This document shows positions 1 to 64,000 of a DNA stretch of 64,000 bases, one piece after another (position 1 is the stretch's first letter; every line of letters starts with the position of its first letter). Made by a program: the position numbers and the translations under genes. Source of the stretch: Rotaria socialis (Eukaryota); NCBI GenBank assembly GCA_905331295.1, contig CAJNYD010000012.1, positions 620,001-684,000 of the forward strand, given 5' to 3'. Below the pieces are notes generated by a model. That model was not told where the DNA came from, searched no databases, and worked only from the letters and a program-made list of their open reading frames with translations.

Positions 1-1694
1 ATTCAATTCAGAGAAAAAGATTTTTTTCGGCGGAGCCATCGAAGTCGATTTAACCGCAAGTATTATAAAGAAGACTAGATCCGATCTTTTTAATTCAGTT
101 ATTGTTGTAATATTTTCTTCGAGGATAAACAGTAGAAATGCAATCTCGAAGTTTCTGATTCGGCTTTATTTGTACTGTCTACCCTCCATTCTTTCAGAAG
201 AAAAAACTGCCCTGGCAAGGTGTCTCTGTGTTTTTTTATGCAAGAAAAGCATATTTTTACATCAATGAGGTGATGAAAAAAGTTAACTTCAAGCAATTTA
301 GTAATTAGATGAAACTATCGATTCATTACAAGTAGCAAGAACATCGTTGCTCATCGAATAGATTGCTTGAGACATTTCGAGCAAATACTCAAGAGGAGTG
401 ATGTTAATGAAAGTGGTTTTTGATGTGGAATAATTTTTGTGTTGTGTTTTACTACTACGCGAAATTAGATATGTGGGCTAGAGAAATCTGATACCTCAAA
501 ATGGCTATCGCAGTAAAAGAACTGTTTGCCATCATTATACTATGAAGTTTATGTTAGTTCTCGTTTTACTCGTAGATGATCGGATGAGTGCACAGTTGAA
601 AAAAGAACTTTCAGGTTCAGTATTGGATTTTCGAAGAGAATGCTGATACCAGTGACCCGACGCGTTACATTTCCATTCTCATCTACTATTGAGTTTAGTA
701 ATTAATCATCGCTAAGAATAATAATCATGAGGCGTTTCAACCAATTACTCGTAAGTAAGAATATTATCTTCAGCTAGTTCATATGCTCATGTTTTTATTT
801 TATCTTCAAAAGCAAAGCAAACATCGTGAATGCTTAAGTATCAATAAACAATGATTTGTTATATAGAAATCGTTTAGACATTAATATGAAACCTCTCAAT
901 GGTACACTTCTCAAAAAGTGCATGCACTGCAAATTATGCTGTAAAGATCATCTTTCTTTCAGCGATCTCTAGTTCAAATTTCAAACAAACTCACTTTTCA
1001 ATGTCATTACGAGAATCGACCGCACAGCAAATACTTCGTTGCGAAAATTTTATTCCGAGTAACTTTAGTACAACAGTTCTAAATCTTTTTTCATGCAAAA
1101 TAATTCACTATCGCAAAAAATAATACTAAGAATTTGTGCCACAGACAAACAAACACGTTAGAATCGGATGCGACCGATAGAAAATGATATTTCAATACAG
1201 ATGAATTGATGGTATCACGCGTGATAGCTATAGTCGATGTCTATGACATCTGTATATATAAAAAACATCAGTTCAATTTTTTTTGTAAAGAATAATAATA
1301 TTTCAAGTGGATAGTAATTTGTACTCAAGGATGTATTTTAACCTTGAAATACAAGAATTATATTATTGTATTGAGTTTCGAGGTTTTCCCTGCCGAAGTG
1401 GCGTTGCAATACTTGTTAAATAAATATGTCTTATTATGTCTAGAGAACAAGTATGAGAAAACTGTAATTTGTTGCAATAACTGTAAGATACAATTTCATT
1501 AATAGACAATCCGTTCTATAATTGAAACTGAACATAAATGAACGCCATCTATTACTGGACTGCATTCTTTTGATGTTTACTATTGTTTATTGAATTCCAC
1601 ATAGCTGCAATGCGGTTGCGTGTGTATGCTTTCATTCATTCATTCATTCTTAAGTCATTTTTTTCTTCTTTCATCGATCGAGGCGTTGGTATAA

Positions 1695-4600
1695 ATGACC
1701 TCATTATCCGCCAGTGAACAAGAAAAAAGTTTATTTGCACAGAATGAACAACCACCGGCAAATCTTCAACAATCTGAAAGTCTTGACGGCATGAAGCGAA
1801 TTCATTCATTTTCATCATCGCTAACTTCAGCAACGTTGCCAAATCAACAACGACAGCCTTATCGATCTTTATCGTCGCATGATTTGATTTCATCATCGCC
1901 TTTATCGTCTGTTCATACACGAAATAATAATAATAATTCAAATGATAATGATTTATTCGTAAATCCATTTGATAGACGTCTTACTGATCATTTTCTTCTC
2001 TGGGAAAAAGAGTATGATAAACGAGTTCAGCAAATGAATGAAATCAAATGTACTGAATTAAATAAATTAAAACTTTATTATGAAACAAAATTACGTGAAT
2101 GCGAAGATAATAATAGACAATTAGAAGTTCATTCAGGTCAGATAAATCACGAAAATAGACGTTTAAAAATCGAAATTGAACATGAAAAGCAACAAAACAA
2201 AATCGAACAAGTAAAATTCCTCTCTTTTGTATTCTCACATCATAAAACTTATCGTTTATTTTTTATTACATAGACAGCATTAGAACAACATTTAAAAGAG
2301 TTCAAAGGCCATCTAGAGAGGAAAATTCATGAAATAAAAATTGTTCACGAACATGATAAACAAGAAATTAAACAACATCATTCACGGATATATCAAGATC
2401 TATTAGATGAAACAAATCAAGTAAACAATATTTAATCAAACATCTTCTAAGAAATATATACTTATATTCGTTTGTAATTTTTAAGCGTTTAAAACAAATG
2501 GAAAGTAACTATAAATATCAACAATCAACCAATGAGACAGTTGTTGAAGAAATGGAAAAACGACTGGCAGATTTTCATTCCAACGTTCAACAACTTCAAC
2601 AAGTGAAACAAAAACTCGAAGAAGATAAAATCCAATTAACTAAAAAAAATGAACAACTACAATTACAGGTATGTCCCTGGAGTCGAATCTCGACTATCCA
2701 TTTCAATGTTCAAATGAAATACAAACTGTAAAATTCGAATAAAATTATGCACATAAACAATCTGAATAAGTTAAAACAATAATTTGAATAAGGAATTTCA
2801 ATGAAGGCTGAAAATTTTCGATAGACTTATGCATACTTCATGAGCTGTACTCGTCAATTCATGTGTTTTTTTTTCGAATAAGAATTTATTAGCATTAATT
2901 CAATGACACATTAAGAAATATCATTCCAAAATATTCGATCAATGTTTTTTTTAAGGTTCAAGAATTAACAAATAGGCAACGTCATATTGATCGTAACAAT
3001 GCTGATCAAATTCAACGCTATGACAATGAAATAAAATCTACTAATCTTCGTTGTGAATCAACAGTTGATTTATTACGTAAAGAAAATGAGATATTAAAAA
3101 GTAAATCAAGCAAAGCAATAGATGATCTAGAAACACAACTATTAAAAATAACAGAACAATTTCATGAAATAGAAAAATCATTCGAACTAAAAACAAATGA
3201 ACAACAACTAAACTATCATAACAATATAAAACAATGCGAAAATGATTATGAAAAAATTATTCTAGCATTAAAACAAGAATTAAAAGAACAAAATAAAAAA
3301 TACATTTTATCAATTCATCATAATGAGCAAATACAAAGTGAATTAAGACAACTAAAACATAAGATTACAATTGATTTAGAAAATCAAGTAAAATTCCTTT
3401 CTCGTGAAAAATTTTTTTTTCTATTTCAAACTTTTAGATCCAAGAAATGAATGATCGAACACGTGAAACAGAACAAATGTTGATGAACAAACTAAAATTT
3501 GAATATGAACAAGCTAATCAACGGTTTGTTTTTATGCGAATAAGAGTAAATTATGAATGTCGTGTTTCTTTTTATTTAAAGAGATCAAGAAAAACTACGT
3601 GAAAAGTTCAATAAAGAAATCCAAGATATAAAACGTAAATATGAGCAAATAGTCGAAAAAAACGAAGAAACAATGAAGAATGATTTTAAAATAATTGATC
3701 AAGCATCTGTTGACACGAAACGAACACATGAAATTGAAAAACAACAGGTTTGTTTACAATCCAATATTTTGCTTAATCAAAACAAATACAACCTACAATA
3801 GAATAGTTAGCATATGTCCACCGTGATCAGTACTTATGAAAACAAACTCCTAGAAAAACCATTTCAATTTTACGAGTGATTGAAAAATCATAATACTTCA
3901 AAATTTCGAATTTTTTTACTAACGAGAAAACATAAATATACATCGTGCTGCTGCCGTAACAGTGGCAACAACTGTTCGTTGAAGGACGTTATTAAAATTT
4001 ATACAGCTAGAAAAATATTTTAATGGGTTACTCATATAATTGAAACCGAAAGACATTAATGGATTTTTGTGACAGTCGTATGGATGAATAGCTATCATTA
4101 CACATGAATATGTTAATCATGACCATGAAGCTTTACAACTACAAATGAAGTAGAATACTGCATGATATTGGTGAAAGGCGATGTTTATTAACTATAGTAG
4201 TGTATTTAGATTGAATTCCAAATATAAGCAGCACTTATTATTTTGTTCAGACTCGTGAAGTTGATACTTGAATATTTCTAAAATATTTTCATTTTTACTG
4301 ATGTGCAAATATTCGAAGAGTAACTTACTGCCCTTTCTCGGTTCTAGACAAGAAAAATAGACCGTACGCGTGACGTTATACCGTATAAATTTAAATGGCT
4401 TCTGTAGGATTATATATATAAGATGATTCGTGTGTACAAAAGAGAAAGTTGTATTTTGTTTGATTGTTTACTCAGTAAAATGAATCCTCAGAATATTGCA
4501 AATCATCTAATTCGAAAGGCGGCAGATGCAAGATGATTGCTATGAAATAGGCAGTAGGAACATTTCTACTTAAATACAGTTGAATCATCGACATCTGAAA

Positions 4601-6536
4601 ACAGTTTTTTCCCTCACAATGAATATTTTCCCAGGCTCAGCTAAACGAAAAAAAAACAAATTCTTCACAACCTAATCTCTGAATAAGTGTTCATTGAGAA
4701 AACTACGTATTACTTTTTCTCAAAATACGAAGATAAATGTGCAGATTGAATTAAGCAATGCTTACTGAATGAGACAAAAAAAACTTATCAATCTACGACG
4801 AACAAGAGACAACAAAGTCGTGCGCCATGGGAAAATTTCGAGGTTCGCACAGGTGAAGAATACGAAATAATAAGTAAGAACCTAAAACTTATTGCTTTAG
4901 CATAAGAATTTTTACTCTAAGCATTCGAATGAATTTCGAGAGCTTGATGTTTTTTTTTCTTCAGATAAACTTATTTTCGTTTTTCTTTATAAACAAGGTT
5001 ATTTTTTATGCGCTGAATATTCTACCAGTCACAAATAAATTCTACGTCATCCAATTGATAGACGTATTTAATTAACAAAAAGAAAGAAAGAAAAGAAAAG
5101 ATCCACAGGTAATTATTTTTTTTCTCTATAATTATGTTTAATCATCATCTAAAATTATACTTCACTATACTATCTCACATAGTTGAAATGAAATTTTACG
5201 ACTCTCATATAGATCGATGATATATCATTGAAACTAATTCAATTATTGAAGAGAATACGAACACAATTAATTTTTAACTATCACCCTGTAGAAAACTAAA
5301 ACAGAACATTAATTTTTTGCAAATAATAACGAAATTCTCACATATTGTTTTCTCTTTTCTTTTTCGGTTCGTAAATAGCTTGTCAATCATTATGAACAAT
5401 ATATACGAAAACTTGAAACTAAGTGTGAAAACATAAGTGATGAATACGAAAAACGTATTGAACAAGTAATTTCTAAAACGCATGAACAAGTGAAATCAAT
5501 GGAAGGTTTGTTTCAAAAGAAAATAGAATCCAATACATTCTACTAAAATATTTCGTTCTAGATGAATATGAAGCACGTTTTGCTAATCAACAAGCGGTTA
5601 TTAATGATCAACAAAAAATAATTCAAGCATTTAAAGATGAGGAAAATCGAGCTAAAACAGTTTTTGAAAAGCAATGCAAAATTCTCAGTGACCAATCATT
5701 ACGTGAAAAAAATGAAATTAAAGCAGTACGTCGAAACATTCAATCAGATTTTTTTCTTCAAAGCGAGCAGAGCTGCCAAAATTTTTGTTTTAGAAATAAA
5801 ATGTTCAATTCTTGAGGTATTATCGGATCTTCGAGAAATTTCAGAATACTCCTATTCTCGTTAGATATCGATAACTTCATCAGATGAGCTCATTTTTTCG
5901 AAACGATACCTGTGAAAATTGCCCTAGTGAAAAATTCGAAAAATCAATTTTTGTTAGTGACTGATTTAATATTGCGCTTGAAAGTTGAGCACCAAAGGCC
6001 TCGCTCAGCTAAAGTGTAATTTAACGAATGATGAAGTACGTTTGAAATTAAACATTTTCTTTTTTCGACAATAAAAAATCATAGAATTGAAATATCGAAT
6101 TTTTGGTTGTTGTAATGGCACCATCTGTTTTAATCATTACGATAATTTGATAGGCTGGAAACTTGCTTGTAACAAGCTTGATAAATTTTATAGGATAAAA
6201 AATTAGTTTGATTTTTATTTTATTCTCTTTTAGCAATTTGATCTATGTATGAAAAATTTGGAGAAGAATTTCAGTACATTAGCGTCAAAAAAAGAACAAT
6301 TGGAACGTAAATTATCAATTTTAAAAGAGCATCATAAAAACGAAATGCTGGAATTGCGTTTAACATATGAAAAAAATATTAAAGGTCTACTAACAAATGA
6401 TGTTCGTCTGGATTTAGAAAATACAATATTTTCATTGAAACAACAAGTCGTTTATTTACAACAACGTATTGCTTTTCTTCAAAAAGAACTCGAACAGTAT
6501 GTACAAATATATGGCCATCGACCGTCGTTGAAATGA
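1695..6536 (+). CDS. CEP112: Centrosomal coiled-coil protein, CEP112/CCDC46-like; multi-exon (approx. 1695-2210, 2274-2420, 2486-2668, 2956-3387, 3438-3523, 3582-3747, 5379-5505, 5562-5725, 6234-6536); 5' end may be incomplete
   Basis: Coiled-coil exons joined by GT-AG introns with compatible phase. The C-terminus YEKNIKGLLTNDVRLDLENTIFSLKQQVVYLQQRIAFLQKEL closely resembles the CEP112 C-terminus as I recall it. Confidence 0.75.
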
Positions 6537-7038
6537 TGACATGAAAAACAAAACTTCAATTTATTGTGTTTTTGTTGTGAAAAATTATTTTTTATAATCT
6601 CAATTTTTTAATTCTTTTTCATGTCTTCGTGCATTTCTCTTTTTGTTTCTGTGTAAATTTGAATAAATCAGTAGTTACAATAGTTATTATTTTGTTTCTA
6701 TCCGTTTCTCCGTAGAGTAACCATGTCCGTATGATTTTTGTGATGCATTTAAGGACAACATTTATTTTCTTTTCTTCTTCTTCTTCTTCTTCTCGCCTTT
6801 TATTTCTTCACATCGTCATAAATGCATACACGAACGGCAGCATTTTTCTGTTTATGATGTGTGCCGTACAATGCCTGATGACGTCATAGCGAAGCCATAT
6901 AGAAGTGGTCTAGTGTAGATATATATATATGAATATATCCACACATCCATTTCGCTTGATTCAAATCACAAGAGAAAAACGATGAAATCTCATTTATGAT
7001 TATTTTTTTTCATTTAATTTAGATTGACTATTCCAACG

Positions 7039-8130
7039 ATGGAGGTTTTTGAATCGTTCTATCGGAACCCAATCCTTCGTGAATATCTCAATCCAAAACA
7101 ATTACAAGTAACACCATGGGTGCTCGATCCAATCGGTATAAATCATCCATTTGTGTTTGATTTTGAAAAGAAATTTTTCGATAAAACCTATGCCCATAAT
7201 ATCTATAATTGGATGAACAAATGGTGGTGGTTAAGTATCGTCTATTCAATAATATATGTCGGCTTTATTTATTATGGTCGTTCATTGATGGAAAAACGTG
7301 AACGTTTTGAATTACGGTTGCCATTAATATTGTGGAATGTTGCATTGGCTTTATTTAGTATATTTGGCATGATACGTTGTGTACCTGAAATGATTTATGG
7401 CATAGATAAACGGGGCTTGCAATACACTATTTGTGATAATAGTAATATTTACGGTGTCACTGGATTTTGGTACGTAAATGTAATTCTATTTTTAGCTTAT
7501 TTTCGCGATTTCATTTTTAAGGATTACAATATTTTGCATATCAAAAGTTCCTGAACTTATTGATACATTATTCATTGTATTACGGAAACAGAAATTAATT
7601 TTTCTTCATTGGTTTCATCATGCTACTGTCTTAATTTATGCTTGGTATAGGTAAGAATTAATTGTTGTTGTTGTTGTTTTGATCCTAAAATATTAAAATT
7701 ATTGTTAACAGTTATCACGATTGGACAGCTAGTGGACGTTGGTTTGTGTTTCTGAATTACAGTGTTCACGGTAAGTTTTGAAATATATATACACATATAA
7801 TTTTTACGCAGTATTTTCATTTGTTTAGCATTGATGTATAGCTATTATGCATTTCGAGCTATGAAATTTCAGATACCAAAATGGATTAGTGTAACAGTTA
7901 CTACGTTTCAATTATCGCAAATGGTTGTTGGCTGCTTTGTTAATTATAAAGCATACATCTATAAACAAAATGGTGCAGCATGTGATGTTGCTTATGCTAA
8001 TATATTTTGGTCGTTTGTTATGTATGCGGTTTATTTTGGTTTATTTCTTCATTTCTTTTTTGTATCTTATTTATCGAAAAAGCCAACAGCCAAAGTAAGT
8101 TTTGAGAATGAACGTAAAAAGAACAAATAA
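7039..8130 (+). CDS. Very-long-chain fatty acid elongase (ELO/GNS1/SUR4 family, ELOVL6/3-like), 4 exons
   Basis: Spliced translation gives [27 protein letters not shown] (HxxHH box), [16 protein letters not shown] and a C-terminal lysine-rich ER-retention-like end (RKKNK). Confidence 0.93.
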
Positions 8131-8413
8131 AACTTTGGAATATGATTTCAAGATTACGAGTTAGGTCAAATGGTTTTTCTTTTTCTTTTTCTTTTTCTCT
8201 TATCTATGTTGTTACGATGTCGTAATTCTTTTTACATTAAAGCACGGAAGATCACCGAGTATCACCTTTTTTTTTCTTTGTTGATTGTAATCTATTCACA
8301 TGAAATAAAAGTTTGATTAAGAAAGTGACGGATAAATGAAGGTGTATGGTGATGCGTGTTGCTATCTGATATTTCTTTTGTACGGGAGAAAAAAAATGAA
8401 TGAAAAAAAGATC

Positions 8414-8487
8414 TGGTCCCTATGAGGATCGAACTCATGACCTCCGCGTTATTAGCACGGCGCTCTAACCAGCTGAGCTAAGGGACC
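8414..8487 (-). tRNA. tRNA-Ile (anticodon AAT)
   Basis: Minus strand reads GGTCCCTTAGCTCAGCTGGTTAGAGCGCCGTGCT-AAT-AACGCGGAGGTCATGAGTTCGATCCTCATAGGGACCA: cloverleaf with A and B boxes, followed by a T-run Pol III terminator. Confidence 0.96.
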
Positions 8488-9244
8488 GATGGCATTGAAG
8501 GAAAAACAAATTCAATAGATATTGATAATCGTTAGTAATTTCGTTCGATTTTTCATCTGCAATTCTATTCAACACAAACATCAAATAAAAACTGTACCAT
8601 AGCGACGCACTTATTGTTCTTTTATGTATGCAACGATTCTATATTGTTGCAACTTTAAAATAGTGTTCGTTACGTCAAAATAATTGATTTCGTGCCAACT
8701 AGGTTCGAATAGTTTTCATTGGTTTACTTTTTGATAACCGAATGATATGATACAAAGTAAACCCAAAATTTTCCAATGATCTTCACTCAGCACATTTCTT
8801 TCGTTTCAAACAGCATCTCAAGATGCAAGACATGAGAAATTCTTAATTTTTTTCGATTTTTACTTTTTAAGGACAGAAGAAAGGTTAGCACGTTAAATAC
8901 TTGAAAAATTCCTTATAAATAGTCATGCATATAACGAAATCGTTTTTGTTTCGAGAGAAATAGCGAGAAAAGAAACTGTAGGCTTTTTTTATTTAGACAG
9001 CGTGAGAGATTGTTCATTTTAATAATGGAGAGATGATAGAATTAATTGGTGTATGTATAGAATCTATCGGCTTATTTCTAGGGAACGTGTCTTTTTTTTT
9101 GTATTATAGAAATATACGAAAATAAAATTGATCCACAGCAGAAAAGTCAATGAAAATCGGTGTATTTCAAAAGCCACCAGTCTTGATGAATTGATTTGCT
9201 TTGTGGTAACGAGAACTATTATGAGAACATCGATTAGTAAATTA

Positions 9245-9560
9245 CCATTTGTTTTTTGTAGCATTGATTGTTTGGGCTGTGGTTCTTCTAAAATCGATGT
9301 TTGATAGATATTTATTTTAACCAATGGGTGTAAGCAATTCGATGAAGTGGTTTGAACAAATCCTGAATATGATTCTAATTGAATTTTCTCAAAAAATTCG
9401 ATAATCAACGAATGAAGTCGGGAAATGTAGTTGGTTGGTTTGGAAGAAAAATCCAATTATAGGATTATACTTGTACTCTCCAAGTTTCACAATTATACCA
9501 GTTGCTCCTCCGAGCAACAAACCTGAGCGAAAATTTTTAAGAGACTCACGTTCACCTAAA
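9245..9560 (-). pseudogene. Possible frameshifted coding exon of an unidentified gene
   Basis: Two overlapping ORFs (..RSGLLLGGATGIIV..VDYRIF and FEKIQLESYSGFVQ..) join with a 1-nt shift in a homopolymer near 9391-9396, and a GT donor follows near 9245. No family recognised. Confidence 0.2.
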
Positions 9561-9825
9561 AATAATTTCAATAAATCGACTCTGAAAGTCGTATTCGTCG
9601 TGTACCGAACAATTTTCGACCGGCGGTGAATGTGAATGTAGATGTGTGTGGATTAGAACTCTGATTTAAGTATGCAAGCTATCGGTACTGGCATCAATAT
9701 CCACATCCACATCCGCATTCAAATTCTGTTTTTTAATACAAACTTTTTCTGCGTCATTTTGTTTTTTCATTGCTAATATAATATTATTCTCTTTCTGTCA
9801 TCAGAAGAGTTTTATTTAATTTTTT

Positions 9826-10467
9826 TTGTTATTTGCAATACGATTGTTGAATTTTTTGTTCTACTTTTCAAGGCATAGAAATAATTTCATCCAATTGAAT
9901 ATTGCAATATCTAACTTGTCTCGTACAAAAGCTACCCAAAATAAAAAAAAAATGATTGAAAGGTGGAGAACATAATCTGCTATTGTTCGATATTGCCAAG
10001 GTTTCTTTAATTCTACTTACAAATAATAACAGAGATCGATGTATTTCAATCATCTCGAAAACAAAATCGACATAAGAGAGAGAATAATTCAATCTGTTTC
10101 AGTGAACAAAAGCATAAAGTATCGGAATAAACCTAAATTCAAGTAGAATTTCATCTATGCGCGCGTCTTATATTTCCAGAAACGTCTATTGTGAAGATGC
10201 ATACCAGGTACTGATAGACTCAACAACATTTTCAAATTGTTGATTAAGATTCATCTTCATTGCAGTAGATTTTAGAAAGTAAAATTTTTATTCCTCTAGA
10301 TGAGACCTGAGAACAGGATTGGAAAGCGCGAACATTTGTATGTCCCGTCACGTACGCATTCATTACGGACAGTTGAACCTACCATAAGTCCTTATGCTTC
10401 ATCGATGAATCCATCATATCATAGACAATGGAACTCATCATTTACAAACGTGAGCAAGTGAGTAACA
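9826..10467 (+). repeat. About 640 bp near-identical direct repeat, copy 1 (copy 2 at about 15446-16088)
   Basis: Sequence from TTGTTATTT.CAATACGATTGTTG to GTGAGCAAGTGAGTAACA recurs with only a few differences. Confidence 0.92.
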
Positions 10468-12303
10468 CGGATAAAATACACGAAATTGCGTGTAAACTAT
10501 CGTGTTAGAAGTAAGATAATTTCTGATTTCTTTCTAGAGGGATGGCAAAAGACACTGTGAAGCCTAAAAGATGTTCATTGTTTGTGTTTGTATGCCCAAT
10601 CGTGAGTGCATTGTTGGCCGCAGCTTTAACGACTGGCATATATGGAACGATTGCTTTAGTCACCAAAAAATCAGTAAACACAACTGTACTTATAGGTATC
10701 CTAGGTTTAATTTAATTGAAACATCTATGTGAAATTAAAGATCGTCGAATCTCGATATGAATGCTTTGCTTATGTTGATTTGTTTTTCTAGTTTGTTCAT
10801 ATTCAAGTCATAGTCATAAGGAGAGTATAATAATAGATGCAACGGTAAATTCATCTCGATCAACTTATCGAGACTCCTCCAAAAGAAAAGCAAGATACTC
10901 ATGAAAGAGTTCTTATCTGTTCAAGATGCTTCGGTCATGAATTTTGTGTTTCAGTTTAAATCAGAAGTAAACTAATTAGTGAAACTCTTTGAAGTTCTTT
11001 TCCCATAATTCAACATTTCGCAAGCATCTTCAGTTGTGGATGAATTATGATAAAACTGCTAAAAAACTAAATAAGCATCTACACTTCTAAGAAATCTTTC
11101 CTGCATAATAATAGAGCAACTACGAATATGAGCTCTAATATTTCACACAGCAGACTGTATCAAACAGGACTTCTGCCTTTTAATTGATAATGCTACTGGG
11201 ATTTTTCTGTCAAATTTCATTCACTGCAGCTACAACTAATGAAAATATTTTTTTTAGAGATGTTTTAATAATTTTAGTGTACAACTTCATTTACTTGTTA
11301 CGCTTATATGTTGAAAGTGAAGACTTCCTACGTGGAGTCGACTGGAGATTTACTGCGATACCTTCCATTTTGATAGAGGCAACAATTTCGCGTCTTATTG
11401 AAAGTTATAGAAAAAACAAATTAGTTTTATTTAAGTTACTTGACTAGTATTGGTTAGCTCCTCTTCTGTTAATCATGTCAATTCAATTTGTAAGAACTTT
11501 TTTGATATATAGTTAATATTGACGTTGAAGGGAAAGAAATTTGAGATACTGTTTTCATCTCAACACAAATCGTGCAGATTCTACATCTCTCTTAAATTAG
11601 TAATTAAGAAAATACATATGAACTATGGGCCACAACTATGTACAATAGAAAACTAGAATTCTTGATTTAATCAATTAAGATTATGATTGTTTCAGAGCTG
11701 CCAACTGGTACAGTTATTCTCTATAGCGGAAGTGCAGCTGAACTGTCAGATCAGAATACTCTATGGTTATTTTGTAATGGTTCAGCAGTATCACGAACGA
11801 CTTACCAAACATTATTTTCTGTGGTTGGCATTACCTACGGACTTGGTAATGGTATAGATACGTTCAATTTACCTGATTTTCGTGCTCGGTTTCCATTGGG
11901 CAGTCAAGGAACGAACGATACTTTACTCCCGAGTGGTGGCAATTCGACACATACTATCGTAACAGCAGAGTTACCTGCACATACTCATGATCAAGGTACA
12001 CTATTAACACAAACCAATGGCGCACATGCACATGGATATACAGATCCAGGTCACAGTCACACTGGAGCAACAACTAGCGTACTGATTCCTACGTATGGCT
12101 ATGGTACTCCGTGGACTGGAGGATTTGGTTTCACCATGACTTCTCATGTCCATGGAATTTATGCTGATGTCACTGGTATCACTATACAATCGAGTGGAAG
12201 TCATACGCATACAATCAGTGGATCTACAGGTTCAGAAGGGCAGGGTCAACCAATGAATATAATGCCACCCTATCAAACTGTTCATTACATCATCCGAACA
12301 TAA
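10300..12303 (+). CDS. Type II membrane protein with phage tail-collar domain and HxH tail-fibre-like C-terminus, copy A; exons 10300-10457, 10538-10695 (TM), 11696-12303; tentative upstream exons from about 10039
   Basis: Last exon carries the collar motif P.G..ILY.G...WLFCNGSAVSRTTY..LF.V.G.TYG.GNG..TFNLPDFR.RFPLG, then AELPAHTH...NIMPPYQTVHYIIR (microcystin-dependent protein / tail fibre type). Splice phases are consistent (AA|gt..ag|A; ATA G|gt..cag|AG). The middle exon encodes the hydrophobic stretch LFVFVCPIVSALLAAALTTGIYGTIAL. Confidence 0.85.
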
Positions 12304-12753
12304 AAATGAGAAGATACTGGTAACTGGACATGCAAATCAGACTTTGAACTTTTCCCTTATCCGAATCAGTTGTATTTCTCTATTACTATCAATAAAGAAA
12401 GTTGTTGTCTCTTTTTCTTAAATTTTACATAGAATCGAGGGTGTGAATAGAGATTTGTTTTTTTGCTGAAATTAAGATTTGATTGCTTTAGACTAGTATT
12501 AATTTCCAGCACTCTATTAATACCGTACAGGTTATCAATGTGGTCTGATTCGAGCGTATCTACAACCTTTGTACTCTCGGTGACCGTTATCTTTACGATT
12601 TGTGTGAGTCATGATAATGATTTAGTCGTAGATGCTAGATATCACGAAAGACAATTGGATGCTAGGCCTTTTATTTACAAAAATATGCTGTTCAACGACA
12701 AAACGATGTATGCTTATTTATTTAGTTGAATAAGAAGTGACAAATATTTCGCA

Positions 12754-13154
12754 TCAAAGAGGTACCAAGGTGAAACGTTGACTTGCTTGATCGTGACATC
12801 GGAATAATTGTAATGGATTGTTGTTGACTATTTGACCATTGGGTACATCTAAACATTTGCCCATAACATGGATACGATTTGCTCCGTCAATTGTGAAAAC
12901 TTGATTTTCCTGGGCAGAACGACAGTGAAATAGTTGTATAGATTGATGATCAACGGCTCTCGAATCAGGGATATCCAAACATTTGCCCATGATACGAATT
13001 GAACCATCGTGATTTAATTCAAATTGTTGATTTTCTCTTCCGTGACACCGGAATAATTGAATTTGGGCGTGGAGGACAGCATCACCACCAGCTATATCGA
13101 GACATTTGCCAGTTGTTGTGTTTCCACCAACGACAATCAGGAAACGTTTAGATG
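12754..13154 (-). CDS. Ricin-B-type beta-trefoil lectin domain exon (probably the 3' exon of the CBM14 gene)
   Basis: Three repeats of GKCLD...(I/L)QLF.C....(N/S)Q.F. No in-frame ATG at the 5' end, but a TTGTAG acceptor sits at 13155-13160. Confidence 0.85.
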
Positions 13155-13750
13155 CTACAAGACAGACGCGCACAGAGGATTAAATCGACACTGACGAAAT
13201 ACTTCACATTTAAGACTTTAGTTGGTGGAGTATTAAAGCATGCAGTTCGGTCAACGCAACTGCTGGAATTCTGCCATTTCCACGTAGAAAACACCTACGA
13301 TTCTTTTCTGTCAAAAGAGATTATTCTATGGATCTTTGATTACACATAACTCAATGGTTGTGTACGAGCTAGATTTCTACTTTCCTTAGAGTCATCAATC
13401 GTTAGAACAAAAATATTCCGTTTCAATCGAGAGCCATTCAAAAGCTGCTGGCAGCCTTTCTTTGCGTATTATCTTCAAACAATTTAAATTTTCTCTTAAA
13501 TGTAGAGCACGTGAGTGATGCACCATATTATGTGCTTTGTTTACATACAACCATCAACTAATTGACAAAATCTACTTGTCTAATCATAGGTATTAGCTTT
13601 TCCCCTCGCATAATTGAATCTCATCATATGTGACTATTTCGATTAGTTTCAAGTTCAAAATAAAACTCTCTGGGTATCACACAAGCAAGTGCTGTTTTGT
13701 TTAGAAGTCAATATTGTGTCGGCTAATAAGAAAAAGCAAAATCAACAGAC

Positions 13751-13961
13751 CTTGAACTGACGGCCATTCACATACATGACTGCTCTGGTCCCAAACTAAT
13801 CCTGATGGGCAAGGCATCAAAAATGCAGTTCCAGATGCACATTGATAGTATGAATGCTTATCTTCTGAATTCAAAAACAAACCATCAGCTGGACATACAA
13901 ATCCAAGAGCCATCGATTTTAACGAAACACATAAAAGTACGGCGATCAATATGCCTTTCAT
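13751..13961 (-). CDS. Signal peptide + chitin-binding peritrophin-A (CBM14)-like domain exon
   Basis: Signal peptide MKGILIAVLLCVSLKSMALG, then CPADGLF....D..SYYQC..G....MPCPSGLVWDQ...VCEWP. A phase-1 GT donor follows at 13750. Confidence 0.85.
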
Positions 13962-15445
13962 TGTAGGAATTTCTATGTCAATGATAACGGTATGTACGGG
14001 CAATAAAATACTTCTTATTTATATATAAAATCTATTTTGTAATTAGGCAAATACGCGAATATTCTTATCTGAGTATTGTATCAAATATTATTGACTTATT
14101 TGATCGTTTTCTTTCAAGCTGGTCCGCATAGTAGAAAATAAAGCTAATCCTTCTCTAATACATTAGTGGTATCATGCCATATGACTACAGACAAACCAGA
14201 GTGCATCGGCCATTGTAATATTATCTGGTATATTTTTGTTGTTTCTATCATTATAGTGCATTTATTTCACTCAAACTTTGCCAAGTATAGATAAAGCAAA
14301 AATTGCAAGTCATCGAGCGACTGCAAATTCAGAGAAAATTTTATATATTCTGATGGTTTATCAATCTATGCAGTCTTGCTTTTAAGTTTTTTTCGATACC
14401 GAAATTCATGGCAGCATAGAGCAGATTTTGACCGAAAGAAAGTTTTTACTCGTAAATCGATGCTTCAGAACAAAATTGGAGATTCTGCTGATCAAATTTT
14501 TGAAAAAAGAATATCTTTCTTTAACTTTAAAGGTGCGTGCTGGAGATTAATAGCCAATGCAATGTAATTTTAAATGGTTGTTCAACGAAGTGCATTTTTC
14601 ACTGTAACAAATATATTCAGACTACTTTCAAACATTGGTTTGGTTCGAACACTTTTTATCAACTTTTCCAGCAATCCAATTGAAAACTTATTTTGCTCAA
14701 ATGAGTCTTGCCCGTCTTTGTGAAGTTATTCAGTGCTCGCAATCGAAACAGAATAAACAACATATCTATATGAAACAGTTCGAAAATATCACGTTCTGAT
14801 ATTTGCTTAGATTAACTCGATAGAAATAATCGAATATTTCATTGCTTTTGATTGGTAAACTCTTCATATATATGATGTACTAACGTAAGATATATTCCCA
14901 ATGAACGGATTTATATGTTTAGTTTCGATTTTTTTACAGATGGCGTGAACGTCGTACAAGAGAAATTTCGCTCTTAGTGTTCATATCTAATTTGATTTTC
15001 AGATGACCTATGCAACCTGAAAATGATGAAAAATCGGCAGCAATTCACGAGATATTTCTTATCAAAAAACACAGTGTCAAAACATTGAATTCCATCGAGG
15101 CGAAACACATATGCTTCCACAGTAGATATATGGATCGATCAGGTTTCTTCGTTGTTCAATCATCTGCAAGCAAAACTAAAGATCACGAGATTGATCTTGT
15201 TGACTGTTCGATAGATTTAGATTCACTTTAGAAACTGCATCTTCTAGAAAACTTATTTTCGCTATTGATTTTGTTTTGTGTAATGTGTTTCTCTGATTGT
15301 AATCAGCATATCATTTGCATGCTCGATCGTTGCGAACGAATCAAATAGAATCCTTTGATGCTCACTCCATTTTTTTTCTGTAATCAGAAGAGTTTTATTT
15401 AAATGATCCAATAAAAACAAAAACTCGAACAATGCAGCTTTTGTT

Positions 15446-16088
15446 TTGTTATTTACAATACGATTGTTGAATTTTTTGTTCTACTTTTCAAGACATAGAA
15501 ATAATTTCATCCAATTGAATATTGCAATATCTAACTTGTCTCGTACAAAAGCTACCCAAAATAAAAAAAAAAATGATTGAAAGGTGGAGAACATAGTCTG
15601 CTATTGTTCGATATTGCCAAGGTTTCTTTAATTCTACTTACAAATAATAACAGAGATCGATGTATTTCAATCATCTCGAAAACAAAATCGACATAAGAGA
15701 GAGAATAATTCAATCTGTTTCAGTGAACAAAAGCATAAAGTATCGGAATAAACCTAAATTCAAGTAGAATTTCATCTATGCGCGCGTCTTATATTTCCAG
15801 AAACGTCTATTGTGAAGATGCATACCAGGTACTGATAGACTCAACAACATTTTCAAATTGTTGATTAAGATTCATCTTCATTGCAGTAGATTTTAGAAAG
15901 TAAAATTTTTATTCCTCTAGATGAGACCTGAGAACAGGATTGGAAAGCGCGAACATTTGTATGTCCCGTCACGTACGCATTCATTACGGACAGTTGAACC
16001 TACCATAAGTCCTTATGCTTCATCGATGAATCCATCATATCATAGACAATGGAACTCATCATTTACAAACGTGAGCAAGTGAGTAACA
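15446..16088 (+). repeat. About 640 bp near-identical direct repeat, copy 2
   Basis: Matches 9826-10467 by direct reading. Confidence 0.92.
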
Positions 16089-17397
16089 TTGATCAGTTCT
16101 AGCTTCATCTATTAACTGATGAAATGCACGAGAATACGTGCAAGATATCGTGTTAGAATCATGGATATTTCTCCTTTCTTTTTAGAGGGATGTTTAAAGA
16201 TACTGCCGAGCCTAAGAGTAGTCCATTATTCATTGGTATCATTTCAGGCGTTGCTGCATTGTTGGCAGCAATATTTGCAATGGCTATATATGGAGCGGTT
16301 GCTTTAAGCACACCTCAATCAACAAATACGACCACTGTTATAGGTAAAGACGTTTATTTGAAACTTACATTGAAAGCGAGAAGATTCTTCAAGAGTCTTC
16401 GGGTTTATCTGTTAAATAGAAGTTGGTTTCAGTGAGAATGAAATAATCATTTAGCGTAGTTACTCATGGATCTTTCCTTCAAAAACATGATTGAATGTTT
16501 TTTTTACATACCTATATAAAACTAAAAGTTAAATTACATTCAGTCTTTAGAACATTTGACTCATATCAAGTTAACAGTAAATACGGCTGTACACTGATGT
16601 GTAGAACGGCAAATCGAATAGGATTAAAGTACGTAGTCTGCAATGAATGCAAACAAAATAGTTTTGAGGGCGTATTGATGAGGAAAAAAGTTCTGTGTCT
16701 CAGAAATCGATTTCCTGCAATTGAAAACCATTTTAAGTATTGGGCAAACTTTCATAATTTCTTAACAACTGTTGTCATTGTTTCAGATTTTCCAATTGGA
16801 GCAACTCTCATGTACGCCGGAAGTGCATCAGCACTAGCCGATCAGAATAGTCGATGGTTATTTTGTAACGGTTCTGAAGTATCACGAACAACTTACCGAA
16901 CATTATTTTCTGTGATTGGTATTACCTACGGAGTTGGTAATGGTATAGATACATTTAATTTACCTGATTTTCGTTCTCAATTTCCGTTGGGTGCCAATGA
17001 AACGAACGATACGCATCTGGCAATGGGTGGTAGCGCATCGCATACGATAACAGTAGCCGAGTTGCCTGCACATACCCATGACCAAGGTACACTACTAACG
17101 CAAACCGATGGCGCACATACACATGGATATTCAGATCCAGGCCACAGTCACACTGGAGCAACAACTGGCGTATGGATTCCTACGTATGGCTATGGAATTC
17201 CATGGACTGGCCAATGGGGCTTTACCGCGTTGTCCAATCATTTGCATGGAATTTATGCTGATGTCACTGGTATCACTATACAATCGAGTGGAAGTCATAC
17301 GCATATAATCAGTGGATCTACAGGTTCAGAAGGGCAGGGTCAACCGATAAATGCATTGCCACCCTATCAAACTGTTCATTACATAATTAGAGTATGA
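15921..17397 (+). CDS. Type II membrane protein with phage tail-collar domain and HxH tail-fibre-like C-terminus, copy B; exons 15921-16078, 16186-16343 (TM), 16787-17397
   Basis: Paralog of copy A with the same exon sizes (158 and 158 nt) and phases. TM segment is LFIGIISGVAALLAAIFAMAIYGAVAL; the collar domain begins DFPIG after the cag acceptor ending at 16786. Confidence 0.85.
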
Positions 17398-18183
17398 AAA
17401 TTGACAGATTTTTCTGACTCAACATGAGACTATCGATTGAACTATTGTCTCTTTACAAGTCTATTGTTTCGTCTTAAGAAAAACGAAGAATTTTTGTCTA
17501 CATTTCCAAGATGCTTCAGAAATGCATGTATGAACTGCAACTTTTTTTAGTATGATTCAGAGTTTTGCTGCGAGAAATGGATACTTTGCTTTCGTGTTCA
17601 TCGATTTAGGACGACTTTAAGATGGCAATGGTTAATGCATTTTCTGTAAAGTGCTGAGATAGGATATGAATAATTTTCAACATCTATCCAAACTTTTTTG
17701 AACATTTGCGATGTAAAATTTCATTAGAAAATCGATTGCTAACCGTACACCTGATGATATTGGAAACTGTGTTTCTACGAATTCGATACGTTAACATCTT
17801 GTTTAAACTTGTACCAATCTTTTTTTTTTAGAAGATATTTCCATTTATTGATTTGCTTCTTTCAATTCAGCAATAAACAATAATATGATATACAATTAAA
17901 AACAAAAAGAAAATTTAAACTGTTGAAGTCAAGTGGACGGATAATGCATCGAAACAGAAGAAAACCGGCGATGCATACAGAAATAAATCATGATTACACC
18001 TGAGACAAAACAAAGAAACATATATCTACCAATCTATCAAGGAGAAGAAGTAATTCAATGAATAAGAATCTATCGTATGAGAGAGAGAGAGAGAGAAAAA
18101 AAAAAATATATATATATATATATGTATATTACGTATTAACAAAAAACAATCGAAAAGCCAAACGAAAAAAAGTGCACAGTGAT

Positions 18184-21100
18184 TTATTTTCCTGTTTTCT
18201 TATTTTGCTGTTGTTGTGATTGTGTAGTGAATAGTTTTAAACTATGACGTACAAATTTTTTAATGCCACTATGTGATGGTGTCTGTGTTTGCTGTTGCTG
18301 ATGTTGATACTGTTGCTGGTGCTGCTGTTGTTGTTGCTGTTGCTGTTGCTGTTGCTGTTGTGGCCATGTTAATTCATCGTCATCTTCGCCATCTTCTTGC
18401 TGTTCATTAATAATCGTTCGTGCAGTAGCATAATGTATTGCTTGCTGATTGTCAGGCGTTTTTAATTTCGAACGATTATGATCGGGCAATGAATTTGTTT
18501 TCTGTTCAAATTGTTTTGCTAGCGCACGAACATTCGGCTGCTGATGTTGCCTATCGTCAGTTTCATTTTCGCATAATGTTATTGTAGCATCATCATCGTC
18601 TTCGCCAACGCCGCTATTCAACTCAGATTTTTGATCTTGTCGATCATCGTGACGATGTACAGCTGACATAATATCGTCTTCACTTCGATACATTTTCATT
18701 TTAAAATTTCTATGCGTTGGACGTTGAAATTTATGTGTGCGTGGCGATAGAACAGTGGGTGTTGCCGAATTTTGACTAGCTAATAATATGGTTGATGCTG
18801 ATTTTGGTCGGCGATCACTATCAAGTGTGATATGACAATGTGGAGCTAATGGTGCAGCTTGTTTGTGCATTGCTGGTGTCATATGAAGACATTCAGTTGA
18901 TTTTCTTAATGGCGTAAAATTATTTTCTGTAGTTTTAGATTTTGTTAGAGTTGTTGATGTAGAAGAATCATAGACCATTGTACGACGCTGTGGAGTTACT
19001 AATGACGAATTTGATGACATTGTTGAATAGATGGACGATGTTGTCGATGATGATGAACTTAATGAATCTAAGCAATCTTGAGCCATTTGAGATAGAAGAC
19101 GATCTAATTCGAATACATGCATATCGATAGTTGTATCTGGCCTAGATTTATTTTAAAAAAACAAAATAATATTTACATTCCAATGAAAATATTTTCACTT
19201 ACACTCCTTGACTTTTCATCGCTTGTGTCATTTTCTCAAAAAGTTCACGACGAATTTCTTTAATCATTGAATTACGACTTCGAGCTAGTTCAGTTTGGAT
19301 TTGTTTTTTTATTGAGATTTCGAGATTGTCCATATAATGAGCTATTCCCACTTGAATAAGAAATGAAAACGAATTATCGGATTAATTAGTATGATACAAA
19401 AACGAATTCTCATAAGCAAAATTAAGATGCATTAGTTATGTACGAAATTAAGATTTTTCAAAATTAGGAGAAAAGCTTTCCGATAGAGATAATATTTCAT
19501 AGAAGTTTATAAGAAAAATTACTGTATGACTTAGAATGACAGTTTCGGTTTCGAAAAGAATTGTCTCGCCGTATGTATTGACGTTAATTGCCGCTATAAA
19601 CTACTGAATACGAGTATTGTTTTCGAAAAATCTTATATCGTACATGTCTATGAACAAAAATAATATACCTCGATGGTGAACATCAAAAATCATCTTGCAT
19701 GTAAGTCGTAAGAGAGCAAGCATTTCAATTGTAAACAATTCTAGAATGGATGCAGCAAATAAATAATATGTACATGCAATGAACGTGTATCTATCCGTTG
19801 ACTTAACCTCATGCAATGTGTAAATATATGAATAAACGGATATTGTTTTTCTTTTCTATTAGGTAAATAGCATAGAGCAATAGATTCAATGTCGAGCAAA
19901 AATGTACGTGCACTCTTTTTTTTGTTGTTGTTTTAAACGGTATCTACCTCTCTCTTACTTGAACAATCGATGAGCTCTTTTTCAATATAGGATTGTTACC
20001 TCGCAATTTTTCAACTGTTGCCATATAATCGGATTTAATTTCATTTATTGATATATCTGTCTGAAATAGAAAAGAAACAAGATAGTTTATAGACGAGTAG
20101 GAAAAAATGTAAAATACTTGAACATATTCGGGGACACAAATTGAACGTGCTGAAGCACGTTTTTGAGCAGACAAACGTTCTTGATGAAGTTCACGTTTTA
20201 TTTCATCCATAACTATTGTATGTTGTTTAATCATCTCGGCTATTTTCTTTTGTAATGAAGAAATCGTTTGTTGATATTCACTTTCTTGTTTAGCGTGCAC
20301 TGCTCGTTCCTGATTCAGTCTATAAATAGGAATTGTTAGGACGTGTTCTGCTGACGCTCATGATCCTGGATCATATTTATTTAATAGATTCCTCCAGAAA
20401 TGCATATGGTATCTGAATCTGAGGTGGGCAAACTACTCGAAGTACTCGTGCTTGGAAATTTTATTTTCCGAATTCGAGATAAAGCATTTATCTCTTTGTA
20501 TTTTTCAACAAAGTTGGCTGCACAACAAAGCACGCCACTGATATCTTCTCTTGCCGATCGGCGCAAATATGTTTGAAAATTTGTACAACGTATAGTCGTG
20601 TAATAATCGCCATATGCCAGTCGATTTTCTTTCTTCGTTTCATATAAATATATTTAGTCGTTGCAGAGCATTAAGCCCAGGGATACCGCGACAGTGGAAG
20701 GATGGAGATCTCCCGTATTCGAAAAATTGTCTTGCATTGTGTTTCACAAAATGAAACTTATACTACACCAATCTCAAAATTCGAAAGATCTGGCAACGTT
20801 GGTTACTCCGCCTCCAACATTTTTGATAAATAGAATTTTATAAGTTACGCCCCACCCNNNNNNNNNNATTCTTCCCCCCCCCCCCCCCCCCAGTATTTGG
20901 TTGCTTGGGACACTCCTGATTAAGTGTATATTTTTACAAACTAGTTTGAAAACTTCTAGTCTCACTGATACAATAATTAGTATGGGTAATCGTACTCCCC
21001 GCTCTGTGATCATAATTTGAAAGTCAAAATTAAAATCTAGTACGTCGTCTATCAAGAATTACGACTAAAAAGTCAGATACTCCGTATCCCTTGCATAGTG

Positions 21101-24100
21101 AAATAGAAATCGTTTTCGACATACGTGTCATTCGTTTGCTCAAGCAATTTAACAAGATGATCAACACGATTTTGTAAATTTTCTTGTCTATTTCTATTAT
21201 CTTGTTCGAGAGTATATTTTTCTTTGATTTTGTTGATTTCATCAAAATGACTTATTTTTAGTTGCTCCATAGTTTGTTGTGACTCGCTCAGTTGTTGTTT
21301 TAATTGTTCACCACGTGTTTGTAAACGAGTTTGTTCATGTTGAAATTCATTGATAACATTATTATATCCATCGTCTAAATCTTTTTTCATAATTTGCATT
21401 TGTTTCTGATGTGAGTCAATAAGTTTAGCTTGACTTTGACTTAATTCAATATTTTCACGATATAGTCGATCGATTTCTGCTCTATACATTTTTTTCACTT
21501 CTTCAATATCTTGTACTAAAGTATTCGATTGATTATTAGGCATGAGAGTTTTTTGTTTTTCGAAATCATTTGTTAATTGTTGCCGTAGTTGATTCATGTC
21601 GTGTTGATATTGTTTATGATCGCGTTCATAACGACGATTATATTCCTGTTCAAGACTGATTTTTATTTTTTCGATTTCTTGTTCTAAATGAGAATCAGCT
21701 AAATTAAGTGCCCGATTGGCTTCTTGTAAACGTTGTTCATATTGAGTTTTTTCTGTTTCGAGTGCCGCTAATTTTTCACATGTGATTTCTTTTTCCTATG
21801 GGGAAACAAATTATACAAAACGGTTATAGATTTTCTTTACAAAGTACTGAAGGGTATAAGTAAGACGCGAAAGAGCTGACAATGTTTCGGCTCGTTCTAT
21901 GGCAAACATCGTTCACCAGAGTAGTAAACCCCTTACCTGTATATCTTTTGATCTTGTTTGATTTAATTCTAAAACTTGTTGTTCATACTGTTGAACTTGT
22001 TTTTGTAAATTATTTATTGTTGGCTCATTTTGTGATGAACGTTCTTTGAAGAGTTGAAAAGATTTTTCTAATGCATCGAATTGTATTTTCAACTGATTGA
22101 ATTCATTTTCTTTGTTTGTTAACATTTCCCGCGTTAATCTCAAATCCATTTTATTTGTATCACGTTGCTGAGTTATTTTTTGTAAATTACTTTCTAATTT
22201 CAAACGATATTCTTCATATTGACTAACAGCATTTTCATAATTGTTTATACGAGTTTGTAAAGCTTCAACAGTTTGTTTTAAATCTATTTGAACGTCATCT
22301 GTTTGCCTGGTGGAATGATTTAATTCATCTTTTTGTTTTTCTATTAGTTCATTCAATAGGACGATTTCATTCGATAATTGCTCTTCAGTTTTTTCGTAGG
22401 TCTCTTGCAATTGATTTTTTTCCCGATCCAGTTTTTCTATTGTTTGTAGAAAATTTTGATTTTCATCTTCTAGTGTTTTACAATTAACTAGCAATTCTTT
22501 TTGTTTTAAATTCAAATCCGAATAATCATGTTTCAGTTGTTCGAATTCTTTTTCAACGTAAACTAAACGACTGTGTGCATCATCTAAATGAAATTATTAA
22601 TAAAAAAAATTGTTTGTTTTACAAAAAAATCATGTTATTCAACTTCCAGCCTATATTACAGTATGTTTTATCGTATGCTTAGTTGATGTGGAACATTAAT
22701 TTACCGAGAATGCTGTGTTCAAGCGGAAACCCAACTTTTTTTGAATTGTTGACTAGGATTTTTCGCTATCTCTGTTGTCACGTTCTACATATCGTGTCTT
22801 GATTTATATGGTTTCAACTGAATAGCAAGCGTTGCTATTGTTAGAAACGAGACACCCTGATATGAATAATGAACAAATAGAACGTTTGTATCGAATTTCG
22901 AGGGTTTCATCAAATTTATATGTGATAGTCAAAAATTGAGTAGTATCGATTTGAATACTGTTGAAAGGCTACTGTTTCAAATAAACATCTCCTAGCATGA
23001 CGTTTAGTTTTTCGAGGTTTTCAATGCAGTATCGTGTAAGAAAAATTGATTCTATAAACTTACCATTGGCTTTAAGTCGATCAAGTTCAATATTTAATTC
23101 ATTAATCAGTTTTTCGTGATTGATTTTCATTCGTTCAATATCTTGATGGAATCCTTTTGCTTGTTGTTCTAAATCTTCACTATATTTTGCTTTGAGCATT
23201 TCAGCGTCTTGTTCAACATTGTTTTTAAAAGATAAATTTTTATCGTTATATTCTTTATCAAGTGTTCGACGTAAATCATCTAACTTGACTTTTATTTCAT
23301 GTTCGAATTTCGCTCGAAGATTATCTTCAATGAGATTTTTCTCGTGGCAAACATCTTAATGAAACAAAACAAAAATCAGAATTTGAAACTGCGATTTTTT
23401 TATTCTCTAAATATCAATACGGGGATTCTGCAGTCGAACTGTATCGAGCGATCGGCAATTCATTAATGTTCATCCGCGTACATATCAGAGTACTTTTAGT
23501 TCGTCTCTCTCAGGGGAAAAAGCCCGCATTAATTTCATACCGATATAAAGTTGTTTTGTTTTATCTAAATCAACAATATCTTCACGCAATTGTTCGATAA
23601 TTGTTTGCAGTTCATGTTTGTCATAGTCAGATTTTTCTTGTTGGTTGGCATAATCTTTTTTGAGTTTTTCAATTTCAGTTGTTAGACTATGTATTTGTTC
23701 CATATGAATACTGTTCGTAATAATTGTCTCATCGGAGCTAATCGTGTCTTTGTGTGACAGTTCATGAATTTGACGTTGCAATTCTTCATTGATTTGAATA
23801 AGATTTCTTTCGTTCGATGCAAATTCATCAATACGTTCTTTTAAATTATGATTTTCGTTCAGTAAAGATTCATTTGGATCATCGAGACTCGTTGAATTGT
23901 GTGGCACAACTTGACGGTTCATACTAAATCGAAAATTATTAGAGAAAATACTTGTCTTTTTATTCTATCAAACCTTGATAATTCATTAACAGAAATACTT
24001 GATATACCAAACAAATCCTTATTAACTTCATGTTCTGATACTCCAAGACGTTCGCGTAATGTTCGAATTTCAGCCTAGATTAAATTGGAAAAAAAGTAGA

Positions 24101-25984
24101 AAAATTACCAATTCGAAGTAAAAATTAGAGAATGTCATAAGCATCGAGTTACCGATTGCGCCACTTAAAACTAAAATTTTCAGGATTTTACTTTTAATTA
24201 ACTGAATGCAACCTACCCATGTAGTCATCATCATCATGATAGCACTATATTATCATCACTGCTCTTCTTTGTTTTTCGTTCGTTTTGTTATCTTACATAT
24301 TAAAGAAAAAGCAGATAAAGAAAAGGTAACTACAAGTTTGCGGTTATTTTTCACGAAAATCAAAAGAAGTTGGTAAATTTATTTTCATAGATAATCAGGT
24401 ATGGCGTTCGTAGAATGCTAAGAAGTTTTGAATTACCTGTAATTCTTGGCAAGTATTTTCGATTTTTTCTCTATCTTCAGTCATACGATTTAATTGTCGT
24501 TTTGTTTCTGTTTGATTAAATGTATCCATTGATTTCGTAGTTAACAAATCAGTATATTGTCGTTGACAATCATGCAATTGTTGATTTAAATGACTGATTG
24601 TTTCCATTCTTTCGAAGATGACCTAGAATTATAAAACAAAATCTACGTATTCAATTCGTTTGTTTAATTATTACTTTTTCATTATTTTTACAAGCAGTTT
24701 CTAATTGAATACGAAATTCATCAACTTCAATCGTCTAAATATTCGCGAGAAAAAAATCTTGTTTTCAATGAATAATTGTTTTCTTAATTCAAACCTTTTC
24801 TTGTAAATTCATTTGTGTAATTTGCAATTTTTCATTCATATTTATCATTTCTTGCTCGTGTTTTTCACGTGTACTTGCTAAAATCATTTCACAATCTTGT
24901 TGAGTACGCGCAATAGATTCGAATCTTTGTAGTTCATTAACTTTTCTATGCAGTGAATCGATTAATGATTCTGCATCATCTAATTTCTTTTCGAGCTATA
25001 CAAGAAAAAAACATTTCATTTTTATTTTTTTTACCGAAAATTGATTTTACTTGAGTTTTATTTCCTTCCAGTTGTTGAATTCTTAATTCTGCATCTTTCG
25101 TTGTCCGTTGTAATTGATTGTTAGTTTCAATTAACTCTTCGCATTGTCTTGTTATTGATTGATAACGTTGTTCACAATCATATTTAGCTCCTGGTAAAAC
25201 AACAAAAATAGATCATTTAAAAACGCCCAATGCGGCATTCTATGTTTACTTTCGCTTAATTCAATTTTATGTTTAAGAACACGTAGATCACTAGTATATT
25301 TTTCATGATATTCGGTACAACGATTTTCCAGTTCAGTAATTTTTCGTTCTTTCACATTGCATAAAATACGAAATTTATTCAATTGATTCTGCAGATCAGA
25401 TGAGTTGCTGGACGAAGTTTGATACATAAATTGTGCTTGCATAGGATCGATTAAATCGATTGTTGGCAAAGAATCAAAGTATTGAATACCTGTCGATACT
25501 GAGTTATTATTATTATTATTATTATTCGTTTGACGATTAGGATTTTGATAATGAACTAGAGCAGAATTTTTTGAGCTAAATTGAATTTCTTGTTCAGTAT
25601 TATTATGTTCATCGAATTGCTGATATCGTGGATATGTATATTGATTATGATCATCAAACTAGGCGAAAGAGATGAGACGAGATAAAAAAAAAAGAACAAA
25701 GGTAGATGCTGAAACATACTCGACGAACATCTGTTGATGCTGACGGTGGAACTAATGGCGGAGGAGTAGAGACAGCTGGAGTAGAATATAATGGCTGTTG
25801 AAATAAATGATTCCGACGATGCATTCTTAATTAATGAGAGAATATATATTTCTAAATGTTTTTATTCATTTTAGTACATATTTTAATGATTGTTAATATT
25901 TCTATTTTTTGGAATACAAATCATCTGTCTACCTCGTTTTTCTTTTTACAAACTGCAAAACTAAGGTCTTACTCATGCTGCTGC

Positions 25985-26015
<31 letters not shown>

Positions 26016-26389
26016 GAACATAATGTTCATTAGCATTATTGTTATTATTATTTGTATTTAATAGTTCGTGTTCATTATTAACTTGATGACTCGAATTAGA
26101 CGTATCTAATGATTCATTATCATCGTCGTCGTCATCGTCATCTTCTTCTTCTTCTTCATCACCATCCGAGGGCTCTTCATGTCCTTCAAAAGCAGCCATA
26201 ATTAATTCAACGATCTGTTTAAGAAAAAGACAAGACTAGGATATTTTGACATGAAAATTTTAATAAACGAACTTCATTTTGATTTGTTTGTTCATGAACA
26301 ATATCTTCATGGTCTTCTTCATCGAAATCATTTTCATTTAGACCGATTGAATCCGGTAAAAACATACTAACACCCGAATTAAATTCCAT
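18184..26389 (-). CDS. Large multi-exon coiled-coil protein, CEP152/asterless-like, with low-complexity polyQ C-terminal exon
   Basis: Many phase-compatible coiled-coil exons. The acidic N-terminus (DFDEEDHED..EIVELI), QLNKFRILCNVKERKITELE and KSDYMATVEKLR recall CEP152 segments; orthology is uncertain. Confidence 0.6.
20858..20867. other. Assembly gap (10 N) beside a poly-C run within an intron
   Basis: N run in the sequence. Confidence 0.99.
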
Positions 26390-27041
26390 CTTTAATTCTT
26401 TTTTTATGATTCAACTTCTAGCACCATTAAATCTTTTTCTTTCCTTTCTTAACCGCAATTCTTCTCATTAAATTTTCTTGTCTGACCCTGTTTCTATAGT
26501 TACCGTCAATGGATAGAGGAATGAATGCTTTTCCGGTAATTCAAAAAAAACAATAAAATTCTTTTATTTATTAAATACAATATGATATAATTTCAGATTA
26601 AAAAAAAGATGACGACATCTATATATTTGATACATGGTGGCGCTATGCAACATATATATTATCATAATCGGCTTTGTACAATATATGATAACACTATCGT
26701 AAACGGATGATGTGTTTGAGTATGTTCGAGACAATTAAGATAGTACAAAACAATTGATTCACTCGCAGTTTTAAACTTAGCAAAAATACCGTAAACTATT
26801 TAGAATGTATTTAAGAATTCGTTTTTACTGATGAGCCTATATACATGTTTATCACAATAATGGCATTTTGTTCGAACCAAGAAAAACCGTTTCAATAACA
26901 CAACGATGAGTGGCGATACGAATATAGTTGCTAATTTATATTTTCTCGCTTTATTTTTATTCTATTTCGAAATACAGAAAATGTTTTTTGTTAAAAAAAT
27001 GCTTTGTATTTCTCTTTCCTCGCATGAAAGAAAAAAAAATC

Positions 27042-27115
27042 TGGTCCCTATGAGGATCGAACTCATGACCTCCGCGTTATTAGCACGGCGCTCTAACCAG
27101 CTGAGCTAAGGGACC
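27042..27115 (-). tRNA. tRNA-Ile (anticodon AAT), identical to 8414-8487
   Basis: Same 74-nt sequence, followed by a T-run terminator on the minus strand. Confidence 0.96.
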
Positions 27116-27752
27116 GATATCAGATTGCAAGAAAAATTATATGCTATTATGGATGATAGCCTTGATGATATTGTACACGTGAGATACTTGTCTCTCGTTA
27201 TGGCAGTTCGATACGACCCTTCAGTCTTCATTTTCATGTTTTTGTTCAAAAATCTGCATAAAAATCTTGGACGAGAAATGTATCTTATGAAACGTTTTTT
27301 TAACGCTTGCAATCCAAGACAATGTACATATAAATATCATCATAGAGTTAGTAATAACAGAGTTTTGGTTGAAGAAATATTGGCACCACTCGCGTAGATC
27401 AACGCGACATTTCTCTCGAAAGTTCTGTTTTATTCTAATGATTTAGTCGAACATTGTTAGGTTACCGTTCTATAGCCAATAGTCATGCTAAGAAAAAGTT
27501 CATCTTCACTCATCAACCAACAACGTCGACTAGTGTCCTCTCTGAGTCATATCTAACACCGTGTGATATTGAGTTACTGATAAAAAAAAAGAAGAGAAAA
27601 GACAATAGTATATCCTATCGTAAAGAGCGAACAGGTAGAACGATAAACGACACACGTATCACTTTTATATTGATATCATAAGACGAGTTGATTCGACCTT
27701 CGAAGCTCATTTTACTTCAAATCAAATCGTCATCAATAAAAATCGATTTCCT

Positions 27753-30011
27753 ATGGCCTATCAGTTACCAGACAGAAAACCATCATTCATTATAAACGCA
27801 GATGAAAATAAAGAAAGTACAACACTTATTTGTTTCGATCCAAATATAGAACAACTTGAAAATTCTGAAAAATCGAAAGAACAACTTCGTATTATTAATA
27901 ATTATGTTATTTATTCATTTGATATAGAGCAATGCATTCGACAAATTGAATTAATTAATGAAGAAAAAATCTTGTTAATAACATCAGGATTGAAAGCATC
28001 GCAAATATTACCAAGAATTAGTTCTTTCCAACAAATCGATTCAATTTTTATCTTCAGTCAAGATAACCAACAATATGATCATCTATTGAGTGAATACCCA
28101 AAGTTACTTGGTAGTTATGTTAATTTTGATGATTTATGCAAATCAATAAAACAACAAATCGATCGTGTTAATAACGAAATCGAATCATTTTGTTTTTTTG
28201 ATCAATATCAAATATTAACGAAAGCTCTATCTCCAGAATCTGCAAAATTTCTATGGGCTCAATTATTTCACTATCTTATTGTTCAGCTTCCACAAAATCA
28301 ACAAGCAAAACGAAAGTCAATTCAATTATGTAAAGATTATTATCGTGGAAATACAAAAGAAACTAAATTGATTCGGGAATTCGAAGAACATTACCAATCG
28401 GAAGATGCTATTCGTTGGTATTTAAAAGAATCGTTTGTTAGAAAACTCATTCATAAGGCATTGAAAGTCGGTGATATTAATTTCCTATATCAATTTCGAT
28501 TTTTTATTGCTGATCTCACTGAAAATCTTCAACGTCAACAACAGAAGATTTTACAGTCGGATGAAACTATTTTAAATGTTTATCGAGGCATTAAACTTGA
28601 TAAGGAAGAATTTAATAAAATCAAACATAATCAAGGTAAACTTATTTCAACAAATGGATATTTATTAACTACTCGACAGATGGAAGCCGCCGCAGATTGT
28701 GCTAAACGCCCGGCACGAAAAACCGATATGATTTCTGTTCTTTTGCATATTCAATGTGATATTAAATCAATGGATAAAAATATTCTTTTCGGTAATATCG
28801 ATCAATTAAGTGACGATCACGATGAACACGAAGTACTATTCGATTTCAATACGTGCTTCGAAATTGAGTCTATTGACGATTGTGATTCGTTGAAAATAAT
28901 CAAAATGAATCTTTCCGATCAAGGACAAATGGCTATGAGACATTTTATTGAATTAAAACAACGTCAAACAGAAGAAATGAATCTTACGATTATTGTCGGA
29001 CGGTTATTGTGTAGTTTAGGCGAATATGAAAAATCAAAACGATATTTTCAACAATTATTCAATGATGCAAATGATGAAGATCGTGCTTGGATTGAATTTA
29101 ATATTGGTCGTGTTCTTGCTTTAAATAAAGAATCGAATGAAGCTAGAATATATTATAATCATGCGTACGAACGAATGATGAATTATAAACCAGCACGAGT
29201 ACTAGAATCAGCTCATGTTTTGAATAATATTGGTTGTCTATTGGCTAATCAGGAAAAGTACGATGAAGCTATCGATTATCATCAACGAGCATTGGAAATT
29301 CGAGAAAAATTTTATCCACCGGGACACATCGATATTGCTCAAAGTCTCTATAATATTGGTCTTATTCTTGATAATCAAGGAAAATATGACGATTCTCTTG
29401 AATACTATCAAACAGCACTGAAAATTCAAGAGAAATGTTACCCGTCTGTTCATCCGCATATTTACAGAAGTCTGAATAGCATCGGTATTATTCTCTATCG
29501 ACAAGGAAAGTACGAACAAGCTCTCGACTATTATAAACATGCATTAAAAATTGAAGAGAGCTTGTATCCGTCTGGTCATGATGATCTTACCTATACACTT
29601 AACAATATCGGTATTATTCTTCGTAATAAAGGTATGCACGATGAAGCTCTTCAATATTGTCGACGAGCATTGGATATCGAAGAAAAACTTTATCCATCTG
29701 GCCATTCGAATATTGCTAAAAGTCTTGGCAATATCGGCAATATTCTGTCCGATCAAGGGAAATCGAATGAAGCTCTCGATTATCATCAACGAGCATTGGC
29801 TATTCAAGAAAAATCTTATCCCTCTGGTCATGTCGATATTGGTCACAGTTTAAATAATATTGGCATATGTTATGAAAATTTGAACAAGGAAAAAATGGCA
29901 CTTCACTATTATCAACATGCATTGACTATCTACGAAAAAGTTCTTCCTCGCGATCATCCACGTCGCCAACGAACCGAACACAATATTCGTCGACTTACTC
30001 AAGACGATTAA
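27753..30011 (+). CDS. Intronless ADP-ribosyltransferase-like (R-S-E type) domain + 42-aa TPR repeat protein
   Basis: 752-aa ORF with AIRWY..ESF...L..AL, VYRG, LISTNGYLLTT and EHEVLFD, followed by kinesin-light-chain-type TPRs (A.SL.NIG....QGKYD.AL.Y...AL.I.EK.YP.GH). Confidence 0.85.
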   Translation: MAYQLPDRKPSFIINADENKESTTLICFDPNIEQLENSEKSKEQLRIINNYVIYSFDIEQCIRQIELINEEKILLITSGLKASQILPRISSFQQIDSIFIFSQDNQQYDHLLSEYPKLLGSYVNFDDLCKSIKQQIDRVNNEIESFCFFDQYQILTKALSPESAKFLWAQLFHYLIVQLPQNQQAKRKSIQLCKDYYRGNTKETKLIREFEEHYQSEDAIRWYLKESFVRKLIHKALKVGDINFLYQFRFFIADLTENLQRQQQKILQSDETILNVYRGIKLDKEEFNKIKHNQGKLISTNGYLLTTRQMEAAADCAKRPARKTDMISVLLHIQCDIKSMDKNILFGNIDQLSDDHDEHEVLFDFNTCFEIESIDDCDSLKIIKMNLSDQGQMAMRHFIELKQRQTEEMNLTIIVGRLLCSLGEYEKSKRYFQQLFNDANDEDRAWIEFNIGRVLALNKESNEARIYYNHAYERMMNYKPARVLESAHVLNNIGCLLANQEKYDEAIDYHQRALEIREKFYPPGHIDIAQSLYNIGLILDNQGKYDDSLEYYQTALKIQEKCYPSVHPHIYRSLNSIGIILYRQGKYEQALDYYKHALKIEESLYPSGHDDLTYTLNNIGIILRNKGMHDEALQYCRRALDIEEKLYPSGHSNIAKSLGNIGNILSDQGKSNEALDYHQRALAIQEKSYPSGHVDIGHSLNNIGICYENLNKEKMALHYYQHALTIYEKVLPRDHPRRQRTEHNIRRLTQDD

Positions 30012-30887
30012 ATTTATTTTCTGATAAAGAGAAAAATAAAAAATCCTTAATATCAATAATGTTTATTTGTAATTCTAAATATTCTTTATTTAGCGTATTA
30101 TCATTTTTATCTATGGAAGCTTTTTTGTTTTGTTTTTGTGAATATATTGGGATAGAAAATGAATTAGAAGAGATCGAAACCTTCGGTATGAAGAAGTTAT
30201 TTTTATATATTTTTTTCTTCAAAAAATATCTTAGACGCTTTTGTTCTTTAATCAATATATTTTTTTTCCAGAAAATGACATCACTATTATGAATGATTCT
30301 ACGATAGAGTGAGCAGGAAATTGTTTTTATAAGGAAATTATAATTGAATTTTTTGATAAAAGTATTATTATTTCCTTTATTCTTTTGTGTTGTTTATTAA
30401 CATCATCATTTTTTTATCAACACTCATAAAATAATGAACCAAACTGATGTGTCTGATGAAGACAAACAAATTTCTATAGCGCTAGAATGCAAAAAATAAA
30501 GAGAAGGAAGACTGGCACAAACGTGATAGCAAAATTAGAACCAATGCGGAATACAATAGAGTTATATAAAAAAAAAGAAGAACAAACGAGCTTTCTATTT
30601 TATTAATGCATGCATGTGTGTGTCTATAGCCGGAATCTCGATCTGTTGAACACGCATTGACCAAATATATGCATTGTACTTAGTTTTCGCTGACGAATTA
30701 CCTAGGGTTACCTCGCAATGTTGATAATGGCCTTTTGATTGCAGATTATTTCCCCCGATTAATCACTACCTGGCCATGAAGAGAATGAGTGAATCCAAAA
30801 TAAGTTTACATTAGACATACAATTTTGCACTTCTATGTGATTCTCTTTTTCTATAAGCAACTATTTCTCTTCTATCATGATGATGAC

Positions 30888-30921
<34 letters not shown>

Positions 30922-31166
30922 TGAAGGAAAGGGAAATAAATAGATAGAACACCCTATCATATACATATATGAGCATCAAAATGATCTACAATCGGAAATG
31001 ACACACTTAAAAAAATTACTTTTTTTTTCTTCTTTTACACATTACAGATTGTCTCTATCTATCTATCTCTTTCGTGATTGTCACTTTTTTTTCTACTATT
31101 TATGCAACATCAATTCTATTGAGTTTAACGGTGAGATTAAAAAGACGACCGTTTATTGTTAACATT

Positions 31167-32685
31167 ATGGCTGATGTAGTTCATCGTATTAGCGAATTAT
31201 CGCATACGCGTCACTCATGGTTTGGTTGTTCTGACGATGATGCATGTAATCGTCTAAACCATCGTCATACTGTTCTTATGTTATTGATATTTTCGGCCAT
31301 CCTTACGTCACGTTTGTTTATTTCCGATGTAATTATTTGTTGGACACCCGGTGAATTTACAGGTAATTCACAGATTCATTAATACGTATAGAGAAAGATA
31401 AAGATCATGTGCCTGTAAGGATCAATGATGACTTCTATCATTGTGAGCACGAAGACATAGCATGACATTTTGAAAATTGCTTGGAGAATGCTATGAACTT
31501 CTCATGAAAAAATTTGATCTGTTTCTAGGGAATTTTGTTTCGTATACGCGTCATTATTGTTATGTAACCAATACTTATTATATATCCATGAATGAAACAA
31601 TTCCAACATTAAGTAATTCTCATATGCGTCGTAAACGTTCAATTTATTATTATCAATGGTTGCCAATATTACTTGCCTTTCAATCGTTGCTATTTTTAAT
31701 TCCACGTTTAATTTGGAGTAGTTTTAGTTCACGCTGTGGAATTAATTTACAGCATTGTTTATCACCGAAATTCGATTATCGAACAAGTCGCTATAGAGTT
31801 CATCATATAACAGCCATGCTTAATTTATTAGCACGTGCTAAACAACATGATTATAACCGTATATCAACGATTGAAAGCGTTGATAGCAGTGGTTTTACAT
31901 CTAACATGCAATTCTTTAAAACATTTTGTATTCCATTTCTATTATTAAATGAAAATCCATTTCATGGTTATTATCTTGCAAATTTATTTCTTATTGTTAA
32001 AATACTTTTTCTAATTAATTCATCGTTACAATTATTTTTGTTAAATGCATTATTAACCAAAAATTCAATTCTCTACGGTGTTGAAGTTATTGAAAATTTT
32101 CGTCGTGGTGAATATATTGTTGGCTCAAGGATATTTCCATTGAGTGTCTATTGTGATTTTAATATTATTAAAATTGGTCAACCAACCGCTTATACAGTAA
32201 AATATATTATTAGAATAATATTGTTATTTATTTATTTATTTTAGGTTCAATGTTTATTACCGATGAATGTGTTTAATGAAAAAATCTTTACTATTATTTG
32301 GTTTTGGTTAGTTTTTTTAACGATAACAAATTTAAAAAGTGTTTTATTAACAATAATTCGTAGTAGTTTTCATCAATTTAATTATTCTTACATTGCGAAC
32401 TATCTAGATTTATATTCGAAAAAAGAACGTTTTAAAAGGCATCTACTTGTTAAACGTTTTATATTTGATTATTTATCAGCCGATGGTATATTAATATTGA
32501 GATTAATATCGGAAAATATTAGTGATCTATTAACAAGTGAAGTTATTCATGAACTCTGGAATGAATATAAGAAACTATCGAATTTATCATCAACCAATCG
32601 TGAAAAATATCAACGATTAAAAGCTAGTGGTCAAACATCGACACACATTTTAACATCAAATAAAAATATTCATTATCGTCATTGA
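31167..32685 (+). CDS. Innexin (gap junction protein); exons 31167-31362, 31529-32196, 32245-32685
   Basis: DD..RLNH..T, I.CWTP, YCY, the YYQW(L)P signature, FP..VYCDF and QCLLPMNVFNEKIF.IIWFW. Confidence 0.95.
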
Positions 32686-33739
32686 TTCAAATAAAGAAAT
32701 CTAAATATTTAACGAGTAGAATATTTGTGAAATAATGTTCCTATTAGAAACTATTAACGAGTACAGTTGTTTGTTAGATTGATAAACGTGATTTGTCTTA
32801 GTTGTGTTCAATCGTGCAACCTCCAACGCTGGATTGGGTGCGATGTTTTTAGTTAATTCGGCAATATTAGTATCATACAATTATTAAGATTTTAAAAATG
32901 AATAATGATTCTTTTAATAATTTTCACACTCTCAGTGGGCTTAGCCCAGAAAGTTCTCAAGATCAATTGAAAATTCTGCATTTCATCCATCTCTTGGAGT
33001 ATAGTAGAAGATTGATTTCAGTTGAAAAATTTTTGATTAAATTTGACAAAGTGGTGAATGAAAATGTATGTTTAAAAATTAGTGCACTATTTACATAAAA
33101 TAATAGCAAGTATCCAGATGAAAAAAATGAGGCAAAAATCAAATAAAATTGATCAACAAAACTCGGGGCTATGCCAGTACCTTGAACTCATTGCATAAAA
33201 ATATCCTATGTTTTAAATAATGGACCGGTTTTAGCCCATGAAATATAACATCGAAAATCAATTATTTTGCTAACTGGTGCTTCTACTATCGGTTCAAATC
33301 AGGTAATTTTCATTATTGAGTAGTGATATATTTGTCTCCAAATGCTAAATGCGATATAAAACATTTATGCCTAAACAATGTATGCCATCATACATTTTCG
33401 ACTACGCTCTACAAGATGCCAACATCAGTTTCTAAGAGTAATGCCTCTCGATTTCTTGCCGATATTTGGTTTGTGTATCAATACATACAAGTACATGCGG
33501 GTAAAAGCTAGTGGATCTTATTACATGCTAGTGCATTGTAGAAGATAGAAAATGATGTAAGTACAAGTTGTACCTGTATCCATGGATATATGATATTTTC
33601 GATTTTATTACAATAGAAAATTTCATGTTTATAAATAATTGAAATGTGCACAGCCGTCATGTAAGCGTTACAATCTTTCAAACTGGGACGACGCTGTAGG
33701 TATGTTATTGTTCTTTCTCACAGCCTGCATGACTTGTTT

Positions 33740-34110
33740 TTTCAACTCCTGAGGGTGTGGGTGTGAACTTGGGTATGAACCTGGGTGTAAGCCCCCAGGT
33801 CCAAACGGTACGGCGGGAAGCTGTTGGTTTCGGTGAAATTTCGACAAAAAAGATGGAAGCAGTATTCCGGGACCGGTTAGGGCTACCATTTACGGCTTTT
33901 TTCCTGCTGATTCCTGCAACCGGATGAAATACCAGGATATCGCCGCCGTTTTCGGCAAGGTTCCTGAGAAGGGTTCCGACGCCTTTTCACGGGAGCAGGA
34001 TCCGAACTATATTCCTTCCGTTTCCGATTCGGTCGCAACGCCCAGATCCAACCGTTCTTATTTTCTTTCTGACGGTTTAATCTCGCAACCGGAAACGATA
34101 GAATCTATTC
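33740..34110. mobile_element. GC-rich, CCGG-rich repeat remnant (probable non-autonomous element)
   Basis: Abrupt GC rise. ATGGAAGCAGTATTCC at 33853-33868 is the reverse complement of 35361-35376. Confidence 0.4.
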
Positions 34111-35299
34111 GAAAACGTATTTCTTGTAACTACATGACTTTAATACATTAAAATCGACCAATTGGATCGCTCTCTCAAAAAAATCTCTAGAATACAATTG
34201 TATATTCAATGTTCAAACGTATGGAATATTAAAACAAAAATTACAATTCCATACAAGCATTGATAAAGATTTTGGCTCTCTTCAAAACAGCGAACTAAAT
34301 TGGGCATGATAGTCATGCGAAAAGAAGTTTTAAGGAGTACGAAATTAACAGCAGTGTGAAAACAAGCAGACTGGATACAAAATACCACGTAAGAGATTGC
34401 ACAACTCACAACCCACTGCTGAGAGCAATAGTTGAGTAGAGACCACGATAGACTATTGAATTGTGTCTTCCAATTGGAAGATATTATTTAGCTCGGATAA
34501 TCCCACACGACAATGCACGATAACTAGGCAAACGGAACCACTACTGAGCTGATTTAAATTAATTTAATTGCCAGAGTTCAAGACACCATAAAAAGCAATA
34601 AATTACACGTCCAATATCTGGAAAGTCTAGAAACCGACAAATTACTCAAATCTTATCATTTTAAAGGTCTTCAAGCACACCTGTCACAAATACGAAGGGA
34701 AAGTGACAGGTAGGCACAGGAGCAGAAAAACCATTCTCTCTGAATCCAACCGAGTTCGATATGTCAAAAACGAAAGCGCTCAAAACAAAATTATTGAAAT
34801 ACTAAAGCCGTGTTCAAACTGACCTAGCGATACATGAACACTCTGAAGATCACCAATCTATCCACATGAGTGAGCATTCAAAGTTCCAACCCCATTTCTA
34901 ATATTAATCGATGATAATTGAAAACAAGAATCGACATAGGACTTTGAACTTCTTGTAGATCTTCCTTGAGCAACATTTACAATCAGTGTTGTACTCTCCA
35001 TCAGCAGAATATCATCTAATTAAGGTAAATAGAACAAATCAGCTTCAAAAATCTTTATTAGTAAAATCATGATTTCGAGGTTAAATCAAGCTTGAATTGC
35101 AGCTTTTCTTCGTGGAAAGATCTCTAGTGATTTTCGTAGATCTTTCATATTTGTTTTAGGATGCAGAATCGTGCATTCCATTATGCTTCCGCTTTGTCCC
35201 ATTAGTATCCTTTGCTTTTCCATTTTGGATATGAAGGTTTCCGCTGGCATTCCTGATTTCCTCCTCCCTGTTTCTCTAGGATCATTGTATGTTCCTTAG

Positions 35300-35600
35300 A
35301 GTTTCCTATGGCTGGATTTGCGAGGAAGTTAAAGGTTCAGGGTACGGTTTTTTTCCGGGTGGAATACTGCTTCCATTTCCTATTGTTTTTCCTGCATGAT
35401 CCGGCGGGAAATCACCAGAAAGAAGGTGTTTCCAGACCGATTCCGGAAGGATCTGGAGACCGGAATCATCGATCTGGCGTTATGCGGGCGGGGGAACTTA
35501 CACAGTTTAACTACTCGTGGGTCGGCGGGACGGGTGTCGGAAATTGGCGGGGCACGAAAATTCTCTGTCCCGCACATCACTTATGGAAGGTGTAACGATA
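35300..35600. mobile_element. GC-rich repeat remnant related in inverted orientation to 33740-34110
   Basis: GGAATACTGCTTCCAT plus many CCGG/CCGGA motifs; no credible protein. Confidence 0.4.
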
Positions 35601-35782
35601 AATATGGCCCTTGCTGGTTGATTTATTAAGACAAACTGGATAGAGGTGGAGTAGCTTAGCACCACTTTAGGCAATGATGTTTATTCGCTTCTTCACATAT
35701 CCAGAGTGTAACAACTTTATACATACCACACGTATATATAGGAGAGAGATAGAAGAGAGACCGGAAAGGGATATATTATAAC

Positions 35783-36800
35783 AATGGAAAGAGAACATAA
35801 CGAAGAGGAAGGATAATCATCGAAGCGTGCCATCAATATCGGCACAGAAGGTTAATGTTTAGGTTGTAAATTACCCGATACTGCTAATGGTGCCATTCAA
35901 ATTGAAGATACACAAGTTCATGAGCAACATGCAACTAAACATAATGGCTTAAATGATAAAGGTATTCGTATTATTTCTAAATGTTCATTGAATCAAAAGA
36001 TATTAGGTTTTGTATAGAGATATTGACGATGATATTCAAATGAGTGAATTTGCTGTACAAAAGAACGTTTATTTGGGATTTGCTGATCTAGGTTTACTTG
36101 CTACAGTTGGACCACGAACAATACATGTTTATGATAAACTATGTGTAGTCGTTCTTTCAACTGATAGTGGGAAAATTCGTGATAGTAATAAAATTATGCT
36201 TATGAGAGTATTAAAATATACAACATGCTATTTACCTTCAGTGTGGCATTATATATAACAAGTAACTTCGATTCTTATTCCGAATCTTTCCAAACAGTTA
36301 TTTTGAGAATTTATTCTAATGAAACATTGGTTATTCCAACATTACAATCTTATCATTCAATAATTCATGTGCAGGTATATATATATATATATATATACTT
36401 GAATTAGCATACGAACTTTTTTATTGGATCATTTAGTTTAATAAATCCATTGACTATCTTAATCCACGACCTGAATATATCCGTGTCATTATTATTGAAT
36501 GGCCAAAGAAATCTTCAATTCCAGTAGCACACATTGTTTCAGCAGATATTCAATGTAGTTTACGTTTATTCGGCGCTCGACGTTGTGAAGGTTTACTATG
36601 TTTGTCAAGTAAAGCTGATGCTGATCTATTATTTTTTAATATAAAACAAGATGGTTATGATCAACAAGTTGAGCGTGTACTTTTATCATTCTCGAAAGAA
36701 ATTTAAAATTCAATTAGGATGAATATTGCCGTTCAGAACCCTTACATCCTCAAGTTGATTGATCTAAACTATCTGTACGATAGTAATGATTTAGCATCAG
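35783..36800 (+). pseudogene. Disrupted multi-exon gene of unknown family
   Basis: Protein-like exons with splice sites (LLATVGPRTIHVYDKLCVVVLSTD; RLFGARRCEGLLCLS), but an early in-frame TAA (MEREHNEEEG*) and a frameshift in the TATATA run near 36250-36258. Confidence 0.55.
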
Positions 36801-37129
36801 AAAAGTTCAAATGACATTTGTTCACCTCAGCACATGGTTTCTTTTTCTGGTGATTATAAAAAGCTATGTTATGAGAAATTCACATTATCGTTCGTGAATG
36901 TTTCTCTATTCAACATAATTTCTTACAATTTTGCTTGATTTATAAATGAAAGTGTTGCTCTAGCAAGTCGATGTTGCGATCAGCCTGCACATTTTATTCA
37001 TCGTAACATGTAGCGAGGGAAGTTGTCATAAGGTTCATTTTAGATATGTTGAATATTGTTCGCGTAGAGATGAATCGTGGAACTTGAATTTCGAGTCGAA
37101 GCTATCCTTGATAAACAGATAAGGAGAAA

Positions 37130-37229
37130 NNNNNNNNNNNNNNNNNNNNNNNNNNNNNNNNNNNNNNNNNNNNNNNNNNNNNNNNNNNNNNNNNNNNNNN
37201 NNNNNNNNNNNNNNNNNNNNNNNNNNNNN
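37130..37229. other. Assembly gap (100 N)
   Basis: N run in the sequence. Confidence 0.99.
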
Positions 37230-37889
37230 TTGATTTGATTCTTTTCGTATATTTTTTTTGTTTTAAATTTCAAAGAAAGGAACTGATATGAACAAAAACA
37301 TGTAAGATAATATCGAACAATAAAAATATTTTCATCATGGATTTCTAGTATAAACAAGAAATAAAAAAAGTTTTTTTTATATCGTTTATTTTTTTTCTTC
37401 AGCCAAAAATACTCAACGTTTACAGAAAGAATAAGCATTGAGATGAATAAAAGTAGAGCTTATATTTATTTTCTGATTGAATATTTTTGTATAAAAGAAT
37501 TACTAAGTATTTTTTCATACAAGTACGGAAAGTATGAAGTACATTAAAAAGCAACAACGTACTTATATACTCTTGGATTTTAAATTAATTTTAGTAAAAT
37601 ACTTTCTAAATCATGACCAAAAATAAACTAAATAAAATTCATCTGAAGATGAATTTCAGCTATGGAGTATACGGGGTAGAGGAGTAGCGAGTACTTTAGA
37701 AACAGGATTAGAAGGCATGACCTAGTGCAAGAAAAGAAATACTTTTTCTTCGTACTGCTTATGTAAATACAGTAACACTGGTAGTAGAGTACATAAAAAA
37801 GCATGATTCATAATAAATAGTAACAGCTCAATGAGGGTACATACTTGATGAAATTATACAAGTATCTGAAAAAAGAAAAATACTTTCAA

Positions 37890-40340
37890 CATCAATTATT
37901 TATTTTGTTTTAATTACTTTTATTTTGACAAATTGTTTTCTAATGATCAATACCATAACCTATTCAGATAGGCATGTTGATGATGCATATGGCATACGTA
38001 TGACTAGTACTAATTTATTTGCTGTACTTGCTCAAAATAATGCACTTCGTTATGCGATTTCAATGATTCCTTTTGAACCAAACTATATATGCCATTATAA
38101 TTATAGTGATTCAAATTATTTTATTATTAGTATAGCTGTTGATCGACGACAAAATTTTTTCTCAATTATCATTTGTCTATTCAAGCACAAATGCAACAGA
38201 TGGACAATATCAAAAGTTAGGTTCATTTACATTTTCAAGAGGAAATAGAATGATTTCATTAAAAAAATCGTGTAATCCAATGTTAAGTTTTAATGAAGAT
38301 GAAAATGAGGTGAAAGTATGGAAACGTAAACCACCTGAACTATCAACATTGCAAGTTGATCTTTTTGAAAAATATACATATGAATTTCTCTCGAACAATA
38401 TCTTCATTTATGATATTGAAAAAAATGCAAAAATCTCGTTTGAGATGATATTTTCCCATCAATCAATGTCAAGCCCCATGCACTGGATGTCAGTGAAGCA
38501 AGTGATGGCTTTTCAATTGCAATTGTTGCTGGTTATCATCACTTAGATACTGAAAAAACATTACCAGCTGTTTATCTTGTTCGTTCGAATCCACCCAATA
38601 ATATGACACTTGTTGATAATTATATTTTGTATTCTGATACTCAAAAAATTGTTCGTGGACCTTATGTTTCAACTGATCAATTCGATTGTGTTTTATCAGT
38701 TTCAATCCATGATTCAACTCAACAAGCTTTTGTTGGTGTTCCACAATTACGTAAAACATCTTTTCTCATTTAATAGTACAAATTGAACATTAATCAATAC
38801 ATTTGATCATCCAGCACGTTCAACAAGTTGGCTCGACGATGCTGGTATACAAGCTGGTTTACTTCTTAGTGATACAACTACACTTCCTTGGTCAAAATCT
38901 CGAATACAAGTAATGAACGTATCGTCTAATGATACAGTATACGCTTATCCTAATAATCGACAAACATTAGAGCAATGGCCAAGTACGCCCCCAACATTTC
39001 TTCGATTAACAAAAACATATGATTATCAATTGGTGGTACTTACAACTGACGGTGTTGTGGTACTAATCCCTTCAGCTAACGCAGGTTACTATATGACAAC
39101 AGATGATATTAATGTGCCAGTAAAACGGTAAATCTTATGTTCATGTAAAACTTATAAATGTGTACAAGGTTCAATGCCATGTATGATACGTCTTACAATG
39201 GCAAAGAGTTCTCCTATTGGCAAGAAATATTTAGTTCTTTTGAAAATAGGACTCTCTATTGTGCCTGTAGATTGTATTGCTTGTTTGCCAAGTTCTTTTT
39301 GCCCTCTCGCTTCTGTAAGTGACGTAAATAAATCAACATTTGAATCAAACAGTCAAGCTTATGCTTATCCTACTTTATCTTTGATGGCATCACTCGATGA
39401 TATTCTCATGCAAAATATATTTAATCTACAAACAAAAACTATGCGATGTCTCATTATTTCACCATTTTTCTGGGCTCTAATCACATTATTTGCTGCTTTT
39501 ATTATTTTACTTATCATGAGTACCTTATATTATTCTCTAACAAGAATAGAACATTTTTTCGCCATTCCGATCTTATTGGTAATGGAGAATTCTGGTTTGA
39601 TGGACTCATATCCTTTTCTAATATTGTTCTTATCGTGTATAGTGTTTGGTTTGGTACAATTTTTGTTATAAAATGCCCAATAGAAACATTGAATGGTGCT
39701 TATTTTACATATGATACATCATTGAGAAATACGAAATTTAATTCAGCTCTACAATTACTAGCTACAATTAAATTGAATGAAGAAACACCAATAGTTGATA
39801 TGCTTGATATGCAAAAATTTGCTATGACTATCAACTTTTTGACGACAGGATACACTTGTAACGATGTAATTGCACAGGTAAATCAATGTAATATTCTTTG
39901 GCAACCATCACTACAAGAGTAGTCAATCGAAGTTTACTATCAGATAAGTTTTTCTCTATGTTCTGCTGTCCGTGCTCTTTCAAATATGAATTTCAAAAAG
40001 TGAATTCGAATTATATTTTCTCATTGCAGACTTATAACTTAGTATCGAATTTTACTGGCATGATTGCTGGATAAACGACTATATTTTTCAAAACTTGTGT
40101 CTTTTTTTAACAAAAGTATTGGTACATATTCAGTAGCATTAGAACATGTCAATTGCGCTCTTCAACCAGATAATGCCACACTAACTGTAGTCTATCGCGT
40201 AGCTTATCATCAAATGACTACAAATAAATTTGACAGGTAAGTTCTATCTTAAACAGAATCAATCTGAGTATTTGTATATAGGATTATATTATGTTGGTGG
40301 TATTTTTATGTATCTCACAAGTCGCTCTCCCACTGATATT
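37890..40340 (+). pseudogene. Frameshifted gene for a large membrane protein (extracellular region, Cys-rich segment, two TM helices)
   Basis: A chain of overlapping ORFs that switch frame (37925, 38139, 38913, 39174, 39446), with CIACLPSSFCP, TM segments IISPFFWALITLFAAFIILLIM and LISFSNIVLIVYSVWFGTIFV, and several stops. Confidence 0.65.
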
Positions 40341-40764
40341 TATATTGAATATATCTTAAACTTCGAATTCAACCAAATCATGTAGTTTGAATGCCATGAT
40401 GAATTTTACTGACACTCGATGATATTTATCATGTTAAATGTCGAACTATTTGCTTTGAGTCTTTCTAATTGATTATAAAGACTTTAATATTGGCACAAGC
40501 ATCGATCAACATCTTTCTTGGCAGGCAGCATTCAATAGTTCCTTGACAAATATTGATGCCGAATTTGAAAAAAAAGAGGCTTATTTTAAATCGATTCTAA
40601 TTCTGTACTATTATGACTATATCATATTAAAATTGAAATCTGCCTTTTGAATTGTACGAATACATTATTTAGCAAAGTTTACCATAAATAATCAAATTAT
40701 TTCTCGTATGAAAATATGTATTCATTTGATGAAAACATAGACTGTTATTTATTTATTTATCTAT

Positions 40765-42087
40765 CTATTCGTCCCAATCTTTTTTTGACTTTTTCTTTGT
40801 TTTTATTTTTTCCGGTCTAACATATGTTTCACCTAATTCAAATGTCAATTCATTTCGATTGATTTTTTGATCAAGTTGCTCGTGTATGGGTCGAGGCCTA
40901 CTTATAATATCACCATAGATTTGTGCAAGTTGACCGAATTCTTCAGTAGCTAAGGTTAAACACATTGTATCTGATTTTAGATGAGCACGATGAAGTAATT
41001 CTCGTGTATCATCATCACGAGTCTCTTCTTGAAAAAGAGCTCTTAATAGATAAATAAAAATAATTAGTTAATTTAAATTAAATTAAAGAATCAAAGCAAA
41101 ACTTACGCGATAGTGGTTCCCATTTTTTTATTTCGTGTATGAAATGCAACTCGAGTTACTTTATCTAAAAGATCATAACTAACCTCTACTAGAGGTCGTT
41201 TTAATGGAATCAATTGAATAACAGCAACATTCACATTAGCTGCTGGAACAAAAGCTCGACCAGAAAATACATGTTTAACACGACAATCAAACCAATTTTG
41301 AAAGATAATTGATAGACGACCACGTTGATCCATCAATGGATCTGATACTATTCGACCAGCAACGGCTTCTTGCATGCAAATTGTTATGGGTATTCGATAG
41401 CCGAATGAGAATGGGCCTGATCGAGTTGATACTTGTTTTAACCAACGAATCAAAAGTGGAATAGCTATGTTAAATGGTAGATTTCCAAGTAAATGAATTG
41501 GTGAACATGATGAAGATTCATCTGATTCCCATGAGCCATGTTGAGTAGTAATATCATCAGGTAAAACAGATTCAATATTAAAATCAAGTATATCACCAAG
41601 ATAAAGTCGAAGCCGAGAATCAACAGCATTAGATAGTGTCTAAAGCAACATACAGTTGTCATTTTACATATCGGATACGTCTCAGTTATTAGTTTTTACC
41701 TGTAATGCAGGAAATAAACGGATATCTTTTTCAATAGCTGCTACTCGTGCTGCTCCATGTTCAAATAACTGTCTTGTTATACCACCAGGACCAGGTCCTA
41801 CTTCAACCACCAATTCTAAAATAGCAATAGATGCAATTTAACATTGATTATTAATAACATAGAGATAAATACTAATATCTTTAAATATATATATATATAT
41901 ATATATATTACCTCTCAATCTACATACTATTTTCAATATTGCCTGCACATGCAACAAATTTACTTGTTGCACGAGGATCAAGTAAAAAATTTTGTGCAAA
42001 TCGACGTAAAGCCGGTAATTTATATGTGCGAAGTAAATCAGCTGCACTTGGTGTTGGTGGTAATACCACCTTTGGTATATAACTCAT
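40765..42087 (-). CDS. TFB1M: Mitochondrial 12S rRNA dimethyladenosine transferase (KsgA/Dim1 family)
   Basis: LPPTPS..DL.R.Y.L.A....[47 protein letters not shown] and AFVP..NV.VA. Confidence 0.93.
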
Positions 42088-42234
42088 TGTGATTGTTAAT
42101 ATCTAAAATTCATACGTTCATTCATGTTTCATGCATTCAATAATTTCTTATTAGGTCCTTGATATTTTTAAGAAATAAATATAAGTGATTTTCAATAAAG
42201 TAACACAAGACAAGCAAAGCAAAAATTAGTCAAT

Positions 42235-45200
42235 CTATGAAATAATTTGATTAAGTGATGATGATGATGATGAAGTTGATGAAAGTTTGATCATACGTTG
42301 ATAACGAGCAGCCCGAAATGATGCTATAGCACCTACAATGCTTAACAGAATCATGCAAGTGAACATAGCTGACCAGCCATATTGAGCAACAATCCAACCA
42401 ATCACTGGACCTTCAAGAAAAGTACCGATGGAGCCAAGTCCTGCAATAATGAAATGAAAATAAACTTTCAAGTCCTTTTTTTTTATTAATTTCTAATTAC
42501 ATATTAATTCAGTAATCGTATAGATATCTCTTTATCGTTCGCCCTTTTAAATTCTAGTATCTATAAGAAAAATCAATGTAATGAGATACATGTTCGTCAT
42601 CTAACATATCTTTAACATTTATCGATTATTTGAAAAGAAGAAAAATCTAAAAAAAAAGACGCTGATAAAAACCATATCACATAAGTTATATCGCCTTTAT
42701 TCATGTCGAATAAATTTTACTGTATTAAATACCATTGCCAATGATCCAGACTCAAGTACCATCATTTTCTAATGCTTGTATTATTACTCTAGATCTATAC
42801 GTCTATTCGATTTAATTCAATATTTTTCATTATTAAATCGATTACAAAATATTTATTAATATCAATCAAGTATTATACATCAATAGTATAACTTTCACGT
42901 TCATTAAGTATATCAGCAAGGTCGATACTAATTATATTCAATCATCATAAAAAAATGATTGAAATAATCCTGACATGTATTTATCATCTATCGATCATAG
43001 AATGAATATTCAGGACTAAAATTCTATATCGTTCTACTGATTTCATTAATCAATCACCAATTAAATATTATAAAATACCGTAGTACAAGAATATACTGAT
43101 CTATAAACTCGATTGAATAATTATTATATTATAAATTTGAATAAAAATAACTAAAGTATTAATTATTTCTTTACAATACACTATAGTGTGTGTTGAATTT
43201 TGCTTCGTGATTGAATTATGAAGAGTATTATGGAAGAAAAAAAATCATAGAGATTTGACACGTTGTTTTTTGCTTCTCAGAGTATCAATAATGAAGTATG
43301 TCTTATATATTTTCTTTTTCTCCTTTCAGTTTTACCCGCTTTCTTTTCACTTTGATTCAAATCTTTCCAAAAAACAGTAACAGTTATGTGTATTGAATTC
43401 AACCGTTTCTTTCTGTTTAAATACTGTTAATAAAGAAGTATTTGTGATGATGTTTCACATAAAAAATTCACGAATTTGTATACATATATATATATATATA
43501 TTGGTTATCTTGACTTTTCTCATGTTGTCTTCATTTTCTTGCAACTTTTTTTTGTCAAACTTTGCATACCATTGTAAACATCGTCCATAATTAAGTGATC
43601 TCTCTCTCTCTCTCTCTCGTTTTTCCGTGTGTTGTATGAAAGATGATGGTGTCGCAATAAAAAAAAAATGAGCGAGAGGCGAGTCAAATATTAGCCGACA
43701 GAGAAAGAGAAAACTGTTTTATGCTTTGTTAGCATTATCATCTTTTTTACGTCTTTTTCTCCGACTAGATGTATGGCTTCAGGGCATCTTTCTTTCCTTT
43801 TTATTGAACATATCTACCGTCTGTTCGTAGGATTATATATCGAGTCGAACGTTTATATATCCGTGTTCATTCATTTTTCATGATCACCACCATCTGCTCA
43901 CACCTGCGTCAAAAAGTAGTCTTTTTATCTTTCTCTCTTCGGTTTTTTGCTCGCTCGCTTGCTCATTTAATTGCCGATACGTTTTTTCAGAAACAACATT
44001 GCCTAGAAGGCAAATCCCGGAATATCGACTGTGTGTGTGTTGTAAGCGATTGACAACATAAAGAGAGAAATTCTTTCTTTGCATGCACTGCACTTCTTCT
44101 TTTGTTTAAACTAGTGTTGGTAGCTGGATGATGTATAATGTAAAAAAGCCGAGAGTGCTGCTCCTTGCTGGTCGGATAAAAGTGATGAAAAAGTGTCGAT
44201 AGAGAAAGAAACGAACAAAAAAAAATCTTTCAATATCCATATTCTTATTGCTCCTACATCGTTCTCTTGTTGATAGTATTGGCAGTTGCAGAATAGAGTA
44301 ACGGAGTTGCAATTGTTTGCTATAGCGACTGACTGCAGATGCAGACAGAAGGAGGAAAGAGTTTCGTTTCACTATTGCACTCTCGATACTTTTTTACAAG
44401 CCAATGTGTGCGATGCATATGCAAGCAGTCAATGTACCACTATTATTGGGAGAGGTACTGTGCACATATACAATTAATTAGAGCACGAAAAGGAAGGTGA
44501 GTCGAGCGATCAACGACGATTTCGGACATAGGTAGAAAGAAGAATACTGCTCTATATATCTTTTTCTTTCTCTCTTCCTGTTCTTCTGTGGCACTAAGCT
44601 AATGAACGTTGTCGCTCGATATTTGCGTCTATGACAATGTCGTATATCTCAAAGCAAGGAAGCAAAAAAAATGAGAAACAGAGAAGGAGAGAGAATGATC
44701 TATTTGACAGAAAAAGCAGACAGGCAGCAGCAATTTATCGTTGACATACAGTTGACCTATAATCATCGTAAAAAGCGCGCGCGAGAGAGAGAGAGAAACA
44801 GAGTAACGTCCATCATTATCAGCAACTGGGGATCTCCTCTGCTATTTTTTTTATGTTTTTCTTTTTCTATACCAAAAAGAAGAAAGAACAAAAAAAGAAA
44901 TTACTCGTCGTCCCGTTATCATTCAACAGATCGAATTTCACACACTGCATCAGAAGGTAGTGTATCCTCTTCGTTACATTTCATGTTTACATTCGTTTCG
45001 TAACACACATACGCAAATGTGTGCGAGAAAGCTATTGCTACTCGATCAAAGAAGAGAGGGATATCTTTATATTTGACATTTGGTCAAAATCGAAGGTTGC
45101 TGTTACTCTCTACTTTCCATTGATTTACTTTGTTATCATTATCAATCGAATGCCTACGAACGAGAGAAAGGTATTCATTCACATATGCACAAACACTCGC

Positions 45201-45246
45201 CTATCTACTACCTTCTTGCTTGATCTCTTTCTCTCTCTCCCTCTCT

Positions 45247-45278
<32 letters not shown>

Positions 45279-48200
45279 CCTTGCCTTTTTTAATCCCGAT
45301 ACTACTGCTGCCATTCTCGAATCGGGTATATATCCTTTCTTCTTCTTTTTTTTGTATGCTTGTGAACACACACATTCTTCATCTCAATTTTTTGTTCGTT
45401 CTCATGATATACGACGGGAGACGATGGAAAAAATGTGTGTGTGTGCTCACTACTCCAAGATATGAGAAGAAGACAGACATAAGGAAAGAAATGGGTAGTC
45501 TCTCTCTCTCTGTTTTTTATGTTTTTCCTGAACTCTCTATATCGGGCACACAAAAAAAAGATAGACGATGACGACCGACGAGGAAATATGAGGCACCATC
45601 GACTGAGAATAGAAGTGAACGACAACGATGGAAGATGGATATATAGATATGTGCGAGACGAGAAGTGTTCATCTCTTTCTTTTGCTTCTTCTTTTGTCAA
45701 CTGGGCGACATATATAAAAAAACAAACGACATAAACGAGGAATAAGACAGAGAGAGAGAGAGAGAGAAGACGCAAAAAGAAGAGAGCGATATATCCTCAT
45801 TTAAGTATGCTACTGGTGAACTCTAGTTGACATCCACATTCGTATATAGCTAGACATAAAAAGCGGGAACTAGGTAAGTAGCACAATATGAGGATAATCA
45901 TCATCATTATTGTTATCGTCAAATTGGTAGTATCTGCTAAGAAAAAAAAGACGCAATCAATATTTATGAGGTCGATAATTAGTAAATCGTCTGTTCGACA
46001 TGATAGTAGTCTTGCATTTCATGTTCATTATCATCATTCAACAAACGCTTCACGTTAAGATATACTATGTATTCATGTGTGTGCCATCGAAACAGATGAA
46101 GGAGAGGAAGAATTTTAAAAAATACCGCGCAAGAGTTAGATATCTAACAGCTTTCGTTTAATATGCAGCACCAGCCGCGTATGCTCGACAAAGTAAGCAG
46201 ATGGTACGAAAAGAATATAAAAAAATTTGGTGTTTGTATGTTTCAATGGTGTATGTAGAGAGAGAGAAAAAAGAGCGGTATGTGAGAGACTAGTAAATGA
46301 GAAGAACAAAAATATTAACTATTAAACAACTGTGTAAATGAATATTCGAACAATAGAAATCAATTTAAAAGGTCAGCAATAACATCTTAGATATGAAGAA
46401 AAAAGAGAAATGAAATATTTCATTGTATATTAAAGATGTTCGCTTTTTTTCTTCTGTCTTATCTATGTCTTTTTTGTATATTGACGTAGGATAGGGACAA
46501 AAGATGAGCTTTATTCGCATGTCTATATCACGCAATTTACCGTCTTAGGTCTCCTCTTGCCTTTCGTTTTTTCTCTATCGTGTATTCGTGCGCACATCCG
46601 TCGCTCGTTTAGTAAATACCAGGATGCATATAACGATACTCATATTTGTATGCTCAGGATATCGTGTGCTTTACTTACGTCTCTTCTCGACCTCCGTTTA
46701 TTGTTCATTGTTTGTTCATCGTATTTACTACTATTTCTTTTTCTAGATCTCTTCTCTTTTTTATTCGTACTAATAGACAATACTCGTTTAAGTGTGTGTA
46801 TGTGTGTGTGTACATATATATAAAATATGGCTACAGCCGCAACATCTCTTGCCGATTTTCATCAAATGATAAAATTATTTGGTGCTGATGCAGACGAAAT
46901 GACTGGTACAACAACTACTACAAGTACAACAACAACAGCAACAGCAGCAACATTTGTATCAACAGATGAACTTGATGATGATGATGATGATGAAGATGAA
47001 AATGAAAATGAATTACAACTTGATGAAGAATCACCAAATTCAAGTGGTGGAGAGGAAACAATATCACGTTCATCAATAGCAACATCATCAGTTCAAATGA
47101 ATAAAGATGATCAATCATCAACAAAACCTATATCATCAGCAGCTGCCGCTGCGCGTTTATCACGTTTAGCAAATCAACGTATCGATTCGAATCGTTTTCT
47201 AATATGTTCAGGGACAAATTCTTATAATACAATACGTAAAACAAAACATGAAGTAAGACGTTTTGCATTATACTTGGAAGATACATTCGGTGAAAATTGT
47301 CCCATTGACGAATTAGAACCAGAACAATTGTGTACTTATTTAAAGCATTATTTTGGTAATGTTCGTAAAGCTGATAATACTGAATATGAACCTGATACAT
47401 TAAGAAGTTTTATGTTATCAATTGAACGTTATTTGAAATCTCGAAAATATCCATGTAATATACTTGAATCACCTGTCTTTGCGCCATGTAGAGAAGTTAT
47501 ACAAGAAAAACGTGATACATGGGCAAAACCAAATAAAAGTGTTTGCAATTCAAAAGTTGAAGCATTTACATCCCAACATGAAGCATTATTAAGAAAAATG
47601 AACATAATAACACGTGATACACCAGATGGCTTATTACTGGAATTATTAATAAATAATTCGAAATATTTTGATCAACGTGGTTATGAATCGACAATAAATC
47701 GTTCATTACTATGGGGTGATCTTGAAATTAAAACAGATTCAACAACATCCATTGAATATATTGAATATAAGCGAACACCACAAATATCATCAAATAAAGA
47801 TTCAACAGCCAATGAGATAACAACGAATTTACGTGCTTATGCAATATCGTCACATTCTAATGAATGTCCAGTTGTTGCCTTGCGTCTTTTGTCATATCAT
47901 CGTCCACCACAATGTTCAAATGCTGATGCACCATTTTATATTGTACCACGTACATCAGCTGATCAACGAGTATGGTACAAAACCATACGTGCTGGTCGTC
48001 ATCGACTAGATTTACTTCTTCAACAAGCTATGCAAAAAGCTGGTATCAGTGGAAAATTTTCTTGCATGAGTTTAAGAAAAGGAAAAATAAAAGGTTTACT
48101 TATTCCAACAACGTCTTCAAATGTTACTTCCAACACACATTTGGATAATTCATCAACGTCAACATCACCATCAACGTCACCAACAATGGATGATAAATCA

Positions 48201-51200
48201 AAAATCAATGTAGTTTCACCATTATCAATAACAGAACAACAATTATCGTCAACAAAAAATGTTCATAAAAGAAGCACAAGTTCAACGTCAAATTCTAATT
48301 GTTCAGAATTACTTGATTTATCAGCTCATAGTAATCATAATAATAATAATAATAATAATAATAATGGTGTAATTAATTTAGCAAAAAAAATTAAACGAGA
48401 ACCAACTCCACCATCACTTTTATTACCGATGACATCGTCTGTATTGGTAAGAGAATTGATTCTTTTTAACCAAAAAAAAAGAAAACTCAGAATAACTTTA
48501 CTTTCTTTTATATATTCTATTTATTTAGAATAATGGTACGATTTCTAATCATCAACATTTAACATCAATGCTTCCACTTCAACAACAATCACAAAATCAT
48601 CCACAACGTTCACTCGTTACTGTTGATGATTTACCGACATTAGTTGCTCAAACACCTACATCAGTATCGATATCATCCAACAATACCAATAATAATAATA
48701 ATAATAATAATAACAACAACAACAACAATAATAATAATAATAATAATAATAATAAACGTAAATTAACATCACATGATACATTTACAGCACTTTATTCAGC
48801 GGCACATTCAAAATCATCACGACAATCAAAAATGAATGTTTTACGTAAATATCTCGAAGAAACACTGGGTCTTGTAGAATTTCTTACTTTATATGAATAT
48901 TTACGGCGTAATTCACATATTAAATTACAAGGTACACCTATTGAGCATTACGAGCATGTTTTGCCTGTTTTACTCACGTTACTTATGCTCGAAAATACAG
49001 CATAAAAGATTCTCCTTCCTAATCGAGTTCTTATCTGTTTTCCGTCTTTATATATTTCAATTCTAACCAACAAATCCATTCCATTCAGTCAATTATTCTC
49101 AAGTGAAATGATCATGCATGTATGTGTTCTTCTAGTCGTTCTGTAATTCATTTTTGTCTCGTTTTTATCTTTTTGATTTTTATTAAAAATCTGATCTCAA
49201 TGTTTTATTTCATTCCGATGTTGTCTTGTGTTCCAATTTGTTGTATCATTCCAATGTTTTTTTTTTGTTTTAAAATATGTTTGTGTATCTTTCTTTTTGA
49301 ATTTTCCGTCGTTTTTTTCCAGTCTGGTGAGAGTGAGGGGGAGAGAGAGAGAGAGAGAGATAATGAATGATGTGATTTGTATAGAAGAAAATACTTTTCT
49401 TGGAATGTATGAAGAATGAAATTTAATAATATACATACCGTTGACAAAACCAATAACTGCACTACCAGCATTACGACCATCCATTTCACCAATTTCAATA
49501 GGCACTGAACTACCTGAGAAAAAAAAATAAACAAACAAACATGTAACTATTTCATATGGCAATAGTTTCAATAAAACATTTTTGAGCTTTTAGATCAGGC
49601 TTTTTTAATATCTTTTTTTTGTGCTAATGGAATAGTTCTTCTTCAATTGCATCATAGAGTAATAACTAAATAAATCAGTTAGGCACAAAAAGTCTTGACA
49701 TTTCATTTTTTTTCCGATTACGATAAAGAGTTGATCTTTTAACTGTAAGTCATTGATGAGTAGAAAGTTGTATGAAAAATTATGAAAAAAAGAACGATTA
49801 CTCAACAAAGAACACATCTTGCTTATAATATGATTAAAGTTTTCTAATTTTCAACAGTAAAAAAAAATAGTCATCCATAAAAACAACATTGATCTAGTTG
49901 AAAACGTTTTTGGTTCATTAAAAAATGATTTAACTTACAAAGAATAATATCAGCTCCACAATTTAATAGTCCAGTAAGCAACATTAAAATTGAATTCATA
50001 GCAATGCCTGATTTAGCAAATGCTAAGAACAAGAGAAGAGTACCAGCACTAAGTAATGTTTCAACGGCTGCACCAAGACATCCTTCATTATTAAAGAATC
50101 TTCAATGAGCAGATTTTATAAATGTAAATATAAAATAATAAAATGAAATTACCGTTTAAGAATAAATCCAATCGTGGCACTTCCTACAACTCCACCAATA
50201 TCGAACATGGTTGAAAAGAGACCAGCATCAGTGGTTGAATAATTTAGCTAAATGAAAAAGCATCAATACAACGGCTTTTGTTTTTCTTTGTAATAAAAAA
50301 GAAAATAAACAAGCACAATTTACCTCTTGTTTCAAATATAATGGAAGCCATAAATAAATAGCGTATCGAACAACTTTTAAACAAAATACTGTTGTAGCGA
50401 TCTCCTTAACCATTCTATTAAAACAAATGATTAATTTTATTTTTCAAACAGAAACGTTTGTACGAGAACTTACGGTAAACGATATACTTCCATAATTGTT
50501 ATTCTTGGACGTATATCAGAAGCTTTTGATGATTCTGTTTAAATGTATTTAGTTTTTTTTTTAAGTACATTATTAACAAAAACTTATTCAATACCTTTTC
50601 CTGCGACAGCTATTTTTACTTCAGATGGTTCTCGAAAAAGAAAAAGAACCAAAAATCCAGCAATGATCTATGTAAAAATTTGCTTTTTAATAATTATAAA
50701 AATATAGCAAGATTCAAATACGCAATAAACTGATGGTTGAAAATGAACAAATCGCCAACCATCTTTTCCTTGAATATAAACCTGTCAAAAGGCGAAATCA
50801 GAAAAATTCAACAGACTTGGGTTCAATAAAAAAAGAAGTTCCTCACAGCAAGTGCAGTACCAAGAATACCACCAGCAAAAGGACATGTTCCAAAGAGACC
50901 AAATATAAAATTACGCTGAGCATCAGTGACCCATGCTCCAAGACCTTTATTAGCAGCCGCCCAGCATAATGACTAAAATAATTTTAATGAAGAAAAAGCA
51001 CTAGGCTTTTTTTAATTATATTTATTTCTTTTCTTTCTTACTTGAAATGCACCATTTAGAAAAAGTAAGAAAAGAAAAAGTCGATAATCACTCCACCATC
51101 CAAAAGTAACCTAAATTATAATTTGCAAATGGACTATCCTATTCTATATCAAAATAATACCATAGCGATACCAGAACCAATGAGACCATAACCAAATGTA

Positions 51201-51536
51201 CGTCGTGCACCATATAGATCACCGAATGAACCAAAGAATGTCTAATAATCAACAATGTATTTTATTTATATAAAGATAATAATCATTTTATTTTTTACTT
51301 GAATAAGAGCATAAGGTAATAAAAGTGCTGTATCGAACAGTCCCAATTGAAATTTTGAAAAACTAAGATCATGCTCTAGATCTGTTTTTATCTAAGATAG
51401 GAAATCAAGGTAAAAACAAATCAAGAATAAATCGATTACTTACTACTCCTAATGGTTTTCGTAAGAAATATGTTAATGCATAGGATGTCCATGCAACAAA
51501 AAATGAAATTAAAAGACGATTTTGAACAGTCGGCAT
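42235..51536 (-). CDS. MFS sugar-phosphate / glycerol-3-phosphate transporter (SLC37/GlpT-like); last intron about 7 kb (42441-49438)
   Basis: YALTYFLRKPLGV, AWP...K...W, LKVVRYAIYLWLPLYL and FDIGGVVG. GFVN|GLGSIGTFLEGP is joined across the large intron in phase 1. Confidence 0.88.
43595..46820 (+). promoter_or_regulatory. Long GA/CT- and GT-microsatellite-rich upstream region, probably promoter and 5' UTR exons of the nested gene
   Basis: Several (CT)n/(GA)n tracts (about 43600, 44785, 45225-45280, 45750), strong donor-like GTAAGT (about 45873) and GTAAGC (about 46193), and no credible ORFs. Confidence 0.35.
46827..49005 (+). CDS. DUF3504 / Crypton tyrosine-recombinase-derived protein (ZMYM/QRICH1/KCTD1-type domain), nested antisense in the MFS intron; exons 46827-48446, 48529-49005
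   Basis: T..KT...V..F..YL, L..YF..VRK.D..EYEP.TL......I.RYL, CPV..L..Y...RP, FY....., WY....G...L and AGI.GKF...SLR, with low-complexity flanks. Confidence 0.85.
48687..48753 (+). repeat. (AAT/AAC)n coding microsatellite encoding poly-Asn
   Basis: Directly visible trinucleotide run. Confidence 0.9.
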
Positions 51537-52201
51537 GTTTTCTTTTTAATCCTTATCACACTGATGATAATAAAATTAAAACTATTCGGTCTAAAAATAA
51601 ACGTCAAGAAAAACATAATAGTACGAATTCTTTACTCGAGACATAGATATGTTATTTATGTGAGTTAAAAGCAAAACAATGAATTCTTCAATAAATATTT
51701 TAATTACAAGTTTTTTTATCCGTCCCAATTGTTTAGTCATTCAAATTAATCTTCTTGTCTTGCAGTTACGATTATTAATACGAGCGTACTATCAAACAAT
51801 GTCAAACAATCCCGTTAGAGAGAATCATAGTTGTTGATAAATGCAAATGCAATAATTTGGATTCGTTCATGTTATTCTTGTTCGATAAAATTTATTCGTT
51901 GATTGTCACTACTAAAAAGAGATAAAACTCACAATCCGAAAAAGTTATCCTTTTTCTGTTGAATCGATAAAAAAAATTAGTTGACGAAACCCCACAGTAT
52001 TTTCACGGCCATTTGCAATGCATCAATTCAAAATTTTCTATTCATAAGCAGATTGATTACAATTTATTCTTATGTTACTTGACACTTTTTTCATTCCTTT
52101 ATCAAATACTATTTCTCATTTTTTTGTCATATTTTTTGCTTAGGCAAGGCTGTTTTAAAGCTGACAATAATATCGAAGCTGATGCATGATACAGACAAAT
52201 A

Positions 52202-53182
52202 ACGGGTGCGCCAGGTTGAATAAATCGGTCAGTATTTTGATGATATCTTTTTCAATTTTCATTCTTTGGAGTTTAACTTATGCCCACAAGATATTCCTAT
52301 TCAATTCTCTACAAAATATACACCACTAGATTTTCTATTATGGCTTAAGTGAAATCTTTTTAAGTAGAAGCTTCGACACGTTCACAAGGACCAACTTTCA
52401 TGGCAATTTAAAAACAACAGAATTTATCATTTTCATTCAATTCTACCTACAAAGAAAGCGAAACAAAAATATTTTGGATTACTTTGAAGAATAGGTGGTT
52501 AAAGGTCGACAGGGAAAATATTGAAAGACAAAATGGCGAAAGACAAAAGGTCGAAAGCAGATTGTCGAAAATTCAAATCCTATTTAGTCACAAATTTCGC
52601 CCTCACCCTCAGTGTTGTGCTTTATGCATGCATATCGGATTACATCCCATTGATCAAATCTTAGAAAAAACTTTTCACCAAGGAGTTCCAGGAATTTCCA
52701 GAGGTTCATAATTTTCGACATTTTTTTTTGGCCTTTTAGCATTTTACCATTTTGGCTTAACTATGCCTTTTGTTTTCTAAGAATATCGCAACTGCAGCTT
52801 GGACGAGCTAAATGTTTGAAAATCTGTAAAAGAAAATATGTTGAGTATCTCGCAAGGGTCAACATGAAAATTTTTCAATTATGATTGATCGATAGAGCTT
52901 CTCAAGGTCTACAAGATACCTATTTTTAAAAAAATTTGCCTTCACTAGTCAATGAAAAACCCTGAAGAAGCAAGTCTTAAGCGTTGAAAGTTGATCCTTT
53001 TGAATGTATCGAAGCTTCTGCTTAAAAACGTTTTACTTGACTTTCAATAGAAAATCTAGTGGTGTAGGTTTCGTAGAGAATTGAATAGCTAAACTTTTGG
53101 AGAAAAGTTAAACCCCAAAGAAACAAAATTGAAGAAGGTATCATCAAAATACTGACCGATTTATTCAACCTGGCGCACCCGT
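52202..53182. mobile_element. Non-autonomous DNA transposon (MITE) with long TIRs and TA target-site duplication, Tc1/mariner-like
   Basis: Left end TA|ACGGGTGCGCCAGGTTGAATAAATCGGTCAGTATTTTGATGATA; the right end is the exact reverse complement followed by TA. An imperfect match continues to about 78 bp. No transposase ORF. Confidence 0.9.
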
Positions 53183-56083
53183 TACATTGGAATCGAGCTG
53201 AACAATAGTACGTTTTTGTTTCCATACTTATGCAGAAAAAGCAACATTCGATGCGTCACATGTTCTTGTTTTCAAATAAACATTGTTTAGACAAGTCTGA
53301 TATTCATTAACAGATCATAAATGGAACGCTGTTTTACACTTTATCAAAAACATAAAATTGTGAAACTTATCTCAACTTATTACGATTGAGTTTTTTGCCA
53401 ATTTTAATTACTTTCTAATAACGTCATTTGTATATTTTTATGGAGCAATTTCAGAAATATATGAGCGTCCTTTATATAATAGTATGATGGGAGCATCTTG
53501 GTAATAACAATTATCGAAATCTCTAGGATGTTAAAACGAGCAAAGATAGTAAAACAAATGATGTATTGAAACAAACCATTATGTAATAAGAAAAGTTTAT
53601 GCATGGAAGTCATTGTAAATAGGAAATGTTTTTTGATGAAGAAGCATTCACAATGAAAACTATTGAATTTTGAGAATAAAAAATTGTTTTTTTCTTCAAT
53701 TCTTAAAAATACCTAAGAAATCAATCTTTTATTATGATCAATTAAGAGTCTATAATGAAATATTCTCCTTTTGATTTCTAATGCAATTGAAGAATTCAAT
53801 ATTCAGTTACTATTTTCTAATAAAGAGAAAAGATAGAAAGAAATTAATTAATTAATTAATCCATTCATTCTTTTTGTTATTGTTGCTTCTAAATTTTTAG
53901 TGATTTCTTTTATTCCTTGCGTCAATATCGTTCTATTCAATTAAATGCTAACTAGAATACCAAAATTAAAATGCATATTTATACAATTAAAAGCAAAAGT
54001 GTACCAGAATGCATAACTTCGCTTTGTTGTTTCTGAGCGAAAACATAGAATCGATCAAGCATAGCACAACGAGCGTTTGCTTTCAACATTGTTCAAAATA
54101 AAACGATTTACCATTTGTTCATAGAATGACTTCAATATCACATAGGTCGAAGATAAACACTGGAAACTATCTGACATAGGATAATTGAGTGGCTCTTGTA
54201 AATATGAGATCAATAAAATGATTCAGTTATTTCGAAGTATTACTATAATCATTTTGCTTTCGTCAAACTTGAATTTCATATCTCATGAGTAATGCTCAAT
54301 TATTAGATCAAAATCTTCCTTTCAACATTCACACGATGACTAATCATCTTGTATTGTATCATTTAAGGAATTCATTAAACATGGAATATTTGAAATCTAA
54401 TTCTTTGATTACTGTGATTTTACATATTACACTAGCTCTAAGTACTTTAATAACGCGTTCTCTTTTTGTTTTCTCTAAGTGAATCTTCAAATAATGAAAC
54501 GCAACTAAGTTAAACTCCTATTGAAAAGCCATTCGAAATCTGAAGCTTTTAATAATTTCCTAATATACATACGAAACTTTAATCAAAGTCATTCACTATT
54601 CAAAATTCACTAAATAAATATTTGTTCAGTGATTGTTTATAATGAATATGATTTAAAGAAGAATTTTTCCACATGTTTTTGTTAGTTATGAAGTATTTTC
54701 TATACTTACATACTTATGATTCTATTGTGTATGTTTAGATCACATAACGTTATTGCAAAAACTAAATCCGATGTTCGTGAGATTCTAGTTTTTAAATTTC
54801 AATTACATCTGATGGCATTGTACATATGCAAACGTATGCTCATTGCGAAGTTGAATAACACTATCGAAAGAATTCGTCATCTAAAAGTATAAAAAAAGCA
54901 AGAAGTTAATTATTTTAATGACACGATATTTCTATGTTTTACCATTGGATAGATCTCTTTTCGAATCTGTTTACTTCATTAAGCCATGAATAATGAATTC
55001 TTAGTTTGCTGTTGTGTTTAACATATCACTTCCTTATTGAATCGAATCAAAATGTGATACTTAATAATAGAATTACTAGTTTCTATTGAGTATGGTTGAT
55101 AAATACGTTCATATTCTTCGAGCGGTCAATAATATTTGATGATGGTTTATATTTTATTTCGACTTTAAATATTGACTAAGCCGCAATAACTCGATATAGA
55201 TTTGTATGTGTATTTGCTCAAACTTTACAAAGTTGCTGTAACGATGATAGTATTAGCATATAATAATGATTACTAGTCTCGTATATGTTCAAATGTAATA
55301 AATCTCGGTTTGGCTCTCATTAGAATATATCTCTCAACATATTTTAAAGTAATTGATCGTTTAAGAATTCGTTTTGTTGGTCGGATGAAATTTCTTCCGA
55401 AGAGAATATAGTGATTATAATGATGCACCAGACCATGAGTGTTATCTTACTTGGTCATTTCCTTTTCGATTAAATACATGGATGCCAGTTAATATTGAAA
55501 CTTTGATAGAGATCAGTTGTGAACTGAAGACTGTTAGTGAAAATTTGAGCCAGAATTCCAAATAAGATTTAAGTGAATACATGTTTTCGTCATAAACGAA
55601 ACAAGTTAATGTGGTATTCTTTAAATTACCGAAGAGGGGCAGATACCATGCAACAGTTTTACTCAACAGAAGTACTGCTACTAAAAACTTCCAGGTAGAT
55701 TATTGGTTAACAAATCACATAGATACTATCGTTTTGAAGAAGATGGCGCTAGAAAGTGAACGCTGCTTTTTATTGATCAATGGTTCAGTCTTGGAAAAAA
55801 CGAGCATTTATGATCAACACAAGTCATTGATCAGGATCAGAATAGTTTAACGCTGATTTAATCAATACATTTTTAACCAGAACTATAAAGATTTGTTTAC
55901 TCAAATATTTATCAAGTTTCACATAAATCTTAAGGCTTAACATGTTCTTGAAGACAAACTCCTGTCTGATTTCTTCTTCATTTTTAGAAAACAGATTTTC
56001 GATATCTAAAGATTTGGAATTCAAATTTCTACCAGATGATTTCTACTAAAAGTGAATGTTACTGTTGGATTTACGCGATTGGC

Positions 56084-56514
56084 GAAAGTTGAGCACGAGG
56101 AAAGATGAGCACGGAAAAATAACTACGAAAGAAAAAGAAACTAAAAAAAATACAATCAATAAACATATAAACATAAACCAATTTATGTTAATTAGACCAT
56201 ATATATAACATAACAACATCAACATAATAAGTACAAATTCTGCACAATAGTCTAATTATTCACACTAAATGAATACAGAGAACGTAATTAATTGTGCGTT
56301 TGGCTGCGTGGATGCTACTCTTATTTTACCTTTTAGTGACACCCACACTCTGTCATAGAATGTAAATAATTTTATTGGGTCAGTCGATACACTGTATCTG
56401 TATAAGTTTTATTTATTTGTGCTTAGCTTTCCTGTGCTCATTTTATGGGCGCTTATTATTCCAGTGCTTAACTTTCCGTGCTCATCACTCCTCGTGCTCA
56501 ACTTTCCGGTTCCC
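56084..56514. mobile_element. Small inverted-repeat element with reiterated GAGCAC/GTGCTC subterminal motifs
   Basis: GAAAGTTGAGCACGAGGA..GATGAGCACGGAAA (56084-56117) is the inverse of TTTCCGTGCTCATC..TCCTCGTGCTCAACTTTC (about 56473-56506). Confidence 0.65.
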
Positions 56515-57943
56515 ATTTCTGTTTCTCCTTGTCGATTCCCTTTAGTTGAGCAATCCAAACTAAGCAGTCCATTAGAGAATTGCATTTTAATTCAATATTG
56601 AACACTTATACTCTAAACCTTTATCATAGATAATTGAATAGAGATAGTATCAAGAATCTACACAAAAAAAAACATTCAAAGTAGCTAATATCAGATTTAC
56701 GCAATTTTAATCGAAGAAAACACGACAAACACGAATGTTTTTGAGCATAGTGAATATTCTTATTGAATCAAAAGCAAGTATATCTTCGTAATCAATTTTG
56801 AAGATTAGGCAAAAGTAATGTCAAAACGTATAATAGAAAGAAAATTTTGTTTATGTTATCATTTTTTCTATTACTAGTAGAAAAAGATGAAGTCGAGAAT
56901 AGTTTCTTTAGATCATTGTATATAATAAATAGTTATGTGTTATTGATGGAATTAATATATAAAATTACTTTCAAGATTCTATTGGATATTATAGTTTTTT
57001 TTTATGTAGCTCAACGAAGAGAGCATCGGCGATTCAGGAGTATTTCTCTGCTGAGAATCAATCATCTTCTTTCATTTTATCAATTAAATCGAGCCCATTT
57101 GATCAGATCTGTTATTCATATCAAAGAAAAATATAGTATTGAAAAATATGAATGTAAAAATTGTCAAAAGTCTCTATGCCATCTTTCGAAAACCAGACTC
57201 TTTCAAATCAATCAATGGTACTAAAATAGACGCGGTATTGTTTGACAAGAATTAGTTTGACATTTATTTAGCCTGTTGTTTCTTGAAAAACAGCGAGTAG
57301 CACATAAAAACTCCATTGTTTGTATTATTAAATGTATATCAGTAAAACTAGCTACTGTCTGATTTCCTTCTTTCTATAAACGAGAAACAAGAAATAAGAA
57401 TATTATCTTCGTTCTTGAAAACAGATTTTTAGACAACCTTTAATTACATTTATATTCAATGATTCTTAGTTCAACTATACTGTAAAAGAAAGTATGAAGA
57501 AACTTTTGAAATCAACAAATGATAAATAATTTTTTTCTTGAAAGTCTTTTTTTTTTGAACATTTGAAATTTTTAAGAGAAGCACAAATCATAAAAGAATA
57601 ATTTTGAAAGAAAAGCAGCGATCAACAGTCAATACATACATTTTCAATTAAAGAACTGAATTAAAACACCTTCTTTGTGCATTTTTGAGAAATCTTAATC
57701 AATTAGGACGTTTTATTTGTAATATTATCTTCAAGGAATTATTTATTTAATTTTTGCTTATCAGTTTCAGCAGATAAAAATACGTTTTTTTTAATGTATT
57801 AATCGAAACAGATACATTTGCATGGTATCCAAGTGTCTCAAGATGTCAGTATGATGCTTACGTCATTTTGATTGGTTGCTTAACTGAGTCTTTTCATTTC
57901 TCCCCCTGATCATTGTTTTGTTACTGACAAAATACGAGAAAGG

Positions 57944-59263
57944 ATGGCGACAACAGAACTCGTCTATCCACTTGCTTTTCCAAAATCTGTCGTACACAAA
58001 TGTGAAATATGTGGAAAAGCTGCATCACGCATGTGTTCAAAATGTCGTGTAACGTATTATTGTTCTGAAGAGCATCAAGCAGCTGATAATATTGGTATCC
58101 ATGATAAAATCTGCTCAACATTAGCATCACTTCGATTAAAACAACCATTTCTTCCTTCCGAAGAAGAACGTCGTGAACGTGATCGTGAAATACGTGATAG
58201 AAAAATTCATTTAGTTGGAGTAACTCGCATGATTGGAGAACGACATGTAATTTTTGAAAAATAAAAATAAAAATTTATGAAATTCTATCATTCAGGTTTT
58301 TCAAGATCGTTTTGAAGCAGCTGTCCCAGCAGCACTTGCTTCACTTAAATTAGCTATTGAAGTTCATGGGCCACGAAGTGTCGAACTCATTCCATCGTAT
58401 TTAATCCTAGCTGAAGCTAGTTTAGGTTTAAAACAATTAAATCAATGTTGGGAATATCTATCTCAAGCACAATATACAGTTTTACAACAACACGAACAAG
58501 CACCTTTAGCAATAACATCACAATTAGCACGAAATATGGCTCAATTAAGTATTGCTAGAAAAGAATATGATGACGCAGCTAGACATTTAGCAAATGATGT
58601 TTGTATTCGATCGATACTCTTACTTTTTTTCGGTTTTCATTCAATAATTTTACTTTAGATCTATGATGCTTCCCTTTGCTATGGTACAGAACATCATAAA
58701 GTAGCTGGAGGTTATTTTCTTTTGGGCAAAGTATTTAAATTAATGAATCGCAACGAAGTAACAGAATCATTATATACACAAGTAACACAAATGTGGTATA
58801 ATTTTCTACGTCGTCTTCTTCAGTCACGTGTCGTATTTTCTGATATGGATGCGATTTTAGGAAAAAAAGATGAAGACGATGAAGATGAACTGACAAGCTC
58901 ATCAAAACTTGGTAAAATTAAAGAATTTTATCATATTGAGTTACTTATTGCAAAAACAAATTCTATTTTCTTTTAGATTTATCAACTGAAGCTGAAGCAT
59001 TTAATACACTTCAGACATTATTAAATTATCGTCTTGAAACTCAGCAAACCAATCCAATGACACAAGAACTGAATAAAATCCATCATTGCTTAACAATTTT
59101 ATATTTTCTAGCACGAGACTATATACAAGTGCATGATTCAATGAATAAAATAAAAGATTGTACCATACAAGATATTGAAGATGATCAGCAGCGAATACTA
59201 AAATTTCTTGAACAACTTGGTCAAATGAAAGCATTAATGAAACGTCAACAACAACAGAATTGA
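57944..59263 (+). CDS. ZMYND12: Zinc finger MYND domain-containing protein 12, 4 exons
   Basis: VYPLA.PK....CEICG..A...CSKC.VTYYC..EHQ.AD...IHDKIC, AVPAAL.SL, SVELIPSYLILAEASLGL and TPR-like helices. Confidence 0.92.
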
Positions 59264-59399
59264 TTATTTTCTTTCTTATAATTTCTTTGCTTTTCTTGTT
59301 TCGAATGAATACAGTGAATGAATCTCTGTTTGATCAATCTTTTTTTCCAAATTATTTTTCTTTTTATTGTAGATTTAATATACAACATAAGATTAAATC

Positions 59400-62276
59400 A
59401 TGTGGCAAGAAATGAGAAAACATGAGAAGAAATTACGTGGAATGATTGTTGATTATAAAAAACGATCAGAAAGGAGAAAAGAATATTATGAAAGAATTGT
59501 TTGTATATTTATTCATTTTTTTAAAGACCCAATGAATGTTGTACTATTTATAGAAACGTGATCCAGCAGAATTCTTACAGATTTGGGGTCGTCCAGCTAA
59601 AATTCATCTAGATCCATCAATAGCAATCGCTGCAGAAGCAACATTGTAAGTATAAAGATTGAAACTAATTGCATGATATTAAGTATACTGATTTCAGTAG
59701 ACTGAAATGTCGTAGTACTTTTTTCAATTTATAAAATTTATTCATTTTCATGATTGTAGAACCCCATGGCGTGATGATGAAACAACAATGATTGATCGAT
59801 TTGATGTTCGTTCACATTTGGATGTAATTGATGAATATGCTTTAAAAAGTCAACAGAATCAACAAGGCTTCGAGTCGGTACTTTTTCAATTTCTTTTTCG
59901 CGTACAATCTTGAATCGATTATTCAGTGAATAAAGAATATCTTCTTTTGTACATAATAGATCACTATCTGAAATAGAACAAAATGAAGAACGCGTATGCA
60001 ATTATGAACGTTATCGAGTTTTAATTCATAATGAATCAAATAGTGGTAGGAATGACAATTTGCCAATGAGCAAATGATTTTAAGACGAATTATGTGAAAT
60101 GATTCCTTTTTAGTTAGCGAAGAACAGTGTTTACGTGATATTGAATTTGATGAAAAATTTGGTGCACTTCGAGACGATCATCATCCAGCATCGAAAGAGG
60201 CCAAAAAGAAAAAGTAGGCTTTGTCCAATAGAGAATAGAAAAAAAACAAGGAAAGCGAGCATATGAAAAGTAGAATTTTTCTCAAAGAATTGAATCGATT
60301 CATCTTGTTTTTTTTTGTTTCTACTTCAGATCAACGACAAAAAAAGCAGAAATCGGTTTTGTATACGATGATGCACCTGCCCCAACATCAACAAAAAAAT
60401 CAACAGCAGTCGATAATAGTGATGAAAGTGATGAAGATGACAATGATGAAGATTTAGATTTGGACATTGAAATCGATATAACACAATTGACTAGTGAAAA
60501 TAAAGCATCATTAAACAAAGTTGCTACACATTATGGAATGGCATTTGGAGATTTTGCACGAATGTTAATATTGGATCGAGAAGAAATGCAAGCTATTAAA
60601 GACAATAAATTAGAACGAGAACAAGATATACCTGTGAAAGTAAGATCATTTTTTTCCTACTTATCATTATTGGATCGTATTGTTTAAATAGGGTCGTCGA
60701 GCTCGTCGTGAACGTCGTTTGGCAAAAGAAAGACGCATTAAAGAGCGTGATTTTTGTCCGCCGAGGTATTCTATTCAATATTGTTTCTGTTCTTGTCTTC
60801 ATATAAAATTTTCAAATTTCTCTCTTCATTAAAGTTATCTAAGTCGTGAAATCCCGAAATTACCTGTTGTGAAAGCAAAATCTAAATCTCGATCACCATC
60901 ACCTGTTGATACAACACCATTAAAAGAAAAGATTGAATTTATTACAGCATTTGGTGATGATGAAACATCAAAAAATAATGAACTAAAACGAAAAAGGCCT
61001 TTCGAAAAATCACTACTGGATGAATGCCGTGAAGCGAAAAAGAAAGCTGAACCAACTACTATTCCAATAAAAGTTCGTCGATTGGTTACGCCACCACGAT
61101 TGCCTGCACCAACGTAATTATTGGTGTTCTTTTTATTTTCATTTACTAATATGAATTTTGTTAGAACATCAATTGTTCCATGTCGATCAGTTCAACGAAA
61201 AAGTCAAGTTTTTTTATCTACATTACAAAAATTAAAAGAAGATTCATCACCGTATGTTCTATATGCTTTTCTTTTATAATTAAAATTTTTTGTTTTAATA
61301 TGAAGGGAACGACGAGTATTATCAGATGATGAAATATCAGCAGTAAAAGTAGTTCGAACGGAAAAGAAAGAAGAAAATAAGGATAACGATGAAGAAGACA
61401 ATGAAGATGAAGATGATGATGATCTTCAACAATATCTTAAACGAAAAGAAGCTCGACAGTAAGAGAAAATAAAAATTTGCTTTTCATATGTCACAATTTA
61501 TTTGCTTTTTGTAAGACGTAATCTAAACTTATCAATAACACCAATAAATCATAAAGAACAAAATAGTTCTAATGAGTCAACAACACTAGCAACTAAAGTA
61601 AAACAATAATAAGATTTTCTAATGTGATATTATATTCAATCATTTTTTTTTGCCTCCATAGGTTTCAATGATTAAAACTCCTCAAGAAAAACTTCGACGT
61701 CGAATGCAAAGTTTATTGAAAAAACAATGTAAATCATCTAATTTATGTTTGTTTTTGTTTATAGCAATGTGACATTTTTTTTTGTAGTTCAAAAAGATAA
61801 AGATCTACAACGTGAACGTCAACAGAGAGAAGAAAAAGAACGTGAAGTTCGTGAATCTGAGTTACGTCAATCATCAAGTAAACTGCGCCATCGTCGTTCA
61901 CGATATCATTCGGGTAGTCGATCAAGATCAAGAACAAGAAGGTAAATGTTTTTCTTTATTAAATATATTTTTTCTTAACTTATTTTTGGATTTTAGTCAT
62001 TCCCCATCTTCCCGTCGTCGACGGCAGCGATCATCGTCACCCTCGTCGTCATCATCATCGTCGTCGTCGTCTTCTTCATCGTCATCGCGTCATTCATCAG
62101 ACAATCGAAAGAAAAAACGAGTATCGCCAGTAAAACCTCGCTCACCAACACCGGAGTTTTTGAGACAGCGTTTTCGTCGCAATTATCGTCGTCGTGCATC
62201 ATCATCATCTTCTTCGGCATCTTCATCAAGGTCCGACAGAAGTTCATCGAAGAGGAAACGAACAGATTACAAATAA
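59400..62276 (+). CDS. CLASRP: CLK4-associating serine/arginine-rich protein (SWAP-family splicing regulator), multi-exon
   Basis: MWQEMRKHEKKLRGMIVDYKKRSERRKEYY, DP..FLQIWGR..KIHLD, MIDRFDVRSHLD, CNYERYR.L, IEFITAFG, TPQEKLRRRMQ..L.KQ and an RS-rich tail. Confidence 0.93.
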
Positions 62277-63223
62277 GCGTAGTCTTTCTTCTGTAATTTC
62301 TCTACTATGATGATAGATGTTAATACAGTTTTTTGTTTGTTTTTGTCGATGAGAAATATTGATCATATTTTGTATTTTTGCGAACTTGTTCAATGTTTAG
62401 TATCAAAATAAATATTACTATGATTTGTCTCTCTATCTGAAAAGTATCTAAGTATATTCACATACAAATAAACATGATACATGATGGTTCTTTGCTAGAC
62501 GAAGTAGCCAATTTGATTTAAACGGCCATCGTTAAAACTGATTATCCATAAACAATCGATTAATAGCAATATTATAATTATACTAATTTATCTTATTCGA
62601 TGATTCTCTGAGTGAAAAACATTTTTTTTGATATTTGTAGAATAAACGTGTTACTCTCAGAAGATATACAGTAAGCTTAGCTACTCTTTCTTTTGTCTCT
62701 AAAAAGACGAGTTTACTTTTCAAATCTTGAAAAATATCTTTGTTTTTATTATTATAATATTATGCATTTGTGCCTGGTTATGTTGTGATCGCTTTTTGAG
62801 AAATATTTTCTATATTCAAAAGTTTTACATGATCAATTATTTTAATTTCTAAATTGTGATAAGTCAAGTTTTTGAAAAATGTTAGATATCATTGATTTTT
62901 CAATTCGAATCGATGCATGAATATTTATTGCATGAATTTCTTCATACCTGAGCTGTTTTGCCAAATAAAGTCATGATTACGAAAATATTAAAACAGATTT
63001 TCATTAAATATTCCTAATTATGCGTTGAAGTTGAAGATAATTTTACTATGCTTATGATCACGCTGTATATCTGGCTTTTCATTGAAGATATTTCGAAACC
63101 TATCAATATGTAGAACTAACACCTAAGAAGTTTACTCTGCTGTTAAATCTTCGATTCATATATTTTTTCAAAAATTTTCAATCCGATTACTCATATATCT
63201 ATTGAAAATTTTTCGACATCAAA

Positions 63224-64000
63224 TTAAACAAGTTGACCATAGCATTCTTGATCATGGCATTCTTTTACTGGATACGTATTTGGTAAAATAAGAGTTTCAG
63301 TTGTCAAAATCAATGTTGTGCCTTCACGTCCAGGAAATGTTGCTTGTAGAAAGGCAGCAACCCAATATCCATCTCTAGGAATAGAAACTGAAAGGGAATA
63401 TGAAATAGTTGCACCAATTTGTCCCTAAAGAATAATGACAAACTGTGGAACATCTAATAATACAGACTATATCTTATACAACCTCAAATTGAACAGCAGT
63501 ATTTGTCCAAATAATAGGATTAACAACAATGCTACCAATGCCTGGATCAAGTTTTGCTTGCCGAAAATCACGTCTGTCAAATAAAACAATACTTTGATCG
63601 TTTCATATTATTTCCCTCGAACTTTACCTTAAAGTATCAGTGGTACGAGCTTGATAGGCTGTGACAGCTGTCGGTTGAGGTTTTCCACCACTGATATCAA
63701 TGACAACATGAATAATGCCAAGTGTACCATTTATAGTACGCGTCCATTTCATTGATGGTAGAGGTCTTCTCTATATTAATTAGTAATTAAATGAAAGACA
63801 GAACTTGATATCTACATACATCTGCTATGCTAAGATAAAAACTAGACAGACTTTCTTCATGTCCTTTTATATTATGACCAGTATTAGGTATTCGTCTACG
63901 TATAAAAACTATGATTTGATGTTATCAAATACCATCTTACTGAGTTTCCGTACCTTAAATAGGATCCACCTGTAGCAACTTGTAAATCATTCCAGAAGAA
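63224..64000 (-). CDS. 3' part of a PqaA / autocrine proliferation repressor AprA-family protein (runs off the window)
   Basis: Spliced translation FWNDL....G.YLRRIPNTGH, LP.MKWT, RRDFR, NPIIW, G.W.AAFLQ.TFPG and TTET.ILPNTYP...C....CYG.LV*. Confidence 0.8.

Follow-up and report, generated by a model that had tools for sequence, protein, structure and literature searches.

A spliced Rotaria socialis gene joining an animal-like CBM14 exon to a ricin-B trefoil that resembles bacterial CBM13

The window, that is, the whole 64-kb stretch of Rotaria socialis DNA analyzed here, contains on the minus strand a gene that, on reading the sequence, comprises two exons, at 13961-13751 and 13154-12754. 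A scripted join of the exons yields a 203-aa open reading frame (ORF) with the junction ...CEWPSVQ-A-SKRFLIVVGGN, and the product is identical to a deposited R. socialis gene model (P0045). The 5' untranslated region spans at least 13962..13995, the latter position being the 5' start of a contig from run X1 that is identical to the window, and no ATG was found within 13995-13962. The start codon, the ATG at 13961, opens a segment (13902..13961) that encodes a predicted signal peptide, residues 1-20, MKGILIAVLLCVSLKSMALG, in which a basic n-region leads into a hydrophobic core of 11 residues, with A-x-G ahead of the predicted cleavage site; in the AlphaFold (AF2) model, residues 3-15 of this peptide form a helix at a pLDDT of about 54. 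The remainder of exon 1 (13751..13901) encodes residues 21-70, a CBM14/peritrophin-A chitin-binding domain (Pfam PF01607) in a four-cysteine form, and ends with ...CAA G, where base 13751 is the first base of a split codon and the adjoining bases 13750-13749 are the donor GT. The intron (13155..13750; 596 nt, GT..AG, phase 1) closes with ...TTGTAG at 13155, and exon 2 opens with CA TCT AAA CGT at 13154; its coding part (12757..13154) specifies residues 71-203, a ricin-B/CBM13-type beta-trefoil (Pfam PF00652), and the stop codon TGA occupies 12754..12756. The 3' untranslated region (12655..12753) contains two AATAAA motifs (12722-12717 and 12675-12670); the X1 contig ends at 12691, whereas a contig from run X2 carries 23 T before 12655, which, read along the gene strand, is a poly(A) tail. 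The preliminary description of this locus had read both exon borders, the lack of an ATG on the ricin ORF, and the in-frame join in the same way, and all these details hold. The intron lies exactly at the domain boundary, between residue 70, where the CBM14 domain ends, and residue 72, where the trefoil starts, and keeps the frame; within the 64-kb window, there is no second copy of it that would mark it as a repeat or a transposon.

The same window also holds innexin, ELO, rRNA dimethylase, and zf-MYND exons, and the lectin gene is therefore not a product of bacterial contamination, an explanation that these linked animal genes, together with the intron, rule out. Integration into the host genome and expression are apparent from the innexin and ELO exons in the 64 kb, the spliceosomal intron, and the transcript-like contigs considered below. 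The lectin gene sits between two other foreign-looking genes, of the phage-tail-collar kind, and the Collar-domain ORFs were matched by none of the contigs from the four runs that we compared.

These four coded runs, the kind of which ("RNA?") is a guess, were compared with positions 12400-14300. One contig each from X1, X2, and X3, that is, from three of the four runs and from three studies, skips exactly from 13154 to 13751, leaving a gap of 596 nt with CT..AC ends on the plus strand, equivalent to GT..AG on the gene strand, and with 199-245 nt on the shorter side of the joints; the X1 contig shows 0 differences from the window, and the fourth run contributes only a 176-nt piece of exon 2 to this interval. 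The lectin intron and both flanks of the gene are free of contig cover. In the same runs, the introns of the ELO gene next door, which are only 52, 61, and 58 nt long against the 596 nt in the lectin gene, are skipped as well, and intergenic DNA is uncovered, so that the runs behave as RNA, although, as assembled contigs, they cannot be read for rare isoforms, transcript ends, strand, or expression level. The joined, spliced, and transcribed two-exon gene is thus confirmed as real, and the junction at 13751/13154 proposed in the preliminary description is borne out by exact contigs from three runs.

The competing possibility, namely, that the locus harbors two independent genes, one CBM14-only and the other ricin-only, with the joined contigs being assembly chimeras or originating from an intron-less DNA copy elsewhere, can draw on the merely guessed kind of the runs, on deposited models that consist of the ricin part alone (P0049, 134 aa) or take Met17 as their start (P0047, 187 aa), and on D. 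carnosus models without a CBM14 domain. Yet, it would have to account for an identical joint with canonical GT..AG ends in three contigs from three studies, for a kept frame whose product is conserved across five or more named Rotaria taxa, for an exon-2 ORF that lacks an ATG and extends only 8 codons upstream of the acceptor, and for the ELO gene being spliced in the same runs while the intergenic DNA is bare. The two-gene reading is, accordingly, close to refuted, and the probability we leave to it is negligible. A short CBM14-only isoform, envisaged earlier through an acceptor at about 13692, finds no support either: the alternative AG (13692..13693), which would cut the intron to 59 nt and leave a CBM14-only protein ending in a tail of 22 residues, is used by none of the three spanning contigs (rare forms may escape contigs), so that the comparison of the 13751/13154 and 13751/13691 junctions stands at 3 to 0, and the 20 nt upstream are 50% pyrimidine at this AG as opposed to 70% at the acceptor in use.

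The assignment of the CBM14 half relies on the Pfam profile, PF01607 being matched by the exon-1 ORF with E 9.1e-12 and 45.4 bits against a cut-off of 22.1, across positions 1-48 of 53, with the last five unmatched. CBM14 domains are defined by six conserved cysteines that form three disulfides. The mature domain here contains only four (C23, C41, C51, and C64), the identical set being present in all full-length orthologues aligned; it is, accordingly, a reduced, two-disulfide-type form assigned on profile score, and, being two cysteines short, it is a less certain chitin binder. We considered the cysteine in the alternative tail (...ALAC...) as the missing last cysteine of the domain, a weak proposition given that the canonical partner cysteine is absent in all orthologues. 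In the alignments from a phmmer search of the PDB, W57 and W66 line up with aromatic residues of chitinase chitin-binding domains, and the top matches of exon 1 are such domains of animal chitinases (6g9c, 1.1e-11; chitotriosidase 6so0, 1.6e-9), whereas the fungal Avr4-type CBM14 domains reach only 3e-4 to 0.07. The nearest Atlas clusters are arthropod peritrophins, all with scores below 0.9, and serve as a lead only. These similarities support an animal-like, apparently native affinity of the CBM14 half, in agreement with the earlier characterization of this domain as typical of invertebrates.

The exon-2 ORF matches Ricin_B_lectin (PF00652) even more strongly, with E 6.2e-24 and 85 bits (cut-off 29) over profile positions 7-126 of 126, and both Pfam scores are far beyond chance. 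The family is characterized by three tandem subdomains of about 40 residues with a Q-x-W-type motif; here, three subdomains reading GKCLD...QLF.C...(N/S)Q.F are present, with NQQF, NQVF, and SQRF at 42-residue spacing and with the motif Q-x-F instead of Q-x-W, and the periodicity is visible in the DNA as an internal repeat with a 126-nt period (12842-12873/12968-12999). In the AF2 model of the 203-aa product (pLDDT 87.1), residues 71-203 form a block with pLDDT 85-97 that is predicted to adopt the beta-trefoil fold; with this model as the query, Foldseek retrieves 182 PDB matches at E<=0.001, headed by CBM13 and ricin-type chains, with Streptomyces CBM13 at the top (1knl: TM 0.87, rmsd 2.1 A, 28% identity). 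The D of CLD, the Q and F of QLF, and the N-Q before x-F are, we presume, the sugar-binding positions known from ricin and CBM13. In a 20-row alignment, conservation at these candidate positions is complete or no lower than 90% in the alpha and beta subdomains, and in the gamma subdomain only the N varies, to S; the stacking aromatic residue is Phe, rather than Trp or Tyr, in all three putative sites.

The fused architecture is not a peculiarity of this genome: models that combine CBM14 and ricin domains exist in R. magnacalcarata, R. sordida, and Rotaria sp. Silwood1 and Silwood2. The X2 and X3 contigs differ from the window at 14 synonymous and 6 non-synonymous sites (pN/pS 0.12), which shows that the lectin gene is under purifying selection. 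An R. sordida protein of 206 aa (P0011) is 74% identical to the window protein over the trefoil and belongs to a different paralogue lineage in our 81-row unrooted tree; for a second R. sordida copy, contained in P0062/P0063, the identity is 82%. In Didymodactylos, a related trefoil stands beside a matrixin and a jacalin domain. The intron at the domain boundary seems to be common to the relatives: ricin-only ORFs on other contigs open with a translated acceptor tract right before KRFLI, and P0012 carries, at the junction spot, a 15-residue insert that reads like a translated 45-nt GTATG...TAG intron. Of the exon shuffling proposed in the preliminary description, then, the structural part stands, in that the domain boundary coincides with a frame-keeping phase-1 intron, whereas the foreign origin of the trefoil is not formally established.

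The question of origin turns on the affinity of the trefoil. An exhaustive phmmer search against 1.84 billion representatives yielded 6868 matches, and among the best 150 of these, only 10 are at least 50% identical to the query (8 bdelloid-type proteins and the orphans P0022 and P0025), the other 140 being at most 41% identical. All 34 organism-named non-rotifer matches among the 120 listed are bacterial, with 32 of the 34 presumably from Actinomycetota as judged from genus names, and neither the 120 listed long matches nor the 44 near-length matches include an organism-named animal outside the rotifers; the identity to the named bacteria is only 25-41%. A scan of prokaryote genomes gave 79 loci with 25-39% identity, mostly in Actinomycetota and some in Myxococcota, and 93 confirmed relatives; a metagenome scan gave 78 loci with at most 37% identity, the rotifer and orphan (P0022, P0025, P0054) contigs not being among them. 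In a profile search of the PDB, Streptomyces CBM13 ranks first (2.6e-19), followed by plant lectins (from 2e-16) and the animal proteins CEL-III (1.2e-8) and GalNAc-T9 (4e-6), and the order bacterial, plant, animal recurs in a single-sequence search. As a lead only, the top three Atlas ricin clusters are 94-100% bacterial, mainly Actinomycetota, and 25 of the 30 ricin matches share the Pfam family set of these three. Separate similarity searches for the two domains, a check that had been suggested at the outset, thus point in different directions, the trefoil to bacterial CBM13 and the CBM14 domain to animal chitinases.

The closest non-bdelloid proteins are the orphans P0022, P0025, and P0054, metagenomic stand-alone lectins that are putatively bacterial, judged solely from contiguous Sec-type signal peptides and amino-acid make-up; another of the nearest rows, P0253, could be traced to Cystobacter fuscus. 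In the 81-row unrooted tree, which contains no metazoan R-type rows and in which the named non-rotifer rows are all bacterial by construction of the sample, 21 bdelloid-type rows and the 3 orphans form a clade among bacterial rows with 100/100 support; for the bdelloid rows by themselves the support is 93/76, with the orphans as their sister group at 99/84, and the stem of the bdelloid clade is long, at 0.65 changes per column. With no metazoan R-type sequence included, this tree cannot by itself reject vertical descent. Under that alternative, the trefoil would be an old animal R-type domain that diverged fast in bdelloids, its likeness to bacterial CBM13 coming from the preponderance of bacteria in the databases and a conservative fold. 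Such domains are indeed common in Metazoa, which account for 19.2% of the modules in a CBM13/ricin-B network (PMC11212257; that article does not mention rotifers), and vertical descent fits the modest identity to named bacteria, the long stem in a tree without metazoan rows, and the lack of a compositional trace of transfer, GC being 0.403 in exon 1 and 0.405 in exon 2, with GC3 at 0.29. However, it leaves unexplained why Streptomyces CBM13 outranks the best animal chain by some 11 orders of magnitude in the PDB profile search, why named non-rotifer animals are missing from the 120 listed long and 44 near-length matches, and why the closest outsiders have contiguous prokaryote-style signal peptides. 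Foreign-looking phage-tail-collar genes flanking the locus also weigh against it, as does the report, in Gerdol 2022 (PMC8878817), of no such secretory R-type lectin in three monogononts, A. ricciae, and D. carnosus. We consider vertical descent unlikely. As for the bacterial type ascribed to the trefoil in the preliminary description, the greater resemblance to CBM13/ricin modules of bacteria, chiefly actinobacteria, than to animal ones is upheld, whereas a foreign origin hinges on the similarity ranking and a metazoan-free tree. Given that the named non-rotifer relatives of the trefoil are bacterial and that the CBM14 exon best matches animal domains, it is likely, but not proven, that the gene is a chimera in which a native exon was joined to a foreign module.

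The explanation that best covers the directly observed exon structure, junction, transcription, pair of domains, purifying selection, and presence of the fused form in several Rotaria species is, in our view, that the gene encodes a predicted secreted two-module lectin in which a bacterial-type trefoil was captured as the 3' exon behind a native signal-peptide/CBM14 exon; we regard this as probable. The donor would have been a bacterium allied to the orphan stand-alone lectins P0022, P0025, and P0054, from which an early bdelloid acquired the trefoil horizontally, and the fusion would have arisen by exon capture at the phase-1 intron. The 203-aa protein would then be secreted, with the CBM14 end binding chitin and the trefoil binding a second glycan at up to three sites, and might tether or agglutinate chitin-bearing material, in our preferred reading fungal cell walls or, alternatively, the animal's own chitinous matrices. 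As to function, we only infer a role as a chitin-plus-glycan cross-linker, agglutinin, or opsonin.

A structural or housekeeping role is the main functional alternative: the lectin could attach to the rotifer's own chitin, be it that of the jaws, the eggshell, or the lining of the gut, and connect it to glycoproteins in a peritrophin-like manner. In animals, CBM14 proteins serve mostly as peritrophic-matrix, cuticle, or chitinase modules, exon 1 has its best PDB and Atlas matches in chitinase domains and peritrophins, transcript contigs come from three runs with no known challenge, and purifying selection is strong (pN/pS 0.12), all of which is compatible with such a role. Conversely, a single CBM14 domain cannot cross-link chitin alone, free invertebrate R-type trefoil lectins are mostly agglutinins or pattern-recognition proteins, and small single-CBM14 proteins, such as tachycitin, are antimicrobial; on balance, the structural role appears somewhat unlikely. 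To take the capture of a bacterial-type trefoil further, we can offer, tentatively and with slightly less than even confidence, a scenario in which a stand-alone lectin passed from a bacterium into an early bdelloid, lost its signal peptide, and was captured as the 3' exon of an animal secretion/chitin-anchor exon, giving rise to a domesticated inter-kingdom pattern-recognition lectin that is maintained by purifying selection, split into two paralogue lineages in Rotaria, and had its trefoil reused in Didymodactylos. If true, this would illustrate neatly how exon capture turns foreign genes into secreted proteins of animals.

For massive horizontal gene transfer into animals, bdelloid rotifers are the textbook example. 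Less is documented about how a foreign ORF comes by a eukaryotic secretion signal and a useful partner, and, if the foreign origin holds, the gene described here would provide a compact model for domestication by exon capture as well as a candidate antifungal recognition protein. The gene itself is real but essentially known, and of modest interest: its model is already deposited, the architecture is already in print for R. sordida, and what is new is confined to the likely foreign origin of the trefoil half, so that the advance consists in an interpretation to test rather than in a new kind of system. In our literature searches, we found no published claim of a bacterial origin for this lectin, although the supplementary lists of horizontally transferred genes in bdelloid genome papers may have it. 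In a study of fungal challenge in Adineta species (Nowell 2024, PMC11258130), the word "lectin" does not occur and the single "ricin" belongs to the sarcin-ricin loop.

Among known systems, the closest is the R. sordida secretory R-type lectin with an N-terminal chitin-binding domain described in the available part of Gerdol 2022 (Mar Drugs 20:130, PMC8878817), where it is called secretory by SignalP 5. It resembles the window protein in the signal peptide, the chitin-binding domain, the single ricin-type trefoil, the length of about 200 aa, and the genus; it differs in species, with P0011 probably being the accession in question, and the intron, the bacterial affinity of the trefoil, and the genomic neighborhood do not figure in that part of the article. 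The Brachionus VOMI-VOMI-ricin lectins are likewise secreted rotifer chimeras with a C-terminal ricin-type domain, but their N-terminal module is different, and the same source sets them apart as unrelated to the R. sordida lectin. For the CBM14 half, the best exon-1 matches (1.1e-11 to 9e-4) are the C-terminal CBM14 domains of animal GH18 chitinases (6g9c, chitotriosidase 6so0/5hbf), tachycitin (1dqc), and a mite allergen (4zce), with which it shares the aromatic and Pro/Gly pattern FxCPxDGLF...YxQC...CPxGLxW...CxW; over the same stretch, there are four cysteines in the window protein compared to five in 6g9c, and, unlike in the GH18 chitinases, no enzyme is attached. For the trefoil, the best sequence and structure matches among solved structures are the CBM13 domains of Streptomyces xylanases (1knl, 1isv, 5gqe), which have in common with it a three-fold repeat with a single Cys pair in each subdomain and the CLD...Q-x-aromatic...N-Q pattern, but are appended to GH10 enzymes and contain Q-x-W where the window protein, at only about 28% identity, has Q-x-F.

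The lectin gene on the minus strand joins a CBM14 exon to a ricin-B exon: this observation of the preliminary description is confirmed, and the interpretation built on it is partly supported. In exon 1, the reading frame opens with an ATG at 13961 and ends with GTT CAA G, followed by GT, at 13751; the acceptor, a pyrimidine-rich tract, ends in TTGTAG at 13155, and the frame resumes in exon 2 at 13154 with CA TCT AAA CGT TTC and runs to a TGA stop codon at 12756-12754. The intron that separates them in the minus-strand sequence is 596 nt long and in phase 1. Joining the exons in a script yields a 203-aa ORF with exactly the in-frame junction that had been predicted, CEWPSVQ-A-SKRFLIVVGGN. In Pfam, the exon-1 ORF matches CBM_14 (E 9.1e-12, 45.4 bits against a cut-off of 22.1) and the exon-2 ORF matches Ricin_B_lectin (E 6.2e-24, 85 bits against a cut-off of 29); the latter ORF lacks an ATG and has only eight codons ahead of the acceptor.

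Transcribed sequence supports this structure. Four sequencing runs that match parts of the window, available only as contigs and typed by guess as RNA, were aligned to 12400-14300 and then to 6500-26000. Three of them (X1, X2 and X3) each contribute one contig that spans the two exons and jumps precisely from 13154 to 13751, with 199-245 nt on the shorter side of the joint and with skipped ends that read CT..AC on the plus strand, that is, GT..AG on the strand of the gene; the X1 contig shows 0 differences from the window, and those of X2 and X3 are about 95% alike. The fourth run, X4, holds a 176-nt piece of exon 2. The X2 contig also carries 23 T before 12655, which on the strand of the gene are a poly(A) tail; an AATAAA signal lies at 12675-12670 on the minus strand. 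We consider that these runs behave as transcriptomes, because they skip the three GT..AG introns (52, 61 and 58 nt) of the ELO gene next door and leave the intergenic DNA within 6500-26000 uncovered. No contig of the four runs over 6500-26000 links the lectin gene to a neighbor. The 13751/13154 junction is used by all three spanning contigs, and the acceptor at 13693-13692, envisaged for a short isoform, by none of the three, although contigs could miss a rare isoform.

The ELO gene, a GNS1/SUR4 fatty-acid elongase at 7021-8058 (+) whose three introns are skipped by contigs of at most four runs, sets the local norm for intron length, and the lectin intron, single-copy within the window, is about 10 times longer. 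In a 20-row alignment, ricin-only ORFs from other contigs begin with residues such as LFLIAS or LFFLAS immediately before KRFLI, as would be expected of a translated acceptor tract, and the database protein P0012 has an insert of 15 residues, GMSKSVFYYIQSFFV, precisely at the exon junction. We read this insert, from the protein sequence, as a putative translated 45-nt GTATG...TAG intron, which suggests a shared intron position, with the length in R. socialis being the derived state.

At every residue, the spliced product agrees with P0045, a protein deposited as 'unnamed protein product [Rotaria socialis]' and named in UniRef as a chitin-binding type-2 domain-containing protein. The window, with a GC content of about 31%, also carries innexin, ELO, rRNA adenine dimethylase and zf-MYND genes, a 790-aa TPR ORF and a DUF3504 ORF; these linked genes rule out a contaminant origin and identify the window as bdelloid rotifer nuclear DNA. 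The innexin gene, with at least three exons at 31011-32682 (+), belongs to a family restricted to metazoans and marks the window as part of an animal genome. The two Pfam domains occur together in models from R. magnacalcarata (95% trefoil identity), Rotaria sp. Silwood2 (80%), Rotaria sp. Silwood1 (76%) and R. sordida (74%), and from two further sources without an organism name. A second R. sordida copy resides inside P0062 and P0063 and a second Silwood1 copy inside P0064, models in which the lectin is fused to an ion-channel or astacin fragment; given that the fusion point lies at or close to the signal peptide of the lectin, these look like merged neighboring genes, not real architectures. 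In the tree, two paralogue lineages are apparent within Rotaria. Compared with the X2 and X3 contigs, with differences near contig ends and joints excluded, the coding sequence shows 14 synonymous and 6 non-synonymous differences (pN/pS about 0.12).

Residues 1-20, a low-confidence helix in the AF2 model, look like a signal peptide, and Gerdol 2022 (PMC8878817) classed the R. sordida relative as secretory by SignalP 5. In phmmer searches of PDB, the top matches of the CBM14 domain are chitin-binding domains of animal chitinases (6g9c, 1.1e-11; human chitotriosidase, 1.6e-9 to 1.1e-7), after which rank a mite allergen (2.7e-4) and then tachycitin (8.7e-4); fungal Avr4-type proteins reach only 3.1e-4 and 0.07. 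The hallmark of the CBM14 family is six cysteines. The mature domain has four, a state common to all full-length orthologues in the 20-row alignment, so this CBM14 is a reduced form.

The AF2 model has a mean pLDDT of 87.1, with blocks of 85-97 over the trefoil (residues 71-203), and its best PDB matches in a Foldseek search are CBM13 modules of Streptomyces xylanases (5gqe, 1.8e-9; 1knl, TM 0.87, rmsd 2.1 A, 28% identity). Each of the three subdomains follows the pattern GKCLD ... QLF.C ... (N/S)Q.F, and we take the Asp, the Gln with an aromatic residue, and the Asn-Gln pair to be the residues that contact sugar in ricin B and CBM13. Within the alpha and beta subdomains, the 20-row alignment shows all of them invariant or conserved to 90% or more, and the only variable one in gamma is the Asn, replaced by Ser in Rotaria. 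Phe serves as the aromatic residue in every subdomain.

The preliminary description had called the trefoil bacterial-style, and the affinity is indeed bacterial. A word-indexed search recovered bdelloid proteins down to 59% identity, then the relatives without organism name P0022 (52%) and P0025 (50%), then matches at 35% or less; a third such orphan, P0054, was added by a search with P0022 as the query. All three have 153-164 residues and are built of one trefoil behind a contiguous Sec-type signal peptide. An exhaustive phmmer search of 1.84 billion representatives gave 6868 matches at E<=0.001, the best 150 of which include 10 at 50% identity or above (eight bdelloid-type, P0022 and P0025) and 140 at no more than 41%. 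Among the 120 of 195 longer-protein matches listed, five are rotifer models and 34 bear a non-rotifer organism name; all 34 are bacterial, 32 of them Actinomycetota by genus. A scan of prokaryotes, one genome per species, yielded 93 confirmed relatives, and the 79 loci kept (25-39% identity) come mostly from Actinomycetota and otherwise from Polyangiaceae and a small number of other groups; none of these 79 is orphan-like. A PDB search with a profile from ten bdelloid-type trefoils, also run in a single-sequence version, ranked Streptomyces CBM13 first (2.6e-19 to 4.7e-17), then plant lectins (from 2.2e-16), sea-cucumber CEL-III (1.2e-8) and animal GalNAc-transferases (4e-6 to 4e-4).

An unrooted IQ-TREE tree of 81 rows and 133 columns, with bootstrap not fully settled, comprised 24 subfamily members, 36 other proteins selected on profile score or by name, and 21 loci from prokaryotes, each standing for a genus or family; it excluded some 200 additional proteins, the remaining genome loci and all metagenome loci. 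The 21 bdelloid-type rows and the three orphans form one clade (100/100), within which the bdelloid-type rows stand alone (93/76) with the orphans as their sister (99/84), and P0201 and P0195, again without organism name, come next (97/83). This topology fits a single acquisition of the trefoil in an early bdelloid; vertical descent is not rejected by the tree alone, because the tree has no metazoan R-type rows, is unrooted, and its named outsiders are all bacterial by sampling. Any transfer would have to be old, given that GC is 0.40 in both exons and GC3 0.29. Didymodactylos has the same trefoil type without CBM14: in P0067 (D. carnosus, 354 aa), a matrixin fragment and a jacalin-type domain precede the trefoil (55% identity), which makes this a second, different chimera if the model is right, in which case the module has been combined more than once.

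The lectin gene lies between two paralogous, intron-less ORFs, at 11671-12300 (+) and 16495-17394 (+), 76% identical in amino acids and 5.09 kb apart, each with a phage-tail Collar and a Gp10_C domain by Pfam. A phage long tail fibre (8kec, 1e-6) is all that they match by sequence in the PDB, and no contig of the four coded runs falls on them. Foreign genes cluster in bdelloid genomes, and these phage-tail ORFs also look like foreign genes in an animal genome. Elsewhere in the window, the 790-aa ORF at 27639-30008 (+), largely TPR_12/TPR_10 repeats (E 2.4e-76), is uninterrupted and unusually long for an intron-less ORF here. A 569-aa ORF at 46824-48530 (+) combines DUF3504 with a QRICH1-type domain and, DUF3504 being linked to Crypton-type tyrosine-recombinase transposons, is possibly a domesticated or mobile element. 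A 322-aa ORF at 18187-19152 (-) has no Pfam match and includes, at 18284-18360, a TGTTGCTGN-type repeat with a 9-nt period, which on the coding strand gives a tract rich in Gln/Asn.

The ORF is transcribed, conserved and selectively constrained; it encodes a CBM14 domain and a three-site-type trefoil behind a predicted signal peptide, and lacks a catalytic domain. The protein would be secreted, its CBM14 end would bind chitin and its trefoil a second glycan, most often of the Gal/GalNAc type in this fold, so that it could tether or agglutinate chitin-bearing material. We tentatively prefer a role in defensive recognition of fungi, although we would not call it probable; a structural role, with the animal's own chitin as the target, is itself doubtful but nearly as likely.

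The gene is already known, since an identical R. socialis model is deposited. Gerdol 2022 (PMC8878817) screens six rotifer genomes, describes for R. sordida a secretory lectin of the same build, with a chitin-binding domain ahead of the ricin-type trefoil, reports no such lectin in A. ricciae or D. carnosus, and mentions horizontal transfer three times, always in general terms. We found no literature claim of a bacterial origin for this lectin, which may be included in the supplementary HGT lists of bdelloid genome papers. To what is known, the present analysis adds transcript proof of the junction in R. socialis, an intron in phase 1 at the domain boundary, the affinity of the trefoil with bacterial modules, its three orphan relatives, and flanking genes that look foreign.
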